From: Macrostomum lignano
Lineage: Eukaryota
Direction of reading: 5' to 3'
Assembly: GCA_002269645.1 (NCBI GenBank)
Contig: NIVC01004157.1
Location: 1 to 57,553 of the forward strand
Length of the DNA stretch: 57,553 nt
Part shown: piece after piece, positions 1 to 57,553 of the stretch
How positions within the stretch are numbered: position 1 is the stretch's first letter
Layout of the letters: every line of letters begins with the position of its first letter
Notes under the pieces: generated by a model
Seen by the model: the letters and a program-made list of their open reading frames with translations, nothing else
Databases searched by the model: none
Told to the model about the DNA's origin: nothing
Position numbers and translations under genes: made by a program

Positions 1-1080
1 GGAGAAGGGGTGGATCGGGAACAGGGGGTGATAGGGAAGAGGGGCGGATCGGGAAGAGGGGGGCGGATCGGAACAGGGAGCGGCGGCGGGAAGAGGGGGT
101 GGATCGGGAAGAGGGGGTGGATCGGGAAGAGGGGCGGATCGGAACAGGGGGCGGATCGGGAAGAGGGGGCGGATCGGGAAGAGGGGGCGGATTGGAAACA
201 GGGGGGCGATCGGAAGAAGGGGCGGATAGGGAAGGGGGGCGGACGCGAACGGGGCGGACGCGAACAGGGGCGGATAGGGAAGAGGGGGCGGATGCGAACA
301 GGGGTGGATCGGGAAGAGGGGCGGACGCGAACAGGGGGCGGATCGGAAAACAGGGGAACGGATCGGGAACAGTGGGCGGATCGGAACAGGGGGCGGATCG
401 GGAACAGGGGACGGATCGGGAAGAGGGGGGCGGATCGGGAAGAGGGGCGGATCGGAACAGGGGACGGATCGGGAACAGTGGGCGGATCGGAACAGGGGCG
501 GATCGGGAACAGGGGCGGATCGGGAACAGGGGGCGGATCGGGAACAGGGGGCGGATCGGAAACAGGGGCGGATCGGGAAGAGGGGGGCGGATCGGGAAAC
601 AGGGGCGGATCGGGAACAGGGGGCGGATCGGGAACAGGGGCGGATCGGGAACAGGGGGCGGATCGGGAAGAGGGGGCGCGATCGGAAGAGGGGGCGGATC
701 GGGAACAGGGGGCGGATCGGAACAGGGGCGGATCGGGAACAGTGGGCGGATCGGGAAGAGGGGCGGATCGGGAACAGGGGCGGATCGGGAAGAGGGGGGC
801 GGATCAGGAAGAGGGGGCGGATCGGGAACAGGGGGCGGATCGGGAACAGTGGGCGGATCGGGAACAGTGGGCGGATCGGGAAGAGGGGGCGGATCGGGAA
901 CAGGGGACGGATCGGGAAGAGGGGGGCGGATCGGGAAGAGGGGGCGGATCGGGAACAGGGGACGGATCGGGAAGAGGGGGGCGGATCGGGAACAGGGGGC
1001 GGATCGGGAACAGGGGGCGGATCGGGAACAGGGGGCGGATCGGGAACAGGGGACGGATCGGGAAGAGGGGGGCGGATCGG
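1..1080. repeat. G-rich minisatellite, ~18-20 bp unit (GGCGGATCGGGAACAGGG variants), truncated by the window edge
   Basis: Directly visible tandem units. The ORFs 10..1215 and 99..1355 are translations of the repeat. Confidence 0.95.
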
Positions 1081-1821
1081 GTGAGGATAGGCACGGCAGC
1101 AGCAGACCCAGCTGTAGTGGCTGTCAGTGCCCTGCAGTTCAGTCAGGACACCCCAGCCCCCCTGCGCGGCACCCAGCAGATTCCCACGGTCGCACAGCGC
1201 TGGCTGGCACTGTAGCAATGCACAATGCAGTCTGGCTCTCTGCTGCCTGCAACACAGCCAACAATGTCTGTCACACCACAACGCAAGGCTGCTATTTTCA
1301 CTTTGCAGTTTTTGCGGGTCAGCGAATGCCTGGCAGCAGTTTGACCTGCAGTTGAAGCTGCGGCTCCGGTGCTGCACAATTTCTGTGTCAAACTGTCTTT
1401 GGCGACAGGGCCGCCCCCGCCCGAGCCTCGGTGGCGGCGGTTTCACAGCTTTAGTAGCCATGCCGGTAATAAAACCGAAAAAGCAGAAATCACTTTGCCG
1501 ACCCTCCGGCTTCGTGTTTCACGTTTTCCATGACTGGCTGCTTCACGCCTTGTCGGTCAGAATCTGGAGCGGCTTCATCTTGTAGCTCAAATTTCATCGC
1601 CACCACCCCCCAGAGTGAGACTGCAGCCGCCCAGACAGATACTGACTGCTGCTCGCTCGTCATCAAGTTTCGAGTTTTTACACCCAAATTGCAAGGCCAC
1701 TAAAAATTTTCGAAATTAGAAAACACGGAAATGAAATCTGGCCGGTTTGGGGGAAAGTGGGATACATTTCTTGGAAACTTTTTGTTAATTAAAGAGGCTT
1801 TCGACTGAGAAATCCTTTAGA

Positions 1822-2525
1822 TGGGCAGGTATTCGGACTGTGAGGGCAGGTATTCAGACTGTGAGGGTTAGGTATTGATACTGTGAGAACAGGTATTGAG
1901 GCAGTAAGGGCAGGTATTGAGATTGTGAGGGCAGGTATTGATACTGTGAGAACAGGTATTGAGGCAGTGAGGGCAGGTATTGAGGCAGTGAGGGCAGGTA
2001 TTGAGATTGTGAGGGCAGGTATTGATACTGTGAGGGCAGGTATTGATACTGTGAGGGCAGGTATTGATACTGTGAGGGCAGGTATTGATACTGTGAGGGC
2101 AGGTATTGATACTGTGAGGGCAGGTATTGAGACTGTGAGGGCAGGTATTGATACTGTGAGGGCAGGTATTGAGACTGTGAGGGCAGGTATTGATACTGTG
2201 AGGGCAGGTATTGATACTGTGAGGGCAGGTATTGATACTGTGAGGGGCAGGTATTGAGACTGTGAGGGCAGGTATTGAGACTGTGAGGGCAGGTATTGAG
2301 ATTGTGAGAACAGGTATTGAGACTGTGAGGGTAGGTATTGAGACTGTGAGGGCAGGTATTGAGATTGTGAGGGTAGGTATTGAGACTGTGAGGGCAGGTA
2401 TTTAGACTGTGAGGGCAGGTATTCAGACTGTGAGGGCAGGTATTGAGACTGTGAGGGCAGGTATTCGGACTGTGAGGGCGGGTATTGATACTGTGAGGGC
2501 GGGTTTCAAGTAGTGAGGGCAGGTG
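1822..2525. repeat. 21-bp minisatellite (GTGAGGGCAGGTATTGAGACT), ~33 copies, in the intron after T-box exon 2
   Basis: Visible tandem units, 7-aa periodicity in ORF 1883..2257. Confidence 0.95.
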
Positions 2526-2565
2526 TAGTTAATTGAGTTAGGCTCAGAGCAGAGCCAGCAATTAC

Positions 2566-3183
2566 CTTCCAGACTTGGTGATGATCATCTCGGTGCCCAG
2601 TTCGCGGAACTGCTGCCACAGTTCAGCATTCTCCAGCTGACACCGCGGCTCCAGCTGCGGCAGCAGCGGCACCGACAATTTAACTGGCGCTGCGGGTTTT
2701 GCCGATAAATTTTGTATGAAATTGTTAACAATGATGGGCTTCACGACTTTCTCTAAGTTCACCAAGACTCTTAAGTGACTGCAGCTTCAGTGACTGCAGC
2801 CCCAGCTGTCTGAGGAGCTTCAGTGACTGCAGCCCCAGCTGTCTGAGGTGCTTCAGTGACTGCAGCCCCAGCTGTCTGAGGTGCTTCAGTGACTGCAGTC
2901 CCAGCTGTCTGAGGTGCTTCAGTCGGTTCGCAGGCATGATAAGATCGCCCTCACCTGGCCCAGCATCCAGCCGCATCTCCGACCTGTCCATCCACTTCCG
3001 CTTCTTCGGCGGCCTGGGCTGCTGCCTCAGCTTCATCAGGGCTTCAATTCTGAAAGCGGCGGCCTTGGCAGACATGCCGGGATGATGCCGGGCCCCGCGG
3101 GGCTTTGGCGGACTTTGAGCTCGGATGACGGCGCTCGAGTCCTCGCTGCTGCTGCAGCTGCTGAGCGGCCTGGTCTGATCCAT
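2566..3183 (-). CDS. TBX20: 5' part of a Tbx20/H15-like T-box transcription factor: exon ~3183-2955 (eh1 motif, NLS-like PPKKRK) and exon 2767-2566 (start of T-box). Remainder not in window.
   Basis: [26 protein letters not shown] resembles the TBX20 T-box start ([26 protein letters not shown]) and ends at an AG|GTAAT donor at the usual T-box intron position. The upstream exon has [13 protein letters not shown] (eh1-like, cf. RANAFSIAALM). Donor CAG|GTGAG at 2955 and acceptor AG at 2769-2768 are phase-compatible, though the acceptor is weak. Start codon uncertain. Confidence 0.72.
2775..2925. repeat. 33-bp tandem repeat (~4.5 copies) in the short first T-box intron
   Basis: CAGTGACTGCAGCCCCAGCTGTCTGAGGTGCTT repeated. 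Confidence 0.9.
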
Positions 3184-3392
3184 GCTTTTGCTCTTCTGCA
3201 AGCAAATCTCGCTGCAACACTGCAGCGCTGGGCTGGCTGGGAGGTCCTGTTAAATCGGGAACTGCGGGCGCCGGGGGGCTGGGGGGGGGGGGCTGCGCTA
3301 GCAGCGGCAGCCAATGACAGCCCCGACTCGACTGCCCAGCCCTGCTGTGCCACCAGCCGCTTCCGAAAGAATTCTCTTAAACCCATCGCTTT

Positions 3393-5652
3393 CTGACCAA
3401 CGCCACTCGGAATCCGCCCCCTTTGACCAACGAACGCCACTCGGAATCCGCCCCATCTGACCAACGAACGCCACTCGGAATCCGTCCCATCTGACCAACG
3501 AACGCCACTCGGAATCCGCCCCTTTTACCAACGCCACTCGGAATCCGCCCCTTTGACCAACGCCACTCGGAATCCGCCCCCTTTGACCAGCGCCACTTAG
3601 AATCCGCCCCTCTGACCAACGCCACTCGGAATCCGCCCCCTCTGACCAACGCCACTCGGAATCCGCCCCCTCTGACCAACGCCACTCGGAATCCGCCCCT
3701 CTGACCAACGCCACTCGGAATCCGCCCCCTCTGACCAACGCCACTCGGAATCCGCCCCCTCTGACCAACACCACTCGGAATCCGCCCCCTCTGACCAACG
3801 CCACTCGGAATCCGCCCCTCTGACCAACGCCACTCGGAATTCGCCCCCGTTGGCCAGCGCCACTCGGAATCCGCCCCCTCTGACCAGCGCCACTCGGAAT
3901 CCGCCCCCACTGACCAGCGCCACTTGGAATCTGCTCCCACTGACCAACACCATCCGGAATCCGCCCCTTCTGACCAACGCCAGTGGCGCAACCAGGGGGG
4001 GGGCGGGGGGCGGTCGCCCCCCTTAGACGGAGACCCAAAAAATCAAAGGGGACCAAGCGAATTTTTGCCATAAACAGAGCCACCCCTCTGCCCCCCCTTC
4101 CTGGGACTTTACCCTCCAAAATCCGCCCCCCTCAAAAAAATTCTGGTTGCGCTACTGACCAACGCCACTCGGAATCCGCCCCTCTGACCAACGCCACTCG
4201 GAATTCGCCCCCGTTGGCCAGCGCCACTCGGAATCCGCCCCCTCTGACCAGCGCCACTCGGAATCCGCCCCCACTGACCAGCGCCACTTGGAATCTGCTC
4301 CCACTGACCAACACCATCCGGAATCCGCCCCTTCTGACCAACGCCAGTGGCGCAACCAGGGGGGGGGGGCGGGGGGCGGTCGCCCCCCTTAGACGGAGAC
4401 CCAAAAAATCAAAGGGGGACCAAGCGAATTTTTGCCATAAACAGAGCCACCCCTCTGCCCCCCTTCCTGGGACTTTACCCTCCAAAATCCGCCCCCTCAA
4501 AAAAATTCTGGTTGCGCTACTGACCAACGCCACTCGGAATCCGCCCCCTCTGACCAACGCCACTCGGAATTCGCCCCCGTTGGCCAGCGCCACTCGGAAT
4601 CCGCCCCCTCTGACCAGCGCCACTCGGAATCCGCCCCCACTGACCAGCGCCACTTGGAATCTGCTCCCACTGACCAACACCATCCGGAATCCGCCCCTTC
4701 TGACCAACGCCAGTGGCGCAACCAGGGGGGGGGGCGGGGGGCGGTCGCCCCCCTTAGACGGAGACCCAAAAAATCAAAGGGGGACCAAGCGAATTTTTGC
4801 CATAAACAGAGCCACCCCTCTGCCCCCCCTTCCTGGGACTTTACCCTCCAAAATCCGCCCCCCTCAAAAAAATTCTGGTTGCGCTACTGACCAACGCCAC
4901 TCGGAATCCGCCCCCTCTGACCAACGCCACTCGGAATTCGCCCCCGTTGGCCAGCGCCACTCGGAATCCGCCCCCTCTGACCAGCGCCACTCGGAATCCG
5001 CCCCCACTGACCAGCGCCACTTGGAATCTGCTCCCACTGACCAACACCATCCGGAATCCGCCCCTTCTGACCAACGCCAGTGGCGCAACCAGGGGGGGGG
5101 CGGGGGGCGGTCGCCCCCCTTAGACGGAGACCCAAAAAATCAAAGGGGACCAAGCGAATTTTTGCCATAAACAGAGCCACCCCTCTGCCCCCCCTTCCTG
5201 GGACTTTACCCTCCAAAATCCGCCCACCTCAAAAAAATTCTGGTTGCGCTACTGACCAACGCCACTCGGAATCCGCCCCCTCTGACCAACGCCACTCGGA
5301 ATTCGCCCCCGTTGGCCAGCGCCACTCGGAATCCGCCCCCTCTGACCAGCGCCACTCGGAATCCGCCCCCACTGACCAGCGCCACTTGGAATCTGCTCCC
5401 ACTGACCAACACCATCCGGAATCCGCCCCTTCTGACCAACGCCAGTGGCGCAACCAGGGGGGGGCGGGGGGCGGTCGCCCCCCTTAGACGGAGACCCAAA
5501 AAATCAAAGGGGGACCAAGCGAATTTTTGCCATAAACAGAGCCACCCCTCTGCCCCCCCTTCCTGGGACTTTACCCTCCAAAATCCGCCCCCTCAAAAAA
5601 ATTCTGGTTGCGCTACTGACCAACGCCACTCAGAATCCGCCCCCTCTGACCG
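3393..5652. repeat. 29-30 bp minisatellite (CTGACCAACGCCACTCGGAATCCGCCCCCT) that becomes a ~365-bp higher-order repeat containing a MITE
   Basis: Simple array at 3393-3980, then five near-identical ~365-bp blocks. Confidence 0.95.
3981..4157. mobile_element. hAT-type MITE (~177 bp), further copies at 4345-4522, 4711-4889, 5078-5254, 5443-5618
   Basis: 15-bp TIR CAGTGGCGCAACCAG / CTGGTTGCGCTACTG (1 mismatch). 8-bp TSD ACCAACGC at 3973-3980 and 4158-4165. Confidence 0.85.
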
Positions 5653-5975
5653 CCTATATTCAACTTTATTATACTAATAAAGATATGACTAGCATATATT
5701 TCTACAATTTATTAAAATTTTAAATTTCTACTATAAGTAGGTTATTGGAAATATTTTCTCCCGGAAATATTGAGAAATGAATATGTAAAACCGATACAGA
5801 AATTTTTATTGATTATTGCTTTTAATATCAGCAAGTGTTTCATTTTTATTACACTAATGGAGACTTCCATGTCTCCAGTGAATGCTGATTTCTTGATCTT
5901 CGATCGAGACAAGAGCCGGCACCTGCGGCTTACCTGTCTCCAGGACACAGCTGGAGTGTCGGGTTCGGCTCGGCC

Positions 5976-5989
5976 GTTGCCATGGCAAT
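5976..5989. promoter_or_regulatory. RFX X-box-like palindrome GTTGCCATGGCAAT
   Basis: 13/14 match to the canonical GTTGCCATGGCAAC. Function untested. Confidence 0.35.
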
Positions 5990-7538
5990 TACGAAGCCAA
6001 AGTGTCCTTCCAGAGCAGAGGCAAAGTCACTTTTAAGCGATGCAAGCACCCAAAAGGTCATTTTTGTTCGCATATGGCTCATAAGTTGATATTATGTGGG
6101 GGGAGGTCACCTGACCCCCGTGACCCCAGTAACTGTCCACACTACACAACGAAGCAGCGCGCATTTAGCCGGTGGGTGGGAGGTCAAGAAGATCCAAAAA
6201 GGGGGGCGGAGGGGGGTGGGCCTCTATTCTGGCAAAAAATGCTTCGTGCGGAAGAAGGGAGGTGGCCCACCTGTGGTATGTGCGCATATAAAGTATATTT
6301 CATTTCACACACATTGGCCATAGACACTGCCCCTGTTAACCCTGCGTTCTAAAGCTAATATAAGGAGAGCAAATATAAAGGAAATGAATGTTAACATCGG
6401 CATGGCAAGAGCCCGCTACCAAGCTTGAGATTACTAATCATAATTCACCTGGACTTCGAGTTGGTAACGGAAGTCGGATGTAACACCACCCCCACCCCCC
6501 CGCCCCCTTCTCGGTCTGCTTCAACCCATCTCATTGCAATGCATTGTTTTAAAACAGAAGCAGGGCCAGCCGATAGAGATTTGAAAGTATTCAATTAAAA
6601 AAGATAAAAAACGCTACTTTTGCTACTGAAAACGAGTAGACGAGCGCATTTTACACAAAGCTACAGTAATAAGTGACAAGTCCAGTATGTGTGGTCAGAC
6701 CAGAGAACAAAGCAAACTTATTCAGCGAGTCAAATTTTCTACAGTCTAACAAAGCCCGCCTGAGCTTTCCTAGAAATACTTCAGTACAGCACGACTTTCA
6801 CGTTGGCTGCCTTCTAAAGAGACCCGTAGTATTGATTGGGATCTGGGGGATCTGCTCCCGCCACCTCCACTTCGTCTCCGCGCAGGAATCCCCAGGACAA
6901 TCGGGCAGCCAGCTGCTGCCGGGGCTTAACTCCGCGACTTAGGCAGCATTTTCAAGACCCGCCGGCCCCCCTGCCCATTGTTTATCCTCATATTCGGGTC
7001 CGCGTGGACTTCAAATTCGATATTTAAGAGTAATAAAATTGTGTCTGTTTTGAACACATGGAATTTTAGTTCAATTTTTTCAAACCGAAAATCTGCCCAA
7101 AATCACTTTGATTGGCTGATCGCAGGGATGGCCGAGCAGTCTGGTGAGAGGTCCTAGGCTCGATTTTGAGAGCCTTAGTTAATCTGGTGGCACCTGTTCC
7201 CGGGGACTGCTGCCGGGGGATAATCCGGACTGGATTAACCAGACCCGGTACAACAGCCATGCCCGCCAAGGTTTGCTATGAGAGGTGCAGCAGAAGTCGC
7301 TGCAGTTGCTGCTGCAGTCACTTTTCTCCGGCCCCTGCAGCTCTCTCGCAGGCAATCTGCTCCTCTACTCACCAAGGTAAGCAAGGGCTGCATTCGCCTT
7401 ATAACTGCTTTCATAGGCCTGTGTGGCGGGTGTCGAACTTGGGACTTCCGTACCGGGCAAACCCCGATGCAGAGCCTCAGATGCTGTAGAGTCGTATTGA
7501 TTTTTACTGCCTGGGACAAGGTTTAGGAGAGGCTCAGC

Positions 7539-8433
7539 CACAGAATATACACAGAATGGTGAATCAGCGCTTAAACTACTTATCGGAATAAAATGTTCAT
7601 AGACTACTAATCATGAGGTGGCGAAAAGTAGTGCAATTAAATTGACGTAGATTAAGCTAAGCGCCCTAGGCTATATGTATTAAAAGTTAAAAGTCAATGT
7701 AAAGAGATAAGGATAAGCGTAAAAGACTTTTCGATTAGCTTGTGCTGCTTGCACGTGTATTTTTTGATAACATTGAATTAGAATTAACATTGAATTGAAG
7801 AATGTAGGAATTAATTGAATAAGAATTAATTGAAGAATTTAAGAATTAACATGATTAACATTAAATTAGAATTTGCTTATTGCGCCCATTCGCTTGAACT
7901 TTTTTATTTCGTCCGATTTTTCGAGAGCAACTGATCGGCCTCGCTTCCTTTGCTGCGCGATCTCTCATTACTCTTGCCTAGCAGGTCGGCACGAAAAATT
8001 CTCTTCGCCCAATCTTCGCATCTAAAGCGCAATATTGTATTTCTATGTCAACTTATCTAATTTACACTACTTGCAATTGTAATGGCTCTTACCGACTTCT
8101 ATCCGCTGGAAAGCGATGGAAGCGCGTCTGCGGTGGGCACTTATTTGCGCAGTGCGGGCAACCGTAAGCTGCGCATTGGATCTTGGATTTTGTCTTAGCA
8201 TTCATGCTGCCGCTTGCTATCGAAAATATTGCATCGGCTGACAGCTCCACAGAGTATACACAGTATATACAGTATATTCTGTGGACAGCTCACCTAACCG
8301 CTGTCTATGGCACTAGCTGCCTAAATCTACTACTTATCACGCGCCTCATCATTAGCAGCATATTGCGAATATAGTTTCGGAGCAAGATTTTTTTTGCGAG
8401 AGAGCTAATTCACCATTCTGTGTATATTCTGTG
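7539..8433. mobile_element. Non-autonomous DNA transposon (895 bp), P-superfamily-like
   Basis: 26-bp perfect TIR CACAGAATATACACAGAATGGTGAAT (extends imperfectly to ~32 bp). 8-bp TSD GGCTCAGC at 7531-7538 and 8434-8441. No ORF. Confidence 0.85.
8248..8283. mobile_element. 36-bp remnant of the same TIR family with its own 8-bp TSD (probable excision footprint)
   Basis: GACAGCTC + CACAGAGTATACACAG-TATATACA-GTATATTCTGTG + GACAGCTC. Confidence 0.75.
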
Positions 8434-8454
8434 GGCTCAGCAGCCCAGCCAGCC

Positions 8455-10085
8455 CAGCCACCGCATCTCCTGCCGCCTAGCACCCTCCACTCCAGCCCCC
8501 CCCCCCAGCCACCGCATCTCCTGCCGCCTAGCACCCTCCACTCCAGCCCCCCCCCAGCCACCGCATCTCCTGCCGCCCAGCCACCGCCTCTCCTGCCGCC
8601 TAGCACCCTCCACTCCAGCCCCCCCAGCCACCGCATCTCCTGCCGCCTAGAACCCTCCACTCCAGCCCCCCCCCAGCCACCGCATCTCCTGCCGCCCCAG
8701 CCACCGCATCTCCTGCCGCCCAGCACCCTCCACTCCAGCCCCCCCCAGCCACCGCATATCCTGCCGCCCAGCCACCGCATCTCCTGCCGCCCCAGCCACC
8801 GCCTCTCCTGCCGACTAGCACCCTCCACTCCAGCCCCCCCCCCAGCCACCGCATCTCCTGCCGCCCAGCCACCGCCTCTCCTGCCGCCTAGCACCCTCCA
8901 CTCCAGCCCCCCCCCCAGCCACCGCATCTCCTGCCGCCTAGCACCCTCCACTCCAGCCCCCCAGCCACCGCATCTCCTGCCGCCTAGAACCCTCCACTCC
9001 AGCCCCCCCCAGCCACCGCATCTCCTGCCGCCCAGCCACCGCATCTCCTGCCGCCCCAGCCACCGCCTCTCCTGCCGACTAGCACCCTCCACTCCAGCCC
9101 CCCCCCCCAGCCACCGCATCTCCTGCCGCCCAGCCACCGCCTCTCCTGCCGCCTAGCACCCTCCACTCCAGCCCCCCCCCAGCCACCGCATCTCCTGCCG
9201 CCTAGCACCCTCCACTCCAGCCCCCCCCCAGCCACCGCATCTCCTGCCGCCTAGAACCCTCCACTCCAGCCCCCCCCCAGCCACCGCATCTCCTGCCGCC
9301 TAGCACCCTCCACTCCAGCCCCCCCCCAGCCACCGACCGCATCTCCTGCCGCCTAGCACCCTCCACTCCAGCCCCCCCCAGCCACCGCATCTCCTGCCGC
9401 CCAGCCACCGCCTCTCCTGCCGCCTAGCATCCTCCACTCCAGCCCCCCCCAGCCACCGCATCTCCTGCCGCCTAGAACCCTCCACTCCAGCCCCCCCCCA
9501 GCCACCGCATCTCCTGCCGCCTAGAACCCTCCACTCCAGCCCCCCCCCAGCCACCGCATCTCCTGCCGCCTAGCACCCTCCACTCCCCCCCCCCAGCCAC
9601 CGCATCTCCTGCCGCCTAGCACCCTCCACTCCAGCCCCCCCCCAGCCACCGCATCTCCTGCCGCCTAGCACCCTCCACTCCAGCCCCCCCCCCCAGCCAC
9701 CGCCTCTCCTGCCGCCCAGCCACCGCCTCTCCTGCCGCCCAGCCACCGCCTCTCCTGCCGCCTAGCACCCTCCACTCCAGCCCCCCCCCAGCCACCGCAT
9801 CTCCTGCCGCCTAGCATCTCCACTCCCCCCCCCCAGCCACCGCATCTCCTGCCGCCTAGCACCCTCCACTCCAGCCCCCCCCAGCCACCGCATCTCCTGC
9901 CGCCTAGCACCCTCCACTCCAGCCCCCCCCCAGCCACCGCATCTCCTGCCGCCCAGCCACCGCCTCTCCTGCCGCCTAGCACCCTCCACTCCAGCCCCCC
10001 CCCCAGCCACCGCCTCTCCTGCCGCCCAGCCACCGCATCTCCTCCCGCCCAGCCACCGCCTCTCCTGCCGCCCAGCACCCTCCAG
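8455..10085. repeat. C-rich minisatellite, ~48-bp unit with shorter sub-units (CAGCCACCGCATCTCCTGCCGCCTAGCACCCTCCACTCCAGCCCCCCC)
   Basis: Visible tandem units. Confidence 0.95.
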
Positions 10086-10741
10086 TCCCGCAGAACCGCC
10101 TCACCGCCACAGTATCTGGGGTTTAAATACGAGTACTTTATTAATATTTCTTTACTCAATAGCAAAATTATTGATAGCAGGACCTTTATAATACTACGAG
10201 TATTAGGCCGCTAATTTTACTGAATTGTTAGATCCTTATTACTTTAATCTGTTGAAGCATTGGAAGGTGTAGAAGGCTATACAGTCCATCTCCCATTCAA
10301 TGAAGTCCCTGATTCCTACTCTTCCCGAGAATGAATGAATAATTAACCAAAATCCCACTCCAAGACTCCACTGTCCGCTTTTTTAAATATTCAAAACAAA
10401 TATTCCAAAACAACTCAGCCAAAGAGTTTTAGAACTGCATGGTGTCTGTGCTGCAGATGCGGGAACTCGCGTCTCAGATGTACAATTGGGGGGAAAAAGG
10501 TTGCAGTCGGTGAATTTCATTACAGCTGCTCCATCTGAATTTCCCTGGCTTAAAGTGGAGCGCGGCTGGGGCAGAAGCTTCACGGAATAAAAGCTCCGGC
10601 TCTGTCCGGGCAGGGCGCGGTGAACTAAACCTGCTGCCTATAGTGAAGTCAGATCAGAAAATCGCAAACAGTCCAACCCTGTAGCAAGAATTTCGTATGC
10701 TCAGTGGCGGTAAAACTCTCTTGCGGCTGAAGATACTTCTT

Positions 10742-10992
10742 TAAGGTACGCCTCTTAGGTACATCTCTTAGGTACGTCTCTTAAGTACGTCTCTTAGGTA
10801 CATCTCTTAGGTACATCTCTTAGGTACGTCTCTTAGGTACATCTCTTAGGTACATCTCTTAGCTGATGCACACCTCTAAGGTACGTCTCTTAAGTACGTC
10901 TCTTAGGTACGTCTCTTAGGTACGTCTTTTAGGTACATCTCTTAGCTATTCTACGTCTTTTAGGTACGACTCTTAGGTACTATAAGGTACGT
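10742..10992. repeat. 13-bp minisatellite (TTAGGTACATCTC / TTAGGTACGTCTC)
   Basis: Visible tandem units. Confidence 0.9.
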
Positions 10993-11321
10993 CTTGCGTC
11001 TCTATGTCAGAAAGTTAAGAGTGAGTCCGATCTTCTGAGGAGCCCCAAGGCTCCGTGGTTTTTCCACTGCAGCGAGAGAGACCGCATGTCGGAAAAAAGC
11101 TGTTAGCGTTGCATTTGTCCTCCTTCGGACCCTTGGCTAGGAATTGATCTACACCGAGGAAGAAGTTGTTAACCACAGTCGCTCGCAGACATAAAATACA
11201 AAGTATTATTGTCGTGGCATAAAAGGGCATTCAAGTCCATCAGAATGGACTATAACAAGTAGTACGAGCTGGCATTAAGAAAATTTCCCGTGTGCCAAAT
11301 GCAGAGTCCGTGTTTGCCCGG

Positions 11322-12956
11322 ATGACGCGCATGCTGCTGCCGGCCCGCACCAGCCCCGTCCGCATTGGGCTGGCCGTGTTCGCCCTTGGGCTCGTCTTGA
11401 CTGTCCCACTGCTGCTCCTGACCACGTCCTGGCGTCGCGGGTCGCACGTCGGCGACACGGACAGTGAGCTGACCGGCCTCAGCAGCTTCTGGCATCTCGG
11501 CGACGCGTCAAGGAAGTTCGCTGACAAACCCGCGGAATTTCGACAGCCGTTCGTCTACGCGCCGCTGGACACGGAGTTCATCGACAGCAACTTCGACCGG
11601 CTGAAGCTGGCCCTGTCCCGCTCGCCCATGGGCAAGTACCAGGCCCACGTGGACGTCCTGATGACGGAACGGAGGCCGCAGATCAACACAGACGGCTGGC
11701 GGTTTCACACACCGTCTGGACGGAACCTCACGCTGGCTGGCCTGCAGGCGGAGACCTACGACAGGAACTACACGACCCCAAACCTGGCGCACTTCATCCT
11801 GCCTTTCCAGGACCCGCAGCTCGCCTTCCATCATTTTGTGTGCATCCTGAGCGGCTTCTGGGTGATGCGGCCGCAGAAGCTGGTGCTTTGGTACGCGAAG
11901 CCGCCGTCCGGGCACTACTGGGAGCTGCTGAAGACCAACATCACCGCCCCGGTGTGGGAGCAGCGCATCGTCATGATCCAGCGCCCAGTGACGCAGAAGT
12001 AAGTTTGGCAAAAATCAATATATGAAAATGTGCTCGCTAGCCGGTTAACTTCCTCTGAAAAGTTGGAGAGTGTAATAATTGAGAGCCCAATTGGGCCAGT
12101 TTGTAACCGACAGCTCAGCCGCAGTTTCATCGAACACAAAAAGGTGTAATGCTGGCACCTATTTTACAGCTGGGTGAACTGAAGCAATGCAGAGCTAAGT
12201 GTTCTGCTCAAGGACACAAATTGTTCCAGTGGGGCCGGGAATCGAACCCCCGACCTTCAAGTCGTAAGCCCGACGCTCAAACCACTCGACAGTCTAGAGC
12301 GCGCTTGCTCGCTGGGACAGCTTACAAGCCAAAAATCGATGTACGTTCACAGCATTTCACAGTATTACTGTGAAATGAGTCAATTAAGACATAAGTTATC
12401 TCTCTCCGCCAGGATTTACAACATGACCGTGAAGGTGAAGGAGCACCAGGCCGACGTCATGCGCATCGAGGCCGTCCTGGTGCTCGGTGGGGTCTACCTG
12501 GACCTGGACGTGATCACCCTGAACGCCATGGAGCCGCTTCGAAAATACCAGTTCGCCATCGGCAAGGAGCTGCCCACAGTCCTCTGCAACGGCGTGTTCA
12601 GCGGTGCGCCCAACAACACCGTGCTGGCGCTCTGGCACCTCTCCTACCAGACCTTCGACGACGCCTCCTGGGGCGGCCACTCGCTGTACGTGATCGGCGA
12701 CATCTGCAAGCACTTTCCCGGCCACTGCCACATTGAAGAGGACTCGCTGGACAGGCCGGGCTGGATCAACTTCGGCAAGATGTACGGCGAGGGAGACCGC
12801 ACCTGGGACTGGCAGACAAAGAATTACGCCATGCACCTGTTCTACCGGCTGTACGGAGTGCAGCACGACCTGAAATCCATTCGCACCGTCAACAACACCC
12901 TGGGCGACATGTTTCGCTTCATCTTGTTCGGCAGGAAAGAGCCCTTCAAGAGCTGA
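11322..12956 (+). CDS. DXD-motif glycosyltransferase (alpha-1,4-GT / GT32-like, Gly_transf_sug), type II membrane protein, ~406 aa. Exons 11322-11998 and 12413-12956.
   Basis: N-terminal hydrophobic anchor (IGLAVFALGLVLTVPLLLL), then PNLAHFI, HQADVMRIEAVLVLGGVYLDLDV and FDDASWGGHS. Donor AA|GTAAGT and acceptor CCGCCAG|G are both phase 2. Spliced length 1221 nt is divisible by 3. Confidence 0.88.
12140..12300 (-). mobile_element. tRNA-derived SINE with a CORE-like central domain, in the glycosyltransferase intron
   Basis: Minus strand: A-box-like TCGAGTGGT, B-box GGTTCGATTCC, then GTGTCCTTGAGCAGAACACTTAGCTCTGCATTGCTTCAGTTCACCCAGCTGTAAAATAGGTGCC, which resembles the CORE-SINE domain. Boundaries approximate. 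Confidence 0.7.
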
Positions 12957-13250
12957 TGGACTGTACTGCATCGCCCAGCTGTTTCCTTTGCAATTTTATT
13001 CCCGTGAATCGTAACTTCATGTTCTAATTACAAACAAATTGGTCCCTATAGTGCTTCAATTTGGCTTTGGTAACCTACTCTCTTGTTCAACCGATCACTG
13101 TTCTGGCTGCAACTTTTGCTGCAATATAAAATTATAGCCATGCTGCGTGTTGCCAAACACCACTACTTACAGTCGTATTGCACGTGCATTGAAGCTGATG
13201 CGAATGTCTACAATAGTGAATTAATAAAAAAGCTCTGCTTCACCAACTAT

Positions 13251-14447
13251 AATGACACAGACACTAGAGATACTGACACAGACACTAGAGACACTGACAC
13301 AGACACTAGAGACACTGACACAGACACTAGAGATACTGACACAGACACTAGAGATACTGACACAGACACTAGAGATACTGACACAGACACTAGAGACACT
13401 GACACAGACACTAGAGATACTGACACAGACACTAGAGACACTGACACAGACACTAGAGACACTGACACAGACACTAGAGATACTGACACAGACACTAGAG
13501 ATACTGACACAGACACTAGAGATACTGACACAGACACTAGAGACACTGACACAGACACTAGAGATACTGACACAGACACTAGAGATACTGACACAGACAC
13601 TAGAGACACTGACACAGACACTAGAGATACTGACACAGACACTAGAGATACTGACACAGACACTAGAGATACTGACACAGACACTAGAGATACTGACACA
13701 GACACTAGAGATACTGACACAGACACTAGAGATACTGACACAGACACTAGAGATACTGACACAGACACTAGAGACACTGACACAGACACTAGAACAGCTA
13801 GAGACACTGACACAGACACTAGAGATACAGACACAAACACTAGAGATACTGACACAGACACTAGAGATACAGACACAAACACTAGAGATACTGACACAGA
13901 CACTAGAGACACTGACACAGACACTAGAGATACTGACACAGACACTAGAGATACAGACACAAACACTAGAGATACAGACACAAACACTAGAGACACTGAC
14001 ACAGACACTATAACAACTAGAGACACTGACACCGACACTAGAGACACTGACACAGACACTATAACAACTAGAGACACTGACACCGACACTAGAGACACTG
14101 ACACAGACACTAGAGACACTGACACAGACACTAGAACAGCTAGAGACACTGACACAGACACTAGAACAGCTAGAGACACTGACACAGACACTAGAACAGC
14201 TAGAGACACTGACACAGACACTAGAACAGCTAGAGACACTGACACAGACACTAGAACAGCTAGAGACAGACACTAGAACAGCTAGAGACACTGACACAGA
14301 CACTAGAACAGCTAGAGACACTGACACAGACACTAGAGACACTGACACAGACACTAGAGACACTGACACAGACACTAGAACAGCTAGAGACAGACACTAG
14401 AACAGCTAGAGACACTGACACAGACACTAGAACAGCTAGAGACACCG
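13251..14447. repeat. 21-bp minisatellite (GACACAGACACTAGAGATACT) with 9-bp insertion variants toward the 3' end
   Basis: Visible tandem units. Confidence 0.95.
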
Positions 14448-14824
14448 CTAGCCACTCAAATATCTGCGGCCCCGAATGAAATTTTCTTGGAAAACAACGC
14501 AAAAAGAAAAAAATTAGATTAGAGATGCCTGGCAGTCTGCAAGCTCCATAACTGGATTTTGCCTGAGTCTACCGGATCCTCTGAAGTTCTTGCCCACCGG
14601 GCAGCACCGTGAGGGCCGCAGCTCAACTGGATTATCCTACAATTTATCAAATCCAGAGCAGGATGCAGAAGCGTCCGAGCTGCATAAAAGCTAAGAAATC
14701 GAGTCCGGGTAACCCGCGGGGCCGCAGTTAAGAGAGAAACTCTGCAGCAAGACAAAACAAAACACTGAAGACTTGCTGTTGAAGTTTAGTTTTAAATTCC
14801 CAAAAAACAATCCAGCACTGCTGA

Positions 14825-18704
<3,880 letters not shown>

Positions 18705-18965
18705 TTGCATGCACAGACGCTAAACAAAACTCTCGCTAACTTCCGTTAAATTTGATTCAAAATTCTCATTTTTCAGAGAGAAAGCAAAAGTGCCCGGGAT
18801 CTGTAGGGCACAGCGCGTTCTTTCTGCAGCTTCCGTTGCTTGCAACACTGTTGCAGCCCACAAACTTTTTCTAGTTGAGCGCAAATACAAATGGCTCTGC
18901 TACGAGCAAATCGCTCATTGAAGCACGACAGCTGTTGCACAAGTAATGCTTTTGACAGTCAGGTT

Positions 18966-21380
18966 GACAGATCAGCATCAATTCTGCATCAGATCAGCAT
19001 CAGCATCAGCATCAGCATCAGCATCAGCATCAGATCAGCATCAGATCAGCATCAGATCAGCATCAGCATCAATTCTGCATCAGATCAGCATCAGCATCAG
19101 CATCAGATCAGCATCAGATCAGCATCAGATCAGCATCAGATCAGCATCAGATCAGCATCAATTCTGCATCAGATCAGCATCAGATCAGCATCAAATCAGC
19201 ATCAGATCAGCATCAGATCAGCATCAGATCAGCATCAAATCAGCATCAGATCAGCATCAGATCAGCATCAGATCAGCATCAGATCAGCATCAGATCAGCA
19301 TCAGATCAGCATCAGCATCAATTCTGCATCAGATCAGCATCAGCATCAGCATCAGATCAGCATCAGATCAGCATCAGATCAGCATCAGCATCAATTCTGC
19401 ATCAGATCAGCATCAGATCAGCATCAATTCTGCATCAGATCAGCATCAGATCAGCATCAGATCAGCATCAGATCAGCATCAGATCAGCATCAATTCTGCA
19501 TCAGATCAGCATCAGATCAGCATCAGATCAGCATCAGATCAGCATCAATTCTGCATCAGATCAGCATCAGCATCAGCATCAGCATCAATTCTGCATCAGA
19601 TCAGCATCAGCATCAGCATCAGCATCAATTCTGCATCAGATCAGCATCGGCATCAGCATCAATTCAGCATCAATTCAGCATCAGCATCAATTCTGCATCA
19701 GATCAGCATCAGCATCAATTCTGCATCAGATCAGCATCAGCATCAGCATCAGCATCAATTCTGCATCAGATCAGCATCGGCATCAGCATCAATTCAGCAT
19801 CAATTCAGCATCAGCATCAATTCTGCATCAGATCAGCATCAGCATCAGCATCAGCATCAATTCTGCATCAGATCAGCATCAGCATCAATTCTGCATCAAT
19901 TCAGCATCAGCATCAATTCTGCATCAGCATCAATTCTGCATCAATTCTGCATCAGCATCAATTCTGCATCAGCATCAGATCAGCATCGGCATCAGCATCA
20001 ATTCAGCATCAATTCTGCATCAGCATCAATTCTGCATCAATTCTGCATCAGCATCAATTCTGCATCAATTCAGCATCAATTCTGCATCAATTCTGCATCA
20101 GCATCAATTCTGCATCAATTCTGCATCAGCATCAATTCTGCATCAATTCTGCATCAGCATCAATTCTGCATCAGCATCAATTCTGCATCAGCATCAATTC
20201 TGCATCAGCATCAATTCTGCATCAATTCTGCATCAGCATCAATTCTGCATCAGCATCAATTCTGCATCAATTCTGCATCAGCATCAATTCTGCATCAGCA
20301 TCAATTCTGCATCAGCATCAATTCTGCATCAGCATCAATTCTGCATCAGCATCAATTCTGCATCAATTCTGCATCAGCATCAATTCTGCATCAGCATCAG
20401 ATCAGCATCGGCATCAGCATCAATTCAGCATCAATTCTGCATCAGCATCGATTCTGCATCAGATCAGCATCAATTCTGCATCAATTCTGCATCAGCATCA
20501 ATTCTGCATCAGCATCAATTCTGCATCAATTCAGCATCAGCATCAATTCTGCATCAATTCTGCATCAGCATCAATTCTGCATCAGCATCAATTCTGCATC
20601 AGCATCAATTCTGCATCAATTCTGCATCAGCATCAATTCTGCATCAGCATCAGATCAGCATCGGCATCAGCATCAATTCAGCATCAATTCTGCATCAGCA
20701 TCAATTCTGCATCAATTCTGCATCAGCATCAATTCTGCATCAATTCTGCATCAGCATCAATTCTGCATCAGCATCAATTCTGCATCAATTCTGCATCAGC
20801 ATCAATTCTGCATCAGCATCAATTCTGCATCAATTCTGCATCAGCATCAATTCTGCATCAGCATCAATTCTGCATCAATTCTGCATCAGCATCAATTCTG
20901 CATCAGATCAGCATCAGATCAGCATCAGCATCAATTCTGCATCAGCATCAATTCTGCATCAATTCAGCATCAGCATCAATTCTGCATCAGCATCAATTCT
21001 GCATCAATTCTGCATCAGCATCAATTCTGCATCAATTCTGCATCAGCATCAATTCTGCATCAGCATCAATTCTGCATCAATTCTGCATCAGCATCAATTC
21101 TGCATCAATTCTGCATCAGATCAGCATCAGATCAGCATCAGATCAGCATCAGCATCAATTCTGCATCAGATCAGCATCAGCATCAATTCTGCATCAGATC
21201 AGCATCAATTCAGCATCAAATCAGCATCAGCATCAATTCAGCATCAATTCAGCATCAATTCAGCATCAAATCAGCATCAAATCAGCATCAATTCAGCATC
21301 AATTCAGCATCAATTCAGCATCAGCATCAATTCAGCATCAATTCAGCATCAATTCAGCATCAATTCAGCATCAGCATCAG
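18966..21380. repeat. Modular low-complexity satellite built from GCATCA, GATCA and ATTCT/ATTCA modules
   Basis: Directly visible. The 896-aa and 820-aa ORFs are repeat translations. Confidence 0.95.
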
Positions 21381-21459
21381 CAGACAGGCAGACAGACAGA
21401 CACACTAAAACAGACAGACAGACAGACAGACAGACAGATAGACAGACAGACAGACAGAC

Positions 21460-21516
<57 letters not shown>

Positions 21517-21535
21517 AAGACAGACAGACAGACAG
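21380..21535. repeat. (GACA)n microsatellite, left part of an array split by a transposon
   Basis: Directly visible, resumes at 25071. Confidence 0.93.
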
Positions 21536-22924
21536 CCCAGTGAAAAAAATGATATGGATTCCATGTGGATTTTTCATATGAAATCCATATGTGCATTTGT
21601 CTCCGTCCATCCATGTGGAATCAAGATATGGATTCCACATGGAAGATCCATATGGAAGTAATTATGTATTTCACATAGAATCCACATTGTCATTGAATAA
21701 GCAGCCATTATACTGGTTGCCATAATAAATTGTTGCATCCTAAATCTCAAAATAATACCAGATCTCAAAATTTCATACGAACCCCAGATCTCAATACCAT
21801 ATAAAAGAAACTGAAACACAGATAAAACACTAGCTATAGCCAAAAATATTTCTGCACAAAAATTCAAAATTCAAAATTCAAAAACGATGTAAGGTGTATT
21901 TATGTACAGTAGTGAGTCACTGGCACACAAAGAATAAACACACTGATGTAAATATTGATATCTTTAGAGTTGCACTGCGCATATGATATAATATATAATT
22001 TGAAATTGACATTGTCAATAGCATTAATTAACAATAATATAATGCATCAGAATTAGAACAGTCAGAAACATGCTGCTGCCAATTGCCAGAATGCTGCTTC
22101 TTCAGGTCAGGTGAGCAACCTTAGAAAAGAAAGGGGTTAAATTACAGAGTTTATAACAGATTGATGACAGATTTTGTAATAGATTTTGATAGATTTTGAT
22201 GACAGAAAAAAATAAGTTTATAACTAAAACTTACCATTGCTTCACAAAAGGTAGCATTTGAGATATTAAATTCAAATTCCAAGTAGCTTTGCAAGCTTCT
22301 TCAAATGCAAGACCAAGGTGACATCCAAGTTTGAGGATGGGTCATGTAATGTTAGGCATGCATGAAATAGAAAAATAATTGTTGCCAATTAAGATTGATA
22401 AATAATATTGATATAATTCATAAAACTAATTTAATGATAAATACTTATAAAATAAAATAAAGTTTATTTTAAAATTAACTAGGCCTAAGTCCTAGGTTTA
22501 TTTTTTAAGCGCAAAGTGTACATATGCACCCTAAATTTAAAAATTGCACCTTGAAAATTGAAATTAAAAAGTTGATGATACAGTTTAGGTGTGATCTCAT
22601 TACCTATTTTCCTGTTGAAGCCTTTTTTGCACTGCCTTTATATAGGCCTAAGAAAAAAGAGAAACTGCATTCTAAGCCTTAAAATCATAAAACCCTAAAA
22701 GTGAGCATAGGGTATGATTTTGCACCTTGTCTCTAGCAAAAAAGAAAACCCTACCCAAGTCAATCAATAAAATTAAATTATTAAAATTAAAATAATAAGT
22801 ACAAAAAATTAATATATGTTTCTATAAATTTAATTTTTTATTTTAAAATTGATTTTAGACTATAAAGTATTTAGGCAAAGCAATGCATGTTTTTTTTTAT
22901 ATTTGCGGGCCTATTATGATTAAA

Positions 22925-23885
22925 AGGGGGGCTGTAGCCAAGCGGTAGCACAGCTGCTTTGGTGTGCCAGCAACCTAGGCTTGATTCTAAGTGCAGTCAC
23001 ATTAATTTGGGGCTAAATTGGAATCTTGGCTTGGCTCTCTGTTTGTGCAATTAATGGCCTTGAGAGCCAACCCCCAAGGCATAGTGAAGTATACATGCCT
23101 AACAATAAATAAAGTTAGGGCCACTGTACACTCCTGTGTAAGTGTGCCTGCATACGTATCTGCATGCTTGTGTGCCTGCTCAAGGGAGTTAGTGGAATGG
23201 GCAGCAATGCCTCTCGCCAGTCCCTATAGGAAAAAGTTGTAAAACCGCGGACGGTGTCCGGCGCACTTTTGAAATTTTTCTAAAGCGCAGCGCGCGCACA
23301 GGCGCAGCGCCTGCGCGCGCTGCCCTTTCTTACTGGCTGCTGCTCTAGCAAATACATATACATGGAAATGGGTATAATACCTCTGTTGAAGGGGCTTATA
23401 CACTCGTAATTTATTAAGCTTAGAGATGTTCCGAAAATTCAATTTCAATTTTCCAAAATTTGAAATTTTTTAGAGCGAATTTCAATTTCGAAATAAAATT
23501 TAGAAGTGAAAATTTTGGTAGTGTCTAAAAAGTCGCTAAAAATAAACTACTTTCTACTACATATACATGTATTACTTTTTGCTTAAGCAGTAAATTGAAA
23601 GTAAAAAAGTGAGTGTTGATCATACTAAACTTTGTTTTTCTGAATTATGATTTCGGGAAATTTCAATTTTGATTTTGGAAAGTTAGCGAATTTTGATTTC
23701 GACGAAACTGCAGATCTTTTGGAACATCTCTAATAATCCTAAAGCGCGGTAAAATAGTTTGACTCTTTTCTAAAGCGCGCGTCCGCGGGTTTTTAACATT
23801 TATTCCAATAGGGTCGCCAGTTGTATGCCTATGTCGCTTAAAGTGTGCCAGGGTGTACACAACCCCCTGCCTCTAATAAAAAAAA
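22925..23885 (+). mobile_element. Degenerate tRNA(His-like)-derived SINE, interrupted by the 23222-23813 element
   Basis: A-box-like TAGCCAAGCGG. CAGCAACCTAGGCTTGATTCTAAGT resembles tRNA-His CAGCAACCTCGGTTCGAATCCGAGT. A-rich tail near 23875-23885. Confidence 0.55.
23222..23813. mobile_element. 592-bp non-autonomous DNA element with CCC termini and 8-bp TSD, superfamily unassigned
   Basis: TIRs CCCTATAGGAAAAAGTTGTAAAACCGCGGACG vs (rc) CCCTATTGGAATAAATGTTAAAAACCCGCGGACG. TSD TCGCCAGT on both sides. Confidence 0.78.
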
Positions 23886-25070
23886 TAGTATGATTAAACA
23901 TTAGGCCTAATCTTAAAAGCTATGCCCTATAGCTATTAAATTCTGGACTTGGCCTAAATCAGATCAAATTTACAATAATCATTATTTATTTATAATAGCA
24001 ACCTTAGGGCTCTGCTAGGCTAGCTATGCCAAAAACAGGTTGCAAGTGTAATTGCAAAGAATTATTTAAATATTTATAATGATTAATAATATTGTTTTTA
24101 AAAATGCAACAAGTCTAAAAGATGCTAACAGGCTTTTTTGAAGAAAATCATAAATGAATAGATTTTTAACAGATTAACTAGATTGACTAGTCACAATTCA
24201 CAAAGTCAAGCTAGTCTTAACCTTAATTAAAATAGAAGGACCTCTAAATTGATAGTTATAGGCCTAGGCCTAGCTTAAAATAGGCCTAATAAGCATACAT
24301 AAATAGATAAGACTAATAGGTAGGACTAAGAGGAAATTATGAACTTCTAAAGGCCTATTTAAGTTTAAAAAATGAGTAGCCAATCTATGGACATGGCCAT
24401 GGGATTCCTAGAAATTGGATAAGCCTAAATAAATTTATCATGGATGGATTTTACCAAAAGTATTAGGCCTATCTATGATGAAATACTGATTTATCTAATT
24501 TCTAATCCCATGGAGGCCATGGCCTTATAAGTTATTGCCTATAGGCTACGTCTACTAAAATTTTTAAGGTGCTTAAATAGCCATAAACAAGGCAATTTAT
24601 CTTTTAAGGCCTTGAACCAAGACATTGACGCGCGAATATAAAATAAAATAAATTTAATTTTAAAAAGCACGAAACGTTTTTTATTGTTCACTTCTATTTT
24701 GTCTATTTTAACAAACAGTATCTTATTTTCTGATTATAATTTAGCTTTAAGATATTAATTTCTACTTAAAAGCATATAAATATAATAATTAATTATAGTA
24801 ATTTCATAAAAACGTCTGAATGTGGTGTATCACAGTTTTTTTATCGAAGTGGATTCCATGTTGAATCAATATACGCTTATTTCTCATGAATTCCTTGTAA
24901 AATCCACATCAACATTGGGACAGTAAAAATTAAAAAAATAGTGCATAAAAAATACTTTGCATACCATTATGTCATCTTTAAGTCATTAATTTGCAAAAAT
25001 TAAAGAAACATTTAAATTCCACATGGCCACGTGGAACCCACGTGGAATCCATGAATCATTTTTCACTGGG

Positions 25071-25437
<367 letters not shown>

Positions 25438-25768
25438 ACTGCTTAAAGTGCTTTTAGTCAGAGTTTTTTTGCATCTGGAAAACTACCCGCATTGTGCTGG
25501 CCAAGGCTGTGAATTTCATCATTCATTTATGGCCGCTCAGCACGCGAGATACGTGGGCAAGCGCTGAGCCGGCAGCTGCTGCATGATTGGTGATCATTAT
25601 CAATGCATACGCGATGAGCAGCCGACCCATCAAGCAGCAGCTTCTCCCATGCACAGAGATGGCGCATAATAGCAGCCCAGCATCCAGCAGCTGTCAGCTC
25701 CACTGACTGACTGACTGACTGACTGACTGACTGACTGACGAACTAACGAAACTAACTAACTGAAACAG

Positions 25769-26010
25769 ACGCATCCGAACGTCACCCGAATGGTGGTCAG
25801 CTCCGCAATGACTCCAGACAACTACGCCAAAGTGTGCTCACTCGGCGGCTTCCCATAATTCGGTTTGCAGTTCTCCAGTGCTTTTGCGGCTGGACCTACG
25901 GATCCCTCGGACAGGCTGAGGACAAAGACTGCGACACAGCGTGCCAAGGCAATGCCTCGATTAACTGCGGCGGACCATACAGGAACTCGGTCTTCGCAAT
26001 GCGCTACGTT
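25769..26010 (+). pseudogene. WSC-domain exon with an in-frame stop and a frameshift
   Basis: MTPDNYAKVCSLGGFP*FGLQF then, shifted one frame, QCFCGWTYGSLGQAEDKDCDTACQGNASINCGGPYRNSVF. This fits the WSC cysteine pattern. TAA lies where Tyr is expected. Confidence 0.75.
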
Positions 26011-26467
26011 TTGCAGAATTTTTGCATGTATTTATTGCCTACTATCTTTTCGTGCTAAATATTATTACTCATCTATTACTTTTTTAAATACATACATACG
26101 CTCGTACTAGCTGATGTGGGCAGCAGCCACACGAATGCAATAGTAATAAATGTTAAAAAACTATCTGAATCTTTGTGATAAAAGAGAAAAGGCTGAGTGG
26201 CCTACTAAAAGTAGCAAAACTAGTAAGCGAAAACTTTCTCCTTTCTCAGTCCGCGGTCATTCCCTTGTCGGCCTGAAATCAGAGGCCATGGGACTCAGAT
26301 AAGGTCGTACCGCTAAGATACTATCGGACTCTGACAAATAAGAGTCCTTCGGACTTTACTTTTTACACCGGGACGGTTCCCGTGAGGATTTTTTATTAGA
26401 TTGACAATTTCTACAACTTCCAACAAGGTCTTGGTATGCCGTATATTTGTCGGATCGCAAGTGCATA

Positions 26468-26915
26468 CCCACGTCCTGTAATCAACACCCACGTCCTGTA
26501 ATCCACACACTCACGTCCTGTAATCCACACACCCACGTCCTGTAATCCACACACCCACGTCCTGTAATCCACACACACACGTCCTGTAATCCACACACAC
26601 ACGTCCTGTAATCCACACACACACGTCCTGTAATTCACACCCACATCCTGTAATCCACATCCACATCCTGTAATCCACACACACGTCCTGTAATCCACAC
26701 ACACACGTCCTATAATCCACACACACGTCCTGTAATCCACACACGTCCTGTAATCCACACCCACATCCTGTAATCAACACCCACGTCCTGTAATCTACAC
26801 CCACGTCCTGTAATCAACACACACGTCCTGTAATCCACACACGTCCTGTAATCAACACACACGTCCTGTAATCCACACCCACATCCTGTAATCTACACCC
26901 ACGTCCTGTAATCCA
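26468..26915. repeat. 20-24 bp minisatellite (ACGTCCTGTAATCCACACAC) with variable AC length
   Basis: Visible tandem units. Confidence 0.93.
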
Positions 26916-26932
26916 GCCGGGAGTCACAAATT

Positions 26933-27289
26933 ATGAGGACTACATGTAGATGCGCTGCCGCAAAACCGAGTCATTCATTCGGCAGCGAATGCTCATCGTA
27001 CCGCTTGGACCCCAGCCGGCCCCAGCTGGTGGTGAGCAGCGCCTACTCGAAGAGCACTTACTGGACTGAAGCCAGTCCGGATGTGATCAGCTGCTTTCTA
27101 AAGTGCGACACCGCCGCTAGCAACTGCCTGGCGGTGCTCTTGAGCCGACAGACTCGGCTCTGCTACCTGCTGAAGTTCGCCCTGGTGCCGCAGGCTCTGA
27201 GCACCGTCGAGGGAGTTTTATGCTCGTGGCTAAAACGGTTTCTCATTGAACAAAATGTCGAAAAGTTTTTTTTAATTCTATTTTTCTGA
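26933..27289 (+). other. Possible PAN/apple-like domain coding fragment, perhaps from the same decayed gene as the WSC exon
   Basis: SCFLKCDTAASNCLAVLLSRQTRLCYLL has PAN-like C-x3-C-x6-C...CYL spacing and GC-rich codon-like composition. No clear splice sites found. Confidence 0.35.
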
Positions 27290-27977
27290 AAAACTTTTGA
27301 AAAATCGTACATCAGCGTAGAACGTGTGCTTAAAGTAGTTAATTTTTATTATCTTATATGTTATGAGCTGACTCAAGTTCTCAGCCTCTTATAACGTTAC
27401 TAACGGTTAATATATAGAGCTCCTTTCTGACCAACTATATGAACATAACAGCATCCCAAACAGAATTAGTTTGAGTTCAAACAATCGTGAGTTCATTCAC
27501 TAGTGAGGCAGGTGGCAGAGGGGCTCTTGATTAAGTGATTAAGTTGGTTAAACGCTTGAAATCCTTTTTTTAAAATTTAAAAAAAAATTAAATCTTTATT
27601 ATTGTTGTCTCCTACGGGGGGGCTAAGATTGCCAGTCCAATATACTAAAATTTGTACGCTAATGCTAAGAAACTGAAATATTGCTATCTCGCTAGTGCGA
27701 ATTGAAGAACACTTCAAGTCATACTCTGCATTGTACAGCATTGCTGCACTGCCTACAAACTACGCAGCAACAGGCCAGGGGGTGCTCAGTTGTACAGCTA
27801 AAATATCTGCTCAAGTACTCAGCCGACCAAACAAAAGTAAGAGAGACGAACCAACCAGAGCAAATGAGGGGTCGGCGAGACCAGATGCGCAGCAATAAAT
27901 GCAAGAGCAGGGAGCGGAGGAGGGTGACAGCTCAGCTCAGAACCCGGACTGCTCCAGGAGAGACTAGTACTGTTGCC

Positions 27978-30900
27978 ATGGAGACTAAAATTGCAGAGGC
28001 CCTGCAGAACGAAGACAGCGAGAGGCTGCAGCAGCTGTGCCGGCAGCTTGACAGGTGAGAGACTGCAGTCAGGCGTCAGCTGAAACTTATTATAGCATTT
28101 CCCGCTCAGGTTAGGAGCCTTTAATTTGATCGCAGATAGGAAATTCAAGCTTGAAAGTCGACAAAAAATTTAGTCTATGGTCGAAACCCATGCCAATGTA
28201 ATCTGCGCTGTCATAAACTCGGCGACACGGGTTGAGAACGAGGATGCGCAGAGTTGTGTTAGAGGAGGAGGTGAGTCCTCAGCACTCCACCAGCTCAGCT
28301 GTCAGTTCAGGTTGCATGACAGGAGCTCAGATGTCTTTAATAAACGACTCATCGCCACTCATTTGCTCGTGCCAAAGTCCTGCACACGCCCTGAGTCGAT
28401 TAAAAACTTTGTCTATGTCTAAAACTCCTTACGTGATCAAGATCAGTCAGTGGCAAAAACGCTTTGCTCTTAGTGATTGAACTCGCCCTCCGATGACCGA
28501 ATTGCTGGCTTGATGGCATGGGTTTCGGCCATAGACTAAAGTTTTTCAACTTTCAGGCTAATCAGCTTTTAGCCTTTTAACTTTCAGCTTTTCTCTATTA
28601 TTAGAGGCTAACAAACCATGCCCAATCGATTTGGACAATCGGTTTCCCCCTGTTTGATTAAAATCAAATTAAAAATTGCCATCTGGATGGCAAAAGTCTG
28701 CATTCAATCGCGAAATGCAACGCTGCGCACTGGCAACCATATTGGGCCATAAAATACAGCAAGCAACTCAAGGAAGCGATTGTAAAGCTAGCTATAAGGC
28801 CAGGTACGACAAAGCAGGTACTGCAACGCGCAGCCAGTGTACACTGAGCATTTGTATGCAGCTCTAGTGGCCACTCCTGCGTGAAAAGCGGTGCACTCTT
28901 ATTGACAAGTAGGGCAATACGCGCGGCGCCCTGAGGCAGAGTCTGAGTAGTCCCTCTGCCCCGAGTTAGGGCAGCCACCCCCCTCTTAGCCTGCATTTCA
29001 AAGCTATTTTCCAAGAGAGCTTCGCGGCGAGTTTCGAATTTCGAATTTCGTCAGCGGGTGCTCTGCTTTTAACCGCGAGAAGAAAAATGCTAATGAAGCT
29101 TTTGGAAGAACTCTAAAAATATCGAAAAATGAGTCTGAAACTCACCCCCGAAATCTGACATCCGAAAACATTAGGTATAAAAGTCTAACACTGGTTATCC
29201 CACACTGGTTATCCCACACTGGTTATCACACAATGGTTATCCCACACTGGTTATCCCACACTGGTTATCCCACACTGGTTATCTCACAATGGTTATCCCA
29301 CACTGGTTATCCCACACTGGTTATTCCACACTGGTTATCCCACACTGGTTATCCCACACTGGTTATCACACAATGGTTATCCCACACTGGTTATCCCACA
29401 ATGGTTATCCCACACTGGTTATCCCACACTGGTTATCCCTCACTGACAATCCCACACCATCTCCTTTGCATCCAGCAACCCGACGGTAACTCTCGAAGGC
29501 TTCGACGCGGACGCGGAGCCGCCGGCGCAGTCGGTGGCGCACCAGCTGGCCTGCCGGTCGCGCAGCGCCAAGGCGCTCTCGGCGCTGCTCCGCCAGGTCG
29601 GGCCGGGCTGTCTGGCCAGCAGGAACGCCTGTGGCGACACGCCGCTGCACTGCGCCGCCCGGTACCAGACCGACGCCTGGCTGCAGCTCATCTGCGACCG
29701 GCTCCAGCTCGATGACGTCGACTTCGACGTCGCCGCCGCCTTCCGCCAGCCCGGCCGGTCGAGGCGAACCCCGGCGCACAGCGCGGCGCAAAACCGGCGG
29801 AGCAACTCGGCGCTACGGTGGCTGGTGCGGCACTGCGGCAGCGGCTGCCTCGCCGACACTGACGAGTTTGGCTTCACCGCGGTGCACCTGGCCGCCTGGC
29901 ACCAGGGCGTCAACTCAATGGAGCTGCTCAGAGATGTTCTGGGAGGCACCGCCTGCTTTCTGCAGCAGGGCCGTTGCGGCCGGACCGCCGTGCACTGCGC
30001 CGCCGTCAACCCGGTAGCTGCTGGGGCCTTGCGGGGAGCGGGTTGCCATGGATACGGCCTCTGATTAGTGCTTGTGGCGCATACTGATAGTCATAAAGGA
30101 TTGCTAATCTAGCCTATCATGGATGCAGGAATAGAATGGATTGCTAATCTAGCCTATCATGGATGCAGGAATAGAATGGATTGCTAATCTAGCCTATCAT
30201 GGGTGCAGGAATAGAATGGATTGCTAATCCAGCCTATCATGGATGCAGGAATAGAATGGATTGCTAATCTAGCCTATCATGGATGCAGGAATAGAATGTA
30301 TTGCTAATCTAGCCTATCATGGGTGCAGGAATAGAATGGATTGCTAATCTAGCCTATCATGGGTGCAGGAATAGAATGGATTGCTAATCTAGCCTATCAT
30401 GGGTGCAGGAATAGAATGGATTGCTAATCTAGCCTATCATGGGTGCAGGAATAGAATGGATTGCTAATCTAGCCTATCATGGGTGCAGGAATAGAATGGA
30501 TTGCTAATCTAGCCTATCATGGGTGCAGGAATAGAATGGATTGCTAATCTAGCCTATCATGGATGCATGAATAGAATGGATTGCTAATCTAGCCTATCAT
30601 GGGTGCAGGAATAGAATGGATTGCTAATCTAGCCTATCATGGGTGCAGGAATAGAATGGATTGCTAATCTAGCCTACCGACATCTGCAGAATGGCAACTC
30701 TACCCTGAAGTGGCTGATCAAGGAATGCGGCCGGGCCTGCCTGGAGATCGAGGACAGCTACGGCGACACGGTGCTGCACTTGGCCGCGAGGCACCAGCCG
30801 GGCACCGAGGCCATGCGGCTGGCCCAGCGGGAACTCGGAACTGCCGGCAGCTTTGCCTGCTTCCGGCGCAGGGGCCGCTGGAAGCGGACGGTGGTCCACT

Positions 30901-31847
30901 CGGCGGCCACGAATCCCAAGGACAACTTGGCGCTGAAGTGGCTGGCCAGGCAGAGCGGCCGAGACTGCCTCGCCGCTGTCGACAAGTTTGGCAACTCGCC
31001 GGTGCACCTGGCCGCCTGGAAGCAAGGCACCGACTCCATGGAGCTGATGACGCGGAGTTTGGGACCCGACTGCTTCCTCCAGCAGGACCAGTGGGACCGC
31101 ACGGCGGTGCACTGGGCCGCCATGAACCGCGGCGGGAACTCCGTCCTCAGGTGGCTGGTGGCGCAGCTCGGGCCGGACTGCCTGAAGCAGCCGAACAGCT
31201 TCGGGAACACCCCGGTGCACCTGGCCGCCTGGAAGCAGGGCGCCGACTCCATGGAGCTGATGAAGAACGAGCTGGGATCCGAGTGTTTCTCCTGGCTTGG
31301 CCAGTGCGGCCGCTCCGTGGTGCACAAGGCGGCTCTCAACCAGGCCAGCTGCGAGGCACTCAAGTGGCTGGTGGAGCAGCTCGGCAGCGACCGCCTCAGG
31401 GAGAAGGACAACCAGGGAAACAGCGCCGCGCACCTCGCCGCCTGGAAGCAGGGCGAAGAATCGCTAAGCTTCATCGTCGACAAGATCGGCACGAAGATGT
31501 TCAAGGAGCGCGGCAACTTCGACTGGACGGCGGCGCACATGGCGGCACAGAACAGCGGCTCCGCCCTCGCCTGGTGCATCAACGAGCTCGGGCCCGACTG
31601 CCTAAAGGCGAAGGACTTGCGAGGTCGAACCCCGGCCCACCTGGCTGCCCGGCATTTGGGCGCGGCCTCGCTGAGCCTCATCAAGGACAGCCTGGGCGCG
31701 GCCGCGTTCGACAACCTCAAGGACTTTGATGGCCGGACGGTGGCGGACTACGCGGCTGAGAGCGGTGATGAGGCAGAGTGGATGCTGGGCTGGATCGTGG
31801 AGCAGCAGGAGGAGGAGGAGCAGACTCGAAAGTCGCATTCCGAGTGA
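27978..31847 (+). CDS. Ankyrin-repeat protein, ~590 aa. Exons 27978-28054, 29476-30013, 30690-31847.
   Basis: Many ankyrin cores (GDTPLHCAA, GNSPVHLAAW, GNTPVHLAAW, GRTPAHLAA). Junctions AG|GTGAG..CCAG|C (phase 2) and CCG|GTAG..GCAG|AAT (phase 0) restore repeat spacing. Total 1773 nt. Confidence 0.88.
28148..28559. repeat. Inverted repeat pair (27-bp core, 1 mismatch, 28169-28195 / 28514-28540) in ankyrin intron 1
   Basis: TTTAGTCTATGGTCGAAACCCATGCCA vs (rc) TTTAGTCTATGGCCGAAACCCATGCCA. No TSD found. Confidence 0.6.
29187..29445. repeat. 14-bp minisatellite (CACACTGGTTATCC) ending just before the exon 2 acceptor
   Basis: Visible tandem units. Confidence 0.93.
30098..30676. repeat. 40-bp minisatellite (GGATTGCTAATCTAGCCTATCATGGGTGCAGGAATAGAAT), ~14 copies
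   Basis: Visible tandem units filling ankyrin intron 2. Confidence 0.95.
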
Positions 31848-32482
31848 ACAAGGCGACAGGCAGTCTTGCCATTGAGGCATTTGAGAGCACAGAACTCAAA
31901 ACTTCCGCCTCAACCGATGCGATCAATGCAACACTTGAAGGTCAATGTCGACAAGACGCCATTAAAAAGCAACAGCAAAAGCAGACGAAAAAGCAGATCT
32001 TCCATTTTAAAAAATTCATCCCAAAACTGAGCAGCAGCCCCTGCCAAACTTTTTATTGATGCGTGTTTTTTTAGCCAGCAAAAATAATTGTAAAAAAATA
32101 TGTTTATACTAAGCAAATGCCAATTTGCAGGAATTGGTGCGCAGCAACACCTGGGGAAATAACATTCTTGCTGGGAGACATTTTAGCTAATAAAATAAAC
32201 CAATTGTGACTGAAGAATTAAATGACAAAATGCCAAAAAATGATAAAATTTTAAACGACTGTCCGAACTCAACAGAGCCTGCAGTACACAGTATTTACAC
32301 TGGCATATAGCTAATAGGAGTACAGATTTGTTGCCAGAACTTATGCCTTGAATAATCAGTTAATAATTACCTATGGCTGCCGATAGAAATGCACCTGTGA
32401 TTTTGTTAAGAAGCTTGCATGCTATAGCTAGTAGACTTTAGTACTAATTCGTAAATAACTAGATAAATATACACAAACGGGC

Positions 32483-32715
<233 letters not shown>

Positions 32716-32736
32716 ACAGACAGCAGTCCAAGGCTG

Positions 32737-35700
32737 TCACTCGCTCTCGCTGTCACTAAAAACCGCTGTTCTCCTCCTGGCGGCAGCCGCTGCTCGCCGT
32801 TTGCTGCCGCCGCGTGCGGCGCCCGACGGTCCGGCGCCATCAGCTGCCGGAGCGGCCGCAGCAGCAGCAGCCGCGTTGGCGCCACTGGCCGCCGCGCTGG
32901 ACCGCTTGCGCCGGTGGTGCGCCTTCTTGGCGGCCTTCTCGGCGGCTTTCTCGGCCCGCTCCATGGCCTCCTCGTTGTCCACCTGCTTGAGGTGAAACTC
33001 CTCGATCTTGGCGTTCAGCTCAGCCAGGCAGCCGGCGAGGTCGCCAGGGCCTCCGCCGGCGGCAGCGGCTGCGGCAGCGGCGGCGGGGCCCTGAGGCGCG
33101 GCCCGGCCGGCGTTGGCGGCGATGGCCTTGAAGCAGTTGTACACCTCGGTCTCGTGCAGCTTGTCAGCCAGAGTGCAGATGTGCTCCAGCAGCTTGCGCA
33201 GCATCCGCTCGCTGTAGGTCATCAGGTTCAGGCAGTAGGCGAAGTCGCGCCACTGCCGGGGCTGCTCGGCGCTGCGCAGGCGGATGCACAGCTTCTCCAC
33301 CAGCTGCTCGCAGTGGCGGTCGCCCCGGATCAGGGGGAACAGGAAGTCGCAGATTTCCTGCGCGGGTTCCACCCCTAGGGACCCAAAATGGACAAATAAT
33401 GCATTTTCAGAATCTAATGACAAAATAGTGCATTCTTGGTGCATTATATGTACGTGCATTTTTAATGCATTTTTAGTAAAAGTTCTATCTACACTATTTA
33501 ACAAAATAAGCATGAATTTAGTTCAAGATTGGCTTTATTGCGCATCTGTGTATTTATAAATTATACTTCCGTTGCTAACTTTGAAGAACAAATAATAAAA
33601 CGTGGTGCGATAAAAATGCATTATTTTCTGTAACAATTATCAAATTACAAATGCATTTTTTATATCCAGCCGTAGCGAATTAGACCATCACAAATTGAAA
33701 TTAAAATGGCGGTCTAATTGCGTGCTGGATTATTTTGTTGCTCGAAGCGAAATTCGTAATTAAATTTCTATTTCAGGTTCTTATCTAGCAAACAAACTTA
33801 CATTCGTACGCAAAAATTGGGTCGCTTTTGTTATTTCTCTATAACATAGCTTGTTCAATCGATTTTGATTGTCGAAATAAAAGCTTTGTTTTCTTCACTA
33901 TTTTATGACATCCTCTCAACAATTTAATTGCATTAATCAATCTGGTGTGACAATTATTCCAATTTCTAATTATTCCAATTCAGTTAATATATTATTATTA
34001 TAGGTTTGAATTTATTGACTTCAGACACTAAGAGTTGGTGGATCTTGAATGGATCTTGCGGCTGGTTCAAGTAGGCGCTCTTCGAATAGAGTAGTGAAAC
34101 CAGTGCAACGATTGGCAAATTCTGCTGCGTCATTTTATGATTCGAAGTACCTACTATTCTTCATTCGAAAGACAAGAACTTATCATAACTTTTCCCGTGG
34201 CAGTCTTGCACTTAGCCATAATGAGCCTGATGTGAAATTCATTTTTGTAAGTAATTTTTTGCTTACTTACTAGGCCCAGGCCTAATCCTAGTAATTGTTA
34301 CAAATGCTATTGCATATTGTATACAAAATTCTGCAGGATTTGAAAAAATAAATAAATTGCTTGAGTGCATATGGCTTAAAATGAATGTAGTTTTGTGTGC
34401 CTAACTATCAAATATCTATTAACTCCTACAAATATATTTATTAGGGCCTAAAGTTAAATGAAGCTAAATAGTTTTTTATATTGTTTTACTAGTAGGCTGG
34501 GCTTCTATAGCCATATGCCTAGTTTAGGCCATGTAGGGAGTAGGCCCTGATGCCCAACTATAGAACTAGTTAGGTATTTTTTAGTGAATTAGGCTTATTC
34601 TAAGATTTCATCTTTTTATAGTTTTAGTAATACTAGGCCAAGGCTGTTTAATTTGCAAAAGACTACTTTTTAGTGCTTGAAATAGGCTGTTTAGTTGCTA
34701 TCAATGTTAGAGTATGATTAGCTAACTCATGCATAAAGAACTATGGTTGGTTTGGCTAGCTTTCCTTTCTTTTCTATATGTTCTCTATTCTAAGTATAGA
34801 GAGAATATATTGGGCTGTTAGGAAAATTCTGTCCGTTTTGACTAAAATATGTTGGAGCGAGTTTTTATAGGAATGCAGCAGTGTTACTCAGTAAAATAAT
34901 TGCCATCGCAATCGATGACCCTCTGCCAACGAGAGGGCAGACTTTGGATGCCAGCTCTGTAGAAATCCTTGGGCTGTGATTCAAAAAAGTTAGTAATGCA
35001 GTCCTTGACCCCTTTGTCATCTTCAAACGTTTTCTCTTTCAGATGATGGTGCAGCGCTCGAAAAAGATGGTAGTCTGTAGGGGCCAGATCGGGGCTGTAC
35101 GGTGGGTGGGGCAGCACTTCCCAGCCCAGATCCAGCAGCTTTTGTCGGGTCAAATTGGCGGTGTGCGGCCGAGCGTTGTCATGAAGGAAGCGAACATGCT
35201 GACGCCCTGGACGCTGTGTGCGGAGGCAGTCGGCCACATTCTGCAGCTGGTTACAGTAGAGCTCGGCGGTGATGCTGGTGTTGGGCGGCAGCAGCTCGAA
35301 GTATACAACTCCTTCACTGTCCTACCAACAGCAGAGCATCACCTTCTTAGGGTGCAGTGGGGCCTTTGGCTCTGGCTGTGGCGGTTTGCCGGCATCAACC
35401 CACTGGCGCTTGCGGTGTATATTAACGTACATCACCCACTTCTCATCGCCAGTGAGTATTGAGGCCAGCCAGTCTGTTGTTCTCTTGTAGGAGAGCAGTG
35501 AGGTGCAAATGTCTGCTCGGCTTTGACGGTCCCTGTCAGTCAGGTCATGGGGGGTCCACTGTCCGAGCTTGCTTTTCTTGCCCATGGCAGCCAGGTGTTC
35601 AGCGACTTGCACATGGGAGCACCCAAGAGTGGCTGCCAGCTCTCGTGTAGTCTGGTGCGGATTGGCCTCCACAAGTGTCCGCAGCAGCTCAGTGTCTATC

Positions 35701-38700
35701 TCAGATGGGCGTCCAGGGCGAGGTTCGTCAGCAAGGCTGTAGTCGCCGCTGCGAAAGCGATCAAACCAACGACGGGCTGTGCGGTCAGAGACAGCATCCT
35801 GGCCAAATGCACTGCACAGGCGTCGAGTCGATTCGGCTGCTGTAATACCTGCTAGAAAATCATATAGCATGCACTGCCTTAGAGCGATGCTGTTTAATTC
35901 AAAATTTCTGGCCATAATTGGGCGCTGAAAAGCAAATGACTTGGTTAGAATGACCACAACTCTGGCTGTATATGCATACACAAGTATTGGATCCAACACA
36001 GCTTCATGATCCTCTGCATAGAAAAATAAAAAACGGACAGAACTTTCCTAACAACCCAATAGAATTTTGGCCATTTTTAAATGTCTTATTGTCTATTTTT
36101 TTAATATATATTTTGTATAATGTATTCATTTTCAAACTTGACTGCCTTCATTGATTTTTATAACATTTTATATAGTGGTCTCAGTATGTTTATATATCTA
36201 TTTATCTATGAGCTATTTTATTCCTATGCTAAGCCTAAGGTGTTCAATTCATAGGAAGGTCTATTTGCTGATAAGGTAGGCCCTATATTCTATCCAATAG
36301 CAAGTTTACTATTTGAACTATTGTCCAGTGCTTTAGTTTTCTATTTTAATATTTCTTATACTTTTAGTTTTCCTAGTATTTTAATAGGCTATATTTGCCA
36401 ACTCTATTAAGCTATCTAAAGTTTTATTTTAGTTAAGTTTGTCTATTTTTCCAATGGATTTATTCTCTTTAGCTTGTCTATCTTTCTAAAGGACTCTTTT
36501 GTTTAGTTTGTCTAACTTTCTAATAGGCTATATCTATTTTGTTAACTATTCTAAAAAGAATTTTCTATTTAGTTTGTTTATAATTCTTAATTAAAAAATT
36601 AATTTGGTCTAATATTAGCTCAAAATCTAATAATGAATCACATTTTTATTTTAGGGTGAGGACTACCCACTTGCTCTCAAGGATGGCATTTTCAATGGCA
36701 TGTTCATTGCAGCTGAACCATGGTCAAAAATGATCTACCTTGAGAAGGAGCTTGATGCATTCATAACTGAAAACAAGGAGAACTCCGAGCTCTCTGATCA
36801 TGTCCAGTCTCATATGAAAGTCTTCATGAGACAACAAGAAGACTCAAGTGATGAAGATGCAGGTGATATTGACGATTCGGATGATGATGAGACCTGGCAG
36901 CCTACTCCGCCTCCTACTCAGGTTTCTTTTGTAAGCCCAAGTCCAGTTTCGACACCTACAGCTGCTCATTCTCGTGCTAGGAAGCAATCTCAAGGCAGTC
37001 TAGCAAACAAGCGGCCAAGGACAGCTGGTACTCATGTTGAAGACAGACACCAAAATTCTGAGGCATCATTGGCTTTAATTGCAAGTGAGGAACAGCGTGC
37101 CTTACCACCGGAACTACTTCCTCAAGTTCTTCAGGCTCATGAATCAGCAAAGGCAGCAAGTGCAAACGATCCCACAAATTCCAAGCCTCTCACACTGGCT
37201 GAATTTCAGGAAGGAATGGGTAAGGTTTAATTATTTCTTTCTTGTGCTTTTGTTTTTATGCTTTATTCTCATTATCTCAGTGTAATACAACTTTTTTACT
37301 CACAAATCCTGCATTTCGTGCTGCTTATGTAATCACTATCAGTATAGTACAAATGTGAAACACCAAATGTTTCAGACAGTTTGAAGCGGTTCATCGCTCA
37401 CAAACTGAGGAAGATTCGCACTTCATCATCCAGCTTGCATCAAATGGTATCAGCTGATTTCCTTAAGGAGGTAGGTTTCTCAGTTTCTGTGCAAATTAAT
37501 TTACTTTCTTTACTAACCATTTACTATAAAATTATTATATGCTTTACTTTGCCATTTTACTTTACTGTTTTTCTTATTTTTCGCTCTTCTTCATGTGGCT
37601 TGACGTTTTCACATTTCACTGACATTTATCATGACATAATCCAAACAATCGGTCCTGAGTACCAATTTTCTTTGTACTTTTTCGTAGGAATTTGAAGGCC
37701 ACGATGGGCGAGTTTGCAATTTCTCAGATCTGCCTCGTACAACGACGTCGAAGTTCATCAGGGCATATGCTTCTGCGAGGTATGGCGTCGAGTATGTGCA
37801 ATCGCATGTTTTCGGAGAGTACAAAGGCACGACACAAAGGCCAAAGGCTCCAGGAGAAGTGCAAGACCATCTTAAGAGTAAGCGATACAATTTCTTTGCA
37901 ACTGAATGTTTTTTGGCAACTGACTTAGTATTGTGGGCATTAGATGGATGCAGGTCATTCTATATAGTCTTTTAAAGCTAAAAATTCAAACTGGCTCACT
38001 GTAGCCATTCCATTGTTGGAAAATGTTTGTGTGAATTTGCTGCTACTATAAAATCTTTCTTAAAAAAAACTAGGCATTCTGAACAAGGCCTTCAATATCC
38101 CGAGGGATCAAACGGTTTCTGCGTGGACAGCCGTCAAAGACTCTCTGAATCGACTTGGTCCAGAGTCAACCTTCCGCAAGCGAAAGGCCGGTGATTAGAC
38201 TGACGGCTAAACGTGTGTCGCAATATTTTAACTGAAGATGCAATCACCCAACTGCCATTCGACATGTAACAAACTATAACGTTTTTGAACTGAATCGATC
38301 CCTATTTTACGTTATCTGCGCTAAAGTCAAACTCTTACTCTGTAGTGTTTTTTTAATATAAAATGAAGCGACTACCTTAATTATTTTTTTAGAATAATAA
38401 CTGTTGCGTTTGAAAAGTGTTGGCACTCTTTGTATGGGTAGTTAGGATACCCTTAATGATTTCCGTAGTCGTTCAAAATGTATATATGTGGAAGAATCTA
38501 AACTCCTTCAACTTTAACGCCACCGAGCTAATTTATTCCACTTCATTTCATATTTATCGATAGATGATGGTGCACATTCTTATTTCGATGGCACGGGTAC
38601 GTAATTTTCTCCAAACTTTTCAGTCTATCCTAACACTCGTAGAACTGAAGTTGAAATTATGAGTTCGTCGTCGGAAAGTCTGTCCTCTGGGTCGTCGGAA

Positions 38701-41700
38701 AGTCTGTCCTCTGGGTCGTCGGAAAGTCTGTCCTCTGGGTCGTCATATGTCTCGATGTCGGTTGATTCAAGTACACATTCGATTGACACATCCATGGGTG
38801 AATACAGCGATTCGAGCTCTTCCGCTGCAATTCAAGCAAACGTCGGCGAGCAACCGACTATTGCAATTCCTGCTGATGACGAGAATGAAGTGCAGGCAGC
38901 TGGTCCATCTGATATCGAGCACCCTGAAATATTTTCTGCGGATGAGGATAGTAACCTTCTTTCTGTCTTTTGTATCCAAGGTATCTCTATGGAGGTCAAA
39001 TGTGCCCTTCTAATGTTGTGGATGATCTTGTCGAACGTTTCCAAGAAAGCTGTTAAAAACATGCTTCGCCTCATTTCCATTCTGTCTCCTCGCGCTGCTT
39101 TACCTACATCTTACAAAGCAATGGAAGCGGTTCTGCTTCGTTCATTCATTTTAAAACCGGACTTCGTTGTGAAAGTTTGTTTAGCGTGTCTACTTATAAA
39201 CTGTAGTGAACATCCAGTCGACTCTTTCGAGGGACTATGGCTCTTAAATGTAAACCATCAGGTGGAGCTTACAGTTGAAAGGCATTTAAATGATATTTTA
39301 TCTTACCAGCGTGAGCTAAGGCGAGGATTTCAAACTGACATTCTGAACTCTGCTGTTAGCAATGAACTAGAAACCGGCTCATCTCCTGACATTTTTCACT
39401 TGTATTTTCTTCTTTCGGCTGACGGAGCAAACTTCTTTAAAGTTTCTGAAATGTCTGTGTGGCCTTTCTGTGCACTGTGCCTCAATTTGCCTGTTAGATT
39501 ACGCCAGAAGTTTGTCAACATTATCACAATCGCTTTGTTTACCAATCGAGGAAAGCCGAATTTTGAAAAGTTTTTGCCTACTATTTTAAATCGCTTGCCT
39601 TCGTGTGTAAAAGTAAGGAATGTGACGTTTTTTCTTCACTTCTCGTTTTTTACCTGCGATTTGCCCGCTTTATCTCACCTTTTTGGAATCAAGCAATTCA
39701 ACGGACAATTTGCTTGTCCCAGATGCATCCTACCTGGCAAGTCTCTAAAGGTGTCAGAAAAAGGCCAAGTTCGTGTCTTCCCCGCTGTCCATGGAATTCC
39801 GCTTCGAACTAATGCCATGCATGCGCAGCATCTCACAGTTCTCAAGGCTCAAGGGCTTAAGGATTATTTTGGAATCAAACGCGAAACTGCTCTTCTCAAA
39901 ATCATTCGTTTTCCAGAAAATTTCATTGTTGATTCTATGCATTGTCTCTGGGAAGGTCAAGTAAAACACATTCTAGCCTTCTTGACTGATTCTAAGACTA
40001 AAAGCTGCAATCCCAATCATTACCGTGTGCTAGGCTCAGCATCTGTCAATGTAATCGACTCTCAGATTATGCAACTGAAACTTCCCCAAGGTATTAGCAA
40101 TGTTCCTCCAATTAGTCAGCTCTCACTTTGGAAAGCGAAAACATACAAGATTTTTGCTCTGTATCTGTTTCCATCAATTCTGCTTCCACGAATCGAAAAT
40201 CCCGAACTTAGGGGCCTGCTCCTTCTTCTTAATTCTATTTATAACTTGCTGTACTCGCAAAATTCTTGTGTTTCAACTTTAAAACGTCTGTGCAATATGT
40301 TTCTTAACCTGTGTCCTGAGTTTTTTGGCGAACGTGTTATGCTTCTTAATTTTCATCTTCTCTATCATCTACCCGACCAGTATGAACGATTTGGTCCTCT
40401 GTATTGTGCATCAATGTTTCCCTTTGAGTCAGCTATGCATGGCTTTAATATGCTTCATTTTGGCAGTCGATTTCATGGAAAGCAAATTTCCGAAAAGTTT
40501 TTCTGGCTAAAAGTGCTATTGTATTCACTGCAACCTGCTGCAGGCTCCAATCCCTCAATTTCTGATGCACTCCTTGTCATCGCTAAGCACTACTGCAATC
40601 CTCCTGAGCGCGAAAATCGAACTCTAGGCGCTTCTGGGGGTAAAATTTTAACAACCACTTCTGCGGATTGCACTTTAAAAACATGTAGTTCGTATGTCCT
40701 GGATGTATCAAATTCATATTTTGCTATTAATCATTTTGCCGATAGCAAAATCTTTGGCTCTTTTCTGACTCCACAATGTCGTTTAATCGACTTACTGTTC
40801 AATGCTGTTCCGGATTTTACCAATATTGGTGCTAGTGCATCTGAACAAGCAATCTTTCTTGCTTTTTTTACATCTGATGTTCCACTCCGAAATATGCTTA
40901 TCTTTACGAGTCAGGAACCCACTCGGGAAAATTACAATTGCATACGTCTCACTGATGTGGCTGCGAGGTGCATTCGAGTCGATGTCAACTTTCCGAACTT
41001 GCCATCAGGCAGTTTTTGTCTGGTACCCCTGTTGGAAGAGTGTGAGCACGATTAGCTCAGATAACTTCAAACGCGCGTCAGTTTTTCAGGGTCATTGTCT
41101 TGTCTCGTTTTCTATTCTGTAAGTAGTCCTGGTTGTCAATGTAATCATTGCATGAAATTTTTTCTGGTACGTATTCCTGATTTATCTGCTGGGTAGCTAT
41201 TGTTGTGTAGCTTTTGTCGATGTTAGCCAGCCGATGTGTGTGTGCTAGGCTTATTCTAAAAGCTCTATTGCTAGGACACAGGAAGAAAATATGACTGGGG
41301 AATTAGACGGGACCAAGAAAGAGACACTAACTGGCAAACTTTCGGCTAGCAAACGCCGGCTGGCTAACATCGTAGACCCAGTACCATCTAGTACTTGTAC
41401 TTAAGCAAGCTTTGTTTCTTGTTAGTTTTTCTAAACTAAAAAGCCCTTTTTCACAAAACATGCGCGCCTAATGCTCAGCTATATTTATCCTACATGTTAT
41501 GTTTTACGTTTTCTCTCATATGCCGTGCGCTTTGTTTAGATACACCTAATTCTTTGTCACATTTTTGCAGTTTTTTATGTTTAATTGCTTTTACGTAAAA
41601 CTCCGGGGACACAAATTTTTTTTTTACATTTGGCTTCTTTGTTTGGTAATAAATATTACATTTTCGGCTCACTCACTTAGTTGAGACCTGTCTTATACAT

Positions 41701-44700
41701 AAAACTAACCAATTGTGTTATTTTGAGTGTGTCTTATTGTGTGTACATCGCCCATGGTTTGGTAAGACAAACCAGAATAGAACTAAGTACGGTTTTAATG
41801 AGCCGATTTAAACGAAGGTACGAAGTGCAATGTATTCATATATATACGAGTATATATGGCTCGCAAGATGACTAAAAATGCATTATTTCTAATTAATTGC
41901 AACCACATTATAAATGCATTTTATATATATAGAATTTGCATTATAATGGCAATTATAATGCCATTAAGTGGCAATTATAATGCCATTAAGTGGCATTCAA
42001 TGTCATTATAATGGCCAGTAAAAATGCATTATTTACCCATTATGGGTCCCTAGGGACGGTTGACGGCGATTTACAATGGAGCTTTGTGGCCACTATGGGC
42101 TTGCTTCAGGGCCACTATGGGCTTGCTTCAGGGCCACTATGGGCTTGCTTCAGGGCGACTATGGGCTTGCTTCAGGGCGACTATGGGCTTGCTTCAGGGC
42201 GACTATGGGCTTGCTTCAGGGCCACTATGGGCTTGCTTCAGGGCGACTATGGGCTTGCTTCAGGGCGACTATGGGCTTGCTTCAGGGCCACTATGGGCTT
42301 GCTTCAGGGCGACTATGGGCTTGCTTCAGGGCGACTATGGGCTTGCTTCAGGGCGACTATGGGCTTGCTTCAGGGGTGACTATGGGCTTGCTTCAGGGCG
42401 ACTATGGGCTTGCTTCAGGGCGACTATGGGCTTGCTTCAGGGCCACTATGGGCTTGCTTCAGGGCGACTATGGGCTTGCTTCAGGGCGACTATGGGCTTG
42501 CTTCAGGGCCACTATGGGCTTGCTTCAGGGCGACTATGGGCTTGCTTCAGGGCGACTATGGGCTTGCTTCAGGGCGACTATGGGCTTGCTTCAGGGGTGA
42601 CTATGGGCTTGCTTCAGGGGTGACTATGGGCTTGCTTCAGGGGTGACTATGGGCTTGCGTCAGTGAGACTATGGGCTTGCTTCAGGGGCGACTATGGGCT
42701 TGCTTCAGGGCCACTATGGGCTTGCTTCAGGGCCACTATGGGCTTGCTTCAGGGCCACTATGGGCTTGCTTCAGGGGATACTATGGGCTTGCTTCAGGGG
42801 ATACTATGGGCTTGCTTCAGTGAGACTATGGGCTTGCTACAGGACCACTATGGGCTTGCTTCAGTGCCACTATGGGCTTGCTTCAGGGCCACTATGGGCT
42901 TGCTTCAGGGCCACTATGGGCTTGCTTCAGGGGTGACTATGGGCTTGCTTTAGGAGTGACTATGGGCTTGCTTCAGGGCGACTATGGGCTTGCTTCAGGA
43001 GTGACTATGGGCTTGCTTCAGGGGTGACTATGGGCTTGCTTCAGGGGTGACTATGGGCTTGCTTCAGGGCGACTATGAGCTGGCTTCAGTGAGACTATGG
43101 GCTTGCTTCAGGGGACACTATGGGCTGCCTGAGGGGACATTATGGGCTGCCTCAGAGGATATTAAGTGCTGCCTCAGGGAGGTTATGGGGTTGCTTTAAA
43201 TATGACTTGTGCGGCAGTTGATTTCCGGAGCATCGCGTGTTACCTTGAAGTGATCCTCATGGGTCTCGGCATCGCTCAGTCTGTTAATGATATCCGGCAG
43301 CACATTGTACAGCGCGTTGCCCTTGTTAGACAGCTCGGAGAAGAACAGCTTGGCCAGGTGGGCAATGCGGGACTGCGAGTCGCAGATGCAGGTGGTCATC
43401 TCGCTGATCTGGCCTTTCACCTTGATCATGTCGTTCAGGATGAGGTGGCTCAGGGTGTTCAGCGCGTTTAGCCGGACCCTGGCGCTGGAGTCCCGCAGGC
43501 GGCCGTAGAGGCTGGCGGTCCAGGGCTCCACCAGATTGGGGAACCGCTTGGCCAGGTCGCCAAGGGCAACGATGAGGTTGGCGCGGATCACCTCCGATTG
43601 GCTCTTCTCGGCCAGGGTGAACAGCAGGCCGAGGTGCTGCTCGCAGAACTTGCCGGACACCAGCATGAGCTTGGCCAGGGCCAGGCTGGCCGCGGCTTGC
43701 AACTGCTCGGACTGGAAGCTGGCCGGCTGCTCGCACACGTGCACAATCAGCGGGGCCAGGTGGCTCAGCAGGTGGCGCTCGTCGTACAGCAGCACGTCGT
43801 CGAGCAGGCGGCGGATCTGCTCAGCCTCCTGGTCGTCCGCCGAGGCACCTTCCAGGCCGAGCTCGTCCTCAGCTGAGGCCGGCTGGACGCTCTGTGGGAG
43901 TGAAACCGGAGTGAGTGAAGAGTGAGTGAACAGGAGTGAGTGAAGAGTGAGTGAACAGGAGTGAGTGAAGAGTGAGTGAACCGGAGTGAGTGAAGAGTGA
44001 GTGAACCGGAGTGAGTGAAGAGTGAGTGAACCGGAGTGAGTGAAGAGTGAGTGAACAGGAGTGAGTGAAGAGTGAGTGAACCGGAGTGAGTGAAGAGTGA
44101 GTGAACCGGAGTGAGTGAAGAGTGAGTGAACAGGAGTGAGTGAAGAGTGAGTGAACAGGAGTGAGTGAAGAGTGAGTGAACCGGAGTGAGTGAAGAGTGA
44201 GCGAACAGGAGTGAGTGAAGAGTGAGTGAACAGGAGTGAGTGAAGAGTGAGTGAACCGGAGTGAGTGAAGAGTGAGTGAACAGGAGTGAGTGAAGAGTGA
44301 GTGAACCGGAGTGAGTGAAGAGTGAGTGCACAGGAGTGAGTGAAGAGTGAGTGAACCTGAGTGAGTGAAGAGTGAGTGAACAGGGGTGAGTGAAGAGAAT
44401 TTCAAAGGAGTGACTCAAAAGTGAGCAGGAACACAAATTCCGAATCCCAGCTTCCAACCCCCAGTGAAAACCTTCCGCTTCGAGGCCTTCACAGCCGACG
44501 CCCGGCCGGTCTCCCCGCCTTTGTTGGCTTCCTTCAGCGCCGTCCGGCGTTTCAGCTCGGCCAGCACAGCCACCTCCAGGTGCACCAGCACCTTCAGGGC
44601 CACGTGACCGACCAGGGCCACGAACTTGGCCAGCATGCTGGACGCCAGGGTCAGCGACGGTTGCGGCGCTTCTGGACCATCGTCCGACATCTCGACAGCA

Positions 44701-47700
44701 GCGTCCGCGGCCTCGGCGTCGGCGTCGTCCAATTGAATGGCATCCGCAGGTTCCGCGGTCGCAGCCGCCGCCGCCGCCGTGACAGATTTCCTGCGGCTGC
44801 AGTCAAGCAGCAGGCGGGCCATGCGGCGGATCAGCGAGGCGGCCAGCTGGTCCGGACTGTCGGCCAGGGTGTAGATCACCGACACCGCCTGAGGACAGTG
44901 ATTGGGCTGGCTGGACTGCGCTTTTGCTTGGCTTTGCTACTCATAGTAGGATGCGGCTATATGTAGCGTCATTCTGCTCGGGGCTCAGGCTGCTGAGGGA
45001 CTGGAGAGGGCAGAGCACAGGCTGCTGAGGGACTGGAGAGGGCAGAGCACAGGCTGCTGAGGGACTGGAGGGGGCAGAGCACAGGCTGCTGAGGGACTGG
45101 AGGGGCAGAGCACAGGTTGCTGAGGGACTGGAGAGGGCAGAGCACAGGCTGCTGAGGAACTGGAGGGGGCAGAGCACAGGCTGCTGAGGGACTGGAGGGG
45201 GCAGAGCACAGGCTGCTGAGGAACTGGAGGGGGCAGAGCACAGGCTGCTGAGGGACTCGAGGGGCAGAGCACAGACTGCTGAAGGACTGGAGAGGGCAGG
45301 GCACTCTGCTGAAGGAAATGATTCAATGGAAACAAAGGAAAGAAGCTGAGTCAGGCCAGCAGAGAATCCGGACCTGCTCCATCATGGGCATCCAGAACCG
45401 GCTCTCCCCAGACGCGGACGACACAATGATGTCCAGCAGTCGCTGGAACAGGTCGCTTTCTGTCGGCATCCGGCAGGACTCGGGCGCGGCAGCGACGCCG
45501 GAGCCAGCGGCGGCATTGGCGGCAGATTTGGCTTTGGCCGGCGTGGCGGCCATCCGCTGGAGGGCCACGCAGGTGTACTGCACCAGCTGCAGGTCGGTGC
45601 AGTCGGCGCAGAGGCCCTCGCTGACCAACAGCTGGGTGTTCGCCCGCACGATGCCGGGCTCCTCGGCGGCCATCATGCCGAGCAGAATGACGGCGGCGCG
45701 CCGGTCCTGGCTGGAGTTTCCGGCCCGACGGGCGAACTTGTCCCAGGCTCCCTGTGCAGAATGGGATTATTATGGCGCTTGAAGTGGCTTCATGTGTCGG
45801 TGAATGTGTCGGTAAAACTGTCGGTAAGTGTGACAGTAAAATTGTCGGTGAATGTGTCGGTAAAATTGTCGGTAAGTGTGTCAGTAAAATTGTCGGTGAA
45901 TGTGTCGGTAAAATTGTCGGTAAGTGTGTCAGTAAAATTGTCGGTGAATGTGTCGGTAAAATTGTCGGTGAATGTGTCGGTAAAATTGTCGGTAAGTGTG
46001 TTAGTAAAATTGTCGGTGAATGTGTCGGTAAAATTGTCGGTAAATGTGTCGGTAAAATTGTCGGTGAATGTGTCGGTAAAATTGTCGGTGAATGTGTCGG
46101 TGAATGTGTCAGTAAAATTGTCGGTAAGTGTGTCAGTAAAATTGTCGGTGAATGTGTCGGTAAAATTGTCGGTGAATGTGTCGGTAAAATTGTCGGTGAA
46201 TGTGTCGGTAAAATTGTCGGTGAATGTGTCGGTGAATGTGTCAGTAAAATTGTCGGTAAGTGTGTCAGTAAAATTGTCGGTGAATGTGTCAGTAAAATTG
46301 TCGGTGAATGTGTCAGTAAAATTGTCGGTGAATGTGTCGGTAAAATTGTCGGTGAATGTGTCGGTGAATGTGTCAGTAAAATTGTCGTAAGTGTGTCAGT
46401 AAAATTGTCGATGAATGCGTCGGTAAAATTGTCGGTAAATGTGTCGGTAAAATTGTCGGTGAATGTGTCGGTAAAATTGTCGGTAAGTGTGTCAGTAAAA
46501 TTGTCGGTGAATGTGTCGGTAAAATTGTCGGTAAGTGTGTCAGTAAAATTGTCGGTGAATGTGTCGGTAAAATTGTCGGTGAATGTGTCGGTAAAATTGT
46601 CGGTGAATGTGTCGGTGAATGTGTCAGTAAAATTGTCGGTGAATGTGTCAGTAAAATTGTCGGTGAATGTGTCGGTAAAATTGTCGGTGAATGTGTCGGT
46701 AAAATTGTCGGTGAATGTGTCGGTGAATGTGTCAGTAAAATTGTCGGTGAATGTGTCAGTAAAATTGTCGGTGAATGTGTCAGTAAAATTGTCGGTGAAT
46801 GTGTCAGTAAAATTGTCGGTGAATGTGTCAGTAAAATTGTCGGTGAATGTGTCGGTAAAATTGTCGGTGAATGTGTCGGTGAATGTGTCAGTAAAATTGT
46901 CGTAAGTGTGTCAGTAAAATTGTCGATGAATGTGTCGGTAAAATTGTCGGTAAATGTGTCGGTAAAATTGTCGGTGAATGTGTCGGTAAAATTGTCGGTG
47001 AATGTGTCGGTAAAATTGTCGGTGAATGTGTCGGTGAATGTGTCAGTAAAATTGTCGGTAAGTGTGTCAGTAAAATTGTCGGTGAATGTGTCAGTAAAAT
47101 TGTCGGTAAATGTGTCGGTAAAATTGTCGGTGAATGTGTCGGTAAAATTGTCGGTGAATGTGTCGGTAAAATTGTCGGTGAATGTGTCGGTGAATGTGCC
47201 AGTAAAATTGTCGGTAAGTGTGTCAGTAAAATTGTCGGTGAATGTGTCGGTAAAATTGTCGGTAAATGTGTCGGTAAAATTTTCGGTGAATGTGTCGGTA
47301 AAATTGTCGGTGAATGTGTCGGTAAAATTGTCGGTGAATGTGTCGGTGAATGTGTCGGTAAAATTGTCGGTGAATGTGTCGGTAAAATTGTCGGTGAATG
47401 TGTCGGTGAATGTGTCAGTAAAATTGTCGGTAAGTGTGTCGGTAAAATTGTCGGTGAATGTGTCGGTAAAATTGTCGGTGAATGTGTCGGTGAATGTGTC
47501 AGTAAAATTGTCGGTAAATGTGTCGGTAAAATTGTCGGTGAATGTGTCGGTAAAATTGTCGGTGAATGTGTCGGTGAATGTGTCAGTAAAATTGTCGGTA
47601 AATGTGTCGGTAAAATTGTCGGTGAATGTGTCGGTAAAATTGTCGGTGAATGTGTCGGTGAATGTGTCGGTAAAATTGTCGGTGAATGTGTCGGTAAAAT

Positions 47701-50700
47701 TGTCGGTGAATGTGTCGGTGAATGTGCCAGTAAAATTGTCGGTAAGTGTGTCAGTAAAATTGTCGATGAATGCGTCGGTAAAATTGTCGGTGAATGTGTC
47801 GGTAAAATTGTCGGTAAGTGTGTCAGTAAAATTGTCGGTGAATGTGTCGGTGAATGTGTCAGTAAAATTGTCGGTAGGTGTGTCAGTAAAATTGTCGGTG
47901 AATGTGTCGGTAAAATTGTCGGTAAATGTGTCGGTAAAATTGTCGGTGAATGTGTCGGTAAAATTGTCGGTGAATGTGTCGGTAAAATTGTCAGTAAATT
48001 TGTCGGTAAAATTGTGGGTGAATGTGTCGGTAAAATTGTCGGTAAGTGTGTCAGTAAAATTGTCGGTGAATGTGTCGGTAAAACTGTCGGTAAGTGTGTC
48101 AGTAAAATTGTCGGTAAGTGTGTCAGTAAAATTGTCGGTGAATGTGTCGGTAAAACTGTCGGTGAGGCGCACCTGAACCACAGGCTTGTCGATGACGCCG
48201 GAGCGCACGAACTCGCAGACGAGTTTCTCCAGGGACAGCAGGTCGCCCAAGGTTGCGGAGCAGATCAGCTGGCTCAGGCTGCCTACGATGGCGGACACGC
48301 GCAGCTTCTCGGCTTCATCCGGCCCGATGCCGGCGTCCTGGTCGACGAACACCTCGGTGTACATCTTCTCATAGGCGGAGACCACGGCCTGCTTGATGGC
48401 GGCCTCCTTGGACCAGACCAGGCCCAGCATCTTCTTGAAGCCGGGCGCGCACTCGGCCATGCCCTGCTGGTGGCCGGCCAGCAGGAAGGCCACAGCCTCG
48501 AGGATGTCGCTCTGAGTTGACGAGCCCAGCATGGCAACAACGAACGGTATGGCGGACTTGACCTGCTCCACAAACTGCAGGCTCTGCCGCAGGCAGGCGA
48601 TGAGGGTCTGCTGCTTGGCAATCTGGGCGCAGGCCTCCGACTGGCGCGAGTTAGCGGCGTAGGCCTCGCCTGCGGTTGCCGCAAAATAAGGGGGGTGGGT
48701 GTCGTAATCTTAATTGATGATTGATTTATGACTGTCATGGAAGTTGGGGAATGTGCTGAGGTGCTCTGTTTGCTTTCAAATTAGTAATTTTCCATTCTAA
48801 CAAAAAATCCTGATAATGTCCTTAACTGGCTACTGACCAGAGCAGCCAACAGTAGTATTCACTAAACATTTTACAACGACTTCTAACCGAATGTCATCCC
48901 GAAAATGCTGATTCCATGACCTAAGCATAGAACTGAGAACCGACAAGACAACAGGAAACAAGCTGGAATTTCACAACAATAAGAAATAAAAAATAGGTAA
49001 ACTAACGAATTGAGTATAAAATAATATGACACAAGCATATCGCAGATTTTTTACAGCACGACTTGGACACCTGACTGACTAGCTTTACCTTCTCCATCCG
49101 CCGCAGTTAAGTGGCGCTCTTCAAGACGGGTTTTGCGGAGGGAATTTATCAATTGATTAGCTGGCAGTGAAATATTGGCTGAGTTAGAGATTCGGCTGAA
49201 GGAAGCTCATGGATTAATCATATAAGCACTGGAGCACTGTCTATTATGTATACTAGAAAGCGAGAATGGATGCATAACCCATGACCTACGCATGATCCAG
49301 AAAGTAGCCCATGACCCACGCATGACCCAGAAAGTATCTCATGACCTACGCATGACCCAGAAAGTAGCCCATGACCCATGCATGACCCAGAAAGTAGCCC
49401 ATGACCCATGCATGACCCAGAAAGTGTCCCGTGACCTACGCATGACCCAGAAAGTGTCCCGTAACCTACGCATGACCCAGAAAGTAGACCATGACCTACG
49501 CATGACCCAGAAAGTAGACCATGACCCATGCATGACCCAGAAAGTGTCCCGTGACCTACGCATGGCCCAGAAAGTGTCCCGTGACCTACGCATGGCCCAG
49601 AAAGTGTCCCGTGACTTACGCATGACCCAAATAGTGTCCCGTGACCTACGCATGGCCCAGAAAGTGTCCCGTGACCTACGCATGGCCCAGAAAGTGTCCC
49701 GTGACTTACGCATGACCCAAATAGTGTCCCGTGACCTACGCATGGCCCAGAAAGTGTCCCGTGACCTACGCATGGCCCAGAAAGTGTCCCGTGACCTACG
49801 CATGACACAGAAAGTGTCCCGTGACCTACGCATGACACAGAAAGTGTCCCGTGACCTACGCATGACACAGAAAGTGTCCCGTGACCTACGCATGACACAG
49901 AAGTAGCCTATGATCTACAAATAAGCTGGCCAGGTATCCAAGACCTGCATATGACGATCAAAGAGTCAAAGACTTATCCAGAAGGGCCTGACTTCCTGCT
50001 ATCATTTAGACTACCGAAACGAAAGATTTAAAAAGTGTAGCACAGATGAAGATTGCAGGAGCAGGTGCAGACACAAAAACCTGGTTCATGGACACATTCA
50101 ACACTCACTCACCCATATAAATGTCTTTCAGCCGGTCTGTCCAGGCCTGAACACGCAACTTCTGCGACTGGGCCTCCGCCTGCGACGCTGAAGCCGGCTG
50201 GCTGTCGCTGTTGGGCACTTCTTCACTGATTTGAGGATGGGAGAGGGGAGATGCGGCAGACATCGTGAGGCTGGTGCAATTGCAGATGTGCGAATATATA
50301 GACGACTCTAAAACAATGAGATGTCACGGTACAAGTCGCCAAAGAGTCGAATAAGAGTTAATTTAAAGCGTTTTATTGTCTGCGACCCTGAACTGACTTC
50401 GGGGCCGTAGATACGCAGCTGAGACGTGCTGGAGTCGCTGTAGAATTTCGTCTAAAGTGCATCTAAAGATGTCACTTAGAGTGACTCTATAGCGATTCTT
50501 GTCACGGTAACGCTTTCAACAACGGGTATTGTCCATTTTAATGTGCTCTTTAATGTGCTCCATTTTAAAGTTTTTATTTAAAAACGGCCTTTTTCGGGGC
50601 CACCAATCTATTGGGTTTAGTAGGTCATTATGGACAAGCAAGCATACAAACAAACCTTAGAGATTTAGTATATTTAGAAGATCAAGATAACAAATAGTGA

Positions 50701-53700
50701 GACCTACTTATAGTAGTTTGGTTAAATAAAAATTATATCCTGTACGGCTTGCCAATCGCGCGGCACTCACATCCGGGTGGAGAAGATCGGATTATCCGTG
50801 AAGGCGTCGTGCGCGAGTGCGAACAGCCGAATAGCTCGGGACACTCGGTTCCGCTGGAAATTGTCGTAGATTCGCCTGGCAACCGCCTCGGCCGTCTCCT
50901 CCTCGCCGATGCCCTCTTCCTCCTCGTCTTCGGCGGCTGCGTCGCCCTCGGAGTCGTCGCCGTCGGCTGCCCGAGCGGCGGCGGGGGCTTCGGCAGCATC
51001 GGTGGCTGAAGCGGCGGCCGCCGACCGAACCTGCTGGCTGAGCAGCTGCAGCACCTTGGGAATGATGCGGCGTCGCCAGGTGAGCTCCTTCTGCACCAGC
51101 TCCGGGTCCTGCGACGCCTCCAGCTCCTGCAGGATCTGGTAGGGAAGCGGAGGGGCGAGTGAGCACCAGTAAAGCTTAATGAGCCTCGGGAGTCTCATGA
51201 GCATTGAATACTTCCAATGATCATCAGGAGTGACTCAAAAGCATCAGGAGTGACTCAAAAGCATCAGGGGTGACTCATAAGCATCAGGAGTGACTCATAA
51301 CCATCAGGAGTGAGTCATAAGCATCAAGAGTGACTCAAAAGCATCAGGAGTGACTCAAAAGCATCAGGAGTGACTCAAAAGCATCAGGAGTGACTCATAA
51401 GCATCAGGAGTGAGTCATAAGCATCAGGAGTGACTCAAAAGCATCAGGAGTGACTCATAAGCATCAGGAGTGACTCAAAAGCATCAGGAGTGACTCAAAA
51501 GCATCAGGAGTGAGTCATAAGCATCAGGAGTGACTCATAAGCATCAGGAGTGACTCAAAAGCATCAGGAGTGAGTCATAAGCATCAGGAGTGACTCATAA
51601 GCATCAGGAGTGAGTCATAAGCATCAGGAGTGACTCATAAGCATCAGGAGTGACTCATAAGCATCAGGGGTGACTCAAAAGCATCAGGAGTGACTCATAA
51701 GCATCAGGAGTGAGTCATAAGCATCACAGATGACGCATAATCAACAGAAGAATTGTCGCAAAAGCGCCAGGACTGACCCAACAGCTAAGCCAGCATCCTA
51801 CCTTGACTTCTCTCTCGAAGTCGGCATTGAGCTGGTCAGTGGGCACCCGCACAGCCGGGTTGCACTCCAGCATGGCGGCCAGGATCTTCATGCTGTGCTT
51901 CCTGGCCATGGCGGAGGTGTCCAGCAGCGAGCCCTGCGGCCCGGCGATCAGCTCAACCAGGCGGCCCATTCGCTCGTACGGCAGCGACTTGGCCTCGACA
52001 ATCTGCAGCCAGATCTGCAGGCAGCGGGAGCGGACGAATCCGTTCAGATCGTGCACGTGCTCCTCCAGGGTGTCCAGGTAGCGGTCCACCTTGGCCCGCT
52101 GCTTGGAGTCCAGCTCAGAGTTGGATAGGTAGCGCTTGCTCAGGATAGAGGAGATCATGCTCAGCACGCAATTGCGCAGGGAGTACGGATCGCAGGCAAG
52201 GCGCTCCTGCGGATCAAGGCAACCAAAATATGCAATTATGTTTCTAATGCTAATCAGAGTACGCGGATAAAGGATGACGGCACACATCAAAGAGAGTGGG
52301 ATGGGGATGGCGGCAGACATCAAAAAGAGAGCGGCGATTGGGATGGCAGCAGACATCAGAGAGTGGGAACTATGATGGCGGCAGACATAGAGTGGGATGG
52401 GGAAGGCGGCAGACATCAAAGAGTGGGATGGGGAAGGCGGCAGACATCAAAGAGTGGGATGGAATGGCGGCAGACATCAAAGAGTGGGATGGAATGGCGG
52501 CAGACATCAAAGAGTGGGATGGGATGGCGGCAGACATCAAAGAGAGTGGGATGGGGATGGCGGCAGACATCAAAGAGAGCGGCGATTGGGATGGCAGCAG
52601 ACATAGAGTGGGATGGGGATGGCGGGAGACATCAAAGAGTGGGATGGGGAAGGCGGCAGACATCAAAGAGTGGGATGGGGAAGGCGGCAGACATCAAAGA
52701 GTGGGATGGGGAAGGCGGCAGACATCAAAGAGTAGGATGGATGGCGGCAGACATTAAAGAGTGGGATGGGGAAGGCGCAGACATCAAAGAGTGGGATTGG
52801 GATGGCGGCAGACATCAAAGAGTGGGATGGGATGGCGGCAGACATTAGAGAATTATACAAAAAACAAACCTTGAAGTGCGGCAGGCTCTGCTCGGCAATA
52901 TCCGGGTGCAGCTGGGTGAACTCAACCAGAAAAGTGCACAGCGCCCCAGTTCCCGCCGTGTTCTTCTCCAAGTCGGCGGATGAGTAGCTGGCCAGCTCCT
53001 GCGGCAGGTGGAGTGAGGCGATTCAGTGTGGAGTTCTGGGTTGGGGGGATTCTCTCAGCGGGTTGGGGGCGATTCTCTCAGAGTGGATTGGGAGCGATTC
53101 TCTCAGAGTGGATTGGGGGCGATTCTCTCAGAGTGGATTGGGGGCGATTCTCTCAGAGTGGATTGGGGGCGATTCTCTCAGAGTGGATTGGGGGCGATTC
53201 TCTCAGAGTGGATTGGGGGCGATTCTCTCAGAGTGGATTGGGGGCGATTCTCTCAGAGTGGATTGGGGGCGATTCTCTCAGAGTGGGTTGGGGGCGATTC
53301 TCTCAGAGTGGATTGGGGGCGATTCTCTCAGAGTGGGTTGGGGCGATTCTCTCAGAGTGGGTTGGGGTGATTCTCTCAGAGTGGGTTGGGGCGATTCTCT
53401 CAGAGTGGGTTGGGGGCGATTCTCTCAGAGTGGGTTGGGGACGATTCTCTCAGAGTGGATTGGGGGCGATTCTCTCAGAGTGGGTTGGGGCGATTCTCTC
53501 AGAGTGGGTTGGGGTGATTCTCTCAGAGTGGGTTGGGGCGATTCTCTCAGAGTGGGTTGGGGCGATTCTCTCAGAGTGGGTTGGGGCGATTCTCTTAGAG
53601 TGGATTGGGGGCGATTCTCTCAGAGTGGGTTGGGGGCGATTCTCTCAGAGTGGGTTGGGGACGATTCTCTCAGAGTGGATTGGGGGCGATTCTCTCAGAG

Positions 53701-55913
53701 TGGGTTGGGGGCGATTCTCTCAGAGTGGATGGGGGCGATTCTCTCAGAGTGGATGGGGGCGATTCTCTCAGGGTGTGTTGGAGGTGGTTCGGCATTGAAG
53801 CGCTAGTTCGCACCTGCAGGAAGGCGGACACGAAGCAGCGCATATCGTTCTGCTGGCCAGCCAGAAAGCCGTTAACCAGGTGCACGACCTGATTGGGCTG
53901 AGGCTGCTCGCACATGACCAGCAGCTGGCTCAGCTTGATGGCGCCCGTCCGGCTGTAGTTGTAGCTGCGCACCAGCCTGGTCAGGATGCTGGTCACGGGT
54001 TCGCGCACCTCCTGGATGCGGATGAAGCTAGGGTTGTCCAGCACCCGGAAGCACAGGTCTCCAATGAGGTTGACGAAGTCCTCCTCAATGACTGGCGGCT
54101 CCCACAGCATGTGCAGCTGCAGCAGGCACAGCTGCTTCACCTGTTCGACCAGGCCGGAGACTTCGTCGTCCCAGCGCAGGCGGATCATCTCGGCGCAGGC
54201 GGCGCTTGACGCCTTCTTCTTGCGGCCCTTCTTGGTGCCCGGGATCGGCTTGCCGCTGCCCAGGTCCGCCTCAAACAGCTCCAGCTGCTGCGTCACCAGG
54301 AACATCTGGGAGGGGGAGGGTGGCTTGTGTCGCCTGCTAGCTGGATGTTGGGGGCCTGGCTGCACCTTCAGTGCTTCAGGGTGTCCTGAGTCTGCCTTCA
54401 GTGCTTCAGGGTGCCCTGAGTCTGTCTTCAGTGCTTCAGGGTGTCCTAAGTTTGCCTTCAGTGCTTCAGGGTGCCCTGAGTCTGCCTTCAGTGCTCCAGG
54501 GTGCCCTGAGTCTGCCTTCAGTGCTTCAGGGTGTCCTAAGTTTGCCTTCAGTGCTTCAGGGTGTCCTGAGTCTGCCTTCAGTGCTCCAGGGTGTCCTGGG
54601 TCTGCCTTTAGTGCTCCAGGGTGCCCTGAGTCTGCCTTCAGTGCTTCAGGGTGTCCTGAGTCTGCCTTCAGTGCTCCAGGGTGCCCTGGGTCTGCCTTCA
54701 GTGCTTCAGGGTGTCCTAAGTTTGCCTTCAGTGCTTCAGGGTGTCCTGAGTCTGCCTTCAGTGCTCCAGGGTGCCCTGAGTCTGACTTCAGTGCTTCAGG
54801 GTGTCCTAAGTTTGCCTTCAGTGCTTCAGGGTGTCCTAAGTTTGCCTTCAGTGCTCCAGGGTGTCCTGAGTCTGCCTTCAGTGCTTCAGGGTGTCCTAAG
54901 TTTGCCTTCAGTGCTCCAGGGTGTCCTGAGTCTGCCTTCAGTGCTCTGGGGTGTCCTGAGTCTGCCTTCAGTGCTCTGGGGTGTCCTGAGTCTGCCTTCA
55001 GTGCTCCAGGGTGTCCTGAGTCTGCCTTCAGTACTTCAGGGTGTCCTGAGTCTGCCTTCAGTGCTTCAGGATGTCCTAAGTGCCTTCAGTGCTCCAGGGT
55101 GTCCTGAGTCTGCCTTCAGTGCTCTGGGGTGTCCTGAGTCTGCCTTCAGTGCTCTGGGGTGTCCTGAGTCTGCCTTCAGTGCTCTGGGGTGTTATAAGTC
55201 TGCCACACTAAGTCTGTCTTGGAGTGCTTAATGATCTCAAAGTTTATCTTCAGCGCCTGCGCCAGGGTCTTCAGTGGTCCCTGGTTCCCTTTGTGTGTCC
55301 AGTGACGCCAGGGTCTTCAGTGGTCCCTGGTTCCCTTTGTGTGTCCAGTGACGCCAGGGTCTTCAGTGGTCCCTGGTTCCCTTTGTGTGTCCAGTGACGC
55401 CAGGGTCTTCAGTGGTCCCTGGCTCCCTTTGTGTGTCCAGTGACGCCAGGGTCTTCAGTGGTCCCTGGCTCCCTTAGTGTGTCCAGTGAACCAAAGCCAG
55501 AAATAAATCTGCCTGACTGCCAGACCAACCCACCAGCATCTTCAGCGCATTCCTGGCGTGGCAGCGCTCATCAGACGACATTCCGGGCGAGTCGCCAGTG
55601 ACGTCACGAGCGACTTGGCCAGGCTGACAACGGTGAAGTGACAGCACTCGGCCAGGATGTCCCAGGCGTCCTCCTTGGCGGACTGGGCAATGTCCTGCCA
55701 GTGGCAGAGCAGGCTGTAGAGCGCATTGAAGCCGTGCAGGGGGAACAGGGACCGGTGCGACTGCAGCAGGCCGCGGCACTCCTTCAGGCGAGCTGGCAGG
55801 CTGTGGGCCCCAAACAGTTCGCTAACATAGAACTGGCGGGGCGCTCGCTTCTGCAAATCCTCGCGAGCAACTGGGAAGAAAAATTCTGGCACTGACTGAC
55901 TGCTTGAGCTCAT
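32737..55913 (-). CDS. NCAPD2: Condensin I HEAT subunit CAP-D2 (Cnd1), ~1481 aa if one missing base in exon 1 is restored. Exons 55913-55534, 54305-53814, 52998-52870, 52206-51802, 51135-50771, 50225-50113, 48669-48173, 45751-45374, 44888-44472, 43891-43244, 33357-32737.
   Basis: Recognisable CAP-D2 segments: NALKM, LWEPPVIEEDFVNL, ELGLEGASADD, IRANLIVALGDLAKRFPNLVEPWT, NDMIKVKGQISEM, NALYNVLPDIINRLSD, LVEKLCIRLR. All junctions are GT-AG and phase-compatible. Summed exons are 4445 nt, one short of a multiple of 3. Confidence 0.92.
34049..38198 (+). CDS. Transposon accessory (TnpA-position) gene, ~390 aa, acidic/low-complexity middle and BEN-like C-terminus. Exons 34049-34246, 36655-37219, 37376-37470, 37688-37877, 38074-38198.
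   Basis: Four GT-AG introns with matching phases give a stop-free 1173-nt CDS. The C-terminus SKFIRAYASARYGVEYVQSHVFG...AWTAVKDSLNRLG resembles the BEN pattern (inference). Confidence 0.68.
34810..36059 (-). mobile_element. Full-length mariner element (1250 bp) in intron 1 of the accessory gene
   Basis: 30-bp TIRs TTGGGCTGTTAGGAAAATTCTGTCCGTTTT / (rc) TTGGGTTGTTAGGAAAGTTCTGTCCGTTTT. TA TSD at 34808-34809 and 36060-36061. Confidence 0.93.
34884..35915 (-). pseudogene. Mariner D,D34D transposase (343 codons) with one premature TAG
   Basis: WTPHDL, TGDEKW, HDNARPH and YSPDLAPTD with 34 residues between the second and third Asp. TAG at 35324-35322 replaces the second Trp of the CCWWD motif and the frame is unchanged. 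Confidence 0.9.
38659..41055 (+). CDS. CACTA/EnSpm-type (Tnp2-like) DDE transposase, 798 aa, uninterrupted
   Basis: LSADGANFFK, SVWP, NLP..LR, CDLPA, KQFNGQFACPRC, VDSMHCLWEG, NFHLLYHL, FGPL, MFPFES. Lies between CCC-ended TIRs. Confidence 0.88.
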   Translation: MSSSSESLSSGSSESLSSGSSESLSSGSSYVSMSVDSSTHSIDTSMGEYSDSSSSAAIQANVGEQPTIAIPADDENEVQAAGPSDIEHPEIFSADEDSNLLSVFCIQGISMEVKCALLMLWMILSNVSKKAVKNMLRLISILSPRAALPTSYKAMEAVLLRSFILKPDFVVKVCLACLLINCSEHPVDSFEGLWLLNVNHQVELTVERHLNDILSYQRELRRGFQTDILNSAVSNELETGSSPDIFHLYFLLSADGANFFKVSEMSVWPFCALCLNLPVRLRQKFVNIITIALFTNRGKPNFEKFLPTILNRLPSCVKVRNVTFFLHFSFFTCDLPALSHLFGIKQFNGQFACPRCILPGKSLKVSEKGQVRVFPAVHGIPLRTNAMHAQHLTVLKAQGLKDYFGIKRETALLKIIRFPENFIVDSMHCLWEGQVKHILAFLTDSKTKSCNPNHYRVLGSASVNVIDSQIMQLKLPQGISNVPPISQLSLWKAKTYKIFALYLFPSILLPRIENPELRGLLLLLNSIYNLLYSQNSCVSTLKRLCNMFLNLCPEFFGERVMLLNFHLLYHLPDQYERFGPLYCASMFPFESAMHGFNMLHFGSRFHGKQISEKFFWLKVLLYSLQPAAGSNPSISDALLVIAKHYCNPPERENRTLGASGGKILTTTSADCTLKTCSSYVLDVSNSYFAINHFADSKIFGSFLTPQCRLIDLLFNAVPDFTNIGASASEQAIFLAFFTSDVPLRNMLIFTSQEPTRENYNCIRLTDVAARCIRVDVNFPNLPSGSFCLVPLLEECEHD
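42090..43170. repeat. 22-bp minisatellite (CCACTATGGGCTTGCTTCAGGG), CAP-D2 intron 10
   Basis: Visible tandem units. Confidence 0.95.
43896..44395. repeat. 25-bp minisatellite (GAGTGAGTGAAGAGTGAGTGAACAG), CAP-D2 intron 9
   Basis: Visible tandem units abutting the acceptor. Confidence 0.95.
44985..45310. repeat. 31-32 bp minisatellite (GCAGAGCACAGGCTGCTGAGGGACTGGAGAGG), CAP-D2 intron 8
   Basis: Visible tandem units. Confidence 0.93.
45790..48165. repeat. 12/24-bp minisatellite (GTCGGTAAAATTGTCGGTGAATGT), ~2.4 kb, CAP-D2 intron 7
   Basis: Visible tandem units filling nearly the whole intron. Confidence 0.96.
49278..49915. repeat. 30-bp minisatellite (CATGACCCAGAAAGTGTCCCGTGACCTACG), CAP-D2 intron 6
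   Basis: Visible tandem units. Confidence 0.95.
51222..51725. repeat. 20-bp minisatellite (GCATCAGGAGTGACTCAAAA), ~25 copies, CAP-D2 intron 4
   Basis: Visible tandem units, each with TGACTCA or TGAGTCA. Confidence 0.95.
52280..52850. repeat. ~25-30 bp minisatellite (GGGATGGCGGCAGACATCAAAGAGT), CAP-D2 intron 3
   Basis: Visible tandem units. Confidence 0.93.
53040..53772. repeat. 24-25 bp minisatellite (GGGGCGATTCTCTCAGAGTGGATTG), CAP-D2 intron 2
   Basis: Visible tandem units. Confidence 0.95.
54362..55195. repeat. 30-bp minisatellite (GTGTCCTGAGTCTGCCTTCAGTGCTTCAGG), CAP-D2 intron 1
   Basis: Visible tandem units. Confidence 0.95.
55258..55490. repeat. 46-bp minisatellite (CAGTGACGCCAGGGTCTTCAGTGGTCCCTGGTTCCCTTTGTGTGTC), ~5 copies, CAP-D2 intron 1
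   Basis: Visible tandem units. Confidence 0.93.
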
Positions 55914-57553
55914 AGTAGGGCATAAAAATTCAGTAATAAACTTGAGTAGCACTGCTCATCAAGACTGTGTATTTAGTCTACTAACTTAATTTTAGCCAAA
56001 AAAGGTCGTCTGGAAATAAAGTTTATTGTAATTTTTGCAATCAACTTATGAACTAAATTACTTTGACATTTATACTTAGAAATAGTATGATCAGTAAAAG
56101 ATAATCTATTATATATTATCAATATTGATATTTATTGATATTTAAATCTAATCTAATCTAGTTATTAATCTTATGGCTTAGGCCCACAAATACTAGAAAA
56201 ATTGGATAGGCCAATCAGCACATTTGCATGCAAAGTACTTTCAGTTCAGTAGTAAGTTAAACTAATGTATTTTAATATATTTTTTAAAGACGAGGCTTAT
56301 TTATTGGCTATTACCTTCCCCAAAGCTTCAATGCTTAAACTCCACAGAACCTCTATCCCTGCCCTGCCACCAAAATTTTATTATCTTCCTTGGTTGTTCC
56401 AGCCTAAATCTGCCTTGTACATTTCAGTGGCCAATGTACATTATGGTTGAACCAATTAGCAAGCTATTTACATCTGCAAGCTTGGGCTTATAAACTTATC
56501 AAAGATATCTTAGCTGTTTTTCTTTATAAAATAGCTTTGGTCTTCTTTTTTGCTACTGAACTTAAAATAGAAAGCTTTTTGCAAAGTATATATGCATGAG
56601 TGGCTTATCTAATTATTCTAGTATTTGTGCTTAGGCCTAAGCATGAATGAAACAATATATATTAGTTGAACATTTAAATATTTATGTTTATAATTTAGTA
56701 TAAACTTTTATCAATAAGCCCTATAATATAAAAACTAGATTAGCTACTATCTATATATATAATGAGACCAACTCCTCTGCTAGAGAAAGGGAAAAAACAC
56801 CCATTACTGGAAATCTATTTCCTGAAATCCATCAGCTGAATTCCATGACCCAAATCCCATCATCCAACACCTTTCAAAAACAGAAATCCTCTCTGTGAAA
56901 CCAGACTCAATGGCAATTTTCTCCATCAAACAGAACTCTCAGGATTCATTAATTAGGGTTAGGATTAGGGTTAGAGCTATTCACAGCTGCCTGTTAAAAG
57001 GCGCCACTAAAAAACATTGAACCAATTGAATCAATTGATTATGCAACTGATTTCTCAGACAATCAGTATCAGTCTTGGTTAAAGTTAATAAAATGATTGC
57101 ACACCTAAATCAACCCCCCCCCAATACACAGCAACAGACCCCTTCCAATATGCAGTACAGCTAGAAATTGAACCTCCAAACTCTTGCGGGGTTTTTTGAA
57201 CCTTCATTGAAGCCCAAAATGGTACAATCTTTGCAGAAAGTTAAAAGTATGAAAATTGTTTTGAATGTTGTGCTTTTCAATTTCATATTTAAAGAAAACA
57301 ACTTATATCCCTGAATTCAGCATTTCAAGATCTTTTTAGAAATATAAGTCTCTCCTCTCAAATTTTAAAATTTGAGGAACAGTTAATGTTTGAACTTCCC
57401 AATTTAAAGCATTGAAGTATCTCGTGTACATTCACTTGCCTGCTAGCTAGTAAAAAGAGGCTTGCAATTTTATTCATTGAATTTCACTGCCTAGCTAATA
57501 CACAGCCTTTTGAAAAATTCCAATAATAAAACCAATTGAATCTCAACACAGTC

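What the first reader, a model, noticed from the sequence alone, without database searches (positions are those of the whole stretch)
8240..8291. 36-bp two-ended remnant with its own TSD, the shape of a P-element excision footprint
16 nt of the left TIR (1 mismatch), 8 nt of filler that looks locally templated (TATATACA) and 12 nt of the right TIR sit between perfect GACAGCTC duplications, inside an element of the same family. Drosophila P transposase is known to cut in a 17-nt stagger, leaving TIR stubs at the donor site that end-join into footprints of this size. This would be sequence evidence of the same cleavage chemistry, and of self-insertion, in a distant animal.
Basis: partly seen in the sequence, partly recalled or inferred. 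Interest (0 to 1): 0.8.

Follow-up and report, generated by a model that had tools for sequence, protein, structure and literature searches.

The report
Transposon excision scar inside a MITE
A 36-base leftover of a cut-and-paste transposon sits inside another copy of the same family in the flatworm Macrostomum lignano. It has the same layout as the scars fruit-fly P elements leave when they jump out, which hints at, but does not prove, the same deep-staggered cutting in a distant animal.

Summary
An 895-bp non-coding element (7539-8433) has perfect 26-bp TIRs and the 8-bp duplication GGCTCAGC. Inside it lies a 36-bp two-ended remnant (8248-8283) between perfect GACAGCTC copies. The remnant is 16 nt of left TIR (one mismatch), 8 nt of filler and 12 nt of right TIR.

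New here:
- The filler comes from a perfect 9-bp tandem duplication (ACAGTATAT x2) across the junction. That is the mark of synthesis-dependent end joining.
- The window is Macrostomum lignano.
- About 245 kb of non-redundant M. lignano DNA holds a second, different remnant (23 nt, stubs of 7 and 16 nt, 7/8 TSD) and one end of another family member. It holds no second copy of the 36-mer.
- Published Drosophila P junctions have the same layout.

Best reading: an excision scar of a same-family insertion, joined from ends carrying roughly 16-17-nt TIR stubs.

Not shown: that the family belongs to the P superfamily. No transposase was reachable, and hAT and Zisupton also make 8-bp duplications. 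A length cap also cannot be claimed from four stubs. I rate it a new member of a known kind, of moderate interest.

The parts
7531..7538 (.). Left target-site duplication of the host element (GGCTCAGC)
   Evidence: Identical to 8434-8441
7539..8433 (.). Host element: 895-bp non-coding TIR element (MITE-like). It is the only full copy in the window.
   Evidence: Perfect 26-bp TIRs plus a perfect 8-bp TSD. No ORF above 63 aa lies wholly inside. No other copy in the window or the fetched loci.
7539..7564 (+). Left TIR CACAGAATATACACAGAATGGTGAAT. The terminal octamer CACAGAAT occurs twice in it, at positions 1-8 and 12-19.
   Evidence: read directly from the sequence
8408..8433 (-). Right TIR, a perfect reverse complement of the left TIR
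8434..8441 (.). Right target-site duplication of the host element (GGCTCAGC)
7602..7632 (.). Left subterminal block, similar in inverted orientation to 8328-8359. Possible transposase-binding region (inferred).
   Evidence: Alignment A1
8328..8359 (.). Right subterminal block, the inverted partner of 7602-7632
   Evidence: Alignment A1
8240..8247 (.). Left TSD of the lost insertion (GACAGCTC)
   Evidence: Identical to 8284-8291
8248..8263 (+). Left TIR stub, 16 nt, CACAGAGTATACACAG (A7G relative to the host TIR)
8264..8271 (.). Filler TATATACA. TATAT copies the start of the right stub and ACA copies the end of the left stub.
   Evidence: tandem duplication; read directly from the sequence
8260..8277 (.). 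Perfect 9-bp tandem duplication ACAGTATAT|ACAGTATAT spanning the junction. Removing one copy leaves a 27-nt join of the 16-nt and 12-nt stubs sharing one G.
8272..8283 (-). Right TIR stub, 12 nt, GTATATTCTGTG (exact)
   Evidence: (D8, I6)
8284..8291 (.). Right TSD of the lost insertion (GACAGCTC)

Best explanation
A member of the same TIR family once inserted into this 895-bp element and duplicated GACAGCTC. That step is shown.

It was later cut out by its transposase. The cut removed the element but left about 16-17 nt of each inverted repeat on the two donor flanks, as Drosophila P transposase does with its 17-nt 3' overhangs. This step is inferred.

The two non-complementary tails were then joined by alternative end joining. 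Each tail primed a few bases of synthesis on the other: TATAT was copied from the right stub and ACA from the left. The extended ends were ligated. This produced the 9-bp tandem duplication ACAGTATAT and the final 16 + 8 + 12 nt scar between both intact TSD copies. The repair route is inferred from the junction sequence.

The family is most likely a P-type, or P-like-cleaving, non-autonomous family of the flatworm Macrostomum lignano. It was active recently, because its TIRs and TSDs are unmutated.
For: - The anatomy is exact: TSD, 16-nt stub, 8-nt filler, 12-nt stub, TSD.
- The filler is explained entirely by a perfect 9-bp tandem duplication across the junction. Templated inserts of this kind are the signature of polymerase-theta end joining at P-element breaks (PMC2895639).
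- Sequenced Drosophila P{wa} junctions have the same layout, for example acccagac-CATGATGAAATAACAT-TTAACATAAC-ATGTTATTTCATCATG-acccagac, which is 16 nt + 10 nt + 16 nt.
- The 17-nt staggered cut is described as atypical among characterised transposases (PMC7776569; PMC10983969).
- A second remnant lies in the same genome at L012:16550-16572. It is 23 nt with stubs of 7 and 16 nt and a TSD of CTTGGGAG/CTTGCGAG. Its sequence and length differ from the 36-mer, so these are not copies of one mini-unit.
- All four stubs are 16 nt or shorter.
- No two-ended derivative of intermediate length was found in scans up to 8 kb.
- The family's architecture matches P-derived MITEs: 26-bp TIR beginning CA, 8-bp TSD and an unrelated AT-rich interior. 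Anopheles P elements have 27-31-bp TIRs and 8-bp TSDs (PMC1562414; PMC3698922).
- Another family member sits at L014:22306, with 25/26 TIR identity and related subterminal sequence. So the family is multi-copy.
Against: - No transposase of this family was seen. The superfamily is unassigned, and hAT and Zisupton also make 8-bp TSDs (PMC12730594).
- The TIR shares only its first two bases (CA) with the Drosophila P TIR (CATGATGAAATAACAT...) and the zebrafish Pdre2 TIR (CATACCTGTCAAC).
- There are only two remnants, so four stubs.
- The left stub can also be read as 19 nt with two mismatches, which would exceed 17 nt.
- The 16-nt stub of the L012 remnant has two mismatches. It may instead be 7 + 9 filler + 7.
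- The TIR repeats its own terminal octamer at positions 12-19. Stubs that end at position 16 could therefore reflect that sequence rather than a fixed stagger.
- Short-tract gap repair followed by end joining could give the same product in any superfamily.
Confidence: 0.55

Rival explanations
1. The remnant is an internal-deletion relic rather than a direct cleavage scar. A same-family copy inserted here. After a break or an excision, the gap was refilled from a sister or homologous copy for only a few bases from each end and then end-joined. Alternatively the interior was lost by an unrelated deletion. On this reading the stub lengths say nothing about where the transposase cuts, and the family could be hAT, Zisupton or another superfamily.
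For: - Incomplete repair synthesis followed by end joining is the commonest outcome after P excision in wild-type flies (PMC2895639).
- Microhomology-mediated miniaturisation of Tc1/mariner elements into MITEs is listed by title and abstract (PMC3814204).
- The superfamily is untested, and 8-bp TSDs are not unique to P.
- The templated filler shows only that end joining occurred. It does not show the cut position.
Against: - Both remnants keep 16 nt or less on every side.
- If breakpoints were uniform over each half of a roughly 900-bp element, the chance of both falling within 17 nt of the ends is about 0.0014 per remnant. This is my estimate and an inference.
- No intermediate-length two-ended derivatives were seen in about 245 kb.
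- The collapsed junction has only 1 nt of microhomology, which is unlike slippage-type deletions.
Confidence: 0.27
2. The 36-mer, and the 23-mer in L012, are mobile micro-elements. On this reading they are minimal TIR pairs that the family's transposase inserted as such, each creating its own 8-bp TSD. No excision took place here.
For: Each unit has outward-facing ends and its own TSD, which is formally what an insertion looks like.
Against: - There is no second copy of the 36-mer in 445 kb raw (about 245 kb distinct) of the same genome.
- The two units differ in length and sequence.
- They lack the conserved subterminal blocks shared by the full members.
- Drosophila P transposase binds internal sites next to the 31-bp TIRs, not the TIR tips (PMC7776569; PMC1562414).
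- The junction carries a repair-type tandem duplication.
Confidence: 0.06
3. The structure is a local artefact. On this reading it is a chance palindrome, or a small duplication or conversion copied from the host element's own right end 150 bp away, and no second insertion occurred.
For: - The 13-mer GTATATTCTGTGG at 8272-8284 is identical to 8422-8434, including the first flanking base (D8).
- The region is AT-rich and partly palindromic (I2).
Against: - Both TIR ends are present in the correct outward orientation and sit exactly between perfect 8-bp direct repeats.
- The chance expectation is negligible.
- An analogous structure occurs at an unrelated locus that has no host element nearby (L012).
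Confidence: 0.03

Closest known systems
Donor-site footprints of the Drosophila melanogaster P element (17-nt 3' overhangs; Beall and Rio 1997 as cited in PMC7776569; junction tables in PMC2895639)
   Same: - Both 8-bp TSD copies are kept.
- Up to 16-17 nt of each TIR is retained, facing outward.
- There is a short AT-rich insert templated from the adjacent stubs.
- There is little or no microhomology at the join.
   Different: - The host is a flatworm, not a fly.
- The TIR sequence is unrelated beyond the first CA.
- The scar is an old genomic relic, not a recovered experimental product.
- The transposase is unknown and the cut position is inferred, not mapped.
P-derived MITEs (Anopheles gambiae P-MITEs, PMC1562414; Drosophila repleta-group BuT5, PMC3698922)
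   Same: Non-coding elements of a few hundred bp to 1 kb with 8-bp TSDs and an interior unrelated to any coding element. The Anopheles P-MITEs take their TIRs from masters with 27-31-bp TIRs, compared with 26 bp here.
   Different: - Those MITEs were tied to an autonomous P master through shared ends. Here no master was found.
- BuT5 has only 3-bp TIRs and 8-9-bp TSDs.
- The word 'footprint' does not occur in the main text of either paper.
hAT, MULE and Transib excision (hairpin on the flanking DNA)
   Same: hAT shares the 8-bp TSD. All are cut-and-paste elements repaired by end joining.
   Different: - Hairpin-type excision (the title and abstract of PMC5499845 group MULE, hAT and Transib as transposing alike) leaves footprints made of flanking or TSD bases with palindromic additions, not TIR stubs. 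That footprint description is my own knowledge.
- The terminal motif here, CACAG, does not fit the hAT YARNG rule. That rule is also my own knowledge.
Synthesis-dependent microhomology-mediated end joining and polymerase-theta templated inserts (PMC2943611, PMC2895639)
   Same: A short direct repeat is created at the junction by copying a few bases from the opposite end before ligation.
   Different: This is a repair pathway, not a transposon family. It explains the filler but not the stub length.

Membership tests
P superfamily of DNA transposons | Transposase with an N-terminal THAP domain, an RNase-H-like catalytic domain and a GTP-binding insertion | not testable with these tools
   There is no autonomous copy in the window or in 18 fetched M. 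lignano loci. A tblastn probe with a P transposase sequence recalled from memory gave nothing. The one further family member (L014:22306) runs off the end of the locus after 125 bp.
P superfamily of DNA transposons | Target-site duplication of 8 bp (7-9 across the superfamily) | tested here: met
   GGCTCAGC and GACAGCTC are perfect, and CTTGGGAG/CTTGCGAG matches 7/8. The alternative of a 6-bp TSD with a 27-bp TIR is excluded by the L012 flanks.
P superfamily of DNA transposons | Terminal inverted repeats of about 13-31 bp that begin CA | tested here: met
   The TIR is a perfect 26 bp beginning CACAG. This feature is not specific, because many superfamilies start with CA.
P superfamily of DNA transposons | Internal transposase (THAP) binding sites or subterminal inverted repeats near the TIRs | tested here: inconclusive
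   An inverted subterminal block of about 30 nt lies 64-94 nt (left) and 75-106 nt (right) from the ends (7602-7632 and 8328-8359). It is partly shared by the L014 member. No THAP motif could be assigned.
P superfamily of DNA transposons | Donor cleavage staggered by 17 nt, leaving TIR stubs of 17 nt or less at excision sites | tested here: inconclusive
   The four stubs, of 16, 12, 16 (two mismatches) and 7 nt, fit this. The sample is too small, and an alternative 19-nt parse exists.
hAT superfamily | 8-bp TSD | tested here: met
hAT superfamily | Terminal motif 5'-YARNG (own knowledge) | tested here: not met
   The terminus is CACAG, so position 3 is C rather than a purine.
hAT superfamily | Excision through flanking hairpins, giving footprints without transposon bases (own knowledge; PMC5499845 listed) | tested here: not met
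   Both remnants are made of TIR bases. This counts against hAT only if the remnants are direct excision products.
Zisupton / KDZ | 8-bp TSD (PMC12730594) | tested here: met
Zisupton / KDZ | KDZ-type transposase | not testable with these tools
   No autonomous copy was available.
Transposon excision footprint (as a class of sequence feature) | Both TSD copies are kept, with only a few element-derived or templated bases between them, at a site where related copies show an empty or a full state | tested here: inconclusive
   The first part is met. The comparison with an empty or occupied allele or homeologue could not be made. The neighbouring genes of the window are not in the protein collection.

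The most novel reading that the evidence does not exclude
The family is not a P element. It belongs to another or an undescribed 8-bp-TSD superfamily, for example a hAT-like or KDZ/Zisupton-like lineage, whose transposase nevertheless cuts about 16 nt inside its ends. If so, deep-staggered donor cleavage, so far mapped only for Drosophila P, would exist outside the P superfamily.
Probability: 0.15. Interest if true: 0.65.

Novelty: new member of a known kind. Interest (0 to 1): 0.4.

Why it matters
The 17-nt staggered cut is the oddest feature of P-element chemistry. As far as the papers read here say, it has been mapped only for the Drosophila enzyme.

Natural scars that keep 16 nt or less of each end in a flatworm family would be cheap, sequence-only evidence that this chemistry is old and widespread. 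They also offer a way to classify orphan MITE families by their scars.

The family looks young, since its TIRs and TSDs are unmutated and it has both inserted and excised. Macrostomum lignano is a regeneration model used for transgenesis, so a native, possibly still active cut-and-paste system could be of practical use there.

Tried and rejected
- **Public DNA collections.** I scanned for the 20-nt TIR. The metagenome collection gave 7 hits, all tandem ACACAGAAT-type repeats with no family identity beyond the pattern. The viral collection gave none.
- **Allelic or homeologous locus.** I tried to reach it through neighbouring genes to test the empty or occupied site. The best condensin hit was 69% identical and not from this genome. 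The glycosyltransferase had no hit. The ankyrin ORF is not on record.
- **Wider genome sampling.** I sampled through multi-copy genes. The DUF1258 element, RPS18 paralogues and others yielded 18 loci. A reconstructed retrotransposon Pol product was not in the collection.
- **P transposase probe.** A tblastn search with a sequence recalled from memory found nothing in the sample.
- **Rfam.** There were no matches in the window.
- **6-bp TSD with a 27-bp TIR (CCACAG...CTGTGG).** Rejected. The L012 remnant has G before CACAG and C after CTGTG.
- **Abutted-ends or circle junction.** Rejected. The ends face outward, as in a mini-element.
- **The 8.7-kb element as the autonomous partner.** The DUF1258 ORF in the window belongs to an unrelated element with CCCTAGGG ends and 2-bp TSDs.
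- **Target-site motif.** Comparison with the P motif ATRGTCCGGACWAT was uninformative with four sites.
- **L008:18600-18660.** The 11-nt TIR match there sits in a cluster of CACAGAA motifs with no right stub. I treated it as chance.

Full report
**Observation.** GACAGCTC lies at 8240-8247. The 36-mer CACAGAGTATACACAGTATATACAGTATATTCTGTG lies at 8248-8283. GACAGCTC recurs at 8284-8291. These sit inside an 895-bp element (7539-8433). Its two ends are a perfect 26-bp inverted repeat, CACAGAATATACACAGAATGGTGAAT, and it is flanked by a perfect GGCTCAGC duplication at 7531-7538 and 8434-8441.

Against that TIR, the remnant's left end matches 16 nt with one mismatch (A7G). Its right end matches 12 nt exactly.

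**Is it more than chance?** I scanned the whole window for CACAG...CTGTG pairs flanked by an 8-bp direct repeat with at most one mismatch. Only the host element and the remnant came back. As an empirical null, I repeated the scan with all 1,024 possible 5-mers as the terminal motif over 445 kb of the same genome. 987 motifs gave nothing. CACAG gave two hits, and both have extended TIR identity. Chance is not a realistic explanation.

**What the filler is.** The 36-mer contains a perfect 9-bp tandem duplication, ACAGTATAT|ACAGTATAT, at 8260-8277. Removing one copy leaves a 27-nt join of the 16-nt left stub and the 12-nt right stub that shares a single G.

Read the other way, the 8-nt filler TATATACA has two parts. 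TATAT is a copy of the first bases of the right stub. ACA is a copy of the last bases of the left stub. This is what results when each broken end primes a few bases of synthesis on the other end, dissociates and is then ligated.

Chan, Yu and McVey describe such templated inserts at Drosophila P-element breaks and attribute them to polymerase theta (PMC2895639; see also PMC2943611).

**Organism.** The window carries animal-type genes. These include a condensin subunit 1 gene on the minus strand, an ankyrin-repeat ORF, a DXD glycosyltransferase and a mariner-like fragment.

The 798-aa DUF1258 ORF at 38659-41055 is 100% identical to a protein found on contigs of assembly GCA_002269645.1. A member of its cluster is GenBank PAA55061.1, labelled Macrostomum lignano. 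Several M. lignano genome papers cite the same accession.

The window shares an 8.7-kb element base-for-base with those contigs. The 'distant animal' is therefore the free-living flatworm M. lignano, or something extremely close to it.

**More of the same genome.** I fetched 18 loci of about 20 kb each through multi-copy or paralogous genes. With the window this gives 445 kb raw and about 245 kb of distinct sequence. That sample holds two further traces of the family.

- **L012:16550-16572.** CTTGGGAG-CACAGAACTGTATATGTTCTGTG-CTTGCGAG is a 23-nt two-ended remnant. It has a 7-nt left stub, a 16-nt right stub with two mismatches, and a 7/8 TSD. No host element lies around it.
- **L014:22306.** CACAGAATATACACAGAATGGCGAAT is the left end of another full-type member. 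TIR identity is 25/26 and the subterminal sequence is related. It runs off the end of the locus after 125 bp.

No second copy of the 36-mer exists in the sample. No two-ended derivative of intermediate length was found in scans up to 8 kb.

The mini-units are not copies of one another. All four stubs (16, 12, 16 and 7 nt) are 16 nt or shorter.

**Mechanism.** The shown steps are these:
- A second insertion by the same family occurred inside this copy.
- Its interior was lost while both TSD copies were kept.
- The join was made by synthesis-dependent end joining.

The inferred step is that the loss was a transposase excision leaving about 16-17 nt of each TIR on the donor flanks. The argument is by analogy. 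Drosophila P transposase cuts with a 17-nt stagger, which reviews describe as atypical among characterised transposases (PMC7776569; PMC10983969). Sequenced P{wa} donor junctions have the same layout. One example is acccagac-CATGATGAAATAACAT-TTAACATAAC-ATGTTATTTCATCATG-acccagac, which is 16 + 10 + 16 nt between both TSDs. In those tables 16 of the 17 nt is often what remains, as here.

By contrast, from my own knowledge, hAT, MULE and Transib excision goes through hairpins on the flanks and leaves no element bases (PMC5499845 is listed). Tc1/mariner leaves 2-3 nt, and piggyBac leaves none.

**Family membership.** This is the weak point. The family has P-like architecture: a 26-bp TIR beginning CA, an 8-bp TSD, and a non-coding interior unrelated to any coding element. 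Anopheles P elements and their MITEs have 27-31-bp TIRs and 8-bp TSDs (PMC1562414; PMC3698922).

An inverted subterminal block lies 64-94 nt from the left end and 75-106 nt from the right end. However, hAT and Zisupton also make 8-bp TSDs (PMC12730594). The TIR shares only its first CA with the Drosophila P and zebrafish Pdre2 TIRs. No transposase of the family could be reached. The terminal CACAG does not fit the hAT YARNG rule (my own knowledge), which counts mildly against hAT.

A 6-bp-TSD reading is excluded by the L012 flanks. Target-site composition, compared with the P motif ATRGTCCGGACWAT (PMC2577343), is uninformative with four sites.

**Caveats on the stub argument.**
- The left stub can also be read as 19 nt with two mismatches.
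- The 16-nt stub in L012 has two mismatches, so that remnant could be 7 + 9 + 7.
- The TIR contains its own terminal octamer twice (CACAGAAT at 1-8 and 12-19). Breaks after position 16 might therefore be driven by sequence.
- Incomplete gap repair followed by end joining is common after P excision in flies. It could give such relics in any superfamily.

Against that rival: if breakpoints were uniform along a roughly 900-bp element, both falling within 17 nt of the ends has a probability of about 0.0014 per remnant. This is my own estimate and an inference. No intermediate-size derivatives were seen either.

**Verdict.** The interpretation as an excision scar with P-like geometry is the best-supported one, at about 0.55. 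Its main rival is a gap-repair relic, at about 0.27. P membership and a 17-nt stagger are not demonstrated.

P-type elements are already known across animals and protists. Zebrafish and human THAP9 are catalytically active. This would therefore be a new member of a known kind, of moderate interest. Interest would rise if the autonomous partner proved not to be a P transposase. The decisive work is a genome-wide census and recovery of the autonomous copy, starting from NIVC01003517.1 at about position 107,896.

Noticed in passing
window 33373-42055: An 8,683-bp DNA transposon with ends CCCTAGGGACCCA[A/T]AATGG and a 2-bp TSD. The TSD is AC here and TA, AA, CG and TT at four other loci. It carries the intact DUF1258 ORF (38659-41055), a 304-aa spliced gene and, on the opposite strand, a mariner-like HTH_48/DDE fragment (35322-35999). 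At least 9 near-identical copies lie on different contigs of GCA_002269645.1, so it was active very recently. The 2-bp TSD suggests a Mirage/CMC-type element; I did not verify that classification.
   Followed up: partly
window 33373 and 42055-43195 (minus-strand condensin gene): The 8.7-kb element lies between the condensin subunit 1 exon at 43196-43795 and the coding sequence that resumes at 33372 and below (VEPAQEICDF...). It abuts that coding sequence directly. It may therefore interrupt an exon of this gene copy rather than an intron. This could be tolerated in a neopolyploid genome.
   Followed up: no
L012:16550-16572: A second two-ended remnant of the CACAG family, 23 nt long with stubs of 7 and 16 nt and a TSD of CTTGGGAG/CTTGCGAG. 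It lies in otherwise unique DNA.
   Followed up: yes
L014:22306-22430 (NIVC01003517.1, about position 107,896): The left end of another family member. TIR identity is 25/26, the candidate TSD is GTTTACAT, and the subterminal sequence is related to the window MITE. It is cut off by the end of the locus after 125 bp. It could be a different MITE or the autonomous copy.
   Followed up: partly
window 7539-7557: The TIR holds its own terminal octamer twice (CACAGAAT at positions 1-8 and 12-19, separated by ATA). This could offer an inner pseudo-end to the transposase.
   Followed up: no
whole window, e.g. 7-1081, 8453-10088, 17605-18434, 18969-21382, 45792-48165: The window is extremely dense in minisatellites and microsatellites, with 68 Tandem Repeats Finder rows. 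Nearly every intron and intergenic stretch is a tandem array. Examples are (ACT)278 and a 24-bp array that stays in frame with a condensin exon within a 732-aa ORF (46373-48571, minus strand).
   Followed up: no
L008:18600-18660: A cluster of CACAGAA motifs that includes an 11-nt match to the TIR tip, with no right stub and no TSD. It is probably low-complexity sequence or a chance match.
   Followed up: partly
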